A stretch of DNA of 64,000 bases from Ancylonema sp. (taxonomy: Eukaryota), in NCBI GenBank assembly GCA_050230475.1, contig JBFLGF010000084.1, positions 1-64,000 on the forward strand. The letters are read 5' to 3'. The notes beneath the pieces were generated by a model that was given only the letters and a program-made list of their open reading frames with translations, did not search any database and had not been told where the DNA came from. Both the position numbers and the translations under genes were made by a program. Positions 1 through 64,000 of this stretch are shown here, piece after piece (within the stretch, counting starts at the first letter, position 1; every line of letters starts with the position of its first letter).

Positions 1-572
1 CAGACTCAATATGAGTACCTTAAAAAGTTGGGGACATTGACTACCGAACAAGCCAAGATACTTCTAAATGAGTTCGTAGATTCTTGGGATCCCAAGGATC
101 TAGACAACGAATTCTATGAAGAGGCTGTGTCTAGGGAAGCGCTACGCGATGTCTGGCGAAAATACTACCGCCTTCGCGCAATTTATGACATGAAGTGCAC
201 CCGCATAACTAGACCTGGCCGTGCTCCGGTGGCACCAGATCTGAGACCAGATCCGGTAGAGGAACCAGAGGAGTTGGAGGAAGTCCTCCATCTGGTTGCT
301 GAAACTTTTCATTCGTCGCAAGCAACCTATCTGGACGAGCTCCGGAAATTCACAGCCATGCGAGGAGAGGGGCTGTTGGATCTGGCAACTCGATTCGATA
401 ATCTTGCCATCCCCCTTTTAAGCGCTCATCTCACTACTAAACGTGACGTGGCGCTGGTGCTCCGCACGCACATCCCAGTCTTCCTGCGCAAGAAGACATT
501 CGCTAAAATGGAAACGGAGGATGACAAGCGACGCATACGGGGAGAGGACCCCTCCACTCGGCAAGAGATGAT
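1..572 (+). mobile_element. gag-like fragment of DNMT-carrying LTR retrotransposon family A
   Basis: ORF 28..572 closely matches the minus-strand gag at 23216-24277 (NEFVDSWD..DVWRKYYRLRAIYDMKC..DDKRRIRGEDPSTRQEMI). Ends at N573. Confidence 0.75.
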
Positions 573-573
573 T

Positions 574-665
574 NATGATTGGAATGATGTAGGGTGTCCA
601 GTTTTATCACGTGATGTTTTTTTTTTGGTTGATGTAGCATTCGTCATCTGTTACGCTAGTTTTTG
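574..665 (+). mobile_element. copia 3' internal (post-RNase H) fragment
   Basis: Reverse complement of 42043-42130, the sequence between pol end and PPT of the complete copia. Confidence 0.7.
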
Positions 666-837
666 CCTGACGGGCTAACTTATCGCCGTATAGGCACACG
701 AGCTCATATGGCATGACATGGTCTTTGCCAAGCATTGCCAACACACGCATGGTTGTATGGTATAGATTTTCAAAAGATAGATACCCAAATCTACGGCTCC
801 CACTCTCCAATACCACAAAATATAATATTTTGCCGCC

Positions 838-1025
838 CAAATCCCCCCTCCCGTAATCACCCGATCACCCGCAGGTGATGGGGCAACCCGCGGGTGTTTC
901 TTCACCCGCGGGTGATCCTTCACTCGCAGGTGAATCACCCGATTTTCAAATTGGTCAGGTGTCGGGTGATCACCCGCAGGTGATCGGGTGGGCAGGTGTT
1001 CGGGTGAGGGTGTAGCCCAACCCTA
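838..1025. repeat. hAT-like DNA transposon end with subterminal CACCCG/CGGGTG repeats
   Basis: Dense cacccg/cgggtg motifs ending in caacccta (TAGGGTTG on the minus strand). Related end at 4195-4345. Confidence 0.5.
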
Positions 1026-1334
1026 GCTCCTAAACACCATTTCTGGTGTCCATTTCTGGTGGCACGTATGGAAGACACGTTAGTTCAAGGAAGTTCCACC
1101 CATTACGTGAAACCTACTCGTGCCGACTTCCCTCTCGATACAACAAATGTTGGGTAAGGGACGTTCTTAAAACACAGTAAGGTGCCTCTGAGAGGGTGAC
1201 GTGTCTCAAGGCGAAACTGTTCCGCCGTGTTGGCGCGGCAATTTTACAAATCTACCGTGGTCCTTCATTTGAACGGTTTTTGGTCGTCCCTTCAAACAGG
1301 GGAAGGTGCCCGGGGGGGTAACTTCGGGCCCCCA

Positions 1335-1628
1335 AAAGTGAACGGGCCAAGTTCGTCGCCCCGTAATATTTGATCGGACGGTCAAAATTTCTCCGAAAAA
1401 TTATTGATGGTAGAAAATGGCGCTCGCTTCAAGTTGACTTTAAAAAAAATTGATCCAATGACGGACGGCGAAGATACGAGTGATTTACCGTCAAAAAAAG
1501 TGAACGAGGCAGGCACGATTTTAGATTTTTTTTAGGTGACGGTAGTGAGAAAAGTGAACGGGTAGTGAACGGGGCAAAATAATGAGATGACGTAAAGTGA
1601 ACGGGATTTAAGTGAAAAGTGAACGAAA
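1335..1628. repeat. cluster of AAGTGAACG motifs, probable subterminal repeats of a DNA transposon
   Basis: About six (a)agtgaacg copies within 300 bp; no convincing TIR or TSD found. Confidence 0.35.
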
Positions 1629-1929
1629 TAGGATTTTTTTTTATTTTTTTTTTTTTAACTGAAAAAATATAGAATCAATTTAGAAGTCCGAAGTTTACAC
1701 AAATGCAATTTATGACACTTGCATCCCTCACAACGTGCTTCATCGGTGGGGTCACGAAAGAACCGATGACATCCGTCGGATTTATCTATGCTGTGAAGCT
1801 GCGTACACTTTTCTGTCACTTTCGGATCGTCTTGCACAAGGAGGTGGAAAAAGAAGTGGCAGGTGCATCCATCGCAGTATTGAGATCCGTCTTTTTCCGG
1901 CCAAAATCTGTTGTAGCAATCACGAAGTG

Positions 1930-2310
1930 TGTAAAATACTCATTTTCTCTTATGAGTATTCGTAAGGGTGCGAGATGTCACTTAGATCATTCGCATACTT
2001 TGCTCGGATACTTTGCTCGGAATAGATCACTCAAAAGTGTTAGTTTATCTCTGGCTGAGTACAAGAGTACGTCTCTGCTCGGATAAGACGATAGGGCGCG
2101 GAGGCGGAGGCGGCGCCAAGCTGACCAAGACTGAATTTAGCGAATCTACTCGACTAGTCCGATCTAATCCGATACGAACTTAAATTTTAGGGAAATATCG
2201 CGTGTCCATATTGCACGATATTTCGTACTCAAAGCACGCGTCACACTTAGCATTACACACTCAACACACCCCCCTAATGTTAATTGTGACAAAAAATAAA
2301 ACTGCCGAAA
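1930..2310 (-). mobile_element. copia 3' LTR (1930-2266) plus PPT, truncated element
   Basis: TG..CA-bounded near-copy of the LTRs at 41668-41995 and 46545-46869, followed by the same PPT and about 40 bp of 3' internal sequence. Confidence 0.9.
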
Positions 2311-4194
2311 CTGCCCTATATAGAGCAAGTCACGCAGATAGACGTACTGTGCTTATATCGAGGGAAATACCATTTGCGGAGAACCCGCTCACTTAGTGAC
2401 CGACCGTCATAATTAGTCGGTGCGAAATGATGACACCGCCAATGTCGCTGCACGGGGCGGAGGAATGAAAGCTCAGAGCTCACCAGCCCGCTGACGAGCA
2501 ACCAGGTGGTCAGCACCTGACGCCATAGACACCAGACAACGAAAACACCTGATACTCCGACAACGTAGGCCTGCCAAATGGATCACAAGGACAGCTACGC
2601 TGTTAGCGTAGTTAAAGCGCGCCGATGTCATGTGCCGTTAGTAACGCTTGGCGTCAATCACCGACCAGCGTGATATGAGAACGTGCTTGATTTTCGACTC
2701 AGATCGATCTAGAATTCAGAGCACCGCTTCTTGCCAATATCTTGTAACGAGTCACCACACTGACCTCAATCGGTCAGTGTACGCTCCGGGAACACACTTG
2801 AAACCATGCTCTGTTCGGCTGGCAATTATTATCTGAATGCGCATTTCCTTCACCTCCGCAATACTCAGACCTTAGTCGCTTCGGGCACGTTACGCCCAAG
2901 GGCTTTGGCATTGCCTCGCCTTGAGCTTGTTAGTGAAATGAAACTGCCACATGGTGTTGGTCGTCGACATGCCATGGGCGCTAGCGCGACTAGTGGCGTA
3001 TGTCACAGACACGAGTGTGGGCGCGCGCGCATGCTGTGAATATGTTGTGATGTCCATTCCACACATTGTTACACTCATAGCGATACAAATCGTTATAACG
3101 TTGTCTTTACACGTGTGACCTAGACACGATACTAGAAAGTACGACAACCACAAAATACACATTTTTCATTTCTCCTCCCAATCGATCAAGTCGTGTGTGT
3201 CAAACTCTTCAAGTCCACTCGATTTGCTTGATTGCGCCTCCTACTGATTTGCCTTGAAGTTTGTGAGTTCAAATGTGAGACTACCAGTATGGCTGGTGAA
3301 GAAAGCGGTGGCGTGGGCGGTCATTCATCATATGATGATGATAGTGACTGCCACGTCCGCATCACGCGCAAGACTCCTCGACCCACAAGTAACCCGTCGC
3401 CCATGGATTCTCGTAGGCGTTCTCCTAGGCGTTCTCCTAGGCGATCTCATAGGAGAACCCCCAGGCTCTCGTTTGGAGTGCATTCAGACTCTGGTGATGA
3501 CAATAATGAGAAGTAATAATTTTAGATTGGAGTTGGTACAACTCCAACAGTGGCGGTGAGTTCTCTTGCTTGTCTTTAATGACCTAGTGTTAGCGTGTGA
3601 GGTACTTTCTTCACACCTGATCGACAACTTTCTAATACCGATAGCATAAATATGAATAGTATTTTAGACTCCTCATTGTAGAGGGACTTACCTAGGAAGT
3701 GCTAATACAGTATGCATGTTATAGTACAATATGGTCTTGGGTAGCATTTAGAAAGATGGGAGCCGGAGTATGTTATGACCTCTTATCACTCTACGAGGTA
3801 GTTGGCTTCACACATAACGATGTAGCATGTGTTGGTGGTTAGCATGTGTGTTGGTGTAATGGAAATGGCTATAACTTTTATGTACCATAGAAACTTCATG
3901 GTGCATGAATCATGCATGACCGATCTACGAAATTAGCACAATATGGTGTCATAAGTTATGGGTCGTAACAATTGTTTATTCATCGATGACACCTCCTCCA
4001 ACTACATATGAATGTTTCGTGCCATCCACCCGTAACGAAGTAAATTACTCCATAAATTTACGGTGTCATGTCAGCGCCATGTCAGCGCCAGCATACAAAT
4101 ATTAACACTGTGTCTCTCTCTCTTCTTCCTCAATATATTGGTCAAGGAACACCTAAACACGTATTAAAGTACTGGGGAAAAAAAATGTCCTTTC

Positions 4195-4345
4195 CAGCCC
4201 GCCACCCGCGGGTGATCAGGTGGGGCGGGTGAAAATCGGGTGGAGCGGGTGAAAATTGGGTGGGGCGGGTGAAATCGGGTGGAGCGGGTGAAAATTGGGT
4301 GTTCATCCCCACCCGATTGGTTTTGGCGGGTGGGTCACAACCCTA
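4195..4345. repeat. hAT-like DNA transposon end with GCGGGTGAAA repeats
   Basis: Tandem gggtgg(a/g)gcgggtgaaa units ending in caacccta, the same terminal motif as at 1018-1025. Confidence 0.5.
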
Positions 4346-5283
4346 CTTGGAGCACAACGGAGATTTGAGAACCAATGAAATTTCAACGAAAGATCGACTG
4401 TGCATCGATGACCGCAGTTCTATTGGGGATTGCGCTGCTTGGTGACATGTGGCAATCGGAGAGCGCGGTCAAGTCTGAGACCACGCGAAAGGCAATCTAT
4501 TTTGCGATCACATCGGACGGCTCAAAAGTGTCTCCATGGCCATGGCAGATACGTGTGCCAAATGTCCAAATGATAATCATATGCGAATTCCAGTCCTACG
4601 GATGTGCGGATGTGGTATGTACACTGCGAGGACATACATGTGGACCCCGTACAACCTGTTGCTCACATACCTACGCTGAAGCTGGGTGCAAGGATCCGTA
4701 CGCGAGGGCATGATTGAAAAAATATGCTTGGAATGGAAGGGAATCAGCTGTCGGGTGTACCCGGCGGTCACAACAACAGTAGCGGAAATTGGAACCTTTC
4801 AGAGACTCACGATACGAGCAGGAATGGAGTTTTTCCTGCTGCGGATACTCGGCAATCGTTTGAAATGGCATCTCTGAAAGCGAATTGGTCAGACCCTATC
4901 GCCTTTCAAATATGATGGCGTCGTTGCGTTTTCTGTTGACTCTGTAGAGTCTTTTCCTACGACTTGTGGCTATGTAGCTTTGCAGTACGAATTCCAGATT
5001 TTCAAAGAATTCTAGAAATTCCGTACTTGGTCTGGTATGTACGCTCTTCAACTTCTGATCCAGTAGCTTAAAATTTATCGTCGTCATCGATGATCTCCAT
5101 GAGTCATTCATATTCATGGTGAAAGGGATAGGTATGCAATTTGCGATCCGCAAATTCCGCAGCACGCGGCTAAACATGTGCCTCATGTTTTCTCGCAGGT
5201 CTTCTCCTCCTCGCATGAATCCGCGCGTGACAGAGGAGCATGAGTCTGGAAGTCCTTTGTATGCCCGAACCCGAGCGACAGGN

Positions 5284-6270
5284 AGGGCATTGGGCTGGGA
5301 GTGCTTCAATCTGCCCTGGCTTCGGGCCACCAGATCAGGTGTTACACCTACGTCGACAAAGACGACGTGAGCCGACGTGTGGCGGCAGCGATTCTTCGAA
5401 AACTCAAAAAACAATTCCCGGACCAGCTCTCAGATGCTGCCCTCCTTGGATTTGATGCTAGACTGCCTCGGAACATCGATCAGTGCAGTCCCACTTTTCT
5501 CACTAATCTGGTCGCCAATAATGGGCCAGTGGACGTGCTTGGAGCCACTTGGGAGTGCTAGAGTGTTAGCCGCGCGGGATACCGTCAAGGAATTCATGAC
5601 CCACGCTTCCGTTTCTTCTTCAATATGGTGGCAATCATCAATTTCTTCCAACGGGAGCAAAAATCCCCCCTAATATACATCCTCGAAAACACTTACCCCG
5701 GGGAACGGTGCACGACAGCTGTGCAGAATGCCCAAAATCTGGTGCAGGGATTTCTGGGAGCACCCATTCCCCTTGATGCTGCGGATATGGGATCGGTGGC
5801 GCACACAGTACGGCTGTACTGGCAGAGACGGCTCCTGACTCCAGAACTTCTTCAAGCCACTATGCCAAAGATGATGGTGCCCAAACCCACGCTGCGCTGG
5901 ATTCTGGGGCCTCACCACGTTCCTACAAAACCTGGTCACACAGACGAGCGTCCTTTTGCACCTTGGAACGTGGTCGGCCAGACTAGAATCTGCATGCCAA
6001 CAGTGGTCTCCTACATTCGGAGCAACGCCTACCGCAGCAAGTCCAATGGGGAGCCTGGAGAGGGCGAGGTTTTCAATCTGGCACGGGAGGAGTGGGAGGA
6101 GCCAAACTGCCAGGAGAAGGAGCAAATGATGGGCTACATGGCAAACGAGACGGAGTGCCCCCACGCATCAGAAGCAGAACGCTCCATGCGCCTCGGTCGA
6201 GCCCTGGCGTGGCCTGGATGCCAACGTGATGCTACACTTAGGAGCAGTGTTATTTGTTGCCCATGCGTAG
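5284..6270 (+). pseudogene. DNMT3/DRM-like C5 cytosine methyltransferase domain in Ty3/gypsy pol (family A, copy 1)
   Basis: GIGLG (end of motif I), YVDKD (II), DVLGATWEC*SVS (IV; stop 5559-5561), YILENT (VI), HTVRLYW (VIII), EKEQMMGY (IX), RLGRA/LDANVM (X, frameshifted). Confidence 0.85.
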
Positions 6271-6499
6271 GAGTCCCTCCCCACTCAGCTTGGTTCATCA
6301 ACTGGGGGAGGGGCCACCTTGCATCCAGCCTACGCCAGCATCCACTACCTCCATCCCCTCAAAAGCATGGTTTCAACCCCACCCTCATGCGTCCCATCTA
6401 CATCAACGGTCCAGCGCGCAGCAGCCGGACGTATCGTTTCCGCACTTCTGGCATCCGATATGCCCACAAATGCAGCCAACCCACCTGAGGCGGAGGGGG

Positions 6500-6826
6500 G
6501 GAGAGTCAGAAGTCCACCTCAGCGAGATAAACAAGAAAAAATCAACGTGGGAGCCAGCCTTCAGGAGCAGGACCAGCCCAGAGTCCTGACCATGCTGAAC
6601 GCGAACAGTGATCGATTTGCATTCAGCATCGAGGATCTGGAACCTTCGAAGTATAGCGGGGAGCCGATGCAACCGGAGCTGACTTCAGACAAGCCGATCT
6701 TCCGTCCCCCGCACAAATTGGGTCAAGTGGAGCTCGATTTTGTGGAGGCCTAGTGTTCCAAGTTGGAGAAGCTGGGGTTCATCAGAAGGTCCCCGCAATC
6801 CCAATATGCATCCGCTACAGTGGTAG
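6500..6826 (+). mobile_element. N-terminal part of Ty3/gypsy reverse transcriptase directly after the DNMT
   Basis: ..FAFSIEDL..ELTSDKPIFRPPHKL..EA*CSKLEKLGFIRRSPQSQYASATVVV, a typical gypsy RT start. Interrupted by an LTR at 6827. Confidence 0.8.
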
Positions 6827-6902
6827 TATAAGGAGCGGAAACTTAGTGCGGAAAGGGGAATATAAGAAATGGAAGGAAGAAATGTGAAAGAGTAGAATAT
6901 GA
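6827..6902 (-). mobile_element. LTR fragment of family D
   Basis: Matches the first 76 bp of the LTRs at 19194 and 22695. Cut by N6903. Confidence 0.85.
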
Positions 6903-7149
6903 NAACAAATGTGTGTGTCGAGCATTTTTAATGTGGATGAGTTCTAACTAACACAGTGTGGTATGACATTATCACAATTTATATTTCTTGAATAGCGAGG
7001 TTCATAGCTCTTTACACTAACTGGACTAGAACCTGGTGGTACAAGTCGGGGTTGGGGGGAGCCGGAGCAATTTACCATCGACCGAACGCACATTCGTGCA
7101 ATCGGACATCTAGACTATGTGAGACAAACGACATTACGCAACAACCGAC

Positions 7150-7800
7150 AATTATGGCGAGCATATGGCACAGCATAGCAAAGATCTTGGACAACTGGAA
7201 ATGGCAATGAACCTCTGGCACCGGTTGAGGACAAACCTGTAGACCTTGAAGCATTCTTCCAAGAGATCAGAGGCCGACTCAGATGTAATGTTTTAAAATA
7301 CGTGGTCAATAGGAACGCTTTCCGAGCCTTGCTAGGAGAATCAATGCAAAACTTCTTTCTTCGATTCGACGAGTATGCATCAGCAGTCGAGTATGATGGC
7401 GTTGACGGATGGAGACCAATTGCATCGAATTTTTTGAATGCTTTGCCTGTCAACATTTATGCTGCCATGAAGAGAGAGTGGGAAGATGAGGAGAGACACC
7501 GTGGTTGTGCTAATCCTCTTTTCCCAACAATGAACAAAGCACAGATTCGTACCATGGCCCTGTCATACGAGAAAACGATGGCCATAAGAGCTGCAAAATT
7601 CCGTGCAGCTAGTTTGGACCCGGCTCGACTGCTTTCCAATCCTCCAGAGACTTAGGCATACCAACGACCGAGGCCACCTCCTTAGCAGCAGCAACCAACG
7701 CTACCAGCGGGCTTAGCTCCTCTGCCAAGAACTTGCTTCACGTGTGGTCAGCCAGGCCATGTCAAGAGAGATTGCCCAAAATCAGCACCACCTCTAGGTG
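7150..7800 (+). mobile_element. degenerate retrotransposon gag with zinc knuckle
   Basis: ORF 7302-7655, then past TAG stops RTCFTCGQPGHVKRDC (CX2CX4HX4C) at about 7730-7777. Confidence 0.7.
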
Positions 7801-8832
7801 GTCCCCCGAAGCCTGCATCCACCGATGGCAGCAACGCGACGAGTTCAGCCAACGAGAAGGCCAAAGAAAATGGCAGTCAAGGATCTTCTCCATATCCTCC
7901 AAGTAGATATCCCTCGAGTAGATATCGAGTAGAGTAGATCGAGTAGATGTCCCTTTACTAGATTTGCTGATCACCGATAGGTCCTCGTCGATCAACCTTA
8001 TCGGCTGTGACAACTGAGTAGAAGAAGAACTCTATATCATGTACAATCCTTCGCGCAGTCTCGCGACTTTGCGAGATTTGCACTCAGTAGAGAGCCGATT
8101 ACACGTGTCGTTTGAATCCTTGCCTTTCGGGTGTCTTGCCACTGTGCTTGTGACTGCGCTTGCATAGCCCTCACAGCAACTGCAAACTTACCTCGAGTGA
8201 ACTCTAGTCGTTCAGCCAGCGATTGCCCGACGCAGCTTGCTAACGCTCTCGCATTCAAATATCGCAAAGACAACGTCGATAAAGTTCGACACTTCATACA
8301 ATGCATTTTTAGGTCAGATGGAGTGGAGAGATGAGTGATCCACAGTGGAATAGAGTAGAAACCGGCCGTCTCAAACGAAGCAGCTCGACATCGGCGATTC
8401 CAGCTTTGACTTGGCATCAAATCCCAGGCATCGCAGCTCAAAAAAAATCTGCACATCAAGACAATATGGAAGAAGCTCAACCCGGCACCACCTGCCACCC
8501 GGTAGCTAAATCTAAAGAGATTTAGCTGCAATTTCAAATTTTGTGTTGCAGGGTGAAAGGCAATCAGCTCAAACATCTGGCCATTCATTTATACATCAAT
8601 CGGAGAATTTTGACGGACACTTATCCGACGTCGACCACGAAAGACAATTCGATAGCAACAATCTTTCCCACCGACATACGGTTTCAATAGCAGCATTCAC
8701 GAAGACCGGGACATCGACAGCATGACAGGGAACAACAAGATGGAAACGTATAGTGGGGAGCTGGGGAATCGACAAAAGAAAGTCATCGACGACTGCATGA
8801 CGCAGTGGAGCGCCTTCTAGCGCCGAGAACGG

Positions 8833-9940
8833 ATGGGCACGAACCATATGTTATTCGTGAAGGAGTTGAGCACGGTGATGGGAGGGGATGTGGAGGAGGT
8901 TCGTTCAAGGGATGAGGAGATCGAGGAGGGAGAACCAGGAGCAGAGGAGAGGGAGCGCGAGATTGCAGCCCGACGTATCTGGAAGAGATACCGTCGTTGC
9001 ATGTGGTGGTGTGCATAGTTACCCGGTATGCACATTTTTGGCGTCCGTTAAGCGTACCCGTACTGGTATGGGCTTGGTACGCTCGGGTACGTGGTGGTTA
9101 ATTTTACTTTTTACTTTTTATTGGGGGAAAACCAAATTTTAAAAAAAATAAATTCCCCGTACGAACCTCGGGTTTCATCACCCAAAGTGCGCAAAATCCG
9201 GAACTTCTTCGATTGGTCAGAGAATGTGACGACTCTAATGGGGAAGACACACAAACGACGCCAAATCTATAATGTTGCAGGCTGATTGGCCGCATGATAT
9301 CGGTCCCCTGCCTTTTACGTTCGTGAATTCTGGCCGCCAACATCGAAGGGTCCTTATTATCTCCAGAAACATTGGACGGGCGTTCTTTTTCAAAAATTGA
9401 AAGATTCACTCTGGGATCCTCCCTTTCGTACGGCGGTTTCAACAAGTCGTGCGAATCAGGCAAGGGACTCCGACGAGTACCAACATTCGCAACATATCAT
9501 AAAAAGTCACGAAGTCAAGTTTGAACCATTTATGTGACATCCGTACATGGTTTCTACCGTTTTTGTACTTGCTATGGTACGCTGGGGCATGCGTTCGTTA
9601 AGCGTATCCGTATCGGAGCGTACCCTAACGGAATTGCGCACCGGGTTAATATGGTGGTGTGAGAACTCAAATCCCATGCTGCCAAGAGCTGCGGAGGAGC
9701 CGGACCGCCCTGAGATTCGAGAGCGACCAAACCTCTTCAATTTCCTGGAGGACTTCAAGAAGCGGTTCCGACAATCCTCATCGGAGTATGTCATGAAGTT
9801 GGAGACGATCAGACCGAAACCTAGAGATGGAGTGGAAACGATCTTCAGCAACTTCAACGAGATAGCAGAGGTGGTGGAGGGGACGCGCGCCTACACATCG
9901 ACTATGTTGGCGAATAAATTCCATAGCTACCTGCCAGCAC
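8833..9940 (+). mobile_element. gag-like fragment distantly related to family A gag, split by a MITE
   Basis: Removing 9014-9661 restores one frame, RIWKRYRRCMWWCENSNPMLPRAAEEPD..FRQSSSEYVMKL..FNEIA, which aligns with family A VWRKYYRL..FHSSQATYLDEL..FDNLA. Confidence 0.6.
9014..9653. mobile_element. non-autonomous TIR element (P- or hAT-like), 640 bp
   Basis: Imperfect 18-bp TIR CATAGTTACCCGGTATGC / CATATTAACCCGGTGCGC; 8-bp TSD GTGGTGTG (9006-9013, 9654-9661). Confidence 0.8.
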
Positions 9941-10870
9941 ACGACGGTCTGCTTCGACATTGGGCTGCCGTGTGGTGCATCTTCCCACAATTTTCACATT
10001 TGGCACTCTGCGTGCTCGGAAGGTTTTCGCGTGGCTGCAATGGTGGTCGAGGTGGTGGAGGTGGGAGGGGTAGTTGTGGTGCAGGCGCTCTCGGTGGCTG
10101 CTGCGCGTATCCCCCTCCTCCTCCTCCTCCTCCTCCTGCTCCTCCTGCTCCTGCTCCTCCTGCTCCTCTCCCTCCCCCAGCTCGTGGGCCTCCTCCTCCG
10201 TTGGCACTGCTGGCGCGGAAGGACAAGCTGCCTTCTGATGACCAGGCTGGTAGTAATTGTAGCACAACCCTCCTCCTCGTGCAGGTTGTGGTGTTGGTGC
10301 AAGTGTTCGACCACCTTGCAGGTATGGCTGGTAGGGAGAAGGATTTTGCCGAGGTGTAGGCAATGGTGGTGGAGTCACGAAGATTCCCGCCATCCGGTCT
10401 CCTGCAGCTGCTGTCGCCATATCTCCTGCTGTGCTGCCATCCCTCGTATCTCCTCCCTGTTCATCGGCTCCTCGCCTTCCAAAGCCCTCCTCATCCCCTC
10501 CTCCATGAACCTTGCCGCCATCAATGACACCGGTAGCGGCAGCAGTAGCTCCACCGACACCACCACATCTCATGGGAACGTCGGAGTGGTGAGCAGTACA
10601 TCAGCCCTACCGACCCTATGAAGCACCTGGTCCATCGACATCGATGGGATCAGACGTGCCACCACCCTACCCTTTTCCTTACCCTGATCTTCAAGGGGTC
10701 ATTCTATCAGTTGAACCTCGACGCTGAGGGCGACATGCTGAGCAGCGTCGACAACAAGACGACCTAGAGGCACGTCATGTCTCTTGGGTTGATGAGGAAG
10801 AGCAAGAGGAGACAAGGGAGCAACCATAAAAACCTTCCCCTCCTCCTCTTCCAACCGTCCTTCCTACCCG
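9927..10870 (-). mobile_element. gag C-terminal fragment with two zinc knuckles
   Basis: CYNYYQPGHQKAAC and CENCGKMHHTAAQC separated by a Gly/Pro-rich linker; frameshifted. Confidence 0.6.
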
Positions 10871-12022
10871 ACCCTCCCTAGTTGGCCGATCGGTAATCCC
10901 AGTGGGCTCGGCCCTTGGACCAGATTACGGTCGTACACCCAACGGGAGCACGCGGCAGCCGCGGGGTTTCCGAACGGGGCTCCCAGCAGGGTTGACGCCG
11001 GGGGCGGTCAATTTGCAGGAGCCGCTTGCAAAAACCCTGCCTCCGCCAAGCACCTCGCACGATATTATGTCATCCATAACGGAGATGGAGACAAAGAAGG
11101 GGAGACTTGGGACCAAATGTGCTGAGTTGAAAGCTCAGGTGCAGGTTGTAATCAAGCATCAATTGCCATAGGGTCAGGCTTTAATGGTGGGGGGACCCAC
11201 AACAAGTCAAGATTTGAGTTCAGTGGTCACGCCGGGAGGGCTGACACTAGGCGAGAAAATGAGAGCCCTCGCTGTCTCTCTTGTAGCACAGGCCCACACA
11301 AAGGTTCCTGATGTCGAAGAATCCCCTCAAGTCTCATCTAACAAGAGGGCAACAACAAACTGGAATGTGGTAACATTGCCAAACGATGATGGCTGCTTCA
11401 CAATGGACGGCATCATTTTGATGGACGCAATTGTCGACACGGGGGCAAAGAAAATGATGATCTGTGCAGCAGACAACACGTCGACAACGCCAACAAACTT
11501 CAAGACAACCTGCAGAAGAACAGTTCGGAGCGTCACACTCGGCAGCAGATTCCGCATCGACAATCCCTTCTTCACCGACAATCCAAGAAATTATATGCAG
11601 CAGACAAGTCAAGAAAAACAACAAATCGACAGAAGAGGTGCATGCCACAAGAGAAACTTTCCAAACTCAACGGCAACACCTTTCCCAATGATTTGCAAGA
11701 AACAATCTTGGATCAAGCTATGGCCCTAAGGATGAGCAATGGCACCAACGCCAAAGATTGCTTCGAGAAGTCAACAAACACCTGGAAGTGCTCAACGCAA
11801 AAGTGTTGGAGAGGGAATATCTGGACTCCATCGCACTCCGGAAGGAAAACATTATCCCTGCAATGCCAACAAGAGAGACACTTTCCCCTTTTCAACGCCA
11901 AATGGCTCAAGCAACGCAACGAGCAGCAGTGGAGCGAGCAGTAAGAGAGATTCGCTGCATTCTCATGTTCCAGCATACTAGTGGCACATCTCAAGGCAGG
12001 CCACAAAATCAGCAAGCATAAA
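10870..12022 (+). mobile_element. family B retrotransposon fragment: aspartic protease plus the linker that precedes the DNMT
   Basis: AIVDTGAKKMMI protease motif at about 11430. 11680-11955 is homologous to 41478-41667 plus 46870-46975, which lead into the DNMT at 47140. Confidence 0.7.
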
Positions 12023-12979
12023 TGTTAGGCCCCACTCCTATAGTCACAAGTGGAGTTCCTATAGTCTTGTTCCCTTAGCGAGTGTGCCTAACCCGCACTA
12101 GAGTGCTCTTAGAGTTCAGTTGTTCTTATATCGAGTGTGCACTTAGAGTGACGTTTCCCCTTGAGTGCTTAGCTATTGTTATATCGAGTTAGCTATCGTT
12201 ATGTCGAGAGTTCAATCACCCTCATTTCCATATTGTGTCCATAGTGTTCACCCTCATTTCTAGTATAGGTACTTGATAGGAGCAACCTTAAGGTTGCTCC
12301 TATCAACTCATGTAGTTCACCCCTTTATTACTCATCATTCCCATTATTTCCGTCCTCTTGTGAACATGCTTATCTTTATAGCTAGGTTTTCTCCATCCTT
12401 CGTCCTCCCTCACACTTTCCATAGGAGAAAATCTTTTTCCAGGGTTTTCCAATTCCTTCGAATCCTCATCACCTTTCCATTCTTTTCCCATCCAATTATG
12501 GCACATTTCGACAATCAAATTCCAGAGAATCCAGACCAATAATTTTAGCAAGATAGGATAGGCAATCTTGAGTACTTTGTCACATAAGTACAAGCGGACA
12601 ATCAAAGGCTGGTCGAGCAAGTTCGTGTACTTAGTGAAATTGCAAGACAGCCCGTCCACTACTACGCTCCCCAAAATCCCACTTCCTTTGACCTACACAT
12701 CCCCCCTCCTCCTCCATTCAATGGGGCTGCTACAGACCTCCCTGATTTCAAAATTAAAATACACAACTTTTTCAGTGGCAGCCCTGGCCTTTAGGATCAG
12801 GATTCTAAAAAATTACTCTAGACTAGGAATCTCATGGTGGGACAGGCAGCAATCTGGTTCCAATCCCAGATCGATTCTTCCACTCATCACCTCCCCTCAT
12901 CTTGGGACTTGAGCATATTCCTGGCAGCCCTCGAGGCGGTCTTTGGGGGGGGTGTCACAACCCAATCTTGGGAGCGACC
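12023..12979 (+). mobile_element. Ty3/gypsy 5' LTR (12023-12414, family E) plus degenerate gag
   Basis: TGTTAGG..CTCACA LTR with the same hairpin and PBS layout as families C and D. gag from 12498 resembles 15280-15660 (FKIK..FFS, AAIWF..DS). Confidence 0.7.
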
Positions 12980-13740
12980 TAGCCATCATATCTAATATCC
13001 AGCCTAGCCTCCAACTAGGTGCGGTTGGTTGCCCAACCAACTCGTCTAGTACTTAGGCATCATTGTTGCCTCTACCACCACAATCCCCCTCTCACCGATA
13101 TGGCTAAGTCAACTACTATCCACTACACATACCCATGAGGGTCTTCCCCACTCCCAACATTTTCACTCTTACATGCTTCGTAAGCTGATCATCAACCATT
13201 GCAAGGGTCCTAACGAACTCAAATGTGAACTGTCCACTCTCTAACTTCTCCCTCATAAAGTGATACTTGATTGCAATGTGCTTGCTCCTCTTGTGAAACA
13301 CCGGGTTCTTGGCCAACTTGCTAGCTGATTGGTTATCCAGCAGTAGCAGAGTCCCTCCCTCCTCAGCTCTAATCCCCATCTCAAGCTGCAGCATGTGGAG
13401 ATACACAACACTGCAGTGCAACTGTGCGCAACATGGCCCATGGCCATGTACCCCGCCTCTGTGCTATTGAGTGCCACCACATCTTGCAACTTGTTGTCCC
13501 AGCTGATAGCTGCCCCTTGACTTAAGAACACGTACCCACTCCTCCCCCTCTTGGTCTCCACGTCGCTCCCATAACTAGCATCGCTGTACCCCCAGATTTC
13601 CAGGTCCTCCCCATGACTGTACCCCAGCCCCTCCCCAGCTGTCCCCTTTACGTACCGCAACACCCGTTTTGCAGCCTCCCAATGCTCCGGCTGGGGTGCC
13701 TGGCAGTAGCTGCTAAGAGCAGACACAGCCATTGATAACA
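12980..13740 (-). mobile_element. copia RT C-terminus/RNase H, PPT and short 3' LTR
   Basis: HWEAAKRVLRYVKGT, GYSDASY, STEAGY, DNQSA..HKRSKHIAIKYHF; PPT tgagaggggga at about 13086-13097; about 105-bp LTR similar to 30607-30706. Confidence 0.85.
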
Positions 13741-14907
13741 TCCGTAAAGGATCACGATCATGTGTTGACACATTATGCACACCAATCCCTGATGCTATCA
13801 TTGAGACCAAGCTGTTAGAAAGTCTCTCTGTACTGCTTTCACAAATCAGACACACATGTCTAAAATACTGGTCATCTCAGCACTGACTTCCTTCAGCGGT
13901 TGCGGATCTCGACAACATATCGAAGACCCTGGCTTCACTCGATCTGAGATGTTAGATGTATATGTGTATTGGCTGTGCGTTCATGCTTTCCAAACAAATC
14001 AGTATCTGCTTTGTGTCCTTTCAACCAAACATTAATATTTAAAAAAAAAAATCACTTCATTGAAGCGTCGCACTGAGCTTCACTTTCGCCGATCAATGGT
14101 ATACAGATGCATTACCAGCTCGAGAAGCTTGCTGACAAGCTCTGAAGCCGTCGGTCCCGGAGCCTCCTCCTCATCAGTCAGTACAGATGAAGTGGCACGT
14201 GTAATGGTCTTCACGTACTTTGGCTGTAAACTCTCTAGAGCTACCAGTTGCGGACCGCTTTTCCATGCAGTGTTTGACCTGCTGCTTCTATGTTTGACAG
14301 TAGCAGTGGGGGAGATAAATCCACTTTGCTTACGGACATTCCATGGGGCCAGCGAAAGAACAGGGGGTGGTGACTTTCTCCCGGAAAACCCGCCAGAGCA
14401 TATCTCGGGAAGACGCAAAACATGTTGCATGTATGCAGCTTTACAAGTGTCGACCATTGCGATACCAAAATCCTTGACTGCACTCTTCACGGTGACCTCT
14501 CTACCTGCTCAGCTGGCAGTGGTAAGCCAAGATGACCAGATAAAGCAGTGAACAGTGGACAGTTTCGCACAGTCCAAATGCCCCCCCGAAATGATATTGC
14601 CCCATGCATCGCATCTCATCATTAGACTCTCATGACGGATACGTTTTCGATACGAGTCAGTTGCACGGTGCGGTGCGGTGCGTTTTTGGTTTGTGATGCC
14701 TGTGTGATATGATGAGCTTTACCTCTTTTTTGTTGAGCACACGTTCATGATAAAAGTCCGCCAGGAATCCCCTCTCATTACAACGGGAAAATGACCGACG
14801 TAAAACATTCAGCTCTAAATTATAGAACTAATGAGAATCATGTCCGCGTAATGCTCGAACAAAAATCATCAAACAAACAGCCAACACTAAAGATCTAAGT
14901 AGATCCC

Positions 14908-16313
14908 TGTTAGGATCCACTCTCTAGCATTAGTTCCGCTAGCGAGTGTTCCTATAGCGAGTGTTCCTAACCTTAGTTAGACCTTAGAGCCTTAACATAT
15001 GTTCACTCCTTAATTTCTCCGACTCCTACCTTTTTTCGTTTAGTGTGTTTTCTCTTTCTGTCACTTAGCGACACTCTTTTGTACTTGAGCACTTGAGAGG
15101 TGTCCTCTCAAGTGCTCTTATCAATTCATGTCTTTTTTCCTATTCCTGAATTTTGATATGTGTGTAATTGTGCTTATTACAAGCAAGGCATTCTTGCTTA
15201 GGAGCTGCCTTACACTTTGATAAGAGAAAAAAAATCAGTTTTTCAATTCAGCATTCATTACACTTTTCAAGTCATCATTATGGCTGATTCAAATGACATT
15301 TTTCAAAATCTTAATGTACACAGAGTTCAGCCACAAAATCAGGCACCCGTCTCCAATCCAGCACCCCCACAACCCCCCCCCCCGGATCTGCCTACTCCTG
15401 AACCACTCCCCTTTTTGGGAGTCCCTACTGATTTTGCTCGGTTTAAGCTTAAACTTGTTCATTTTTTTAACAATCATCAGACTTCCTTTCCTACTCCCTT
15501 CACTCGGGTTATGTTTACGCTAACTAAACTAGAGGGAGCTGCTGACAAATGGCTACTACATGTCCATCCGGACACGAACCTACTCCCCGCCAACTGGGAT
15601 TTCATGGAGGTCTCGCAGAATTGCAGCTTTTTTTCGGTGGGGCTGCCACCGAAGATGTAGATGGACGTGCCTGCGTTCCCTCCGCCAAATCGGTTCTGTG
15701 TCAGATTTGGCCATTGCCTTTCAGACCAATAACCCAATCCTTTAACCCACGCTGGGGTGACCATCCTCTCATCTTTATTTTCTCATAAAAATTGAAAGAA
15801 AATATTCGGTTTGAGCTTGCGGCCAAGGGTACCATACCTGCCCGGTTTGCGGAGTACGTGAGTGCGGCCATTGCGGTTGAACAGAATCAGGCTGCAGCGG
15901 TTCTCTCCAGGAAACAGCAGCAACCTCGCTCTCCCTTTCCCACCAATGAGCCCAATAAGCCCAACCCTCTCCTTCGCTTCTCTCCGTCACCCCCTCCTCC
16001 CTCCCACCACGTCCCCATGGATCGAGATGCTACCCGAGGTCCCCGATGCCCACTCACCCTAGATGAACGTCAACGCCGTGCGGCACACGGCTTGTGCGGC
16101 TACTGTGGTCAATCTGGCCACCTCATTGCTGCCTGCCCCGCTGCCTCCCGCGCTGGTCCTCGTCTGCAGGCCAGATCTGTTCAGCCCCTCCCCCAGAACC
16201 CTTATTACCCGTCGGCAGGTTTTCAGCCCTTACCTGCTGCCTACCAGTACATGCCAGCCCAACAAGGACCTTTTCCGGGTCCTTGGATGGCCCTCCCCTC
16301 TCCCCACACCACC
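14908..16313 (+). mobile_element. chromovirus-like Ty3/gypsy 5' LTR (14908-15214, family C) plus gag
   Basis: TG..CA LTR homologous to 38156-38462. gag with LEGAADKW, VPMDRDA, ERQRR..LCGYCGQSGHLIAAC; frameshifted; ends at N16314. Confidence 0.9.
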
Positions 16314-16314
16314 N

Positions 16315-16920
16315 ATTCATCTTAAAGATGTCGCTCAAACCCCCCTTCACGCCCAGCAAGCTCCTCTCATCCACCCACACTAGCAGAAGGTCGTCGACAT
16401 AGAAGGCAAGAAGATCCTGCTCTCCCCCTCCCCCTTGACATAAATGCCATGCTCCATCTTCAACTGGACGAATCCTAGCTTCTTTAGAATCCTGTCGATG
16501 GTCTGGTTCCACATGCGTGGAGACTATGTCAGGCCGTACAAGCACTTCCACAACCTTCACACTCTGTCTCCCCCCTCCACCGGTGCCACCCCCTCTGGGA
16601 TCTCTACATAAGTCTTCTCCTCCAAGTCGGCGTAAAGAAAAGCCGTAGCCACATCCATCTGGTCCAGCTCCCACTCCAAGGAAGTTGACATCGCCACCAA
16701 CGCCCTCACACTCTCGAATCTTACGGTAGGAGCATACGTCTCATCATAATCCAGCCCCTCTACCTGCCTGAACCCCTTGGACACTACCCTGGCCTTATAC
16801 TTATCCAGGTTCCTAGCAGCATCCGTCTTGATCCTCAGCACCCACTTTGTCCCTAATACCTTCTTGCTTTGGGGTCGGGGCACCTCCTCATACACGCCGT
16901 TCTCCCACACCGACTCAGCT
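16315..16920 (-). mobile_element. copia reverse transcriptase fragment
   Basis: KWVLRIK..KYKARVVSKGFRQVEGLDYDETYAP..QMDVATAFL..FYVDDLLL. Confidence 0.9.
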
Positions 16921-17029
16921 CTACTTTGTCGTACTACTTAGCATCGTGTCCTCATAGCCAATTATGCATCACTCTCACACGCGTGATCCAACTCCACTTA
17001 TATTGTTAGGATCCACTCTCTAGCATGAC

Positions 17030-17770
17030 CCCATACAGATCCTCGTCTGTCTAACGATGTTCCATGGAGAGAATGGACGCACATCCGTGTGGCCAGGCTT
17101 GGTAGGAACATGGTGGGGTCCCAGGATCCAGCGAAGGGTGGAAGTGGGCACCATCATCTTGGGCAAGGCAGCTTGCAGCACCTCAAGTGTCAAGAAGTTT
17201 TGCTAGTAGAGACGTACCCGATGGGCCGCCGAGCCCATGTCTGCCGCGTCAAGGAGGATTGGTGCACCCAAAAAATCTTGTACCAAATCCTGGGCATTTT
17301 GAAATGCCTTCGTGTAGCGGTCCCCGGGGTAGGTATTCTCCAGGATGTAGATAAGCGGCGACGTTTGCTCCCACTGAAAGAAGTTGATGATCGCCACCAT
17401 GTTGAAGAAGAACCGGAATCTGGGGTCATGTACTCCCTGGCGGTATCCGGCCCTGTTAACACTCTGGCACTCTCAGCTAGCACCCAACATGTCGACTAGG
17501 CCGTGTCTGGCCACCAAGTTTGTGAGGAAGGTAGGGCTGTGCATTGGTCTATGTTTTGCGGCAGGCGATCTTCAAATCCATGGATGGCAGCATCTAGCAG
17601 CTGGTCTAAAAACTGATGTTGAATCGTGCGAAGAACTGCCGCTGCCACGCATCTGCTCACATCATCTTTGTCGACGTACGTATAACATCGAATCTGGTGG
17701 CCGGAAGCCAAGGCGGACCGAAGTACCCCCAATCAGATGCCTCCAAACAGTTCCAAAACATGGAGACCGT
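17030..17770 (-). pseudogene. DNMT3/DRM-like methyltransferase domain (family A, copy 2)
   Basis: GLHVLELFGGI* (motif I), YVDKD, DMLGAS*ECQSVN (IV), YILENT (VI), AHRVRLY (VIII). Collinear with 5284-5980. Confidence 0.85.
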
Positions 17771-19193
17771 CTTGCAAAGATTAGGGCGCTAGTTGACATG
17801 TGGTGGTGTTGGTGGGGATGGCGTTGTACATCTCTTGTCCCACCCAAGACGAGGTCGGGTGGATGGGATCTGGATGGAGGTGTTGAGCTTGCCGCAGGCG
17901 AAGTATGGCATTCTCCCGTCGGGTACGGTGGTTGGTCACCACCGCTTGCAGTTCAGCTGCAATGGCTGCGTCACGTAAGCGAATGGCTGCCATCTGATGT
18001 GGAGCGGCATGGTAGCCTACTTCTTTGTCCTCCTCCTCCTCACGGATTTGGTCGTAAACCGTGCCTTGCACGTCTAGCAGGTATGCTGCTTCGTCGATCA
18101 AGCCGACCATGAAGGCAGTAGCTACCACTGGAGGAGTGGAAGTGTGACATGTGGCAGATAGAGAAGAGGATTTCAGTCTACTGGATTTGTCAAAGTACCG
18201 ATAGGTAAATTGTTCTAGTATAGGCATCATAGATTCCCTTGGCTGCCCGTATGAACTCCATTCCCAATAAGATATCATAGGCAGGGGTGTCTATGATTGA
18301 AGCATGAACCAATCGCCTATGCTCATGAGGGGTGTTTCTGGCACGGACAAATTCAAGGGGTTGAGGAGTGGTCCCACGAGAACTGGCCAGCGCTCCATCA
18401 GCCGTGATGAATTCGATGCCGCGCACCAATGCGGGGGATGTTCACCCCCACGGCTACCGCATAACGCTTGCTCATCATAACACAAACCGCTCCCGTGTCG
18501 ATGATGACTTGTTGGGGGATGCAGTTGTTTACGTCGAGTACGGCTTTAGAGTTGTCAAGCAAAAGTGCGGCCGCGTGTGTCTTGGACATCTCCTCCTTTG
18601 CTACCGCAAGTACAACTTCTTCTTGCTCCATCCTCGGATGTCGTTCCTCGTTCGTGGCTTTCTCCCAGATTGCTGCTGTCAACTCAGCCAGGAGCTGCTG
18701 ATTGTCGTTGATTGAGGTCTGAAGACGTGCTGCTGCTTGGAGTGGAGTCTTGCCTTGCACGGGGTCCCCCCCCACAGATAGTGGGTCCGGGAACGTGTGG
18801 TCTGGCGGGAAGTGGAGGTTAGTGGTTCTAGGGTCCAAGCTGGAAGCGGGCAAGGCATGATGAAATGTCTGGGGAAGATGACCGGCTCCTGTCCGCTATC
18901 CTGCGATGTCATCTTCTTCCTCCTCCTCCTCCTCCTCCTCCTCTTGTTGTGGTGTACCTAACGGGACAGCTGCGGGGCTAAAGCGGACTCGACGGACAAT
19001 CTGAGTGGCTTCCTTGGTAGTTGCGGTCGGTATGGACACACGTATGGATCTGCGGCTGGCCACTGCAGCATGTGCTGGTCGAAGGTAGGTGAGGGCCATG
19101 GTCTGGTACTTGTAATCTGGCGAGATCTGGGATCGCAACTTCTTCCTCGCTTGAACAGACATGCCGTCCATTCTTCTCTTTTGGATGGACTCT

Positions 19194-22100
19194 TGTAAGG
19201 AGCGGAACTTTAGTGCGGAAAGGGGAATATAAGAAATGGAAGGAAGAAATGTGAAAGAGTAGAATATGATGAATAGGAAGACAAGGGACGAGAAATGGGA
19301 CGAAAGAGGGGGACGCACTTAAGGGAACACTATTACATGAGTTGATAGGAACGATCGAATAGATGTTCCTATCGTGTCTTAAGTACTATTGGGGAACTAG
19401 GAGGGACGGAGACTCTAGTGTAAGAACAGTAACTACTCAAGCGAGCGAAGCGAATCGAATAGCTAACGGGAAATACGAACGGTGACTACTCAAGCGAGCG
19501 AAGCGAATCGAATAGCTAACGGGAAATACGTCGGGATAGAACTAATGACTATGTGTACGGAAACTTAAAAGCTAAGCGAAACGAAAGTTAAGCGAAACGG
19601 AAGTGAAGCGAAACGAAAGTCAAGCGAAACGGCGGGCGGAATTCCCGTCGGGCTAAGTATCGTACTCTACTTAGTATCGTACGTTAGGAACACACTAGTG
19701 ATCCTAACAGGATCCCCCGTTAAAAGAACAAAAGATGATATCGGGGTTTCAAAGGAAATTCAATATAAAAGATATATTGTGGACGTGGAAGACTGAAGTG
19801 GAAAGAACGGACTAGAAATAAAAGATTTGAATGGGTCGGAACGGTGGAGATGCGCTAGATTGGGAAAAAGAGACCAGAAACTAAATGCGAAAAATTGGAT
19901 ATGGTGAAGTGGAGCCCCCCGCGGATTGGTTGAGGACGTGGGACGGAGGTGACTGGAAGGACGAGATGAGGGGAATCCTGAAAAGGACGCTGCGCCGTTG
20001 GTTCGGAAAGAGTGGACGGTCGCGGGAGGGGAAAATAGTGGAGAAGGCTTGAAACTGAAAATCGGGTTACCGAATTGAAAATAGCGATTTTGGCCAAGAT
20101 TGGATGGAGAATAAAAAAAAGAGGGCAGAGACGGGGCCACACCCAGGGATGATCGCCAGACCGAGGTTTTGGAGGGTGAGGGAAATATATGCGCGACGCC
20201 GATGAATGCGAGATATTGGACGGTTGCAGGACGGCGATTGTTGGAGGGAGCCACGCCGGCTTTGAATGAGAATCTCGGGACCGGAGTCACGTCGGACCAT
20301 GCACCATGGACGAGAAAGGGTGCCGATTGACGAAGCCATGGTGATGGAGTAGCAGTCGGCGTAGTTGGAGTGACGGAAAGGGCTGCGTGGATGTCATGGA
20401 GATCGGAGGACGGACGGCTAAAGAAGGAGGAGGACGGGCTGGCTGAACAGGGCCGTGGGTCGGGTAGGACGGCGGGGATGGGACCCGGAGGCTGGCGGCT
20501 GGAAGGGAGGGAGAACAGGCAAACACGAAGGTAAGGGGACGGATGGATGATAAAACAAGTAGGGTGAATCTTGTGGGATGCCAATAGCGTGGATGCCAAC
20601 AGCATAAGCTAGGTGCCCGGGGTTCGACTCCCCGGGGGATTATAAACATAAAAGCAGAATGTAGTAATAGAAAGAATGATGAATGTAGGGTGTATGACAG
20701 GAAAAAAAAAACGAGCTTGTGGATTGCTGGATACGGCAGCTGGCATGGTAGGGCGGTGAGCATGACAGGGTGTTGTGGTAGACGCAGCAGCGCTGTTTGA
20801 TGGGTAGGTAAGGCTGCAGGATTGGGGGGGGTTTGGTGGGGAAGGTGATGGAACAGGGCGGCATGGGCGAGACCCAGCGGCTGGAGGGGAGAAAGGGATT
20901 GGGACCGAATGTGGTTCTGGTTCTGATTCTGGTTCTGATTCTGGTTGAGACGCTGGTTCTAAATGTGGTTCTGGTTCTGCTCTTGTTGTTGCAGCTTGTT
21001 GTGGTTCTGGGTCTGGTTTCGATTCTGGTTTTGGATTCCGGTTCTGGATCTGGTTGCAGGGACTGGAGCTCAGGGCGTGACCTGAGGCTGGATGAGCTGG
21101 ATTTGGGTCTGGGATTGGGGATGGGTTATGGGTTTGGACTGGTTGCAGGACGGGAGCGGGGGCGGGAGCTGGCGGGGTTTGGCGGCTTGGAGAGATGGGA
21201 TAGAGGGAGGAGGCGGAACAGAGTGGCAGGTAAGGAGTGGAGAAGGGGAAGGGGGATGGGAGGGGCACGACAGCTAGGACGGGACCCGGCGGGATGGAAG
21301 GGAGGTGGGGGATGAATTGGTGCAGGGCAGGGAGGCTGGGGCTGGGTGGCAAGGAGGGGGGGGGGTGGGGCAAGATCTGGCGGCTAGGGGGAAATGGAGC
21401 TCGGATGGGGCCTGTCGGGACAGGTAAGGTGCCGGGAGGGGGGGGGGGGCTCTGGAATGGGACCTGGCGGGGCAGGATGGACCTGGCGGGGTTTGATACA
21501 GGGCGGCTTCGGCTGGGAGAGATGGGATAGAGGGAGGAGGCGGGACAGAGTGGCAGGTAAGGAGTTGAAAAGTGGAAGGGGATGGGAGCTCTGGCCGAAC
21601 AGGTTTGATGAGATTGAGGGGGAACGGGGATGGGAGGGCAGGACAGCTGGGACGGGACTCGGCGGGATGGAAGGGAGGTGGGGGAGGAATTATTGCAGGG
21701 CGGGGAGACTGGGGCTGGGTGGCAAGGGGGGGGGGGAAATGTTATGGGGGCAGGATCTGGCGGCTGGAGGGGAAAATGGAGCGGATCTGGTGGCTGGAGG
21801 GGAAAATGGAGGTGCTGGGAGGGGTGGGGGGGCCTGGGATGGGACCTGGCGGGGCAGGGAGGATGTTGGGGGGGGGAAGGGGAAAACTGGTGGTTGGAGG
21901 GGAGGGGGAACTAGGATGAGCCCTTGCGGGGCAGGTGGCTTGCTGGGAAGGGGGTTGGGGTGTTTCTTGGAGGGGCGGGAGGGCTGGCAGAAGTCTGGCA
22001 CGTGTCGTTGAAGCCGGTGTATGGGAGGGGATTTCAGGCCGGTTAGGGGACGTAGGAAGATGGACAGAGTAGGAGGAAGTAGGGAAGATGTGGACTTTGA

Positions 22101-23215
22101 AGGTCTGCTGTGGTAGGGTAAGGAGGGGGAATGGATTGAAGAGGATGATTGTAGAAGTGAGAATAGGATGAAGGGGAGGGGGGGGGGGGGGGCAGAAATT
22201 GGTATGTTGGGATATTTGAGACGAATTAATGTTTTATGCAAATTGCTGAGTTTTGTTGGTCTGAATGCTTTGCGCTGAATTGTTTTTGCGCTGAATTGTT
22301 TTAATTCATGAAGATTTTGAGGGCGGGGATGATTTTTCGGAAATGTAAAACACTAAATTCTGATTGAAGACGGGCCACGCGGCAGTCTCCTCCACCATGT
22401 GGTGGCGAGTTGAGCCATGAGAAAAAAAAACGGGAATAAAGAAATGGAATAAGATGAGGGAAGGAATGAAGGAAAAGGGAGGAAAAATAATGAAAAAAGA
22501 AAAATGGAAGAGAAAGAAAAGGATAGAGATAATAAAAAAAACGGCAAATGGCGAGAAAAAATGAAGAGAAGAAGAGGGAGAAAAGAAGGAGATGAAACTC
22601 CCAAAACAGAAACGAAGGAGACGGAACTCCCGAAGCAGAAACGAAGGAGACGGAACTCCCAAAACAAGAAAGTTTATTTCCTATCAAAGTGTAGTGTAAG
22701 GAGCGGAACTTTAGTGCGGAAAGGGGAATATAAGAAATGGAAGGAAGAAATGGGAAAGAGTAGAATATGATGAATAGGAAGACGAGGGACGAGAACTGGG
22801 AAGAAAGAGGGGGAAGCACTTAAGGGAACCCTATTACATGAGTTGATAGGAACGATCGAATAGACGTTCCTATCGTGACTTAAGTACTATTGGGGAACTA
22901 AACTAGGAAGGACGGAGACTCTAGTGTAAGAACGGTAACTACTCAAGCGAGCGAAGCGAATCGAATAGCTAACGGGATACGAACGGTGAGTCCTCAAGCG
23001 AGCGAAGCGAATCGAATAGCTAACGGGAAATACGTCGGGATAGAAATAATGACTATGTGTACGGAAACTTAAAAGCTAAGCGAAACATAAGTGAAACGGC
23101 GGGCGGAATTCCCTTCCGTCTAAAGTCAAGCGAAACGGCGGGCGGAATTCCCGTCGGGCTAAGTATCGTACTCTACTTAGTATCGTACGTTAGGAACACA
23201 CTAGTGATCCTAACA
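19194..23215 (-). mobile_element. non-autonomous LTR element (LARD-like, family D)
   Basis: LTRs 19194-19709 and 22695-23215 (TG..CA), 5-bp TSD ACTCT, purine tract next to the 3' LTR. The 3-kb interior has no gag or pol motifs. Confidence 0.9.
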
Positions 23216-25164
23216 ACTCTGGTATCTGTTTTGGATGCTCCTTCCAGAATTGTGCTAAGGTGTGTCCTTCCTTTTTGCAGCCCGAGCAGATGACGTCCTT
23301 CGTGCAGTGCCCGGCCAGCGGGTCGACTTTCGTCGAGGCTGGAGGTGCTGGTTTTGCCTCTTTGGGATTGGGACAATTCCTTGGCGATGTGGCCTTCGTG
23401 TTGACACCGATGGCATCTCCGGTTATGAGTGATGCTGGGATCCACCACCCTACTCCCCAGGCGATCCTTGAGTTGTACTCTTTCTCCTAACCGATCTGCC
23501 ATGGCCCTCTTGGGTCGTGCATCCACCACCACTTCCAGGGCAGCGTTGACGGGAGCATGGGCATCATAGGAGCAAGGATCGGTGGAGCGAGGGGGTGGAA
23601 TCTCTCCACACTTGCGCATTTCAGCTTCGTGGGCGATGATGTTCATCTCCACCTCACGGGCGATGGCAATCATTTCCTGGCGCGTGGATGGATCTTCCCC
23701 CCGAATGCGTCGCTTATCATCCCTGAGTCTCCATCTTGGAGAAGGTCTTCTTGCAAAGGAAGACAAAGATGTGTTTTCGGAGCACCAAAGCTAGATCACG
23801 CTCGGTGGTGAGATGGGCATTCAGAAGTGGGATGGCCAAATTGTCGAATCTAGTTGCCTGATCTAACAGCCCCTCGCCCGGAAAAGCTGTGAAATTCCTG
23901 AGGTCATCCAGATAGTCTGCTTGCGAGGACTGAAAAGTTTCAGCCACAATTAGGAGGAATTCTTCCAACTCCTCGGGCTCCTCTTTCGGATCTGGCCTAA
24001 GATCTGGCACGACTGGGGCTCGGCCAGGTCTGGACATGCGGGTACATTTCATGTCGTATATAGCTCGAAGACGGTAATATTTTCTCCATACATCTCGCAC
24101 AGGTTCCCTGGGGACAGCGTCCTCATAGTACTGGTTGTCTAGATCTTTGTGGTCCCAGGAATCCACAAACTCATTTAAGAGTCTTCGAGCCTGACCAGTT
24201 ATAAGGGCACCCAACTTCTTTAAGTATTCATATTGTGATTGCCCCCGTGTGATGTGTCTCTGAGTATCCTCCTGCAAGTCTTCCCAACCTTGCCTAGCTT
24301 ATCGGAAGAACCACTCTTGCAAGATACCTGGTCCACCCGAATACAGGGTGGATGCGGTTGCCAAAATCATTCCTGACAATTTTTTTTTTTTATTTTTTTT
24401 TTTTTGTGATAACACTTGGTCAGATTATATCCAAGCTTGACAGTGGCCGGACGTCCCTAAACTCGAAAGATCTTCTCGATCACTAGTTGCTGATCGGTTC
24501 TATGGCCGACACTAAGGTCCAAATGCTAGACGACAATAATAACGACCAATGCGACATGGTCACTGCTATCGCCGACACCTAACAAGCATCCGTACATAAT
24601 TGCATGTCCTTCTAAGGCCTATCTCAACACATTGCCTGTTCTATGCCTTAGCTAGAATATTGCGGCTCACGTCACTCGTTGTCAGATGCACTTTAACGTG
24701 TCGCGAAGCGACAAACATGTTCGCGCCGCCCAAGGCTTTCTAACGGTAGTCTTGGCGATCGCGGAGACGTCCCAATTCTCCCAACGGTTGGGTGAGGATC
24801 TTGACTTAGCTAGCTCCGTCTCAGGCGGCGGTCATGGCGGGGACACCTGACCAATGATTCCCCTAACCGAGTGCACACTCACGCCCCTCCTATTCCGTCT
24901 GTACGATTGGCTTGTTGCAATGATCGCCCTCTAAACTTTAAAGTTCCTCCGTGCTATACGAATAATTAAACCAACATATAGTATTCTGCCGAACCTAGGT
25001 TGCGCGGGTGTTTCCGCCGAAACACAAATTTCGCAGTCAAACAGGCGTTTTGCAATCAAACATGCGTTTTGTAAGGACCTAGCCCAAGGCAAAATTAACC
25101 CGTATCATATGAGTTAACCGCCTTATTGGCATTGTATAAGCACACGAGTGTTTATGGCATGACA

Positions 25165-25540
25165 GCTTCCATAGCAACAGCCCACTCAACTCCCTTCACC
25201 CCCTCCAGAGCCATCGCCACAGTCGGAGGACTCATGATCTCGGCTGCCAGCTCGAAGACGTCGTCGTAGCGGGTGGCAGGCACTCCTTTGTTCGCTCTGC
25301 TCTTGGTCCTAGGAGGTGGTGGGTCCCCGTTATCCCCACCATCCCCATTGTCGCTGCCAGCATCAGGTGGGTTCCCGTTATCCCCACTGCCTCCATCCCC
25401 CTCTCCACCCTGGTCACTCTCATGCACGACCCACGTCTGAAGCTCGTCATCCCACACATGCAAGGGAGGCATGTCAGGATCATCTTCCTCCTCCTCTTCC
25501 TCCAGACTGCCCAGAGTCCCACCATCCGGCGACTGATGGT
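25165..25540 (-). mobile_element. copia integrase-RT linker fragment
   Basis: RTKSRANKGVPATRY..PPTVAMALEG..EWAVAMEA, the sequence expected just before ESVWENGV at 16915. Confidence 0.75.
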
Positions 25541-27324
25541 ACTAATTTTCGCAAAAGTATGCGATTATGTCAATGTCACAAGTTGTGCAAACAACTATGA
25601 TGTCATAGTTTCGCTCGTGGAGATTACTATGGCATGTGTACCACGGATATATGCACAACATTTTTGGGACTCACCATCAAATTTGTGGCACTTGTGAATA
25701 GCTAATTTATATATATCTATACAGTTCGCAGAAGTGAAATAAATTTTCAAGGTAGGATCATGTTTGGTATGTAGAACCTCATTTACAACTCCGTTGTGTT
25801 CAAATTCTTCCCATTCCTATAAATCACAGTTCTTCCATAGTTTTATTGTTGCATGCATCACCTTTCGAATCCATTTGTCTCTTGTAACATTCCTTTTGAA
25901 AGTTAATTTTGGCGATCTTCATTTCATTGCCATCGTTCTTTTTGCATCGCCACAAAGATGGGTTGCTTTTAGGTTCGAGAGTGAGTGTTTTTGGGCTACG
26001 CACGTATTTTTGTGAAATGCGTTGAAAATAAATAACAAAATCTAAAGACAGTGAAGAAAATAAAGATAGGACACACCTAAACGCATATAAAGTGATAGTA
26101 TTTGTGCTACTGGCATTGGCATTTGGGCTAGTTATGACTCAGCTTTCTACCGTGCCTCGAATGGTAAACACGGGGTACCATAGAGACGGCCCTGATCTAG
26201 TCCCCAAAAGACTTGGTCTCCATGCTATTCGTAGTATCACAAACTTTTGACATAAACGAATGAACATTTGTGAAATCCGTCTCCATCCTCTTATTGGCAT
26301 CCTTCTTTGTGGTTTTCCAATTTCTAGCACATCGCATTGTTTGACATGAGGGAGTCAGATGTTGTAGGAAAAAGGTGTCCGAGTCATAGTTCACGTGAGG
26401 TGAATGTGAGATTACAGGTCAAATCCGGTCGAACGTTGTGTATGCAAACTAAATGTGGTATGCTGGGTTGATTTATTTGCGGACTTCATAGATGAAGTGC
26501 ACTAGTACCCTCTGCCACATGGACTACTTGGTATACCACTTTCGCAAGCGATTCCTCATTTACAAAGCAATGCAATATTACACGACAGAATGCAATATTA
26601 CGATACTTTAATATACTACTCTGTTGAAAACTCGCGTGCACCAAAGTGTACCAAAAAACAGTCTAAACACCGTCTCAAATTAAAGAATACCTCTGTCTCA
26701 ATGTCTGGCAGGTCTGGCTTGTGAATGCCACAATGACCACAAGTCTAGCCACTCGGCTCTTGGAGGTCCTTCATGTGTCTTCATGAACGAAAATTTTTTA
26801 GGGTGTCGATAGAAGGCTGCATAGGATAAATGTGAAGTTCATGCAATTTCGTATTTCATACGAAATGTCCTAAGCTCCTCAAACAACGCCGACACATTGG
26901 CAACATATTTCACGTGACTCACCTCTTTCATAGAAAAGAAGATCAATAAAAAATACTCGTGGAACCCCAACAATGATTGCATCCCTACTCCAACCATCCC
27001 CTACTCCAACCATCTCACAAAATCAAACAAACTGATCATGGGACAATTCTATCGAACTTTCCCTCATGTAATCATTTTTTCTCGCTCAATATGTTTTCTC
27101 TTTTAGGCTAATCTTCCCATTAGGCCATGCTGGACAGAGGGAGGGAAAAAACGAGGCTACTTTCATGCATTAATACAGCAATGGCTGCTGCCTGACTATG
27201 CCCTGTCGATCTTTCAAAGGCTCACTTTGACAACAATGAACATTCCAGAACAATTGCAAACTCCTTCACAACATCCCATAAAGAGTTTGATTTAAATCCG
27301 TGGCCGGACTATCTACCGCCAAAT

Positions 27325-29864
27325 TTACTGTTGTGCACATTGCACTCTCTGCCCTGGACCCCCATCCTCTTCATCCTCATAAGCTTCTTGAGATGACTGC
27401 TTCCTCCGCATCTCCTGCTCAATATCTACATCATACATCGTCGTCTCCTCACACTCATCGATCTCCATGGGGGTCAAAGAGGAAGCTGGGCGAGGAGGAA
27501 GAATGGATTCAAGACTCTTGCATGCCTCAGGACTCAGAGATCCAGCCTCAGGGAACTCGACGTTGAATTTAACGAACAAACGCCCCTTCTCAAACGGCCT
27601 CTGATAGTGAGGCATCCCCTCCTCATTTATGGCCTTGAATTGCTCTGCCAAGGGAGCAGTGCAGCCATTTGTTATGTCAGTTACCAAAGGCTCCTTGATC
27701 ACGCCGATCAAAGGCAGATTTTTTATTTTTTTGACTAGGTATCATGTCATGGCAATCTTTACATAATGCATATGTACGTGTGTGTGTGTATGTACGTATG
27801 TACGTATGTATGTATGTACAAGCACCATAGTACTGGCAAAACTAACTAGTATTTGTATCATACCCTCTAGTGCATTTAGATATGGTGGGTATGGGTGCTT
27901 ACGAGGCTTGATGATCTCTCCCACATTAGATTTGACGAGAAGCGTTCTGCCATCAAGATGCAGAACAGAGGTTTGGAAGCCACACAGGGCCTCAGTCAGT
28001 GTCAAATTGTGGTCCATGAACAGATCCTCCCCCTTCCGCTTGAATCGAGGGTGCTCCTTCTGCTGGAGGACAAACACTATGTCTCCAGTGACAGTGTCAG
28101 GCTGCACACACAGACAAACAGCGAGAAAAACTCATGTTTTGGATTTGGTGCATTTCATGTAGATGAGTACTCATCATGACATCATGACAAAACAGAGAAA
28201 ACATATCTGATGGACGACAGCTGAAGACATACACCAGTCAACAAATCGAAACTGTCATTATTGCATTTGCTACATCACCCTTATCCCCACAGTTCCTTGT
28301 ATGCCTTCACTCACAGCTTCATCTGCTTCTCCCTGGAATGTGATCTTTTGCCCATGCAACATGCCCTTCTCGACATGGACTTCCAACAACTTCTTTTCCT
28401 GAACGACCTTTGTCCCTTTGCACTGGGGGCACCTGTCCTTGTCGCTGATGCTCTCACCTGCAACAACATTCACGGGTGTAAGTCTACAAAGCATTGGCAT
28501 TGGTATTTGTTTAGAGCGACTGTTGTCAGACATAAAACAGAAAAAAAGACTTGGTTGATGTTGTGCATGCAGAGCATTTGTAAAAGGGAGAGCCCTTATT
28601 AGAATCATACAAGTTCACTGTACCTGTCCCTTTGCAGTCGCCACAGGCATGCTGAACCTGCTGAATCATGTTGGGGCCGAGCTGCCTTATTGACATTTTC
28701 ATACCAGAACCCTGGCAGCCTGCACAGGTGCTTGGCTGCCCTGATTTTGAGCCTTTGCTGCATCGACCAAGAATGAAATGACAGTAAGTAACCATCTGTC
28801 ATCACTGTAGACAACATAGAAATTGAACAGATATCATAATGATTATTGAGTCCAGCATACTTTCAAGTTCCTGTGCAGGATTTTGTGACTTCGGTCCTAT
28901 AAGTTTCCAGCATAACTCACCCTTTGCACTTGGAGCAAAGCACATTCCGCGACAGATTCAATTTTTTCGATGAGCCATTGTACAGATCTTCGAGAGTCAC
29001 TTTCAGTGGGTGAACCACGTCTTCTCCACGACGCTGCCTTCGACCTCTGCCCCCCATACCCCCTGCATGGAAGGCAACGACAAAATTGTTACATTCCAAC
29101 CACAGTCGCATGAAAACACTATTTCTGTGACTCACAACTCTGACACTCTGACACTCTGACACTCTCTTCGACCCCTACGGTTGTTTGAATTATTTAGCGA
29201 TCGCAGCTACTGTGACTGCCTAAAGGTTGGAAAAAGTATAATTGCAGGAGGCGATCTCTGTGTGGATCGTCAATATGCCAGATATTTACCTCCAAAGCCA
29301 CCGCCAAATCCTCCTCCCCCTCCTCCCCCGAAGAAAGACTCAAAAATGTCGAAAGGATTGTGGCCGCCACCACCACCTCCCATTCCCTCTTTGAGCGCAT
29401 CTTCGCCGTAGGTGTCATAGATCTCACGCTTCTCAGGATCGACGAGAACTTCATACGCTTGTGAGACCTCTTTAAACTGCAAGGACAGAGGTGACTTGGA
29501 ATCAGATCTACAGACCTACCTTGTCAACAACAAGGATGTATGTTCCACATCCATCTGGCGCTCAAAAGAGACACTCCGGACGCATTTATATTCATGGTAA
29601 ATTCCCCGATCGGAGGCACAATATGTTTACGCCACCACCTCCTCATCTCACGCACGATCCTTAAACAACATGAGAGACAAAAGGCAATCACTGAGATTCC
29701 TACATGGACCTTACTTTCTCCGGATCGCCACCCTTGTCGGGATGATTTTTTATCGCTGCCTTGCGATAAGCTTTCTTTAGCTCTTCGGAGGATGCGGATT
29801 TCGCCACACCGAGAACATCGTAATATTTTGAGCTGTCACTCTTCTTCGGTTGTCCCCGAAACAT
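27325..29864 (-). CDS. type I DnaJ/Hsp40 chaperone (ATJ2/ATJ3, YDJ1-like), 7 exons
   Basis: Exons 29864-29715, 29476-29290, 29062-28921, 28757-28624, 28457-28315, 28101-27903, 27644-27325 with GT-AG introns. J-domain HPD, G/F region, four CxxCxGxG-type repeats, C-terminal CAQQ CaaX. Confidence 0.97.
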
Positions 29865-30606
29865 GTTGAACTACCGAGGCCAAAATAACAAATGGGTGAT
29901 CGACTGATTTGGCAATGGATCTAGCGGTGTCAGCATGCACTGATCCGTTCCACAGACACCTGCCAGACACGGTTTCCGATCAGCGCATGCCGATGATGAA
30001 GACTGCGCTTTCAAGCCAGTGCCTCTACTCCTGTTCACTCGCCCTGGCCTCTCCTTCGTGCCAGAGGTCGATGTATCGTGGAGTGAGGGGCTGCGTCCTT
30101 TCGAACCCCTCGTCTCCAGAAACATCCAAACTGCTGCTGCCGTACCAAAGGCGACCAAATTATTCCCGGCCTCCAGAAGCATCGGCAGTTGATCGGACGA
30201 TCCTAGTACGCGGATCGTGAGGAGAACCTTGCCCTGTCAGCCACTCTGAACGTTGACCGCATTGGACCTTGTTGTCCACATCACCATCCGCCTCACTAAC
30301 CGCTTGCGCTCTTGACCGGACAGGATTGAAAACGAAGCGCGTCCACAATGAGGACGACGTTGAAACGTAGATGGGCACACTTTCATACATAGATAGATGT
30401 TGTAATGTAAAATTGTAGTACAAATACCATTGGGATAATACCAATAATACCAATATTTGTATTCATTGTCATGTTGATATGAGTACGTTGCCATTGTAAT
30501 TATTACAATTCATAAAACAAATACACGCGAATTGTTGCATAACAACGATCATAATATAATATCCCTATATTTGTGTCTCTAAACAAGGGGTGTGAAACTC
30601 AGTTAC

Positions 30607-30706
30607 TGTGAGCAAGGCAACAATTATGCCTAAGTAACGAACCAGTCGGTTGGGCAGCCAACCGCACCTAGTTGGAGGCTAGGCTGGTTATTAGATGTCG
30701 TGGTCA
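30607..30706 (+). mobile_element. short solo LTR-like copy upstream of DnaJ
   Basis: TG..CA 100 bp, similar to the reverse complement of 12980-13085; no TSD seen. Confidence 0.5.
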
Positions 30707-32885
30707 TTTGACCAATTTCGATCAAGTTTATTAGCTGTGGGAATTATTTGTATTCGTTGACAAGTACGCACGAACGGGCGTGCTTAGAGAGTGTTGACTT
30801 GATATATCTTTGACCAACGGATCACTGACTGAGGCTAACTCACAAAACACCGCCCGAAAACAAAGACCAGTTTTGGTCTTTGGAAATCTTAATCTTTTAT
30901 TCAACAAATTCATGGCTGTCGAGTGTGCTGTAAATTATTGATGTGTATGGGCAGATTCATCTTCACAGTAAAAGTGTTTTTCATCGCAATGGATTCACTT
31001 ACAGGTACACTAAACGCGGATCTTTTTGGACACGACGTATCGATGGATTAATGTGCGGTGTCGTGAAAGAGCCAGCAATGTTGGCGCGAGAGTTCGGCGT
31101 GGGAACTCCTAATTTACACATGTAATTACGCACTCAATCATACTCGCGTCATGTTATCATCTGTCATGCGAAGGGTTTGGTTTGGCCACACAATCTTCGA
31201 TGGAACAAAAATATTGGGGGGTTTCGGTTGTTGAAAATGTTTGTCTTGCAACGATAGTGATACATTATCGTGATACCGTGATATTAAGTAGCGTGACCCA
31301 TATATGATCATTGTGTCTCAACTTCTAATTTCTTGTGAGTCACGGGGAAAAAAATGTGGTTTGCGACGTCACGTTCCGCACTTCTATACCCCTATGTCGT
31401 ACCGAATATAATCGTGTCAACGACACACATGTGAACACATATAATAACTCATATTGACCACCTCACTTGCATGAGGTAAAGCATATAGCATTTTATGACT
31501 CTCTTCCCACGTGCGTGGGGCTCAATCGGCTACACCGGGATCCACCATCTAGCCTCTCCTAGCCTCCTAGCCCACCGAAAGACAATACATGCCAAAATAA
31601 TTCAAATAGTCACTTAAGGAGAGATGATGCCAACAACAACAAACGTGACGCGTTTGAAAACGTACTCGAATCAAAGGTGATAACTTGGTAACTCAAATGT
31701 GCACACAAATCACACATTCAATCTAAGATCATAAGCTAACAAATAATCGTTATAAGCACACCCTCCAATGTCTTTGTTTCCAATGTTGTGCACTCGTTTG
31801 TCACGTCATAAGTGGGATAAGCGGGATCATTTTGATGCAAGAGCGGATGTGACTTTCCAAATTACGAGTCTCGTAGATTGAGGAAAGGACCAATTAGCTT
31901 CCATCTTTTACTTCCTATGTAAATGATTATGCTTCTATTTGGAAGAGATACAACGTTTGATGAAAAGTCGTTGTCTACTAGATATCTGAGCCAAACTAAG
32001 CCCAGTCCGGATTGGTGAGTGGACTTTACGCTTGTACCACTACACCTTATTGGGTGTACATGACGCAAATCGAGGGTGAGGTTACACCAAGACACAAGAA
32101 TCATTTCTTGGGGGTACAGATGGGCGAAGACATGATGTGCCAAGGGTTTTGCGACTTTGTAATAGATCACCCTTAATCCTAATTCACGTGTAGTTGCATG
32201 ACGCAGCACAATATGCTTGTCGGGAAAAGAAAATGCCATGTGAGTGTCAACTTTTGTCAATTCTGCGTGCTTACGGTCGAGATCTTCATCAAGCAACCAT
32301 GAGGGTTTGTTCGAGGTTCCCATTACCACCTTTTGCAATGAAGTTTGGTGAAATTTCAGCGTAGAACATTAGCGTGTTGGTAAATAGTACCCACAATATC
32401 CAATGAACAACATTGCAGATGTGTTGTAGAAACCACGATGAACCATATGACGTGGTGAGGCTGGTGTATGCCCACTACGAGTCCAAAGTTATTTGTGATC
32501 CCACTCGATCACCATTCCAACTGCAAATAATATGAAAAGTATAACCATGAGCACATGACAAAAATCTGAAGTGGTCTCCTTTCATATATGTACCAACATT
32601 AATGACGTGAAACTCAATGTGTTGTATACAACAAAAGCTGACAACATCTATTCTGTCCATGTTCTTGGTCACCGGATTGCATTCCGTATATGTTTGATCG
32701 TATATTGCGCCACTATGTCCTATTTTTAGCCTATCGTATAATTGCATTTAACATTGTATGATTACCCGATGCACTAGTGACCAGATTCAAAGTTATGTTG
32801 TCACAATTTTTTTATAAACAATTAAAATAATGATGTAGAGGGACATAGACCCCTCTGTCGCATTTCCTTTCTTCACACTTGCTCT

Positions 32886-35062
32886 CAAGGGGCCACGGGT
32901 GGTTGGTCTCTCAGAGATCGTATGTAATTGACTTGCGCCAAATCGCGTATCCACCACTCAACACTCGAACTCTCCACTTGGAGGTGCGAGCAACTAACAT
33001 TAAATACCGTTCGCAAATAAAGTTTATCAAATAAATGATGTCTGATTTCTTCGAAACTTAAATGCTCCCCGCCTTCCCGAGGCACACCCACTTCATGGAA
33101 GTGTGTCGTGTGGATCTGCAAATCAAAATCACACGGTGAGAAAATGGAATGAGTTGCTTGCAAACGGCAACTTTCCGCCGACTTAGGTTTCACACATTGT
33201 ATTCAAAAGCGCACCACACCAAATGTCCCATATTGCCCACCTCTCTCGGGTTGTAAATCATCTTCCTCCCCCCATTAGCATTGGTGCAAAACCGGGGATC
33301 TGGGTCTTCCGCGTCATGACACAAAATTTTGGGCCAATGATAGACCATTCTCTCCACCGTCATCGTTGACTTTTTGCTCATCGGGGACCACCTGTTGCTC
33401 CCAAACAAGGGGGGACCCGCACGGCACATTGCTGTGGAACACTCGAGCGTGCCATGTGTCAGCCACGGACGCCCCTCATAATTGGCCAACACGTTGAGGA
33501 GCGTGCTGGGAGGGGGAACAAACATGTACTCGTCCCAATTCAGCACCAACACCCACTTGGCCTTCGCTCGGTTCCGGTACAAGCAATCATGCAGCGACAA
33601 AATCTGCACCCCACCCAAAACCCCAACCCGAACCCCCATCAGCAACACCAGCCACTACCCATCCCCACTATCCCCCCCCCCCCCCCCTTGTGCGAAAAAA
33701 TCCGACTCACATGACCACCCCCTAGGACCTCGTACTTTGGAATCTCCCGAAAGGGGCACCACATCCACCCGTCCCGAACTAGAGATAAGGGACCAAGTAC
33801 TCCGCGACGACATGAGTTAGGGCCCCTGCATCGTATAGCGTGACGTGTGTGACTCCTTGAGCTGCGTGGTACTCGACCCACTCCACCATGGGCCGGACCT
33901 CCACCTCCTCCCTTCACACATGGGGTGCATACACTCGCGTAGTGACTCAACTCCTCGTCGCGAGGGGGCTCGATGACGTACTCGTGACCGGGCGGTTCCC
34001 TGACACCCGGTTATCGAGGCAAGGGTGAGGGTGAGGTGGTTGCGGTTGAGGTTGAGGTTTGGATCGTGTTACTGTGTTGAGTTGCATGTTATGGGTTCGG
34101 GTACTAGGTTTGGGGTTGTGGGGATTATGTGAGGTGAGTATGCAGAGAGGCTTACTTGTAGAGTACGATTTCTTCGGCATCGATTGTGGCGAGGGCTGTC
34201 CCCCCGCTTGTATTGGTGGATGAGATGAGGAGGCACTGGAGGAACGAATGAGAGGAGGCCACGTGTCAAATCGTGGGTTGCAAAATTATGATGAGGTACC
34301 GAGGTGTGGGCGTGATATCCGAACACAAATCCAAGCATGCGCTCCCTTTTGAGTTTGCTGTGTGGTAGGAACCCAACCTGAATCACGACAGTGTCGTAAG
34401 TGAGGTCCCCATGCTCCTCAGAATACAAAACCTGCGCTTCTCCTTCCACCCTTCCCCCCTCCGCCCCCTCCCACCAACACCGCGTCAAGCTCCTGCCATC
34501 AAAACCCCAAAGAGATAAGGTACAGTCAGCAGGTGGGTCCAGTTCCAGTTACTAATGAGGTGTCGCAGATGGGGGGGGGGTGGCTCACTTTTGAAGAGAC
34601 TCCTTCATCACTCGCGCTCCCAACCCTACAGACGCAATCGCGTTTCCTTGCATGCGGTATGCACTGAAATGGATGTATCCGTAGGGGCCCCTGGAGGCGA
34701 CCTGAGCCGAACCAAAAACCCATAACCCTGAGTTTTTGCATCATTACTGATTTGCTCCTTGCTTGCGATCTTCCCCTGCCTGCTCCTGCCTCCATGTAGG
34801 GACACATCACAAAAAAATTCGGGCTCTTTTTTTGCAGAAGTTTTTTTTGTTTTCTGTTTTTTGTTGTTTTTTCCTTGCGATTTTGAAACCCTAGTACCTT
34901 GAGGCGCGAAGAATCGTGTTGAGACTCGGGCTTCAGGAGCTCCAATCTTTGAAGGTAGTGAACGTACCCTCGCCACTTTCCATCATCCCCGTCATCGCCA
35001 CTGCTCTGGTTGCTGAGCGACCCCAGAACTACTGGGGCACTACCTGCCACATTCAAGTCCAT
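32886..35062 (-). pseudogene. GT92/DUF23 glycosyltransferase (GALS-like), frameshifted
   Basis: QILSLHDCLYRNRAKAKWVLVLNWDEYMFVP, GRKMIYNPR, QIHTTHF, RCWWEG..YDTVVIQ. Frames broken in 33650-34620; exon limits approximate. Confidence 0.6.
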
Positions 35063-36399
35063 GCACCATTCAATCTCTGTTGAATTCTCCTGACCTCAGG
35101 TGTGTGAGGACCTGACACTTGAGCAGAGTATGATGACCGAGCTCAGTTCCTTCAGGCAACAGATTTATGTGTAAAGTTCCGAATCACTACAGATCGCAGG
35201 AAGGTAGTACACGTGGTAAACCACTCGGGCAGAGATGATATGACTTACCATTTATATCGTCTCGCACACACAGTGTAGGTCTGTGAAACCCCATTTCTAT
35301 TCGGACATCAAGGACCAGGTAGGCGAGTCCGAGAAAGAAGGTTACCACTGCTATGGCCGCAAAAACATTCGCTACGCAGCCCCAAGTGGGCACGTGTCGA
35401 TACTTCCTGATCAGCCAAACCCCGGAGGAAGAAAAAAGTGATGTGCATCGGTCAGAAAACGGATTTAACCTTGTTGACCTGGACGTCGTTCTCGTTCAAA
35501 TTTTTCGATCGAATTCATATTTCTCTACTCCACTTCTGAATGTAAAAGAGTTTTATATAAGTTCCTTGTACACACCGTGGCAATGGAAGTCGGCCATTGA
35601 CGTGCATGCGGCTAGAAGTTGATCGGGGGGTGTCCTCGGGAGAAGTGCCGGGTGACCCTGAGGTGGGTAGCAATTGAATGTTCTCATAATTGGGTCTGTG
35701 TAGATGAACTCGTTGTGTGGGCTCCTTCGCTTTGGGTCGAGCGAGGTTTGCAGCCCAACTGGAGGAGGGAGTGCCCATCATATATGAAAACACAGAGGGT
35801 TATCATGAGGAATTGGGTTGGGCACGTGATGGTGATATGAATGAAAATTCAGATTGAGGACCTGCTGCGGAATGTGATTGGTACTTACAGAGCAGGAGCA
35901 GTGGGCCGTAGGCAGCCTACACTAAACCTAGACTAGGTCTACACGACATTTTTTTTTGTGTACGGCTGGTGAGGACTTCGAAGTACTGGCTAAGTTTGGA
36001 GTGTTCAACGCTTATCTTGGTCTTGGTAAAAAAATGCTTTTTGGACTCGGGCCCGACAGGAGGGTGGCGCAGTGATTAGATTCGTGCGATACCGCTTCGA
36101 AGACAAGAGTCATGTATTATATTAAAACACACTCGAATACCTCTTTGGCACTTTCCTCTATGTAAGGCTTGCATAATCACTTTGTGCAACATTAGATCAA
36201 CCTAATTCCTTTAATGGAAAAATTGACTCTCAACATATTTTTCTAATATTCTAGTAGCACTCATCATCACGTGAAATTATGTTGTGTACAACTCACGTGT
36301 ATACTTTGTTTATAACTTGCGTACATTATTGAAATCTCGACAAGTGAGCTATCTCACAACTTCATTACATAGATTAATGAGGGCATAATAGCCAGGACT

Positions 36400-38462
36400 A
36401 CATCCCGGCGACACGCTCGGTGGGCGGCCACCCTCGCTGCCCACCATTACACCATCACCTATCGGAAAGGTGCCATCAATGGAAAACCTGATGCCCTCTC
36501 ACGAAGGCCAGATCTTCAACCCCCTCCCCTCCCCTCCCTCCCCATCATCCCGCCCCCAGCCACAACTCCCTATCTTTTCCACACCCCTCACCTAATCGGA
36601 GCTGCGGTGCTGGTCAGGCCAGATGATCCCCTCCTTCCTAAAGTTGCAGCAGCCCAAGCGGCAGATCTTGCATTGTTTGCACTCAAAGCACATGTTCTGG
36701 GAGGAGCTGGCGAGGAGTCAAACCCCGCACTCCTAGCAGGCAGCCCATCGGGCAGTTCGTGGGGTCAGTATGAGGTTAGGGGGGGTCTGCTGTATAGTCA
36801 AGGCAAGCTCTGCATCCCCCCCATTTCCGGGGCCCTAATCCTTAAACTACTACAGCAAAATCATGACAGCCCGTTGGCGGGGCACTATGGGGTGGCGAGG
36901 ACCCAGGCGCTACTGGCGCAGTACTACACCTGGCCCGGACTTGCTGCGGCGGTTGCCAAATACGTGGGGAGTTGTGATACTTGTGCGCGCAATAAGGTGG
37001 TGCGACATGCTCCCTACGGTCTCTTGTCTCCTCTTCCTATCCCTTCCAGGCCCTAGAGAAGCGTGTCCCTTGATTGGATCACCGACCTGCCTCCAAGCCA
37101 CTACCACGATGCTATCCTCGTGGTCGTGGACCGCCTCACTAAGGCGGCCCACTTCATTCCTACAACTAAATCCATGGCGGCTCCGGACGTGGCTCCACTT
37201 TTCCTCCAGCATGTGGTTCCGGCTCACGGTCTTCCTGACACCCTAGTGAGCGATCGCGATCCGGTGTAATATTCACTTCCCACTTGTGGCGGCGGCTGCT
37301 AGAGCTGCGTGGCATTCAGGCCAATCGCTCTACGGCTTTCCATCCCCAGACGGACGGGCAGACGGAGCGGTTGAATTCGGTGCTGGAGCAGTACTTGCGA
37401 GTACTTGTCGGACTACCAACAGTCCGACTGGGCCAGCCTCCTCCCTCTGGAAAAATTTTCATACAACAACTCGCGCCATTCAGCCACAACAATCTCCCCA
37501 TTCTTTGCCAACTACGGTTTCCATCCCCGGATGTCCCTGCTCCCCCCAGCCCCAGCCTCCCGCACCCCTGCTGCCGATTCCTATGTCGCGCAACTTCGGG
37601 AGGCCCAAGATATTTTGCAAGAAGCTCCTCAAATCCCGCAAAGCCATGGAGGTTTCGGCCAATGGAAAACGCCGACCGGCTCCACCCTTCGTCGTTGGTC
37701 AACAAGTGTGGTTGTTGAGGCGCCACATCACGACAACCCGACCCTCGTCAAAGCTGGATGTTCGTCGACTCGGTCCCTATCCTATCATTGGCCAAGTCGG
37801 CTCCTTAGCTTATCGCTTGGGGCTGCCTTCCCACCGTTAAAATCCACCCCGTCTTTCATGTGAGTCTCCTGGAACCACATGTTCCCAACACTTTCCCGGG
37901 AAGGGTCGTGGCGCCTCCTCCAGCCATACAAGTGGATGGTGTCCCTGAGGAGTTCGAGGTCCACTCAATCCTAGATTCGCGAGTTCGGCGCCGCAAGTTG
38001 GAGTATCTAGTGGATTGGGTCGGCTACGATGCATCTGATTGCACTTGGGAGCCGGCAAATGCACTGACCAATACTGCAAATGCGGTCGCCGATTTCCATC
38101 AAAAATTTCCGTCTCGGCCTCGCTGACACGTGCCCTCCTTTTGATGTTGGATCCTGTTAGGATCCACTCTCTAGCATTAGTTCCGCTAGCGAGTGTTCCT
38201 AACCTTAGTTAAGACCTTAGAGCCTTAACATATGTTCACTCCTTAGTTTCTCCGACTCCTACCCTTTGTCGTTGTGTGTGTATGCTCTTTTTGTCACTTA
38301 GCGACACTATTTTGTACTCAAGCACTTGAGAAGTGTCCTCTCAAGTGCCCTTATCAATTCATGTCTTTTACACATCGTGTTCTCTTCCTATTCCTGAAGT
38401 CTGAGATGTGTGTAATTGTGCTTGTTACAAGCAGGGCATTCCTGCTTAGGAGCTGCCTTACA
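36400..38462 (+). mobile_element. chromovirus 3' half: RNase H end, integrase, chromodomain, 3' LTR (38156-38462)
   Basis: [90 protein letters not shown]. Confidence 0.95.
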
Positions 38463-39392
38463 ATCCCACTATCCTCATGAGGTCCCCCTGTGAGATATTG
38501 GCATGCGAGGGAAGTGTCGATGATGTCGATGATGTCGCCTCGAGACGAGACGTGCGCGCGTGGATTGCTCTGGCCTGCGCACGTTGGAGTGTGACAGCAA
38601 CACGTTGTCTGAACCATGTAACAAGAACACAAATGGACGGGGATGATGCTTTTTTTGGGTTTTTTTGACCTCACGAGGTTTGTAGATGATGATCCAGGCT
38701 TTTTAACACGGATTTATTTTTCGCTTGATCCACAAAAGATTCGGGGAAACTCAAGGTATTCGTTATCGTGCTGATCCAGGCAAAAAGATCCAAGCAAATT
38801 TTAATTAATTTTGCTCTGATCCACCTTAAAGATCCACTCAAAGCGTATTTTTCAAATGTTATATATCACCGTAGTGGCATGATGCGCGGTTGTATATATA
38901 GACTCGAATCTAGTGGGCTAAACGTGCACCACAATGTCAAACACGAACCAAGCTGCTAATACAATTTCAAACATATTAATCTATATATGTGATAAACAAT
39001 TTTTGTGTAGCTCAACACGAAGGCCACTCCTCATGTTGCTAATGATGTTGCGCCAACTTTTCTTTGTAGTCAATTACCACTAGTGATGCATGTATGAGAA
39101 TTAATCATGGATTGTTGTTTGTCATCCTGATTATACTCGCCGACTTATGGTTTTGTGACATGTGGGAATGTCAAAAATGCATCACATGTCATGCTCATTA
39201 TAATAAATATTTGCACATTCTAGACTTTGAGAAGTCGACATGTCTGTTGTGTCGACAAGCTTGCAATGCACATGCACACTTAGTAGCGAGCCATGGCTGA
39301 TATCAATATTGCGTGGAAGAATATTAAGCTTGTCAGCGAGCATACAAGTGGATAAATAACAGCGAAGAACTCGTATGAGTGTACGCGGGATT

Positions 39393-41477
39393 TGTAATGC
39401 TGACATGGCTTATCTAGACCAATGAGTGAACAGATCGAAACACTACGCTAGATCGTCTAGCCTAGACGAAATCGACTGGCGGTCAGATAAACTGACGACA
39501 AGTGAAACGGAACCGGGTGGCGAACCGGGATGCTAGCACATGTGACATTATCATACTCAACACACCCCCCTAATGTTATATGTGCTACAATCGATACTTG
39601 AGAAAGACCCTACCAAAATTAAAACATACCCAACAGCTTCTTGTTGTATCGAACCACCGTTACACTGGCATGCTTAGTGAGCATGTCAGCTCCCATCTGA
39701 TTTGCATGGCATTTCTCCACTGTGATTTCCATCTCCTGATGCACTCACAAAGTGATACCTCGCCAAAATTTGCTTGGAGCGCGGGTGGTACATCGGGCTA
39801 TGGACGATGTCGATGGCTCGCTGACTGTCCGGGAGAATCTGAATGGGTCGGTCTACAGCTCCCCTGCCTGCCATTTGCATCTGCAGCTGATGAAGGTAGC
39901 TTGCCTCTTGGGTTGCCATCGACAGTGCCATGTATTCGTTTTCGCAGCTGCTAAAAGAAGCAGTCCCCACCAGCTTGCTTTGCCGACTGATTGCCCCCCC
40001 AGCAGACATGAACGCGAACCCCGCTCGACTCCTGCCTGTGTCTGGACAGGTGAGATAGCTTGCATCGCTGATACCCCAGATTTCAGTGCTGGCCCCTCTC
40101 TTACAACAGATTCCCCCATCTTTTGTCCCTTTTAGGTACCTGAGCACATGTTGGATCCCGTCCCAATGTGCTCGTCCCGGGTCAGTGCTGAATCGATTGA
40201 GCGAGCTGATAGCTGCAGAGATGTCCGGACGAGAGCATGTCGCAAGGTAAATCAGACTACCCAAAGCTTGCCGATAAGGAACATATGTCATGGCCTCCTT
40301 GTCTGCATCATTTTGAGGGGAGTCTTGCTGGCTGAGCTTGCTTACAGGAGGAAGGGGTGTGCTGACCGAGCGACAGTCCTGCATGTCGAAATCGCGAGAA
40401 CCTCTCCCAAGTACTTTTCTTGCAGCAAGTAGATGTCCCCATTTGGCTCCAGTCTGATTTCCATGCCCAAAAAGAATTTAATTGTGCCAAGGTTTCTGCC
40501 AAGCGTAGAGGAGGCACTCCACGATTGCTCCGATTGCTTCGACGAGGAGAAGTTGTCTACATCGATGAATCAGGTATGATGGCAGGGCTGGCTGGTAGGT
40601 TGGCAGGCTGGCTTGCTGGTGCAGGGACGGCGATAGCAGGTGTGAGATCAGGATCCATGGAGAGGTCGGCGATGTCTGGAGGCGTCATGTCCAACTCCAG
40701 GTTGGAGAGGTGCTGTAGGGAGTGGCGCCGTACAGGTGAGCAGATCTGGGAACTCGACATCCATGTCGCCTTCATCAGCTCCTGGCAATCTCCACCACCC
40801 TGGCTTTGCCGTTTCAATGAAGTCTGGGGAGCTGACGTTGTACACCATTGCATTCGATGGATCCCAGACTCGATACGCATTGAAGGTGTTGTTGTAGTTG
40901 ACCAGGGCTTCCATGTAGGCCACTGGCTCGAACTTTCCACCTCGCTTACTCTTTTGGATCTGACAGGATGCCTTGTTGCCAATGATGTGTAGTTTGGAGA
41001 GGTCTGGCTTGTGACCCGTCCACTTTTCGATTGGTGTGCAGGACATGTTGGAGACAGTAGTCAGAATGCGCAGGGTGTTGGCTGCCTCGAAGACTTCTCC
41101 CCAAAGTTAAGCAGGCACCTTGACTGCTATCATCATGGTCCTGCACTTGTCCTGCAGCGTTCTGTTGAGTCGCTCATTGTGTTGCTCTCAAGGGAGTAGG
41201 GAGGGGTTGTTTACAGGACGAAGCCTTCTCTGGCCAGATGACGTTGGAGAGCGAGAGAGGTAAACTCACCACCATTGTCAGATCGGAGGAAAAGAAGTTT
41301 GTATCCCGACTCATTCTCTGCCACTGGCAACTAGTCTAAGATAAATGAGTGAACAGATCGAAACACTGATGGTAGGCTAGACGGAATAGACTGTCAGTCA
41401 GCTAAACTGACGAGACGCGAAACGGAACTAGGTAGCGAACTGGGAGGCTAGCACATGTGACATTATCATACTAAACA
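39393..41477 (-). mobile_element. internally deleted copia (second LTR family)
   Basis: Similar LTRs at about 39393-39562 and 41335-41477, PPT at 39563. Integrase remnant RSDNGGEF, RT/RNase H VPYRQALGSLIYL..SDASY. gag-PR and the RT core are missing. Confidence 0.85.
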
Positions 41478-41667
41478 CCTTTCCCGATGGTTAACCAGAA
41501 ACTGTCCTGGATCAAGTTATGGCCCGGTGGATGAGCAATGGCACACTCGCCCAAGAGTGCTTCGAGACGTCAACAATCACTTGGAAGTGCTCAATGCAAA
41601 AGTGTTGGAGAGGGAACGTCTTGACTCAATCGCAGCTCGGAGGGCCAACGTCATCCCTGCCATGCCG

Positions 41668-44600
41668 TGTGAAATACTCATTTTCTCTTATGAGTATTCG
41701 TAAGGGTGCGAGATGTAACTTAGATCATTCGCATACTTTGCTCGGAATAGATCACTTAGAAGTATTAATTTATCTTTGGCTGAGTACAAGAGTAAGTCTC
41801 TGCTCGAATAAGAGGATAGGGCGCGGCGGCGGAGGCGGCGCCAAGCTGACCAATGAGGAATCAGCTTGGTCCGATTTAAGTTCTGACTGAATTTAGCGAA
41901 TCTAATCCGATACGAACTTAACGAAATCGCGTGTCCATATTGCACGATTTCGTACTTCAAAGCACGCGTCACACTTTAGCATTACACACTCAACACACCC
42001 CCTTAATGTTAATTGTGACAAAAAGTAAAACTGCCGAAACTAAAAAACTAACGTAACACATGACAAATGCTACATCAACCAAAATAAAACATCACGTGAT
42101 AAAACTGGACACCCTACATCATTCTAATCAACTTTTTGCTATAGCGAACGACTCCCACACTCGCATGCTTAGTCATCATGTCTGCTCCCATATTCCCCGC
42201 ACTGATTTTAACGAAGTACATTCTCCACCCTGTCGCGCACGAAGTGGTACCTGGCCAGGATTTGTTTCGTGCGAGCGTCCGGGTTGTGCACGATGTCCAG
42301 TGCCGGCTGGCTGTCCACGAGCACCTTACAGGTACTCCCACCCCAACGTCCCCTTGCATTTGGAGTTGGGAGTTGTCGCAGAAAGATGACCTCCTGTGCT
42401 GCTTCGGAGAACCCCATGTATTCCGATTCGCAAGAGCTCAGACTGGCATTCCCCAACAGTTTCGACTGCCAGCTGACCGGACCACCAGCCGATAGGATCA
42501 CAACAAACGCTGCTCGGGGGGAGCGTGAAGTGTCCGGACAAGTAAGATGGCTTGAGTCGCAGTAACCCCACAGAGCAGTCGAAACTCCCTTCTTGAAACA
42601 GATACCCTCCCCACACTTGGTGCCTTGCAGGTATCGCAGCACATGTTGGACCCCCTCCCAATGAGCCATGCCGGGGTTATGGTTGAACCGACTGAGGCAG
42701 CTGACAGCTGCGGAGATGTCTGGTCGCGTACAGACTGCCAGGTACATAAGGGATCCAATGGCACTTCGGTAAGGGATGGCTGCCATTGTTTTCATGTCTG
42801 GTGCAGATGTTGGCGAGTCCGTCTGGCTGAGTTTGCAACCAGGGGGCGGAGGAGTGCTGGCTGCCCGAGGGTTGACGACCGGGTACCTCAAGAGCACCTC
42901 TCCCAGGTACTTCTCCTGCAGCAGTTGAACATCCCCCCCTGGTAGGCGCCTGATCTCCATACCCAGTAGGATTGCAGCACCGAGGTCCTTCATCCTGAAT
43001 CTGCTGTGCAGAAAACCTTTCACCCCTTCGATGAGCTCCATCACCTTGCCGATGACAAACATGTCATCGACGAACAGCCCTAGCAGGATCCGGCGCCCCC
43101 CCTGATGGATGGCGTACACGCAGAAGTCGGAGGTGAGTCGCTCCAGCCCGAACTCAGAGAGTGCCGCCTTGTCCACGTGCATGTTCCACATGCGGGGGGA
43201 GTGCTTCAGGCCATACAGCGCCTTGAAGAGCGGAAGCACCTTCCCGGGCATCTCCACCCCGAACATCCCCTCTGGAATTTCCAGGTAAACCTCCTCCTCC
43301 AAGTTTGCGTACAAAAACGCTGTCGTCACATCATCCAGCTGTTCCATATGCATCCCCTCTGATGCAGCAGCTGCAAGCATTAGGCGTATGCTTTCAAACC
43401 TGGCTGTTGGGGAGTACGTTTCCGTGTTGTAGTCGATCCCCTCAGCTTGCATGAAACCCCCGTGCGACGAGGCGCGCTTTATATTTCTGCACCTCCCCCG
43501 ACAGGCCCCTCTTCCTCTTAAATACCCATTTGCTTGTGATGACAGGGTGACGAGGCCTGTCCACCACGGTGAACACCTTGTTCTCCACCAGCGAGGCCAC
43601 CTCCGCCACGCACGCCACCAACCACCGCTCCGAGTCAGGTGACTTCATGGCCTGCTTGAAGGTTTTTGGGTCATCTGCAAAACTCTCCATCGTAGCCAGC
43701 ATGAGCATGTCCTCCATGTACCGCGGAGGGACGCCTCGACTCTCCTAGGAGCTGCGGCGCAGGGCTGGGGCAATTGGAAGGGGTGGGGGCTGGGCTGCAG
43801 AAGGGTTCTCGTCGACTGGGGCCTCCGCCGGGGCTGGGACCGCGGCTGGGGCTCGGACCACGGCTGGGTTTGTTTTTGCGTCTAGGACCGCGGTTGGGGC
43901 CTCTTCTGGGGCTAGGAATGCGGCTGGGGCCTCTGCTGGGGCTGGGACTGCGGCTGGGGCCCCGTTGCAGGTTGGGGCACCGTGTGCTGCGGTCGGAGGC
44001 ACTCTTGAGGCGGGTGCGCTTGTATTTGCAGGTGGGGGAGGAGCAGCAGGGAAGACGAGCGGGTTTTCTTCGACGTCTTCAACTCCAGCAACTGCTGACG
44101 AAGGTGCGCGCCACCAGCTTGGAGGAGCAGCTTCATCGAAAGCGAGAGCAGCGACGTCGTACACCTTTTGCCGCTCTGTGTCCCACACACGGTAGGCAAG
44201 GCTGTGCGACGTGCAGCCCACCAAGACACCGATGAAGCTCATTGGTGCGAACTTGCCTCCTCGCGCAGACTTTGGGATCTGGCAAAACGCCTTGCAACCC
44301 AGCACCCTCAGCTTGGAGAGGTTGGGCTTTTGCTCTGTCCACATCTCTCACGGCGTGCAAACCAGGTTGGTGGCTGGTGACATGTTGCGTAGCATGTTGA
44401 TCGCGTGCAGCACCTCAGCCCACATGTAGCTAGGCAGCAACGAAGTTGACATGACTGTTCTGGTCTTGTCCTGCACAGTGCGGTTCCACCTCTCCGCCAC
44501 GCCGTTGCTCTCCGGGGAGCGAGGGGGTGTGGTCTGCAGCTGCACTCCCAGCAGCGCCATTGACGACTTGTACGCGTTGGAGGTAAACTCCCCCCCGTTG

Positions 44601-46869
44601 TCAGAACGAAGCTTGAGTAGCTTTGTTTTGGACTGCCCTTCTGCCACCCCTTTCCACTCCATAATTATGCGAGCTGCGTCAGACTTCACACGTAGCGTAA
44701 ACACCCATGAGAATCTTGTGAACATGTCCATGATGCCTAGGAAGTAGACCGCTCCCCCCAGACTGCTGGGCTGGACTGGACCGGCCAGGTCCATGACCAC
44801 CAGCTCGAGTGCGTAAGTAGTCCCATGGCTAAAGGGGACGGCCGGGTGTGGCGGTCGAGTCAGTTTGCCCATGGCATGCGTCGCACGGGCTAACTGCACC
44901 AGAGATCTGACCCAACCCTGTTGCCATATTCCCATACAGGAGTCGTCGGAGGGCCCCCTCTCCACTGTGACCGAGACGGCGATGGAGCATATCCATGGAA
45001 AGCGAGGTGCTGAAGACCTCCACGCACCGGCTGGAGGGTAGAGAAGGAGTCGTAGATAGTATCTTGCAATCGAGAGTTAGTCGCCCAGTCTTAGACTCTG
45101 TCATTAGGGCCACCATTCCTCCCCTAGCATTCTAGATGACCGTTTTTCCTGGAATCTCGTTGAACACGTAGACAAAATTTGCTGCCCGCAGAAGTTGTAA
45201 CGAGAGAATGTTGAAATGCATGGATGGCATGTAAAGTACATTTTCCAACCTCAGTAATTGTGTCCCCGATTCTGCGTCCACCTCTAGAATGAATGTCCCA
45301 CTGTGCGTCACATAAACACTGCCATCGACATGATTGACCTGGAATGGTTCTGAAAGGGATGATATCGTGCAGAAGTAGGATGTGTCGTGACATATGTGAT
45401 GGCTGGCTCCAGAGTCAGCCAGAAAGTTGCTTGACAGGGCTGAGTTGACATAGCTCACAAGTACCTCACCCGCTTGCCCATTTAGCACCCCCGACTGTTG
45501 CATCTGCACACTATGATGAGAATCACTGTGTGCAAACTTTGCAACAACCGCATGGCCACCATGAAAGAATGAAGCCTCCCCACTTGCTCCACTTTGCATC
45601 TGGTCCTTCTTTCGCTTGCACGCCTTCTCAACATGGCCATTCTTTTTGCAGAATGTACAACTCGCCGACTCCGCCTCCGGGCAGTCGCTTGCGTAGTGTC
45701 CCTTCTCTCCACAACAGTAGCACATGGTGTAGGTAGTTGGACGTCTGCTAACACCGGCCTGATTTGCATTACCCCCCTTGTATTTCTTCTGCACCCATAA
45801 CACCTCCGCCTTGGCCACCTCGGCCTTAACCAGATCTGCTAAGGCAGCCGATCAAGGAGGTGGGGCAGATTGCCGTTGGTAGTCATCATCATCATCCCTC
45901 ATATAGCGGCGAAGAGCTCCTCGAGGTCCATTCTGTCATTGGGCCGAGAGTGCAGCCATGTCCGTCCTCTTGAGATGCACGTACCGATCGTTGGGTTGAT
46001 CAAGGAGTTGCCGCTCCAAGATGTCATCCTCCAAACGGACCTTTTGTTGCCTGCAATTTGGCCATCACCGACTCAAAACCTGGATATCGTCTCCTCCTGC
46101 GGTTTCTATTTCCTGATGTTGAAACTGGAAAAGGGCCTTTTGGGCTGCAGATTTTTCCCAATTCTGACACACGTGCGAACTTTCGCTCAAGCTTGGTCCA
46201 GATGGCGACTGGATCATCGAGGAGTGTGGTGATCGCCACGAGCTCAGTGTCAGAGATGGACTCAGCTAGCAGGCACGCTGCCCTGGTGTAGTAATCGATG
46301 TATCGGTCGTACTTGTCGGCAGCGATTGTCGCCGCCTCGATGGCTTCCGGGGTTGCCACTTCCACACCCAACTCGTGTACTCTTGGTTGCGGCGGTCTGA
46401 CGCGATCCTCGTTTACTATGTCCCAGACCTTGTTGACCAGTTATCCCTTTTAGTCTGGCTGACCATTGACTATAGTTGTCTTTATTAAGCTGGTTACTTG
46501 TTGCCCTGAATCGGGTGCCATCGGATGACACGGCTCTGATACCATGTGAAATACTCATTTTCTCTTATGAGTATTCGTAAGGGTGCGAGATGTCACTTAG
46601 ATCATTCGCATACTTTGCTCGGAATAGATCACTTAGAAGTATTAGTTTATCTTTGGCTGAGTACAGGAGTAAGTCTCTGCTCGGATAAGACGATAGGGCG
46701 CGGAGGCGGAGGCGGCGCCAAGCTGACCAATGAGGAATCAGCTTGGTCCGATTTAAGTTCTGACTGAATTTAGCGAATCTAATCCGATACGAACTTAACG
46801 AAATCGCGTGTCCTATTGCACGATTTCGTACTCAAAGCACGCGTCACACTTAGCATTACACACTCAACA
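41668..46869 (-). mobile_element. full-length Ty1/copia retrotransposon
   Basis: LTRs 46545-46869 and 41668-41995; PBS TGGTATCAGAGC (46533-46544, tRNA-iMet); PPT. gag knuckle CYCCGEKGHYASDC, PR DSGASHH, HRRLGH, RSDNGGEF, FVDDM, RNase H. Several frameshifts. Confidence 0.97.
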
Positions 46870-47119
46870 AACGTCATCCCTGCCATGCCGCCACGAGAGA
46901 CACTTTCCCCTTTTCAACGCCAAGTGGCACAAGCAGCACAACGAGCAGCAGTGGAGAAAGCAGTTCGAGAGATTCACAACAAGCGTCGATGGATGAGAGG
47001 GTTACAAATCAAAGCATAAGGCCTTTCTCTCCAGCCACTCACCAGAAGTGTGGAGCCTAGGTCCGGGGATCCCATCCTTCAAGCCGAGGCCATCGATACC
47101 ACTCCTATCACTTTCTCTC

Positions 47120-47750
47120 AGCTTCAACTCCAAACCGGCCTTCATTTGGTCGAACTTTTTGCTGGCGCCTGTTGCAGCACTCTGCTCGCACATTTCATGG
47201 CAGGCCACAAAATCAACAAGTACACAACTGTGGAGAAAGATCCGGTGGCAAGAGGCGTGTCTTGTCAGTATGTCACCAATCTCCATCTACGCTTTCCACA
47301 CTTGCTACCTCTATCAGCAATCGAGGGCTTCGACACAAGGTTACCTGACCATGTGGAGTCCGTCAGCATCACAGTGTTAAAGAATTATGCTGCTCGCCAC
47401 GGTCAGATCGACTTCGTGGGAGCCGGTTTTCCTTGCCAGCCAATGAGTCCTGCAAGAAATGGACTTGGAGTCAGAGACGATCGTTTCTCTCCATTCTTCG
47501 ACATGACAATAATTTTGACTTGATGCCAACGTGAACAGCAAGGTCGACCATTTCAGTACCTGCTCGAGAACGACCATCCATCGACGACCTAGCCATCTGA
47601 ACAATGAAAACATGAGGTCGGCAAATACCTTTCTTCTCGCATTCCCTGGAGAGCCTCTCCTCCTGGATGCAGCTTCAGTTGGCGGTCCCACGCATCGACT
47701 TCGGCGCTACTTGACAAACATCATGGCAGCCAACAAGTTACAAAATTCCA
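47120..47750 (+). pseudogene. C5 cytosine methyltransferase domain (family B)
   Basis: GLHLVELFAGA (I), TVEKD (II), IDFVGAGFPCQPMS (IV), QYLLEN (VI, after stop 47521-47523), LLDAASVGGPTHRLRRY (VIII). Truncated at the C-terminus. Confidence 0.88.
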
Positions 47751-48980
47751 CAATTGAAGGTGCACTTTTGACGAATACGACACAAATGATTGACAATGAC
47801 TTCAACGGCAGAGTCACCGTCATTTCTTATGTCATCTACAACCAAGTGAACTCGACTACCATCCTCTTAAATCTTTTTGAGACCGCCGAGTATTTCCAAT
47901 ACAACTCGGGTAGCCCTTCCTCCCTGAGCAAAATGAAGAATGGTCGGAAGTTGTTGTATGAATATGGGGGCATTACAACTACACTCTCCACGACCTCGCT
48001 CGGTGGAGCATGCCCAGGCGGCTATTGCGTGATTAATCAACATCCACCCCCTTTTTGTAGAAAGGGAGCTATAGCTACCCTAGTTGCTGGTATATTAATG
48101 TTTTTTGATAGCTTATTCATCGAAGAAAAGATTTTGGTGCTAAAACACACACACATTCTCGAAGGTATGAGTCCTCGTCATAAATCTAAATCACCCATCT
48201 ACAATAACAGTCGAGTTAGATGTTGTAGGCGAGTCTCGTAATTTTTGGGCTTGTTTTGTGTGTATGTGTGTAATCAAGACCAAAAATAGATAATCATAGT
48301 GACATTGAGAGGTGGTAGGCTCTTGAGAACGCCCGCGACATGATATATTTTCTCCATGTTGTCTTCAGACGGAGCCTCGCCCTTGCCTCAACGCGCAATG
48401 AGGGTGTAGTTTTGTGTAGTTCTAGGGTGTAAACGTATTTTCTATATCGCTCACTTACACTGAGTGCAACACAATCAACGTTGATCATACTAGTTTTGGA
48501 TAGGCAACATTTCTTCCATATATTTAGGTGACCTGTAGGTGTATTTCATTTGGAACGGATAATTTATATCTGTCATTACAGTAGCAATGTCTAACCCCTT
48601 AACTGTCTATATTTTGCATGGTCTCTTAGAGGGGGCGATATTCAATCTGACGGCGTTTGTAATTTTGAGTCACAATTATCATTTAGTACACAATACGCAC
48701 GAGTAGATGTGGACATCACTAAGTTTGAGTCAACATTCGTCATAGCAATGTCACAACATTTATAGAGCCTACATCATGTCTTATCACACATTACTCATGC
48801 ATACATCATTGTTCGTAATGACCACCTTAGACTGGAATCATTATGATGGGATTTAATCGACTCTAAGTAGCCAATCCAATGTCTCTACACAAGCAATCTA
48901 TCATATCTATGAAATGGCTGCCTAAGTTGCAGCCATGTACAATCATCCTTTCCGAAGAGTCACTAGTCCATTCTCTCACT

Positions 48981-51375
48981 CTAGGGGGTAAGGCCGACAA
49001 CACCTGCACACTCAGCAAGTACACAACAAAAGTAGGTTGTACAATGCCACACAACTCACCCCCAATCGTAGACCCTAACATCGCCATTTATTTGCAGCAT
49101 TCCATAGTTCACGAGAATAAAAGAGGATAAGATGCCTTCATGCCGATACAAAAGGATGGCAAATGTTATCACGCACCACACGCGAGACGACCACCCGCAT
49201 TGCCTGTTGCGAGACTCAGCTCATGACCACCTGCCAAAGGAAAGAAACATAGCCCCGGTGGTAATCAGCATCTTGCAAGCAACTAGCTTCTCTCATCCAC
49301 CCAATCTGCTGCACATACTAAGACTTTCTCACATATGAGAAGCATGCTTGTAACTCTAGACTGCAGGTGTAGCACAAGTGTATGTGCATCGTCTTATTGC
49401 TATTGCCCTCATCAATGGTTAGTGAGTATTGTGGTCACCTTTTCCAAGGTCGTCGATGTCGGCATGCACAACGAATGCGCGTCCCACAATGGAATCTTTA
49501 CCACTCAACGGAATCTGCACCCAAAAGATTCCGAGTACACCAAGCAGGCCATACAGCCCAAGCGCATATCAGTTCTGGGATCTATATATCCCCTTCACCA
49601 GCACGACTATTCGTTTATGTATACACATGTGTATGTCCATGTATACATGTCTACCGCCAAGTGTGTGCAATGATAGATGAATCAATAACTCTGGTGACAG
49701 ATTGTAGAGATACTTCCCTTCTTCTTATGCAGTCACATCATATGGTAGACTTGTTTGTGAGACAGCATCCCGGACACAGTGCCAGCAGCTTAGCCTCAGG
49801 TAAGTGGAAAGGTGCAGATCATCAGAACAAGTGGGCCATGGAATGACTGGAGGTTGACATGTAAGGGAATGGGATTGTGTTCTTACATTCACGTCACTCA
49901 ACGTTGCCTCCGCTACACCTGGAGAAAGCAAGGACAAAGTCGTGTCAGCCTTTAGACTCACGTATTCGAAATCGACATTGCACCACGCTCCCTAAAACGA
50001 ATGAAGGCCCGGCATCGTACACTACTATTGCTATGCGAGAACAATCGCTATAAAGGTCTATCAACTTTGTCATTCAACAGAACTGAGTTTGCAGACTGCT
50101 GGAAATTCAATTGGATGTTTGGAGTCAATCAATCTTGTTTTCCTTGGGATAGGTCGTTGTTTTGTATTGTTTTGGGTATTACGTACCGTCTTCGCCAGCC
50201 TCGAGGTTGCCAAGATCTCCAGCATGGCGCACCTGATCAGTAGGGCCACCATGAGTGGCCTTCTTGGGATTGAAAGGAGGTCCTGCAACACTTGCATCTC
50301 ATCATCATTCTTTGACTTATCGCTGATCCAGTCATCCATCCAAGTCATGCTGATGAACATTAACCATTGATGAACAGCAACCACACAGGCAACAGATCAG
50401 AACAAGAAGAGGACTCCAAATTCCGAACTCGTTTTACTTGATTCATTCTGGCTACAAAAAAAAAAATGCATGAACCAGGATGTGGAGCGGAATGGAAGCG
50501 GCTGTACGGTTGTGGAGGCAATATCATAAGAAGATGCTCACCAGTGGAAACGCATCCATTTGTGGTGTCACCAAATTCATGCTGAAATGAAAAACAAGAA
50601 AAGGAAGCTCAGAAACTGCTCGAACCATGATGAAGTTCAGAATTCCGACGTAAACTAATACAAAACAAATCAAAGAGAGAAACGAGTCACTCACAACAAA
50701 AACATTCACTTGAGTGACATGTTCTACGTACATTATGGAGACATGCATTCTCCTGCTCACCACATGGAATCCATGCTTGCCAGGTGTCAGGCCTGTAATC
50801 TTCACTTTCAGGGTCGTTGGCCCTGCAGACGAATTTCCAAATTAAGATCAGCAAACTGCTGACATAGAAGCGGATTGGCGAGCATGTGAGCAAAAATTAG
50901 GTACTACTCCCGCATTGCATCTTCTTTTACATCAGGGCACATACCTCCATTCTCCTGGGTGAGGTGGACGACACCTTCCACACCGGCTGTCCCCTTGAGT
51001 ACTGCGACGCCCTTGTATACCTGAACGTGTATGCGTGAAATTGTAAGCTGGAGAGTATAGCGATCAGATTCGCGTGGTCACAAATATTTGAAGTTCTTCA
51101 GGCTTCACATAGATACGAAAGGTGATATTTCTCATATCTGGATAATGACACACTATTGCAAGGGATTGAAACAATGTGAGTGAAGGATAGCCATCCGCAA
51201 TGCACAACGGATAACGAGTCTATTCAGCACATGTTTCCAACGAAGATCCTCTCGGAAGATCACTACAGACGTCTTGAACACAGACATTCACTGCGACGAA
51301 ATCTAGGCACCAAATGTCGCCGTAGCCTATTATTGTCTGTTTGTTGAGCGATGAAAAGAGTGATACCTCGGCCAT
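48981..51375 (-). CDS. Cu/Zn superoxide dismutase (no transit peptide seen), 9 coding exons
   Basis: [13 protein letters not shown]..|..[42 protein letters not shown]..|..|[42 protein letters not shown], with GT-AG introns. Confidence 0.95.
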
Positions 51376-51886
51376 TGCTAATCGGCTGCGTGCCTGAAGA
51401 GGACGATGCGTGCGTATTCTCTTCTTAAAATCTTCTCACTTCTTGTCTCTTCTTGTCCCTTCAGACTTACCTGCTTTGAGAGTGGGCGGTGCGAACTGAT
51501 TCCGTTCACGTGCCTGTAGCAGCAGTTCACTGGAGTTGTCAGACACCTTCCACGTCACCATAAAGTGACGTCACGGTGTATCGGGAAATTCTCCCAGCTC
51601 GTGCAGAACGTCACGGCAAGTCGCAGGCATTGCGCTGTCGGTGCGAACTCAAAGAGGAACGCCGTATCGAATGCCGTATTGCCGTATCTGGACGCTCGGG
51701 CGTTCTCCCATACGGCGCCAATATGGCGCTCCCCAGAGGTGCTGGTGCTGTACACTTGTGCAGCACCAGCAAATGAAACTGTGGAACACAATTTAGCTCA
51801 TCAAAGTCAGCTCCTGTGATGCAAGTAGAGACGCCTGCGACCTCACGTCCTACGTGAATTTAACTTCCCGGGCCGAATTCCTTCCC

Positions 51887-54800
51887 ATGGACCTGGCGGA
51901 TGGCTGGACTCGAGTAGGCGGTCAAAGTCGCAAGAGCCAAAAAAAGAAGATAGGAAACTCGCGTATCATTGATCACAATTTGCCTGCTGAAAGGATCAAT
52001 ATCGGTGTTGAGGTGTCACCTTTCTCAGATCAGCTTGACACCGCTGAAATATCCGTAGCTGCTGCTTTGGACGTCCAGACTGAGAGCTCTTCCGCGGATT
52101 TGAGTAATGGACGTTATGTTAGCCACCTCCGAACTCATGGTGATTATACCACTATGCCCGGCTGGTATTCAGAAAAATGCATCAGTGGAACAGGTAATGC
52201 AGGGAGGAACCGCAAAAATGGAAAACAACGCGTGCCACGGACAGCTGAGGAGGAGGTTGGCAGGATCATTACTAGACTTGAGCAAGGAAGGTCGGTGACA
52301 TCTTGAGTGAATAGCAGACAAGGCTGACCTCCTGATTATCGTGATCCAAAAGGATATGCATATGGCATTAGTCGATTGGGTGACTTCGGGGTGACTTGAG
52401 TGACATGATCAGTGATTACGTGGACGACCTTTTCACCCTTGAAGGGGAGTGTTTTGCCTGTTCAGATTAATGGTGCAGCAGTCTAACTTCTACAGCAAAT
52501 TTTCAGGTGAATAACCATCTCAATACACCTGAATTGTGTGTCTCAAATTTGTTAGCCCTCCACATTGCCGCCAGTTGCCACCGGCATGTCCCACCAACTT
52601 CAGAATCTCAGAAGATCTCAAAGTGTCCGGGGGCATCGATTCGATAATTCATGAATGGTATTTGGCATCGGAGTCAGTAACTTGCACCAGAAGCTTGTAC
52701 TTTTGCGGTCGCCTGAATATGGTGTGGCTTGTTGCAGGTCAATGGAGGAAGTTGGACTTGCTTTCCCGATTAATGGCTGTTCAGAATTCCTTGTCTTCTG
52801 AAGACGCTTCTTCTTCCACAGCTGATGTCGTTGTGTCAGAGAAATGCGAAGTGGAGGCAACTCCACTGGAAAATGTACGATCATACAAATCAGACCACTA
52901 GCTTTTCCAGAAACTGAGACAATCTTGACACAATCTGCATGATGCTGTTGTATGACGATGTCTGTATGATGTTGAATGCGATGATAACGATGATGTATGA
53001 TGGTGAATGTAAATTTTCGGCGCAGGTCAAAAGCGAAGAGTTCCCTGGCGCCCCTTCTTTAGACATTGTAGTCTATGGCATAGGAAGTTTTTCTGACTCC
53101 GAGTCCTCGAGGTGCCAGCTGTCATTGAGCTTCCTTTTGGCACATATGATAGAGGTGAGTAAAATCAGAGGGTTTCATTGACCGCCTGCATCGCCTTCTC
53201 TATACGTTTTTTGTTCTGGATTTGAGATCTCTTGCCCCCCAACACCAAGGGTACTAAAGATGTGCGAGACAGTATGTTTTTAGTGACTAAGCGCTGGGAA
53301 TGAGTCGCCAGAAGTATGTGGAATGCTGTGTCCATGGGCATTCTCTTATTTAAGATTGTACGTTGTGTTATACTCCAGGCAGAAGGTTCTGGCTATCATG
53401 CCAGGGTACATGTGTTTGACCCCGTTCTCACTACAATCGAACATGCAGCTTTAGAGAGTATAGGAGGTCATCCAATCACAGTCAATGAGGTGAGTTCCCT
53501 TTCCTTCTCCTAGCGAGGCAGCTGACAAACCATCACTTCCAAATTCTTATTTCTTGTTGTTAGTTCTTGTGTATACAATACTGCATAGAAGCATTAATAT
53601 AATAATAATAGAAGCATTAAAGCGAGGATATAGTGCAGCTCATTTGTCTCCCTCAAATTTTGTTCTCATGAAGGTGACCGAACAGACTTTGAAAATCATT
53701 ACTTCCTGAGTGTGGTCCGACGTTTGGTACAAGGGGCAGTGACTTGGTGCTGACAAATTTCGAGTACTTGTTCAGGAAGGGAGGAGAGTAGTGAGCGGAC
53801 CCACCATTTTCTACATGCCACATTGTGAAGCTCATCTCTACAACAATGTGAGCATCATCTGCTGTCCATATTCTGCTGTCCATATACTTCAGGATACTCA
53901 ATGGGCTGAACCTCCACGTACAGACAAGGTCCAGTACATGCAGAAGCGTATCCTTCCACCCTCTTTCTCTCTTTCCAACTCTTCTGAAAGTATCCTATCC
54001 GTATTTGTACCACAGCTGAGTCAACAGGAATGAGGGTGTAATAACTTGGCAGCGCTTGTGTTTGGTGTCTACTTCCACTCATTTTGCACATCAAGGCATG
54101 GGAATGTGTTGACAAATCTTTTGGGATTTGTTTCAGGTCTTAGAGGCCAACAAAGAGCCACCTGGCAGGCTCTAGCAGATTGCAATTCTAGGGAATAGTT
54201 TCGAAGGTTATCGGGATAGGTGAGATTTCCTCCAACATGCACAGATTCACGGATTGCACTTGCACAAACATCACATTATACATCACGTGACTTAGTGTTT
54301 GAAATTCACATTCATTGCTTTGCATGTCAGGGCTGAGCCGAGTATTGCATTGTGTTCCAGGTGGAGTTCAGGGTCCAATAAAGGGCCTACTCGCCCACAC
54401 ACTCTCCTGGAGGTGATTCCATTTTGTCCATGTTTAAGTTGATTATCATCAGATCTGAAGCGATTCCCTTTCGAAGCTGTCTGTTGCAAATTGGTCCACA
54501 TGTCGAATTTGTAACAGCAGATGCGACCAGTGATGTGTTATTATGACATCGCCCAATCTTCTTTTTAAAGGTGTAAAAAACGTCCAACAATCTTTTTTTG
54601 ACAAACCATCAAGAGTGTCACAAGAGGACTGAGCTTGCAAAAAAGAATTTTCTTAGGGTCGGGTGAAGTTTGCACAATCGAACGTGTTGTCCAGATCTGA
54701 CGTGAATACTTGTGTATTTCGATTTCCATTGGCATCCACATAGTTACAAATGTTTGACATCAAAGAAGCAAAAAATGTACTCATTGTGGTACATTTCATC

Positions 54801-55296
54801 ATACACATGAGCTCTTTCATAAAAGGACTCGGCTTATCTGTTTGTGTTTGTTGCGTTCGCAGCTTCAAAAGAAAGCAGTGGAGGTCCATGTGGATGCAGC
54901 TCAATTTCAAGTGCAATCAGCATTCAATGACATGAGGTCGGTAACCTACCATACCGTACCGGGGATGTAGATCCGAAATCCAAGTAGGGGCGATCGAATC
55001 ACCTAGTATATCAATTCTTCGAGAACATTCTTCTAACACTTATCATAATAAAAACCATTTGAAAAATGTTTGCCGTGGATCTTTTTGATGTGGAACATAA
55101 GAAATCAATTTTGCTTTTTACCCAACATATCTCAATCTCTGGGGTTGTGGCATGTGTTGATATGTTTTACATGCACTCAAATTGATGCTCCACTTGCATC
55201 CTATTGAATTGATACTCATGTATTTTATGTCGTATTTTTCTCATTGGGTTTTGCTACAGCTGGCATTTCTTCGCGGAGGATACTCAAGATATATGA
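51887..55296 (+). CDS. SRR1: SRR1 (sensitivity to red light reduced 1)-like protein, with one in-frame TAG
   Basis: GWTRV; IVVYGIGSF..SRCQL; VFDPVL; NE|EGRR..PTIFYMPHCEAHLYNN; ILGNSF; SAFNDMS|WHFF..*, with GT-AG introns. Confidence 0.85.
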
Positions 55297-56534
55297 TAGG
55301 GAAGAGTAGTCAAGATAGATGATGACAAAGAATGAATGCATCACACCGTAGAGGAGGTGACAATCCTAAAAGGGCAACCGTCAAAGGTTGTTGTAGGAAC
55401 GCAATACATTGAGGTCATATTTCATTAGATTATACTTGTGTCAAAATTATTTCCTCACTCCAGCATGCCACACAAAATCAATGCTCACGAACATCTTTGA
55501 CCTTGTGTACCTAAATGATGCCATGCCAATGGAATTCTTGGTGCATTGGGATGTTGTTATGAGGGTGGTGCAATCCCCTTGTATTATGTGCGAGTACTTC
55601 GTGGATGCAACATAATTTGTGCACAATACAACGATATAACACTGTACATTGTCACACCAAATTTACTTGAGGCTTATATGGTGAGCAAAAAACAAAACAA
55701 GACCCCACAATCATTATGGGGATCCCACTTCTTATAGCTATGCGAGTGGGGATCGTAGATATGGATGATGATGGCACCCAAGCACAAGTCGTACAAGCAT
55801 GAATCGCTCGCAGATTTGTGACAACAAATCGGCGCTCGATTCAAATGACGAGGACGCAAGTGAATGGAGATGACCCGCCATGTTCATTTTTTTAACAAAA
55901 ACCTCGAAGGCTTCGGTCCTTCGTACAATGAGTTTCCCGTTTGAGCTAAGAGTACGCCATCCATCCTAATAGTGATCCGTATAAGAGATTCCCATCTTCA
56001 TACAACATCTTGATAAATGAGGACTAGGTACAAGTAAACGTGTGGGAGAAGTCCGGATATTTCTAGCAAAGAAATAAAGTCATAGACACTACATGATCAA
56101 CATGCTTGCTAAATTCGGGCGCTTTGCTCCCAGCCCCCAGCCCCAACGCCGAAACTTTTTCCCTACTGAATCGGCATAAAATCCGAGTTGGGGGGCCCAC
56201 CCGGATTTACCAATTACAGCAGAGCCAACCCGGATCAAGGGAAACCGAATCGGGCTGGTCGAAGATAGAATGGAGATTCGCACATGAATTGTGTTTTTGT
56301 CAACTCCTATCAATCTATGATGAGTATGTCTCCCTTGACACACGTGTGGAAAGTTTGAAATGTGTAAACGACAGTCAAATTGCTACATACGGATGCTCAA
56401 CACTATCATCCGAGTATGAATGAATTACAATCTTCCATACCCCCCCAGCCCGAGTTGAGGGGTCCAACCCAGAGTCCAATCCAANAGACATCAATCGGGT
56501 TAGGGTGGGCGAGTGATATGTGTTTACCCCAAGG

Positions 56535-57047
56535 CAGGGTTCGCCAATACGTTATACGCTTATCAATACGCTAGGGGCGTAATACGCTCGTTTGGCGTAT
56601 TTCATTGAGGGTGTCAGTACGTGATACTCTGTTAGTGTTTCTACCAATATTGAAGATGTTTCGTCTCGAAGTAACACATTCAAATTAAAGTCGAATTTAT
56701 CGGTTTAGCTTTTTGACTTCATGAAATAAATGTGTAAACAATTCAAATGACTAAGTGTACAAGCGTTGTAACGGCTCCCTCATCATACTTCCTACGCACA
56801 CTCACACTGCCTTCTACGTGAACATGAATCTTACATTGGTTTTTTTGTGATGGTCTTCCGCATATCCCGGACATATGTTAGATATAATGTTTTCCATTAA
56901 AAATAGGCGGTTTTAGGGCATAATATTCATCAATTTTGGGTCAAGCGTAATGGGAGAGCGTATTTTAGCGTATTGCATACGCTTAGGCCATAACACGCTA
57001 AAATAGCGTGTGACGTGAAATGATACACGGCGTATTGGCGAACCCTG
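56535..57047. mobile_element. hAT-family MITE, 513 bp
   Basis: Perfect 17-bp TIR CAGGGTTCGCCAATACG; 8-bp TSD CCCCAAGG (56527-56534, 57048-57055); subterminal ATACGC repeats. Confidence 0.92.
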
Positions 57048-57784
57048 CCCCAAGGGTTGGGTTCACCAGCCCATGTTCGCCCGCCCTGGAAGGTGCGGTG
57101 GGGTGATCGCCCCCCACCCACGGGTTGGGGGTCGCCAACCGATATTGCGAAAGTAGCTTACCAAGGAGTAGGGGACCACGTGTCTAAGGTGTCAAGTAAT
57201 GATCGTTTGCATAGGTTTGCATTGGTTGTCGACAAATGTGTTGTACAAGCATGTCCCAAGGAGATAAAGTTTCCCGGTCCAATTGTATATGGGATGGTGT
57301 GTAGCACTGTTTGATGATTCTTAACGAGAGTGAGAGGAGTAGCCGCTGTTCAACTCTAACCAATGCCCGTCAGCGAGTTAGAGGACCCTCTACTTGGAGG
57401 TACGTTAACAACGACTACTTGTTTTGCTCCCAATGCGAGACGAACGTCTTCCAGCATACCAGAGAATTCCCGCCGCCAAGCCTCAGCAGGGTCCCACCCG
57501 CGGGCATATTCCATTTACCGCGAATGGCTTTTCCTGCCCGGCCGCCCGACGGTGGCCGCCCGATTTGGTTTTAAGGAAATAAGATATTCGGGTCGATGGC
57601 GGCAAATTGCCGACCGAAAGAACGCGGCTGGACGAGTGGTAGGCCATCCCAACAAATAAAACGTTAGCATTTGGTGTCACAAATACCACACCAGAGAGCC
57701 ACCAGAGAGACTGTGCATGGTGAAGTAGTGGCAAAGTCAACAGGGCCACATACCCCCTCGCTGCCCAAGACTGATTTAGCAGTG

Positions 57785-59875
57785 ATGGAGCCAGCTGGAT
57801 GGGTACAGCTCGTGGGGGCCGGAGCTTTGGGGCTGACTGCTGGAATTACGATCGCGTTCGTACTGCTCAAGAAATCTGCCCCACAGCGTACGTGCATCTA
57901 ATTACCACGTCAGTAGAAACACAATAAATGTCTATAATGAAAAGTGATGACTCTGCCAGGCGAAGCACACGTATTGTCTCCTCTCGCTGGCTATATTTTA
58001 CCGATCCCAAGACAACTCTCGAGCACCACCATATTTATCGATACAAGAGATGAAAGGTGTAAGATCAATCGGGCACTACCCGATCGGAGTCTTATTTTGC
58101 AGTTTCACTCCCCTTTCCCCCTTTCAGAAATTCCCCGCATGCGCAGTCGTCCACATCCCAACTGGAAGCCTGGTCAGAAACTTCCACCTTCATTTAAACA
58201 CGAAGAGACGATCCAAATCAATCCTTCCGAGCACGGACCAAGCCAGCTATATCCCCTCACTATCAGCGCAATTGTGCCACGCCCAGTTGCTTTCGTTTCC
58301 TCTCTCAGCAAGGTTTGCTCGCGAGCGCAAGTGTGTCGTCATGAGTGGTTTAAAGAATTCGATCACAACAAATAAAGTGGAAGGTGGTCATTTTTTTTTT
58401 TTTTTTTTTTGTTCATTTATTATCATTATTTTTGTTGTCATTTTCGACGCGATCAGATCATTCTTCTGATTGTCACGGTCGCAGGATGGAGTCGGCAACC
58501 TCTCTCCTTACAGCTACTTCAACACCCTGGCCCATGATCCGCCTATCTTGGCTGTCGGCCACTGCTGGTCAAAGGGGAAGCCGAAGGACTCGCTACGGAA
58601 CATTCTGGAAACCGAGTAAGAATGGAGAATTGCAGTGGGCGAGAAAATTGGTTGTAATTCGGAGAAATCCGGCCTCTGTCAGCATCGGAATCAGATTCGC
58701 AACACTCGTGTGGACTTCTCATATCAGCGCAAACTGTATGCCAGACTCAATTTGGAGGAAGCATACGACCACCCAACTTCTGTTGATGCCCAATGTCTCT
58801 TTGCATGTGTGCATATACATGCATGCAGGGAGTTTGTTGTGTCTATCATCAGTGACTGGTTCGTTGAAGCAGCAAATCACACGTGTGGACCCTACTCCCC
58901 GGAGCACAATGAGTTCGATTCCTCGGGCCTCACACAAGTGCCATCCCTTCTAGTAAGGTGGCAAACCAGCACCCCACATTTCCCAAACCTGTCATTATGA
59001 TCAACTCCAGGCCAGTCATACTCATGGCATCCCCTTGACAATCGATTGAGAACTTTGAGCTGCCCTTTGCCCAGGTAGCGCCCCCTCGAGTTGGCGAATC
59101 TGCTGTCAACATGGAGTGCAAACTGCGGCACACGTATGATGTTAAAAACTCGTGAGCACCACTCTCCCTTTTTTCCTCACTTGAATTCATTTCATGCCTC
59201 CTCATCTGTGTGAAACACTCCCCCATGGGGAGTAAGCTTGCATGCACAAGATTTGACAAGTTCAAGAAGCTGATGTGATATCTGAATGAGCTGATGAAGA
59301 ATGTGAGGAAGGGGGGCTGTGCAGTGCTGGCGAGGTGACTTGCACTATAGTGCTTGGGGAGGTAGTCATGTTTCACATAGCAAAGGCTGTGGCCTCCAAG
59401 TCTCCTCACTCTGGGAAACTAATTGTGGATGAGAGTGAGCACTTTGAATTCCATCTATGTAATATGTCGAGCGAGGAGTTGTGGTTGGTCATGTGTTTGG
59501 GCACCCGTTCTTTCTAATTTTGAGCAGATGAGGTCTAGATGTTTTCTTGTCTCGGTTCTTGTGCATATGTATCTCTGGTGCTCACAATGACTCTGCAATC
59601 ACGTCAATCTATGACAGGTCGAAAATTATTGGAGTCTTGAAGTCGTGTCAATGCAATGGTCCCCAACATTAGTAAATGCATGACAAAGTTTTGTTTGTGG
59701 ATGTTTTTGGCATTACATCGCAGAAAAACTAAGGGCCATATCCCGATTCGGAGGAAATATCTACGGGGAAGTGGATTCCTTTTTCGAGATTCCACGTCCA
59801 GACAGCGAGGGACGATATCCAGAGCATGATGCTTTTAGTGCAAGTGCACGAGATGCGATCGTGAAGAGGGAATGA
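57785..59875 (+). CDS. flavin reductase-like FMN-binding split-barrel protein with N-terminal hydrophobic helix, about 7 exons
   Basis: ISAIVPRPVAFVSS|..NLSPYSYFN..DPP..KDSLRNILET|EFVVSIIS..AANHT|VAPPRVGESAVNMECKL|..LGEVVMFH|LRPISRFGGNIY. Confidence 0.9.
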
Positions 59876-60708
59876 TAATAGAAATGTGGAAGGTCCATCT
59901 TCCACACATTTGATACCGTCAGCAGCACTTGATACCATCAGACTTGGTCATCTATATACGGACATATGTTTTCTATGCACGGATGTGTTAGTAGGTGTTC
60001 TTCATTTGTTGCAAGTGATGTTAAGGCCACTCGTCGCATATGCAAATATCGCATCAGATCGCGGATATCGTCACCTCATTGATAGTGATTAGAGGCTGAC
60101 CCTTTTTCACAGCCATATTTGAGATCTTAAACCGAACTCATCCCAACTCTCGTTAGTTGGAGCACTTCGAATATTTGAATTCGATGCCAGGCTTGTAAGT
60201 TTCTGGACTTAATAGACATATATAAACTTTGGCCTCAAAGTCAATGTGGAAGATTTGCTTCTCTTCATAGCAATCAAGTGCAATGATTTTAGTATTTCAC
60301 TTTTTTATTCTAACGAAAAGTGAAATCAAGATGGCTGAAATAACATGGTGCAACTAGAACTTGGTTGCGCAAGGAGAGCTTTTGAACACAAGGACATACA
60401 CATACTTATCCCTTGGTGGCGAATTTTATGTACATAACATAAGGTGGCAACCATACACATCAATCCACAAACCCTCTCTATCAAACATACAGTATATACA
60501 CCTCACTTTACACAAGCCATCCCTTGAAGGCTTGTGATGTTATGTCACCTGATCTCGACATTGGTCCAATGTACAAACAAATCAAATAAGACTAACACAA
60601 ATCAAATTAACAAATACACAATCACTGGATATACACTTTCCATTGAATGTAGAGGATTATAGCAACTCCGATCTTACCCTTCTTCACAAGGACACACCAG
60701 GCCTTTTT

Positions 60709-61560
60709 CTACAAGCGCCCACTCATTTTGCCCTTGCCCCGTGTTTTCTGGTTTTTTTTGGAACCCTTGCGCTTGCTCTCTGTTTGTTGCCTCTTTCGCC
60801 TGTTTCGGACTGCAGACAGGCCCCCAACTGTGTGGGAGGCGATGCTGGGAGGAGGGTCCTTGACATCAGGATCCCATTGCACTCTCAAGGAAGAGGGCCG
60901 AGGGCGCCCCCCTCTTAAAGCAGATATCAGCCTCGAGTCCTGAGAACAGAGGCAACAGATAAACAAAGTCAGAGGTCGCAAATAAATTGTTTCCGACTAA
61001 AAGAGTGAATTTTCATGGGTGCATCAGAATGCACAGAATGAGGTCATTGATTTGACCATACAGGTCTGCATGTCAAGTAAGAAGACGGTGTTCTAAATTA
61101 GTGAGACTCACGAATGACCCTTATGATATAGGAAAGAGGCAAGAGATAAATGTACCGAGGGGTCAGACACCGCTCTCTGAAGTGAAAACGTGTTGTGAGC
61201 TTGACCATCTGCCTGCTTGTTCTTCACAGGAAGAGAAGCGGCGCGCTCGATAGAAAGCCCCCGAGTGCAAGGAAGCTTGAGGTATAGAGTTCGCAATTCA
61301 TGGGCGATACTAGCCTCTTCACTGCTAAGAGGCTCATCTTCATGGCTTGGCAACAAAAGAATGGGATCTTGGACTGCACTATCCAAAGGCTCAGAAGTTT
61401 TTCTCGCTTCAGCACTTGCTTGATGTACATCTACGTCGGCAACCACACAGAATTGGTCTTCCGGAACTTTCTTGGCTGCTTCCGCAGTTGGCGCTGGTGG
61501 TGATGGCTCAGCCGGCTTTTGCCCAAAACTACCAATGCACCGAGGGGATGCTGTTTGCAG
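60709..61560 (-). CDS. 3' exons of an uncharacterised plant-type protein
   Basis: ISALRGGR..LRVQWDPDVKDPPPSIASHTV plus a basic tail resembles a conserved plant S-A-x-K-G..W-x-P-D-V-x-D-P motif; acceptor AG at about 60940. The 5' end is unresolved. Confidence 0.5.
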
Positions 61561-64000
61561 GAGAACGTCGTCAGTCCTGCGAGGAGCGTGATGTTGGGAG
61601 TAAGTGGTGGAATCTATCAGAAATGCAGAACAAGGTAGGGCAAATTTGCTTGGTTTTTTTTTTTTTTTGGGAATCCTGCCCTACAATTGGCCCCCACTGC
61701 ATTGAACACCTGAAATAAGTTGACACGATCCAAGCACAACTGGTCATGCGGCAATGCAACATCGAGGATACCGTAGCAAACTCTTTGCTACTCGATGTTC
61801 CTAGATAAATGGGCATGAGGCAGCATTGATGTTGTGCTTGGATAGGAAACGATCAATCATGATTGAACACAAAGTGGATACATTTCCCGATACATTGAGT
61901 TGCGAGTGGAAAATGCCAGGTCGCGCAAAGGCGAGATAGTGGCTGTTGCTATAATGTTCCACACTCATTCCCTAACCGGGTAACAACGATGCAATCATGG
62001 AATTGTTACCCTTACTGCCCAAGTATTTGCTGCATCCCTGCTAACTTTCCCCACCTGTTGCAATCACAATCAGATGTCGAGTTCAAGACTTTGCAACAAT
62101 GTGAGTTGATTCGCGTCTTTTCGAATTTCTGATCGCATTCTGATGCCTCGCACGTCTGTCCAACTACTTTCCCCAAGATTTTGGAATTGCTCAAAGCATC
62201 ATGGGTAATGCAAAGACTATCATCGGTCGCAGTAAAAAGGGGATTCAAGCACGCACGTTGGGCTTAATACTAAAGAACCCGACAAGGACATGCCAGTCAC
62301 TAGAAATGGCGCCCAATTCGCAAAATTGGTGATGGAATTGGGAGACGCGTGATTGGATCCGGTGCAGATAGCCTAACGCACAAATCTCAGCCGGTAGAAC
62401 TTGTCAATGGTAATTCACGTGACGTGTCCAATGCTCAAAATGTCGTCTTCGAGCGAGCAATTTCTGCTGAAAATAGGAGGTTGGTGATCGTCAGATGCTG
62501 TGTTGAGTATGAAGTGCACGGAAGAAACGCTTCTCTTAGCCCAATAGCGTCCCGCAGCAAATAGAAGGACGCCGAACGAGTCCTCAGACGTCAGCGCGCC
62601 CATCTGCAAATCGTGTGAAGACAATAATTGAATTGACAAGCTTCCTTTCATACGGGCAGGGATGGAAGGAAGGAACACCAGACGAGCCCCATATCTACAA
62701 TTCTCACAAATTACCAAATACAGTAAGATGATTGGAGGATCATACATGTATGTGATAAATTAGGAACGCCAGGGGAGTATCACAATTCGTGCTACAAAAC
62801 TGGCAAAAAATATATGTTAAAATGTGATACGGATTTTCGGGTCAAATCTCATAATGTCTGAATGTGGACGTGCATCTGTGGATGTTGGTGCAAGGTAGAT
62901 TCGTCGTAGGTGGACATCAGCAATTGCATGTGGCCCGAGTGGTCAGAGAAAGACACGTGTATCTATGGTCCATCAAAGTGATTGGGCACACGCTAGAATG
63001 GAAGTGATTGGGGGTGTCTGATTGGGCTCTCTCAGTCTGAAGGAAACGGCCTGCGAGATTGCTGACTTCGCGCCTTGCTGGCCTGCCCTGAACAGATAAC
63101 AAGCGTCCTCGGCACCAGCTCCAGCCCCAGTTCTTGTGCTTCCATGATAGAGTTGCTATCGAAGCAAAATGTCAATTGCATTAAGGCATAACAGGATTTT
63201 TTTTTTTTTAATATAATTATGGCTGAATATTTGCATTCGGACTATGTGTATGAGCATTTAGCCTTACTGATCATTTAGTCGATCGGACTCCCGTAACCAC
63301 TTTTTCAGATTCATTGGTGATATGATGATATCATCATATCATCATGACTTTTGATATGATGATTTTGGCACATGGCGGTGGTGATAACAGACTATGAGTG
63401 TTGTTATCACAGATGGCAGTTGCATTAATCGCAAGTGTGGGTATACATGTGTATGATGCTGTAACATGACACTCAACTCATGCGTGTGTGTGTATGATTG
63501 TATGTGGAATGTGCCTCACGAGTGTGGGTGACACTAGACTAGCTGGAAGGACACGAATACTGATACCACCGAGGCTTACGCAAATGTAGCACATACCCCA
63601 ATACTTCAAAAAAAAAAAACTATCGTCATGAAATTGCTACGCAAGTGGGGATTGTAGATAACAAAAACGCTCGAGCACACCGAAGTGTCACCCCATTATC
63701 TTGTCGGGTCTAATGATGAGGACACTAGAAGAGATCCATATTCATTGGTACGCACATATGCACATGCACAAATTTTTTCTGGCGAACAAGAATACCGGAA
63801 GCGGAAGAGAATTGCTCATCGTTAAAACCACCGAGTAGCAACCGTGGACGATGACGTCAGCTCTATGTTGCATGTAGGCGGGTCCCACCGTTCCCCAAAA
63901 CTTACACGTGTATGAGATTGACTTGACTTGACTTCAATCGCATTAAGTGGATTTTGAACTCGCGGTGTGAAATCTACCCTCAATCTGTCGATTTAGGGAT

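What the first reader, a model, noticed from the sequence alone, without database searches (positions are those of the whole stretch)
5284..6826. Retrotransposon-encoded cytosine methyltransferase fused between protease and RT (gag-PR-DNMT-RT)
Seen: an almost complete set of C5-MTase motifs (end of I, II, IV, VI, VIII, IX, X) runs directly into a gypsy RT N-terminus. The sister copy (24277 to 17030) shows gag, zinc knuckle, DTG protease and then the same MTase. Together they give gag-PR-DNMT-RT. Known: DNMT3-carrying Ty3/gypsy elements were reported in the charophyte Klebsormidium (de Mendoza et al. 2018), so the concept is not new, but it is rare. Inference: the protease would release the enzyme inside the particle, where it could methylate the element's own cDNA or its insertion site.
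Basis: partly seen in the sequence, partly recalled or inferred. Interest (0 to 1): 0.9.

Follow-up and report, generated by a model that had tools for sequence, protein, structure and literature searches.

The report
Jumping gene carrying its own methyltransferase
This is a broken copy of an abundant retrotransposon family, likely from a green alga, that encodes a DNMT3-like DNA-methylating domain at the end of its capsid-protease protein; a conserved stop codon separates it from the reverse transcriptase, so the domain would be made at capsid levels and likely methylates the element's own new DNA copies.

Summary
The domain is real, the claimed fusion is not the rule. Window 5286-6270 is a decayed DNMT3-type C5-methyltransferase, followed by a gypsy RT N-terminus. 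Intact relatives encode gag-CCHC-protease-DNMT as one ~1200-aa ORF and RT-RNaseH-integrase-PHD as a second: 21 of 26 cluster representatives that reach motif X end at the same residue, and 11 of 12 pol hits lack the DNMT. The UAG at 6268-6270 shows no variant at 2% or more among 1354 laid contigs, is in frame with pol, and precedes a C-run/G-run hairpin. Readthrough is my best reading (about 50%); Ogre-like splicing is the main rival. dN/dS between two window copies is 0.04. The DNMT belongs to a large gypsy-PHD lineage that carries it at two positions (after RNase H, or before RT). The concept is published (KnitGypsy-Dnmt3, DNMT in the Pol ORF), and this scan noted a DNMT3-PHD gypsy before in another genome. 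What looks new is the Gag-level placement behind a conserved stop. Activity, substrate, expression and termini are untested.

The parts
5286..6270 (+). Decayed DNMT3-type C5 cytosine methyltransferase, C-terminal domain of ORF1 (copy 1); broken by a stop at 5559-5561 and a 10-nt insertion at 6207-6216
   Evidence: both breaks are absent from most other copies laid
6268..6270 (+). Native UAG ending ORF1, in frame with pol
   Evidence: no variant at 2% or more in runs X1-X3; 21 of 26 representatives end here
6274..6313 (+). C-run / variable loop / G-run, predicted RNA hairpin just 3' of the stop
   Evidence: fold z -1.5 to -2.6 in four overlapping pieces; 11 of 17 loop positions vary, arms nearly fixed
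6271..6826 (+). Pol linker and RT N-terminus (ORF2), one internal stop at 6751-6753, cut by an insertion
   Evidence: tblastn to P0058 residues 1-183, 53%, one frame
6827..6902 (+). Start of an LTR of another element inserted in the RT; ends at the N at 6903
   Evidence: 95-97% to 19196-19269 and 22691-22770
23216..24370 (-). Sister copy 2: gag with zinc knuckles
   Evidence: tblastn with P0044-P0050
19194..23215 (.). Nested 4-kb element with two ~520-bp LTRs (92% alike) and a 5-bp target duplication, splitting copy 2
17032..19193 (-). Sister copy 2: end of gag, aspartic protease (18505-18485), linker, DNMT motifs I-VIII; cut at 17032 next to a copia RT
4..573 (+). gag fragment of the same family, ending at the N at 574; link to copy 1 not shown
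   Evidence: 76% to copy 2 gag; dN/dS 0.07
46957..47749 (+). Third, divergent DNMT fragment (35% identity, canonical Pro-Cys motif IV)

Best explanation
The stretch is a dead copy of an abundant Ty3/gypsy family whose first reading frame encodes gag, protease and a DNMT3-like domain and ends at a conserved UAG, with RT, RNase H, integrase and a PHD finger in a second frame that is likely reached by stop-codon readthrough, so the domain would be made at Gag levels and likely methylates the element's own cDNA. Shown: the two-ORF layout in relatives, the conserved stop, the DNMT3 fold of a relative's model, purifying selection, and abundance. Inferred: (1) a few percent of ribosomes read the UAG through, helped by the hairpin, giving the full polyprotein; (2) every Gag brings a DNMT into the particle and the protease frees it; (3) it methylates cytosines on the new cDNA so that the copy arrives pre-marked; (4) the PHD finger reads unmodified H3 tails and steers integration away from active promoters.
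For: Stop: no variant or indel at 2% or more at 6268-6270 or indel in 6225-6345 among 1354, 426 and 357 contigs of X1-X3; in 5 of 5 out-of-frame gene calls picked for crossing the ORF1 end, UAG is the only stop compatible. A fixed-length peptide upstream of the first common pol Met is conserved in distant subfamilies, so translation enters pol before that Met. Sister lineage P0061 reads through the same place as sense codons. Enzyme: profile hits DNMT3A E 1.5e-22, DRM-type 1.4e-14, HhaI 3.5e-9; model of P0003 pLDDT 96.3, best fold DNMT3A E 5.7e-18; catalytic Cys 133, Glu 134, Arg 132 and 132 of 134 domains; dN/dS 0.04 over 230 codons, dS saturated. PHD best matches KMT2D, DPF3, CHD4, KDM5, AIRE, UHRF1 fingers.
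Against: No RNA or protein evidence: RNA run X11 laid nothing on the junction. 2 of 32 pol gene calls (P0053, P0317) open in the -1 frame across the ORF1 end, and P0056 may too; readthrough cannot explain these unless they carry indels. The ten codons right after the stop are not conserved as protein, and no compensatory pair change was seen in the hairpin; its z-scores are modest. Motif IV is Trp-Glu-Cys, not Pro-Cys, in this family. KnitGypsy-Dnmt3 showed no activity in yeast, which the authors call inconclusive (PMC5890265). CpG o/e in family pieces (0.64-0.91) is no lower than in neighbouring copia and chromo-gypsy pieces (0.57-0.76).
Confidence: 0.5

Rival explanations
1. Same two-ORF layout and Gag-level DNMT, but pol is reached by splicing: a short intron removes the stop (as in Ogre), or a longer one skips the DNMT and joins gag-protease to RT.
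For: Ogre separates GAG-PROT from RT-RH-INT by an intron spliced in part of the transcripts (PMC6317226, passage). Frame differs in P0053 and P0317. A C-rich tract and YAG sites follow the stop; the majority letter at 6301 makes a YAG just before the G-run. Protein conservation starts only at the Gly run.
Against: No conserved GT donor found by eye in the window's subfamily; no recurrent joint with GT..AG ends among the 15 of 24 joints shown, none; spacer lengths keep the frame in the window's subfamily, P0006 and P0022.
Confidence: 0.25
2. Pol is made separately, by reinitiation or from an internal promoter at the conserved Met about 33 codons after the stop; the stop is an ordinary terminator.
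For: A Met at this place is present in nearly all pol N-termini. Tca2 has promoter activity in its gag-pol junction (PMC2194720, abstract).
Against: The 17 residues before that Met are conserved with conservative changes; the stop stays UAG across diverged subfamilies; a Pol without Gag would need another route into the particle.
Confidence: 0.12
3. The DNMT acts in the nucleus on host chromatin or on other elements, or binds nucleic acid without methylating, rather than marking its own cDNA.
For: Gag-level amounts exceed what one cDNA per particle needs; atypical motif IV; no yeast activity for the Klebsormidium enzyme (PMC5890265).
Against: All catalytic residues are kept across 134 domains; in 75 of 155 relatives the domain sits between RNase H and integrase, beside the cDNA-handling enzymes.
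Confidence: 0.2
4. One reading: one constitutive gag-PR-DNMT-RT polyprotein, the stop being decay of this copy.
For: True fusions exist in sister lineages: P0061, P0136, P0187, P0228, P0248; KnitGypsy has DNMT in the RT ORF.
Against: The stop is fixed in the family, unlike the stops at 5559 and 6751, which 97% or more of laid depth lacks.
Confidence: 0.03

Closest known systems
KnitGypsy-Dnmt3 of Klebsormidium nitens (de Mendoza et al. 2018, PMC5890265)
   Same: Ty3/gypsy element with an intronless, non-rearranged Dnmt3-type domain, kept catalytic residues, purifying selection, streptophyte-alga context.
   Different: There the DNMT is in the Pol ORF with RT and RNase H (main text; peer-review file), 33 DNMT genes in the genome, and DIRS-like repeats. 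Here it ends the gag-protease ORF before a conserved stop and the family is very abundant. The domain order in their Fig. 4c could not be seen (figure and large supplement not held); 'PHD' and 'protease' were not found in the 3 supplements searched.
Ogre elements (PMC6317226)
   Same: ORF1 gag-protease, ORF2 RT-RH-integrase.
   Different: Ogre has a ~274-bp intron between the ORFs and no DNMT; here a single in-frame UAG.
Tj1 of S. japonicus, Tca2 of C. albicans, type C retroviruses (PMC4600332, PMC2194720)
   Same: A single in-frame stop between structural and pol frames that must be bypassed.
   Different: Their stop lies after gag; here it lies after protease and DNMT.
Gypsy-7a_cRei (bioRxiv 10.1101/2022.06.16.496473) and EpiLTRs (bioRxiv 10.64898/2026.05.21.726589)
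   Same: PHD finger in an algal gypsy; DNMT in LTR elements.
   Different: No DNMT is listed for Gypsy-7a; EpiLTR DNMTs are DNMT4-related, come with Dam and a chromodomain.
Closterium sp. NIES-68 GJP34393.1 (P0132)
   Same: CCHC-protease-DNMT in one protein without RT, 37% identity in the DNMT.
   Different: Annotated only as hypothetical protein; ends about 70 residues after the DNMT.

Membership tests
C5 cytosine methyltransferase, DNMT3 family | Motifs I-X in unpermuted order with catalytic Cys, Glu (ENx) and RxR | tested here: met
   the window copy itself has lost the first Arg and is broken
C5 cytosine methyltransferase, DNMT3 family | Closer to DNMT3 than to DRM, DNMT2 or bacterial enzymes | tested here: met
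   profile and fold searches; no tree with host DNMT3 was built
C5 cytosine methyltransferase, DNMT3 family | Pro-Cys dipeptide in motif IV | tested here: not met
   Glu-Cys in this family; Glu 81, Pro 42 of 134 domains
C5 cytosine methyltransferase, DNMT3 family | De novo DNA methylation activity | not testable with these tools
   needs an assay
Ty3/gypsy retrotransposon | Order gag-PR-RT-RH-IN | tested here: met
   relatives; the window holds only gag, PR and the RT start
Ty3/gypsy retrotransposon | LTRs, primer site, target duplication | not testable with these tools
   no 3' end in the window, no genome, no DNA of close relatives found
KnitGypsy-Dnmt3 | DNMT in the same ORF as RT and RNase H | tested here: not met
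   conserved stop; met only by sister lineages
KnitGypsy-Dnmt3 | DIRS-like repeat arrangement | not testable with these tools
   termini not available
KnitGypsy-Dnmt3 | Same clade in DNMT and RT trees | tested here: inconclusive
   trees built but no row could be labelled as Klebsormidium
Readthrough-type gag-pol junction | Conserved in-frame leaky stop with 3' structure | tested here: inconclusive
   UAG fixed and in frame here, hairpin modest, 2 of 32 pol calls in -1 frame

The most novel reading that the evidence does not exclude
A retrotransposon moved a captured DNMT3 into its structural frame and put the readthrough stop behind it, so each particle is packed with hundreds of methyltransferases while a PHD-tipped integrase reads H3 tails: a mobile writer-reader pair, amplified to very high copy, that could shape the methylome of its algal host.
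Probability: 0.3. Interest if true: 0.8.

Novelty: new variant of a known kind. Interest (0 to 1): 0.55.

Why it matters
Why retrotransposons carry the enzyme that silences them is an open question. A family that makes the DNMT at Gag levels, next to sister lineages that make it at Pol levels or place it beside the integrase, gives a natural comparison: particle-associated cDNA marking against action on host chromatin. It also shows the gypsy-DNMT3-PHD lineage is large (1179 representatives at E<=0.001 for the DNMT query, of which only the best 150 were examined), not a Klebsormidium oddity.

Tried and rejected
No whole genome is held. DNA of close relatives was not found: DNMT patterns in metagenome and viral contigs gave 0 of 382 and 0 of 114 candidates; the pol scan gave 79 distant gypsy loci, none with a DNMT hit, and 0 of 34 in viral contigs. 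Single-sequence folding failed (pLDDT 34). The Atlas gave no usable hit for P0045, so no taxa. RNA run X11 laid nothing on the junction, which proves nothing. Runs with small unlaid shares were not used. Joints ending near 6300 lack GT..AG ends and have low depth: rejected as splice evidence. CpG depletion is not specific to the family. Chance nesting rejected. A -1 frameshift before the stop rejected by eye: no slippery heptamer in the window. Gao et al. 2003 on recoding signals is not held and was not read. Depth ratios are not a copy number.

Full report
Observation. The six-frame translation and motif mapping show a C5-methyltransferase from 5286 to 6270, missing the first residues of motif I, with a stop after the catalytic Cys (5559), a changed first Arg in motif VIII and a 10-nt insertion in motif X. 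Read with X at the stop it scores PF00145 at E 4.9e-4, just below the cut-off. A gypsy RT N-terminus follows to 6826, where an LTR of another element begins. The piece is bounded by single N letters at 5283 and 6903, probably assembly joins. The sister copy on the minus strand has gag, zinc knuckles, protease and the DNMT up to motif VIII; it is split by a 4-kb LTR element with a 5-bp target duplication and holds no RT. Neither copy alone shows the whole element.

Family. The DNMT query found 42 proteins of similar length and 7 longer ones. All 7 carry protease plus DNMT and none has RT. The RT query found 12 proteins; 11 lack a DNMT, and the full-length ones end in integrase plus PHD finger; P0061 has DNMT fused to RT. 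Of 50 cluster representatives examined, 26 reach motif X and 21 of these end exactly 17 residues after it; with cluster members and near hits of the wider search it is 54 of 62. ORF1 and pol gene calls share contig lengths, from which I infer that they lie on the same contigs. Laying contigs of four runs on 4900-7100 gave summed depth near 138 on the left flank and 119,000 to 1,075,000 on 5270-6823 in X1 (13,399 contigs laid). The tool warns this is no copy number; it does show a very abundant repeat. The stops at 5559 and 6751 are absent from 97% or more of the laid depth, so they are decay of this copy.

The junction. In contrast, 6268-6270 shows no variant at 2% or more, and no indel at that level occurs in 6225-6345, among 1354, 426 and 357 contigs of X1, X2 and X3 (X1 and X2 are one sample). 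Pol continues in the same frame. Five out-of-frame gene calls that I picked because they cross the ORF1 end allow only UAG as stop there. Behind the stop lie a C-run, a variable loop (11 of 17 positions vary) and a G-run that fold into a hairpin, z -1.5 to -2.6. A fixed-length peptide from the Gly run to the first common Met is conserved in distant subfamilies. This fits readthrough. Against it: 2 of 32 pol calls open in the -1 frame (P0053, from a copy whose DNMT call is truncated, and P0317, intact-looking; P0317 read by eye), the first ten codons are not conserved as protein, and there are no RNA data. Ogre-like splicing stays a serious rival.

Enzyme. A profile of 69 relatives hits DNMT3A at E 1.5e-22, a DRM-type chain at 1.4e-14 and HhaI at 3.5e-9 (the DRM label for 4onj is recalled). 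The model of relative P0003 has pLDDT 96.3 and matches DNMT3A best (E 5.7e-18, TM 0.82 on the target). Catalytic Cys, Glu and both Arg are kept in 133, 134, 132 and 132 of 134 domains; motif IV reads Trp-Glu-Cys in this family. Motif numbering is from my own knowledge. Between window copies 1 and 2 dN/dS is 0.04 over 230 codons with saturated dS, as low as gag (0.07).

Wider lineage. The representative search found 1179 proteins at E<=0.001; the best 150 were listed. Among 155 proteins classified (those plus 5 others), 75 have the DNMT after RT/RNase H or before integrase, 15 have it after protease or before RT, and 65 show only the DNMT. In a FastTree of 134 DNMT domains with good coverage (shorter ones and near duplicates dropped) the 72 first-type rows fall in one clade (0.87) with no second-type row; the window copy groups with P0117 (1.0) inside a clade (0.999) that includes the fused P0061. 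RTs of 42 first-type and 15 of 16 second-type proteins stand apart from 69 general gypsy RTs (0.94). The trees are midpoint-rooted, so the direction of the move is not shown. The only named member is a Closterium protein of the second type. With the ice-metagenome label of laid run X3 this suggests a conjugating green alga as host; that is inference.

Mechanism. Most likely ORF1 is translated at high level, giving Gag-protease-DNMT, and pol comes by rare bypass of the UAG. The DNMT then enters particles with Gag and would methylate the cDNA. The PHD finger is closest to fingers of KMT2D, DPF3, CHD4, KDM5, AIRE and UHRF1; that several of these read unmodified H3 is recalled, and would parallel the ADD domain of DNMT3A. 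None of this is tested. No family-specific CpG loss is visible.

Literature seen. PMC5890265: parts 1, 3 and 4 of 7 of the text, passages, and passages of 3 supplements; the large supplement and figures were not available and bear on the domain order of KnitGypsy-Dnmt3. Passages only: PMC12344493, PMC6338049, PMC6317226, PMC4600332, and bioRxiv 10.64898/2026.05.21.726589, 10.1101/2022.06.16.496473, 10.1101/2021.11.30.470311 (preprint supplements are closed). Abstract only: PMC2194720. Searches listed no paper describing a DNMT at the end of a gag-protease ORF before a conserved stop; most subscription journals are not in the library. The scan's own note e1-7364918 reports a DNMT3-PHD gypsy in a moss-like genome; I did not check it.

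Verdict. A real, selected DNMT3-like domain in an abundant gypsy-PHD family; a new variant of a published kind. The two-ORF layout is well supported (about 85%), readthrough about 50%, function inferred. Interest 0.55.

Noticed in passing
window 574, 5283, 6903, 16314, 56485: Five single N letters; three fall exactly at ends of pieces of this family, which suggests contig joins.
   Followed up: partly
window 19194-23215, 6827-6902: One ~520-bp LTR family with a low-complexity interior is inserted twice into this DNMT family in the window, and the end of protein P0040 shows the same junction type; possible insertion preference or partner element.
   Followed up: partly
window 46957-47749: A divergent DNMT fragment with canonical Pro-Cys directly behind a copia LTR; a second DNMT-element family in the same genome. 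Not placed on the tree.
   Followed up: partly
window 7140-7830 and 9700-9942: Distant gag-like pieces (24-29% to ORF1), the first with a CCHC knuckle at 7734-7775.
   Followed up: no
window 41662-46813: Near full-length copia element with 96% alike LTRs; related solo LTR at 1929-2312.
   Followed up: no
window 36373-38100: Integrase and chromodomain-like end of another gypsy element (chromodomain read by eye).
   Followed up: no
window 24381-24407: A long A-tract (minus strand) just upstream of the gag start of copy 2; the Lys-rich leader of P0079 hints at the same feature.
   Followed up: no
P0138, P0215, L006: P0138 has a G-patch between DNMT and integrase, P0215 has two PHD fingers; locus L006 has a PHD hit but no DNMT hit.
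   Followed up: no

What the first reader, a model, noticed from the sequence alone, without database searches (positions are those of the whole stretch)
15115..15226. Self-priming (tRNA-independent) primer sites with covarying bases in three LTR families
None of the three gypsy-type LTRs is followed by a TGG tRNA PBS. In each, the sequence just after the 5' LTR is complementary to a site inside that LTR. Family C: TTGATAAGAG (15217-15226) vs CTCTTATCAA (15115-15124). Family D, minus strand: TTGATAGGAA (22687-22678) vs TTCCTATCAA (22852-22843). Family E: TTCCATAGGAG (12417-12427, partly decayed) vs CTCCTATCAA (12297-12306). Changes are compensatory, and each LTR site lies in or beside a hairpin. 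This matches the self-priming mechanism known for the fungal Tf1/sushi group, here in a plant-lineage genome.
Basis: partly seen in the sequence, partly recalled or inferred. Interest (0 to 1): 0.7.

Follow-up and report, generated by a model that had tools for sequence, protein, structure and literature searches.

The report
Self-priming retrotransposons in a glacier alga
Three related jumping-gene families in what is likely an ice-dwelling alga have no tRNA primer site; in two of them the spot is instead an exact match to the predicted start of their own RNA (the third copy is damaged), so they likely prime their own copying as the yeast element Tf1 does, a trick already predicted in print for moss and club-moss relatives.

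Summary
Confirmed for C and D (10/10 bp, chance about 0.01 each); E is a decayed copy (7 contiguous bp). All three LTRs share one design: TATA-like box, primer-like 10-mer ending ATCAA 43-44 nt on, LTR end CA, 2-nt spacer CT, PBS starting TTGAT, no TGG. Related fungal-type elements show the same spacing, and Selaginella SM-Tcn1 has the same core with a 15/15 match that its describers missed. Close RT relatives of C fall on the Tf1/sushi side of the chromovirus tree (100/100). Self-priming is therefore likely (0.85), but no transcript start could be measured. It is not new for plants: Neumann 2019 predicted it for 83% of 1500 moss and club-moss Tcn1 elements, and this scan noted it before on other DNA (moss). 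What is added: a likely streptophyte ice-alga host, a 4-kb non-autonomous member, a strong hairpin over or beside the primer site that would block priming from upstream-started RNAs in D and E, and an odd RT active site (I/LLDD in 19 of 19 relatives, PQG in 16). New member of a known kind.

The parts
14908..15214 (+). Family C 5' LTR (TGTTAGG...CCTTACA, 307 nt)
   Evidence: 93.5% identical (273 of 292 aligned) to LTR 38155-38462
15082..15089 (+). C TATA-like box (TACTTGAG here; 15087 is A in about 98% of laid depth in X1), start 43 nt before the primer 3' end
   Evidence: promoter role inferred
15087..15117 (+). C hairpin, 14-bp stem, beside the primer site (overlap 3 nt in this copy)
   Evidence: z -7.8
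15115..15124 (+). C predicted self-primer CTCTTATCAA (predicted RNA 5' end)
15215..15226 (+). C spacer CT and PBS TTGATAAGAG
15280..16325 (+). C gag, broken into pieces by stops and frameshifts
   Evidence: hits to Gag of P0214, E 2e-9
36373..38126 (+). C-family RNase H end, integrase and chromodomain with F/W/Y cage, frameshifted
38155..38462 (+). C-family 3' LTR; site reads CCCTTATCAA (38348-38357)
19194..23215 (-). Family D element, 4.0 kb, no gag or pol found, TSD AGAGT
   Evidence: LTRs 96.4% identical
22690..23215 (-). D 5' LTR (ends CCTTACACTACA; the 3' LTR lacks one 5-nt unit)
22879..22886 (-). D TATA-like box TACTTAAG, start 44 nt before the primer 3' end
   Evidence: promoter role inferred
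22845..22874 (-). D hairpin covering 8 of 10 primer bases
   Evidence: z -4.8
22843..22852 (-). D predicted self-primer TTCCTATCAA
22678..22689 (-). D spacer CT and PBS TTGATAGGAA
19194..19709 (-). D 3' LTR, preceded by a GGGGGATCC purine tract
12023..12414 (+). Family E 5' LTR, 3' end diverged from the rest of the family after 12388
12273..12306 (+). E hairpin, perfect 14-bp stem; left arm begins with the PBS sequence, right arm holds the predicted primer CTCCTATCAA (12297-12306)
   Evidence: stem without listed variants
12415..12427 (+). E spacer CT and decayed PBS TTCCATAGGAG
12498..12975 (+). E gag remnant with stops, cut off by a copia fragment
   Evidence: 28% identity over 65 aa to C Gag, E 6e-4

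Best explanation
C, D and E are related Ty3/gypsy chromovirus families of the Tf1/sushi group whose PBS position matches a 10-nt site in their own LTR (exactly in C and D), and they likely start reverse transcription with their own RNA rather than a tRNA. Shown: LTR anatomy, complementarity, no TGG, spacing, tree position of close relatives. Inferred by analogy with Tf1: transcription would start at the site about 33 nt behind a TATA-like box; the first 10 nt would pair with the PBS two bases past the LTR end, helped by a stem at the LTR end; RT-RNase H would cut after ...AUCAA, and the new 3' end would be extended back through U5 and R. If the primer is copied into the plus strand, as in Tf1, a change at the RNA start would be carried into the PBS, which explains the paired changes without two separate mutations. 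D would be mobilised in trans; the E copy is dead. The hairpin's left arm lies upstream of the predicted start, so it would form only in the 3' LTR or in read-through RNA, where in D and E it is predicted to hide the primer.
For: Exact 10-bp matches in C and D, chance about 0.01 each. Folding from the predicted start pairs the inner 8 primer bases with the PBS at P 0.95-1.0; z -3.5 against dinucleotide shuffles for both. Primer 3' end points at U5 across a 2-nt spacer, as in 16 of 24 circular related loci with a 9-11 bp duplex; in 13 of those a TATA-like box starts 42-45 nt before the primer 3' end (10 of the 13 are one family group), against 43, 44 and 43 in C, D and E. SM-Tcn1 (supplement S3 of PMC2864245, read by eye) has CA, 2-nt spacer, then TTGATTCAGATTGTG, the exact complement of LTR bases 392-406 ending ATCAA: same core, five further paired changes. 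Relatives 79-87% identical to C's RNase H-integrase group with fungal and vertebrate Tf1/sushi-type RTs, 100/100; a clade with the Closterium chromoviruses is rejected, p-AU 0.00015. In E-family contigs the stem and site show no variant at 8% or more in the three runs that cover them, while the loop and U5 vary. Neumann 2019: Tcn1 83% self-priming.
Against: No transcript start measured: all laid runs are contigs and the one RNA run covers only 12346-12389. The TATA-like boxes in C and D (TACTTAAG) are not canonical, and the motif was chosen after seeing them. E's PBS is broken and the family's PBS could not be read (nothing laid past 12389). The window holds no RT for these families; the tree rests on metagenome relatives of C. 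The third duplex of the Tf1 'pretzel' is clear only in C (6 A-U pairs). The conservation is biased toward reads that resemble the query. Host tRNAs could not be searched.
Confidence: 0.85

Rival explanations
1. A host tRNA fragment or other small RNA ending in ...AUCAA primes at the conserved TTGAT core, and the LTR match is secondary.
For: The TTGAT core is constant in C, D and SM-Tcn1; half-tRNA priming exists in some copia lineages. No host tRNA set was available.
Against: The outer PBS bases differ between families and always follow their own LTR; Neumann 2019 found half-tRNA primers only in Ty1/copia; no TGG for a mature tRNA.
Confidence: 0.05
2. The match is a by-product of the U3/R hairpin (the PBS is a copy of its left arm) and serves RNA folding, packaging or strand transfer; or the site is the RNA's 3' end (R/U5 border) and primes from there.
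For: In E and D the left arm repeats the PBS sequence; the hairpins are much stronger than in related loci (z -4.3 to -7.8 versus +1.4 to -4.3).
Against: In C the hairpin barely touches the site yet the PBS match is exact; SM-Tcn1 has the match with no obvious hairpin (by eye); the TATA spacing fits a 5' end at the site; some other primer would still be needed.
Confidence: 0.08
3. Chance complementarity in AT-rich LTR ends.
For: Each match alone has p near 0.01, the families are homologous, and E fails.
Against: Same offset (2 nt), same position behind a TATA-like box, paired changes, and a 15/15 match in SM-Tcn1. None of 11 chance metagenome hits that carry the fixed core extends to 10/10.
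Confidence: 0.02

Closest known systems
Plant Tcn1 chromoviruses (Physcomitrella, Selaginella SM-Tcn1; PMC6317226, PMC2864245)
   Same: Chromodomain with aromatic cage, 5-bp TSD, no tRNA PBS, 2-nt spacer, PBS starting TTGAT matching an LTR site ending ATCAA, TATA 43-45 nt before the primer end.
   Different: [quoted passage not shown] Sister relationship to Tcn1 proper not tested.
Tf1/Tf2 of Schizosaccharomyces pombe and the Tf1/sushi group (Tj1, Tosmo, Tcn1 of Cryptococcus, marY1, vertebrate sushi)
   Same: PBS complementary to the predicted first 10-11 nt of the RNA; stem at the LTR end; RT relatives on the same side of the tree.
   Different: Primer 10 nt with a different sequence; cleavage not shown; third pretzel duplex clear only in C.
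Spirogyra pratensis gypsy family G72 (PMC13519894)
   Same: A fungal-like gypsy family in a zygnematophyte alga.
   Different: Priming not discussed in the passages read; relationship to these families not tested.

Membership tests
Tf1/sushi self-priming group | No tRNA-type PBS (TGG) behind the 5' LTR | tested here: met
   copia control has TGGTATCAGAGCC
Tf1/sushi self-priming group | PBS complementary (10 nt or more, starting 0-5 nt behind the LTR) to a site in the LTR | tested here: met
   C and D 10/10 at offset 2; not met by the decayed E copy
Tf1/sushi self-priming group | Site is the 5' end of the transcript | not testable with these tools
   only contigs available; spacing to TATA-like box fits
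Tf1/sushi self-priming group | Three-duplex 'pretzel' around the PBS | tested here: inconclusive
   primer:PBS and LTR-end stem predicted in C and D; third duplex only in C
Tf1/sushi self-priming group | RNase H cleavage releases the primer | not testable with these tools
   needs biochemistry
Tf1/sushi self-priming group | RT-RH in the fungal/vertebrate chromovirus branch | tested here: met
   for close relatives of C, 100/100; E linked by Gag, D by LTR motifs only
Chromovirus | Chromodomain at the integrase C-terminus | tested here: met
   PF00385 E 2e-14, F/W/Y cage, family C only
Tcn1 clade (REXdb) | Clusters with moss, club-moss and Cryptococcus Tcn1 RTs | not tested
   no named Tcn1 protein among the hits; nearest sisters unresolved
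Tcn1 clade (REXdb) | 5-bp TSD | tested here: met
   D: AGAGT on both sides

The most novel reading that the evidence does not exclude
A distinct self-priming chromovirus lineage of glacier algae has rewired its RT active site (YxDD tyrosine lost, retrovirus-like PQG gained) and added a hairpin start-site check that lets only correctly started RNAs prime, so read-through transcripts and the 3' LTR copy cannot compete for the PBS.
Probability: 0.25. Interest if true: 0.6.

Novelty: new member of a known kind. Interest (0 to 1): 0.3.

Why it matters
Self-priming has been shown by experiment only in fission yeast. These families extend the predicted mechanism from mosses and club-mosses to a likely streptophyte alga and show that the TTGAT/ATCAA core is shared with Selaginella Tcn1, which bears on whether plant Tcn1 came once from fungi or is older. 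They are high-copy, so 5' RACE and copy-wide covariation are easy tests. The atypical RT motifs of the clade are the more surprising lead, but the RT is not in this window.

Tried and rejected
No whole genome is held, so no copy-wide covariation. A core pattern scan of metagenome contigs gave 11 loci and a 16-mer scan of viral contigs 6; none extends to 10/10 or resembles the LTRs: chance. No tRNA gene in the window and no Rfam match at E up to 1 in 11900-23400. A search with the GT92 exon found nothing. Cluster look-ups of the 57-61% RT relatives gave no organism names. 8 of 24 circular related loci gave no self-priming candidate under my criteria. Levin 1995, Lin and Levin 1997 and 1998, Atwood-Moore 2006 and Esnault and Levin 2015 are not held; only their titles were seen. 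No paper found on Tcn1 in Zygnematophyceae beyond two HGT surveys seen as listings or on an ILDD reverse transcriptase (3 unrelated listings); these searches cover open-access text only.

Full report
Observation. The coordinates are right. C and D give exact 10-bp reverse-complement matches between the bases behind the 5' LTR and a site inside it. Against LTRs regenerated with the same dinucleotide make-up, a match of 10 or more at offsets 0-5 arose in 150 and 190 of 20000 trials, and in 70 of 20000 random window stretches; the window's copia LTR, which has a normal tRNA-Met-type PBS (assignment to tRNA-Met recalled), reaches 5. E keeps only 7 contiguous pairs. The three LTRs are homologous at the key points: all start TGTTAGG, end in ACA, are followed by CT and TT, and carry TATCAAYTCATGT, which occurs 5 times in the window, once in each of the five LTR copies. 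The covariation therefore amounts to two columns in three related sequences.

Anatomy. C: 5' LTR 14908-15214, broken gag from 15280; a second C LTR at 38155-38462 follows an RNase H end, integrase and chromodomain. D: a complete 4.0-kb element with LTRs 96.4% identical and TSD AGAGT, with no Pfam hit among the one internal ORF scanned and no hit from stored Gag/Pol proteins, so non-autonomous. Its 5' LTR ends in an extra 5-nt unit also seen in a third D fragment at 6823-6902, which restores the 2-nt spacer. E: 5' LTR with a gag remnant related to C's (28% over 65 aa, E 6e-4). Laid contigs show far higher summed depth on C and E LTRs than on single-copy DNA (for example about 76000 and 117000 against 12-27 in X1), so both are high-copy, although this is no copy number. 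The window's E copy departs from its family after 12388.

Geometry and folding. A TATA-like box starts 43 (C), 44 (D) and 43 (E) nt before the 3' end of the site. Among 24 related circular contigs examined without a TATA filter, 16 had an ACA end, a 2-nt spacer and a 9-11 bp duplex to an upstream site, and 13 of these had a TATA-like box 42-45 nt before the primer end; ten of the 13 belong to one family group, so this is about four independent types. RNA started at the site folds primer onto PBS with probability 0.95-1.0 for the inner 8 bases in C and D (z -3.46 and -3.45), with a further stem closing on the LTR end. This matches the Tf1 description (first 11 nt pair with the PBS and are cut by RNase H, PMC7175516 passages; three-duplex pretzel, bioRxiv 2022.12.06.519325 passages). 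With 40 nt of U3 added, pairing falls to 0 in D and to 0.5-0.7 in C, because a hairpin takes up the site. These hairpins are strong (z -4.3 to -7.8); weaker ones cover the primer in several fungal-type loci, so the feature is not unique. In E-family contigs from three runs the 14-bp stem and the site show no variant at 8% or more, whereas two loop bases and U5 vary; reads unlike the query are under-counted there.

Relatives. The RNase H-integrase fragment of C has 26 metagenome relatives at 59-87% identity among 55 hits. In a 42-sequence RT-RH tree (chosen from 115, which were thinned from 171) five of them form a long-branched clade on the side of fungal, vertebrate and protist Tf1/sushi-type elements, split 100/100 from Closterium, Paulownia, Sesamum and loci with a TGG PBS; holding them together with the Closterium sequences is rejected (p-AU 0.00015; groups were named after a first tree was seen). 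Their nearest sister is unresolved and no named Tcn1 was available. In the SM-Tcn1 record (supplement S3 of PMC2864245, read by eye) the LTR end is followed by GT and TTGATTCAGATTGTG, the exact complement of LTR bases 392-406; the authors reported no evidence of self-priming. It shares the TTGAT/ATCAA core and the spacing.

Host. An intact intron-containing DnaJ gene lies at about 27300-29500; its last exon's ten best-ranked clusters that were looked up include seven with names, all flowering plants, at 62-68% identity. An ice metagenome run holds single-copy window DNA at 99-100% identity (449 and 630 nt). A streptophyte of glacier ice, most likely a zygnematophyte alga, is my inference; it is not proven.

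Prior knowledge. PMC11042837 (passages) states that about half of Tf1 cDNA ends carry a copied PBS, which offers a route for primer and PBS to change together (inference). PMC5341516 (passages) shows that start-site choice decides whether Tf2 RNA can prime. PMC4600332 (passages) proposes the same for Tj1. PMC13519894 (passages) reports a fungal-like gypsy family in Spirogyra. This scan's earlier notes list the same signature in other genomes, including a moss; none matched this sequence.

Side result. In the alignment, all 19 close relatives have ILDD (18) or LLDD (1) at the YxDD motif and 16 have PQG where the other 96 mostly have PFG; none of the commonest motifs listed for the other 96 is of this kind. 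Ty3 has YLDD and PFG at these places. The open frames suggest that the enzyme works, but this is untested and the RT is not in the window.

Verdict. Real feature, likely Tf1-type self-priming (0.85), mechanism known and already predicted for plant relatives. New member of a known kind; interest 0.3.

Noticed in passing
P0001 and 18 relatives; not in the window: RT active-site motifs are atypical across the clade: ILDD or LLDD in 19 of 19, PQG in 16 of 19, CREG in 19 of 19, against mostly YLDD, PFG and TRYG in 96 other sequences.
   Followed up: partly
window 14903-14907 and 38463-38467: The two C LTRs 23.5 kb apart are flanked by the same ATCCC, like a TSD, yet host genes (DnaJ, GT92-like) and nested elements lie between them. 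Chance, a purine-tract remnant, rearrangement or assembly join; unresolved.
   Followed up: partly
window 17004-17027: A 23-nt start of a third C LTR inside a copia fragment, cut off by another element into which D later inserted.
   Followed up: no
window 17028-24300 and 7-573, 5296-5996: An unclassified repeat with an aspartic-protease-like DTGA motif and no Pfam hit, present in at least two inverted copies (about 74-76% identity).
   Followed up: no
SM-Tcn1 record, supplement S3 of PMC2864245: A 15/15 self-priming match that the 2010 paper reported as absent.
   Followed up: yes
window 41662-46872, minus strand: A near-complete copia element with LTRs 96% identical and a TGGTATCAGAGCC PBS.
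   Followed up: partly
loose end of run X6 before 12294: A further LTR family appears to share the box-hairpin-primer design with a D-like left arm.
   Followed up: no
L021-L058: 38 contigs filed in prokaryotic genome assemblies encode eukaryotic gypsy Pol proteins, likely binning contamination.
   Followed up: no
window 47020-47520: Weak C5 DNA methylase match (E 1.5e-4) next to the copia element.
   Followed up: no

Follow-up and report, generated by a model that had tools for sequence, protein, structure and literature searches.

The 64,000-nucleotide window that we analyzed (Ancylonema sp., contig JBFLGF010000084.1, positions 1 to 64,000) carries two copies of a retrotransposon family, here called family A, together with remnants of a related family B and several other insertions (Table 1). 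Both family A copies have decayed; they belong to a high-copy Ty3/Gypsy family in which the Gag-protease open reading frame (ORF) ends in a cytosine methyltransferase of the DNMT3 fold (DNMT domain). Copy-level evidence comes from protein searches and from contig pile-ups of public runs, one of which placed 12,178 contig pieces on 1.65 kb of copy 1. The runs that contain this stretch carry labels of ice or glacier metagenomes or of a coded organism, and the only relative with a name is a Closterium protein, so the host is likely a zygnematophyte-type alga of glacier ice. In intact relatives, about 1,200 residues long, a single ORF encodes the methyltransferase together with a zinc knuckle and an aspartyl protease, and the reverse transcriptase (RT) of relatives finds its best match in Ty3. 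Copy 2 preserves this whole ORF in decayed form: gag runs from 24346 to 23208, is interrupted by a younger LTR element, and the ORF resumes at 19192 and ends at 17032, where a Copia-like piece breaks the domain ahead of motifs IX-X. The Pfam gag-asp_proteas match to its protease is weak (E 0.017). Copy 1 has private damage that includes the motif IV stop, a change of the first motif VIII Arg to Thr (5805-5807) and a frameshift near 6207, and its pol is interrupted at 6823 by another LTR. The gag remnant at the left edge of the window is probably the 5' part of copy 1; the ends of the family A element are lost within the window.

Table 1. Coordinates of family A and family B features and of the insertion in copy 2 (window positions)
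Feature	Position	Strand	Details
Family A gag remnant	4..546	+	76% identical to copy 2 gag
Copy 1 DNMT3-type domain, motif I truncated	5286..6270	+	Family-wide ORF stop at 6268-6270
Copy 1 motif IV, G-A-T-W-E-C-stop-S-V-S	5541..5570	+	Glu 5553-5555, catalytic Cys 5556-5558, stop 5559-5561
Copy 1 motif VI, E-N-T	5685..5693	+	
Copy 1 pol start (pre-RT region)	6271..6822	+	BLASTP E 5e-7 to 2e-4 against pre-RT regions of relatives
Copy 2 DNMT3-type domain, motifs I-VIII	17032..17768	-	Stops; frameshift near 17537-17539
Copy 2 motif VI, E-N-T	17332..17340	-	L-E-N-T from 17343
Copy 2 Cys+19 codon (Phe), motif V	17410..17412	-	Position co-varying with the pre-Cys residue in distant relatives
Copy 2 motif IV, G-A-S-stop-E-C-Q-S-V-N	17455..17484	-	Stop 17475-17473, Glu 17472-17470, catalytic Cys 17469-17467
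Copy 2 end of Gag, aspartyl protease and linker, frameshifted	17769..19192	-	tblastn with intact P0057/P0072/P0073
Younger LTR element (~4 kb) inserted in copy 2	19194..23215		Repeats 19194-19709 and 22695-23215, 92% identical
Copy 2 gag with zinc knuckle region, frameshifted	23208..24346	-	tblastn with intact relatives
Family B related linker and DNMT remnant, canonical G-F-P-C-Q (47425-47439)	46957..47749	+	Pro 47431-47433, Cys 47434-47436

The ORF stops at one and the same residue in 59 of the 61 family proteins that reach the domain end. The family A methyltransferase does not share an ORF with RT and RNase H; the Gag-protease-DNMT ORF stops and pol comes next. At 6268-6320 of copy 1, the TAG is followed four bases on by a 10 bp hairpin and then by the start of pol in the same frame, with the hairpin modestly better than those of shuffled sequences (z -1.5 to -2.2). 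In this one DNA copy, the arrangement looks like stop-codon read-through at 6268, which would place the methylase at Gag levels.

Elsewhere in the window, the family B domain has Pro at both Cys-1 and Cys+19. Its protease-linker-DNMT element is split by a Copia element at 41662-46872, with the other part at 41474-41666, and a second family B remnant lies at 11172-11953. Family B has one database relative, P0085. Nested Copia-type elements (576-2312 and 39421-46872) belong to one LTR family (repeats at 1929-2312, 41662-42041 and 46539-46872). Probable host gene fragments lie on the reverse strand at 33190-34550, one of them matching glycosyltransferase family 92 (E 1.3e-7).

The initial annotation of this sequence had placed a Glu before the catalytic Cys of both family A copies, with stops at different codons of motif IV and E-N-T as motif VI. 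All of this was confirmed, on the forward strand for copy 1 and on the reverse strand for copy 2. The copies are 74% identical across 703 bases, and each stop is private to its own copy. In summed contig depth of run X1, a measure that differs from copy number and was used solely for shares at single sites, the Gln codon (C at 5559) accounts for 112,592 of 115,289 (98%) at the copy 1 stop, and the Trp codon at 17473 for 33,592 of 33,899 (99%) at the copy 2 stop. W-E-C is present in 45 of the 46 database family A proteins matched by motif pattern, a count that includes near-identical cluster members; the other one has W-D-C and none has P-C. P0023, found outside the pattern matches, likewise has WEC. 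In family A, the Cys follows the motif IV Asp by 8 residues, just as it does in DNMT3A/3C and five phage enzymes, so the Glu occupies the exact position of the Pro with no insertion or deletion in the loop. Cys-3 is Ser in family A, a position held by Gly in 145 of 148 distant relatives. As a separate observation, a CAG/CTG site that spans the Trp and Ser codons shows C-to-T changes on both strands, at 17474 and 17476, in 17-19% of depth (run X1). CHG methylation of silenced copies by the host would be expected to give this pattern, and one of the two changes makes another stop.

Comparison of the two copies over 230 codons of the domain gives pN 0.10, pS 0.74 and a corrected ratio of 0.035 (bootstrap 0.023-0.081, from the 1,251 of 2,000 replicates with finite dS), of which only ‘far below 1’ is a safe reading because dS is near saturation, a single pair is compared and decay after insertion is included. 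By codon position, the differences between the copies number 34 (first), 21 (second) and 122 (third), and the ratio for gag in the same copy comparison is 0.083. Around motif IV, 24 of the 34 sites that vary among many copies are third codon positions among the rows listed, in which the Glu codon varies solely at its silent position; among the rows listed from four runs, there were no first- or second-position variants of the Glu or Cys codon. Judged by these codon patterns, the domain is under strong purifying selection, and the 0.035 of this one pair lies within the Ka/Ks under 0.2 of Gypsy-DNMT3 elements. The initial annotation had suggested a dN/dS comparison and had regarded the motif as a family trait and not as decay. 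With a domain far from neutral and no P-C among the family proteins, that view is supported.

A structural model of the intact relative P0003 (pLDDT 82, pTM 0.84) best matches DNMT3A/3B/3C (Z 26.7, rmsd 3.0 over 276 residues), with M.HhaI behind at a Z of about 22.5, and the top 50 rows of the structure search are all DNA enzymes. DNMT3 enzymes are the closest known structures as well as the closest known sequences, sharing the unpermuted motif order and a motif X of the G-R type, although they have G-S-P-C and E-N-V at about 22% identity, and family A lacks their PWWP and ADD domains. Intact relatives score 27-36 bits against PF00145, for which the cut-off is 22, while the broken copy 1 falls below it at 19.5. 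The catalytic Cys (motif IV), Glu (motif VI) and Arg-x-Arg (motif VIII) are present in the family alignments, the first Arg being lost privately in copy 1. The losses that mark dead paralogues, of Cys, Glu or Arg or of the S-adenosylmethionine (SAM) motifs, are not seen, as all of these are kept; what is absent is the canonical Pro-Cys and E-N-V, replaced by W-E-C and E-N-T. Motif X of family A also has an Arg, as counted in 61 listed proteins that extend this far; the list had been selected on this motif.

A profile search of 1.84 billion representatives using alignment A4 found 522 clusters (50% identity) at E under 1e-30; alignment A3, dominated by RT and integrase columns, was dropped. We counted residues in the best 150 of these 522 clusters, 149 of which span the site. 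The residue before the Cys is Glu in 94, Pro in 43, Asp in 5, Ser in 4 and Gln, Cys and Asn in 1 each, and the 94:43 proportion is not a census because these are the best 150 of 522 from a profile of mostly Glu types. The catalytic Cys is present in all 149. Glu types keep the Cys (94/94), the motif VI Glu (94/94), both Arg residues (93/93), the motif II acid (87/87) and the motif X Gly (77/77), and the Pro types have nearly the same record (Cys 43/43, motif VI Glu 43/43, Arg 43/43 and 42/43, motif II acid 43/43, motif X Gly 39/40). Motif VI among the 149 is ENT in 68, ENV in 44 and ENA in 23. A few members (P0214, P0233, P0252, P0259, P0260 and P0267) have an altered motif VI Asn (EDV, EHL, ECV, EHV or ESN) or Asp, Ser, Gln, Cys or Asn before the Cys.

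On a FastTree phylogeny of 143 rows, computed with motif columns removed and rooted at the midpoint, Glu and Pro exchange 16-17 times, compared with 36.5 for shuffles. The trees took in element domains and five phage enzymes only. A single origin of Glu was rejected on this tree, since at least six of the changes are forced by well-supported branches. Family B, with Pro, groups with family A at only 86/80 and 91 support. Phage records yielded only distant Pro-Cys enzymes at 22-34% identity, with none found in phage records by a second query, and of six pattern matches in viral contigs none was confirmed.

The strongest partner column of the Glu/Pro exchange is Cys+19 in motif V, which we take to be Leu100 of M.HhaI, counting from its Cys81. 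The residue here is Leu in 34 of 43 Pro types and Thr or Ser in 78 of 94 Glu types (Fisher p 2e-16 for Leu), and Pro is paired with Leu in all five phage enzymes. A tree-based test of correlated change gives Cys+19 a likelihood ratio of 49.5 (4 df), compared with a maximum of 22.4 and a median of about 3.5 for 131 of 133 background columns; Cys+19 had itself been chosen post hoc as the top-scoring column, and its residues were binned by hand. Simple linkage does not explain the association because the columns between Cys-1 and Cys+19 score at most 14.7. The runner-up in this test is the residue after the motif X Gly, which is part of the SAM site. Among the 17 Pro groups on the tree, Cys+19 is aliphatic only in 12, Thr only in 3 and mixed in 2. 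An independent-pairs test was not significant (6 pairs, 3.5 the same way and 0.6 opposite, median p 0.375). The exceptions are 14 Glu types with an aliphatic or aromatic residue instead of Thr/Ser (full rows) and 6 Pro types with Thr. Family A is itself an exception, combining Glu with Phe or Tyr, so the argument from compensation reaches it only indirectly. We also considered E-N-T as a partner of Glu, a tie that proved weak once the tree was allowed for (ratio 14.9, similar to the top background columns).

Elements of this type have already been published. KnitGypsy-Dnmt3 of Klebsormidium nitens carries a DNMT3 domain in a Gypsy Pol with Ka/Ks under 0.2 (de Mendoza et al. 2018, PMC5890265). 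Like family A, it is a Gypsy LTR element from a streptophyte-type alga and carries a DNMT3-related domain that lacks introns and evolves under purifying selection. In KnitGypsy-Dnmt3 one ORF encodes the domain along with RT and RNase H, whereas in family A the domain ends the Gag-protease ORF. Family A would work like a Gypsy-DNMT3 element, having the main features of that class except for the ORF shared with RT. The article text states that key residues of the KnitGypsy-Dnmt3 domain are conserved and makes no mention of a change at the Pro; expressed in yeast, the domain gave no methylation, a result for which the authors' own word is ‘inconclusive’. The same article reports CG de novo methylation in yeast by SymbioDIRS-Dnmt3, another DNMT3 borne by a retrotransposon, although this is a DIRS element of dinoflagellates and an independent capture. 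Such elements are also mentioned for streptophytes, with other captures added, in PMC12344493 and bioRxiv 10.64898/2026.05.21.726589, the accessible text of which holds nothing on a Glu-Cys motif; that of PMC7022712, PMC9940879 and PMC2927531 holds nothing on replacement of the Pro before the Cys. In openly accessible articles, our searches turned up neither a C5 methyltransferase described as having Glu-Cys nor any mutagenesis of the pre-Cys Pro, although Supplementary Figures 3 and 13 of PMC5890265 may already show the motif. Within this scope, the Glu itself seems to be new, as do its recurrent exchange in step with a motif V residue and a clade of this size with two layouts.

This departure from the canonical motif is milder than it seems, because loss of the Pro is tolerated elsewhere and because the relatives switch back and forth. 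In M.HhaI, P80 and L100 are named as SAM-binding residues, and the active DNMT5 of Cryptococcus has polar residues, Ser439 (in Ser439-Cys440) and Thr462, at these positions (bioRxiv 10.1101/2021.10.01.462825). DNMT5 differs in having Ser instead of Glu and in belonging to a separate family with an SNF2 ATPase, so that the parallel would be one of convergence. Pmt1 of S. pombe is likewise active without the Pro, having PSCQ (PMC5372726), although it is a tRNA enzyme of the DNMT2 family. Published non-Pro precedents, as far as the accessible sources go, have Ser or Ala and none has a charged Glu. The initial annotation was right about the change itself and weighted the departure from the canon too heavily, given that DNMT5 and Pmt1 make loss of the Pro compatible with catalysis.

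We favor, as the more probable account, that intact domains are working C5 methyltransferases with a cofactor pocket rebuilt around Glu, packaged with Gag and acting on the cDNA of the element. The exchange is likely to be an alternative build of a working enzyme and not damage, because it recurs in many relatives and usually comes with a second change in the cofactor pocket. The usual chemistry would be kept, with the Cys attacking C6, the motif VI Glu protonating N3 and SAM donating the methyl group. In most relatives, the hydrophobic Pro/Leu pair lining the SAM site would be replaced by a polar Glu/Thr(Ser) pair; in family A, the pocket would combine Glu with Phe/Tyr and the invariant motif X Arg. 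The enzyme would be packed into the particle with Gag, freed by the protease, and would then methylate the element's own cDNA, a role proposed for this class (PMC5890265). CpG loss lends no support to self-methylation because methylase-free neighbors are depleted too: family A is depleted no more strongly than the Copia and Gypsy elements nearby (junction CG 19/28 and 6/12 versus 29/42, 9/20 and 9/20).

A bolder extension of this account, which we regard as conceivable but on balance improbable, is that Pro/Leu and Glu/Thr flip back and forth across several hundred algal retrotransposon lineages, the Glu build either serving as a conditional switch, with SAM bound weakly until the domain is released from Gag or encounters new cDNA, or yielding another product or acting on another substrate. 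Family A would then represent a third build (Ser-Trp-Glu-Cys with Phe/Tyr), loaded at Gag levels ahead of a read-through stop. If the conditional switch is correct, transposons would have converged on the gating of DNMT5.

Gating can also be considered on its own. A polar pair could weaken SAM binding and leave the enzyme off until it is activated, for example when the protease releases it or when it binds nascent cDNA in the particle, comparable to the ATPase gate of DNMT5. The same two positions are polar in DNMT5, and its authors argue that this makes SAM binding regulatable (bioRxiv 10.1101/2021.10.01.462825). Silence of the isolated KnitGypsy-Dnmt3 domain in yeast fits with a gate, and the ORF layout suggests that gating would protect the host's own DNA when the methylase is produced at Gag levels. 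Family A, however, lacks the Thr at Cys+19, and a gate would not be essential because Pro/Leu types persist in the same architecture through 16-17 switches. Overall, we consider gating an unlikely alternative.

Less probable again is a change of substrate, by which an RNA or RNA:DNA intermediate would be methylated rather than double-stranded DNA. The domain sits in a particle that contains RNA and hybrids, according to general retrotransposon biology, and Pmt1, one of the known non-Pro enzymes, methylates tRNA (PMC5372726). Against this, the fold is nearest to DNMT3 and not DNMT2, as also seen in the top structure matches, and the co-varying columns are in motifs V and X instead of the target recognition region. 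Loss of the Pro is also no marker of RNA specificity, since DNMT2 enzymes mostly keep it.

There is little to recommend a pseudo-enzyme that only binds and thereby shields or targets the cDNA, an option raised by the initial annotation. Two further loop positions of family A depart from the canon, and the inactivity of KnitGypsy-Dnmt3 in yeast would fit. Yet the Cys, the motif VI Glu and the motif VIII Arg pair are invariant in Glu types as in Pro types, and the catalytic and SAM markers overall are as conserved in the 94 Glu types as in the 43 Pro types, which argues against a binding-only role; pseudo-enzymes such as DNMT3L and DRM3 lose these residues.

Marginally weaker, and in our judgment hardly credible, is a changed chemistry in which the Glu acts as a built-in acid or base, or in which poor SAM occupancy leads to cytosine deamination and a RIP-like mutator. 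C5 methyltransferases can deaminate cytosine when SAM is lacking. A Thr in motif VI is shared with RID/Masc1, which have EQT/EET (PMC6709928), but RID also changes the motif VI Asn, which is kept in E-N-T of family A and in 90 of the 94 Glu types. The weak tie of ENT to Glu on the tree and the CpG content of family A, no lower than that of methylase-free neighbors, also speak against it. Finally, decay or sequencing artefact has next to no probability: both window copies are pseudogenes with stops and frameshifts, but Glu-Cys occurs in 45 of 46 family proteins, including full-length ORFs, and in 94 of 149 distant relatives, and the intact ORFs rule it out.

Pro-Cys is the textbook signature of cytosine methyltransferases, and annotation based on this motif would call the Glu-Cys domains dead. 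Here, a charged residue has stood in place of the Pro over long evolutionary times with the other catalytic residues all kept, which is a reason to reconsider the silence of the published Gypsy-DNMT3 domain in yeast. With many matched natural pairs of Pro and Glu relatives and a candidate partner residue, the role of the Pro becomes directly testable.

Gypsy-DNMT3 elements are also far more diverse than the one published family, with 522 clusters and at least two domain orders. In the first layout, RT and RNase H precede the DNMT domain (19 of the 22 long members that were scanned), integrase and PHD follow it in most cases, and both Glu and Pro types are found in the RT-RNase H-DNMT arrangement. 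The second, Gag-protease-DNMT followed by RT, is that of family A and a Closterium-type group, and in P0272 and P0233 of the latter the domain continues into RT in one frame. In L003, L004 and L005, Glu-Cys lies within long open Pol frames that also encode RT, RNase H, integrase and PHD. The element at L001:1975-9320 has identical terminal repeats of 127 bases and a 1,798-residue frame with a Glu-Cys DNMT, integrase and PHD; a search of this frame for RT and RNase H found no matches, and it is possibly a young non-autonomous element that kept the methylase. Besides PHD, some Pol proteins carry extra modules, including a weak Chromo (L005:7439-14902), Tudor-like domains (P0082 and L004) and a G-patch (P0151).

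Follow-up and report, generated by a model that had tools for sequence, protein, structure and literature searches.

Retrotransposons that carry a DNMT3-type DNA methyltransferase (DNMT) of their own are in print for Klebsormidium and Symbiodinium (PMC5890265, seen in part), and in the available parts of two later papers (PMC12344493 and 10.64898/2026.05.21.726589) these streptophyte and dinoflagellate cases of 2018 are the only DNMT3 cases cited. In the available text of PMC5890265, no methylation in yeast was obtained with the DNMT of the Klebsormidium nitens element, KnitGypsy-Dnmt3, an outcome that its authors regard as inconclusive, while the SymbioDIRS-Dnmt3 domains of Symbiodinium were found to methylate CG de novo in yeast and are the only ones shown to do so. 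The latter are likewise retroelement-borne DNMT3s, but they reside in DIRS elements with a tyrosine recombinase in a dinoflagellate host, and no protease–DNMT junction is described for them in that text. The EpiLTRs of Euglena and Cymbomonas are also Gypsy-type LTR elements with a cytosine DNMT; according to the accessible part of their description (10.64898/2026.05.21.726589), however, that DNMT is sister to DNMT4, occurs together with a DAM and a chromodomain, and was, by the authors' statement, captured independently of the streptophyte Gypsy-DNMT3.

The locus studied here lies in a window of 64,000 nucleotides (the whole stretch of DNA that was analysed), which is eukaryotic, dense in nested retroelements and provided with plant-type genes (GT92, DnaJ). 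The stretch is represented in two DNA runs of one organism and in an ice metagenome (shares 0.67, 0.53 and 0.61); as the closest relatives of the element that bear a species name are Closterium proteins, its source is likely a zygnematophyte or another streptophyte alga. It belongs to a DNMT-bearing family, termed B, that shares the window with a second such family, termed A. The two families resemble KnitGypsy-Dnmt3, as far as the available text of PMC5890265 goes, in having an intronless DNMT3 within a retroelement polyprotein frame, in being multi-copy, in keeping the catalytic residues, in being under purifying selection (here shown for A, and weakly for the B linker) and in their streptophyte algal setting (here inferred). 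They differ from it in that its DNMT shares a frame with reverse transcriptase (RT) and RNase H and its repeats are DIRS-like, whereas in A and B the DNMT follows a protease and closes the frame, with RT in another frame, as seen for A only. The comparison is by text alone, and no row named Klebsormidium was present among 21 proteins looked up. A DNMT within an RT/RNase H frame was not found in B (P0180 and P0181) or A (P0164 and P0171) and occurred in Closterium relatives only; family B is therefore a variant of streptophyte Gypsy-DNMT3 and not a member of it. The locus is probably best explained as a dead, Copia-interrupted fragment of a multi-copy family with a protease–linker–DNMT frame, likely Ty3/Gypsy and sister to A, the DNMT of which is predicted to leave the polyprotein and methylate its own cDNA. 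Taken on its own, the identity of B as a Gypsy-type DNMT3 retroelement is highly probable.

The methyltransferase occupies 47122–47747 on the plus strand, without introns, as judged by motif reading, Pfam and reads. The sequence-only reading had placed a canonical FPCQ methyltransferase at 47120–47750, and this was borne out: FPCQ lies at 47428 and motifs I–VIII are present, motif VIII as HRLRR at 47693. That reading had also listed signatures shared with family A. All of them are present in B (GLHLVELF at 47137, GFDTRLP at 47326, DDRFSPFFDM, QREQ at 47527 and LDAA at 47663), but only three proved specific to the two families. Counted over rows of which some are partial, F(D/E)xRLP was found in 11 of 14 A/B rows vs none of 148 others, DxRF in 13 of 14 vs 1 of 148, and QxEQ in 11 of 14 vs 7 of 148; ELF (53 of the 148 other rows) and (L/I)DAA (70 of the 148) are common to the wider clade.

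Pfam DNA_methylase matched the domain with an E-value of 1.5e-4 and 21.8 bits, the cut-off being 22. Two complete B relatives, P0180 and P0181, both stop at the same residue just past motif X, and P0181 is intronless with motifs I–X in unpermuted order; the A proteins P0164 and P0171 likewise end just past motif X. A profile search of solved structures returned DNMT3A/B as the best match (E 8e-20), with M.HhaI at 1.5e-9. The structure model of P0181 (pLDDT 82), a copy that has SC instead of PC at the catalytic motif, contains the whole fold, and its best Foldseek match was DNMT3A (E 5e-16, TM 0.80 on target). The top ranks among solved structures went to DNMT3A/B/C both by profile and by fold, which puts the B domain closer to DNMT3 than to DRM, DNMT1, DNMT2 or bacterial enzymes. 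By motifs, profile and modelled fold, the B domain is a predicted C5 DNA methyltransferase of DNMT3 type, the type being assigned by similarity ranking (profile and fold) against solved structures and not by tree. Atlas clusters for P0113 were of the generic DNA_methylase kind only, and none were found for 47750–48238.

The copy of family B in the window is dead, because it carries a stop (47521–47523), a frameshift near 47573–47585 and a truncation at ~47747, where the 3′ end is lost. The cut comes after motif VIII, and motifs IX–X are missing. Sequencing error was considered as the cause of the stop and frameshift and rejected, as contigs of 129 bp over 47493–47621 showed no differences from the window in runs X1 and X3. 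Read contigs from four runs were aligned to 46876–47860 (985 bases), giving 179, 225, 132, and 11 contigs per run, of which 79, 100, 70, and 9, or about half, were less than 90% alike. The codon at 47523 is mostly Trp and not a stop (159 of 169 in depth in X1, 3483 of 3563 in X3 and 265 of 326 in X2), although summed depth does not equal copy number. Several contigs are without eight letters at the frameshift, others run on past 47747 with different sequence, and beyond 47767 the coverage is down to one or two contigs. Family B is clearly multi-copy, with many diverged copies, and in the reads most of these are without the lesions of the window copy. Scans of metagenome contigs and viral contigs revealed no locus related to B; five pattern matches in the viral contigs were unrelated by tblastn.

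The state of the enzyme in these other copies bears on a different reading of the family, in which the B methyltransferase would have little or no catalytic activity and be retained as a DNA-binding domain that binds or shields cDNA or chooses targets. At the SAM site B differs from the rest of the clade: its motif I is FAGAC, and the column of motif III, which is D in 134 rows and N in 19, has H, L or R in rows of B. Extra CpG loss was not detected in B, the observed/expected ratio being 0.76–0.81 in B, 0.76 in the whole window and 0.69 in the Copia element. Together with the SC of one B copy and the lack of demonstrated activity for KnitGypsy-Dnmt3 (PMC5890265, available text), these are the points in its favour. 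On the other hand, the Cys, ENV and RxR remain intact in B copies diverged by ~25%, the model has the whole fold, and the active SymbioDIRS-Dnmt3 is also without CG depletion (PMC5890265, available text). A binding domain without catalysis is thus considered quite unlikely.

Most of the 6.3-kb stretch that contains the locus is taken up by a 5.2-kb insert (41668–46869) that splits the B linker. The insert is a Ty1/Copia element, unrelated to the methyltransferase, and lies on the minus strand: its 3′ LTR (TG…CA, with an adjoining purine tract) is at 41668–41995, its broken internal region (gag, zinc knuckle, protease, integrase, RT, RNase H) at 41996–46544, and its 5′ LTR at 46545–46869. Pfam identified Retrotran_gag_2, zf-CCHC, Pol_BBD, rve and RVT_2 (E 5e-44), the two LTRs, delimited by comparison with each other, align with 6 substitutions and 3 gap columns over a length of 328, and 46533–46544 holds what we take to be the primer site. 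The Ty1/Copia features found were therefore TG…CA LTRs, a primer site and a gag–protease–integrase–RT–RNase H order. The Copia RT was considered as the RT of family B and rejected, being on the opposite strand, between its own LTRs, and absent from the empty site of copy C (see below). The element is flanked by an exact duplication of 21 bp (41647–41667 on the left, plus strand, identical to 46870–46890 and occurring once in copy C), and not of ~5 bp, which is the norm for Copia target-site duplications. The duplication is known from the window sequence, the Copia junctions not being shown in the reads. Another LTR element in the window has a 5-bp duplication. No account of long Copia duplications was found in the literature searched, which included few subscription journals and was seen in part. 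On its 5′ side, B is cut off by a piece of a second Copia-type LTR (41344–41478, minus strand; 83% identical to 39421–39563), which adjoins integrase/RT remains at 39600–41340.

Another fragment of family B, termed copy C, has this site without the insert. With the Copia element taken out, 41474–41667 and 46870–47747 form a single coding run, linker then methyltransferase. The 5′ part of the linker (41474–41667, plus strand, coding) is 38% identical in amino acids to P0001 residues 107–171, and the 3′ part (46870–47121, plus strand), which opens with the right 21-bp duplicate and has one stop at ~47017, is in frame with the DNMT. It had been claimed that the linker matches 11680–11955, downstream of a DTG protease. 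The match itself stands at 82% for 41474–41666 vs 11675–11867 (193 bp, E 4e-50) and 87% for 46869–46975 vs 11847–11953 (107 bp, E 1e-30), but it stops at 46975 and not at 47100, because copy C is internally deleted. The protease was confirmed. The DTG at 11436 belongs to the N-terminal half of a retropepsin at 11358–11465 (plus strand), detected with a protease profile built for this study at E 2.1e-5 over the whole window; the C-terminal half is absent from copy C. The copy C linker follows at 11467–11953 (plus strand; 43% amino acid identity to P0001 residues 32–198) and then, past the internal deletion, a remnant of the DNMT start at 11957–12019 (plus strand; 76% to P0001 residues 262–282). 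Within the remnant, 11966–12016 matches 47170–47220 of the B methyltransferase (82%, 51 bp, E 1e-6), and copy C therefore unites protease, linker and B methyltransferase at one locus. The deletion junction of copy C is present in contigs of three of the four read runs.

Public proteins gave the same order. P0002 opens with the C-terminal protease half (E 4e-10) and shares a stretch of 128 aa with P0001 at 95% identity. P0001 in turn reads from the linker into the DNMT, is 63% identical to the window over 254 aa, and is 96% identical to P0181 over 230 aa. The family B frame thus runs protease–linker–DNMT, with an intact intronless domain ending just past motif X, as shown by these proteins and copy C. 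The possibility that B is never linked to protease or RT did not hold, B being linked to protease. The linker itself has a dN/dS of 0.48 (p 0.032; 0.81 in the other two frames), which is weak selection and concerns the linker only.

What follows the frame in B was assessed against family A. Copy 1 of A (5286–6831, plus strand; 58% to P0171) has a complete EC-type DNMT and then, in another frame, the N-terminus of a Ty3/Gypsy RT (6520–6831; RT profile E 5e-13). Copy 2 (17032–18583, minus strand) was read by sequence comparison and protease profile as protease, linker and EC-type DNMT, so that the DNMT of A sits between protease and RT. Purifying selection acts on the A copies: the dN/dS between copy 1 and copy 2 is 0.04 over 170 codons (p 1e-40, with dS near saturation). 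Neither the window, where both B copies lack their ends, nor the proteins searched showed an RT, an integrase or a terminal repeat belonging to family B. One interpretation of these data is that B is a non-autonomous derivative, left with Gag–protease–DNMT after losing RT and integrase, and that family A or a different Gypsy family mobilises it in trans; the closing of the B frame after motif X in two proteins is consistent with this. Note, however, that the family A frame ends at the same place and yet RT follows, that no B contig seen exceeded 2.5 kb, a length at which a downstream frame would not show, and that both window copies of B are cut by deletions. A non-autonomous B is accordingly regarded as unlikely.

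The relationship between the two families was further studied using trees of the methyltransferase. A and B grouped with support of 100/99 in each of two IQ-TREE C20 trees, built on hand-picked sets of 46 and 26 rows, and of 95 in FastTree (159 of 162 rows, three being too short). These trees are unrooted and contain no host DNMT3, their rows come from a search with a profile based on A and B, B and A are their longest inner branches, and long-branch attraction may contribute to the grouping. AU tests, for groups named after the first trees were seen, rejected three arrangements: B grouped with the PC-type protease-first rows (p-AU 0.0005), a single group of all PC rows (0.0004), and A joined to the Closterium EC rows (0.009). 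In addition, 14 columns are common to A and B and rare elsewhere, and the 3′ part of the B linker aligns also with the family A linker of P0171, A/B homology reaching ~80 aa into the linker. It could be that related DNMTs entered A and B by separate captures, or that modules were swapped, and that shared host bias or long branches produced the grouping: the two methyltransferases are only 40% identical over 134 aa, and the protease halves, compared pairwise, gave weak scores and are too short for congruence. Against this stand the support obtained under a site-heterogeneous model, the 14 columns and the homology within the linker, and separate captures are judged very unlikely.

The same trees bear on whether a host DNMT3 gene gave rise to the B methyltransferase, as a processed pseudogene or a remnant that came to lie among transposons by chance. 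Its best solved relatives are host DNMT3 enzymes and the trees lack host DNMT3; however, it has an in-frame protease upstream, occurs in many diverged copies and nests among retroelement-borne DNMTs. This explanation is already largely refuted and is hardly credible. Grouping with intron-containing host genes, the other outcome that would have spoken against a family B, did not appear, B being intronless, multi-copy and joined to A in trees built without host DNMT3.

The relatives of the two families were explored with a search profile that combined A and B rows with P0003. It returned 4462 representatives at E 1e-3, 921 at 1e-10 and 326 at 1e-30, of which the best 150 were used. A Pfam scan of 29 proteins showed, in a large group, integrase after the DNMT in 19 of 19, RNase H before it in 16 of 19 and a PHD finger in 16 of 19, and integrase in none of the 10 proteins scanned from the group around A and B. 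When profiles built for this study were run over the best 150, RT preceded the DNMT in 69, protease alone preceded it in 8, one was protease–DNMT–RT, one was ambiguous and 71 had neither. The two placements are split by one branch (98/97 and 97/95 in two trees). Seven protease-first proteins carry Closterium names. The Closterium elements P0182 (CAI7855100.1), P0136 (CAI5973665.1) and P0075 (GJP34393.1) are like A and B in their zinc knuckle–protease–DNMT order and DNMT3 type, with EC as in A; they differ in being ~32–35% identical to B, on a separate branch and annotated only as unnamed or hypothetical. In P0182 and P0136, moreover, the DNMT runs in frame into RT, P0182 having zinc knuckle, protease, DNMT and RT in one frame.

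The sequence-only reading had proposed one ancient capture followed by diversification. The grouping of A with B agrees with this, but the capture is placed earlier than that pair: we infer one capture behind a protease, older than the A/B split because the placement is shared with Closterium and other rows. The capture came before deep splits inside zygnematophyte lineages, and probably before splits between such lineages as well. No literature on Closterium or zygnematophyte DNMT retroelements, or on Gypsy elements with PHD–DNMT, was found in the literature searched, seen in part and with few subscription journals.

The role of the residue before the catalytic Cys was considered across the same relatives. 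The coexistence of EC and PC variants held for the two families, with E in A and P in B, but it is general to the clade and no mark of these two. In 162 rows the residue was E in 103, P in 48, D in 4, S in 4, C in 1 and Q in 1, so EC is the majority state among relatives and not special to A. The other catalytic residues were almost invariant (Cys in 161 of 161 rows, motif VI Glu in 160 of 160, and motif VIII Arg twice in 156 of 158). EC as a sign of a dead enzyme was rejected: with those residues almost invariant and the dN/dS of 0.04 in A, EC is not decay. PC or EC as a lineage marker was also rejected, since at least 13 E/P changes were counted on the tree and the AU test rejects all PC rows together. 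The residue is labile and alone marks neither a lineage nor a dead enzyme. An account of the EC motif was not found in the literature searched (in part, with few subscription journals); the KnitGypsy motif alignment in the supplement of PMC5890265 may bear on it.

If the preferred reading is followed, a Gag would lie upstream and an RT frame downstream of B, as in A and Closterium, and the DNMT would be made at Gag-like amounts within a Gag–protease–DNMT protein. The protease would then free the DNMT, and the enzyme would be packaged in the particle, where CG in new cDNA could be methylated before integration. The insert would arrive marked like host DNA, or partly silenced. This proposed methylation role draws on the cis model and on the yeast activity of SymbioDIRS-Dnmt3 (PMC5890265, available text), and for the B methyltransferase the chances of such a cis-methylation role appear evenly balanced.

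The role of a retrotransposon-borne DNMT3 for its element is still an open question in the literature. Family B adds a DNMT placement that closes the Gag–protease frame, which is absent from the described systems in the text available for them and would give many enzymes per particle, and the Glu-for-Pro change in motif IV is widespread and under purifying selection. More tentatively, and less likely than not, Gypsy-borne DNMT3s may form a group (326 clusters at 50% identity, E <1e-30) far larger and older than the one case from Klebsormidium suggests, with two placements, one after the protease and the other, usually accompanied by a PHD finger, between RNase H and integrase, and with Pro-Cys having become Glu-Cys in most while the enzymes stayed active. 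If that is true, A and B would be a natural EC/PC sister pair in one genome for asking whether Glu adapts the enzyme to act on nascent cDNA or on RNA:DNA hybrids within the particle. As the window copy itself is dead, what gives the finding its value is the family, along with the EC/PC pair, which can serve as test material.

Gag-like frames of family A, the sister family with EC-type methyltransferases, were located at positions 1-573 and 23668-24298 (reverse strand). The two are 80% alike, and a Pfam scan of them gave no match. A further Gag-like stretch, likewise with no match in Pfam, lies at 9600-9900 (forward strand), 5' of copy C, the second family B copy in the window, and is possibly its Gag.

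The window contains five single Ns (positions 574, 5283, 6903, 16314 and 56485), three of which lie where family A matches begin or end. These three may be assembly joins, and the distances between parts of family A on either side of them are therefore uncertain. Family A copy 2 is the insertion site of a 4-kb LTR element (19194-23215) with 516-bp LTRs that are 92% alike, a 5-bp duplication and a G-rich internal region; no Pfam matches were obtained in the frames scanned. In family A copy 1, the reverse transcriptase (RT) is cut by a fragment of this LTR (6823-6902).

The Copia insertion that splits the family B linker is flanked on both sides by an exact 21-bp duplication (41647-41667 and 46870-46890), as against the ordinary 5 bp at the 4-kb LTR element. 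This duplication may have arisen by aberrant integration, by recombination of two nearby insertions or as an assembly effect. Directly 3' of the point where the family B copy is truncated, low-copy DNA carries an open frame of 163 codons (47750-48238, forward strand), for which Pfam and Atlas searches returned no usable match.

Chromovirus remains with Integrase_H2C2 and Chromo domains occupy 36370-38462, and their LTR (38153-38462) occurs a second time at 14906-15214, within another Copia element. Likely host genes encode a DnaJ C-terminal domain (27300-28600, reverse strand), a family 92 glycosyltransferase (33190-34500, reverse strand) and an SRR1 domain (53743-54030, forward strand).

No description of a Gypsy element combining PHD and DNMT3 was found in the literature searched. 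Among proteins related to the family A and B methyltransferases, a large group of Gypsy polyproteins, including P0010, P0011, P0012, P0076, P0094 and P0187, has the order RT-RNase H-DNMT-integrase-PHD, and two polyproteins of this order additionally carry a G-patch.
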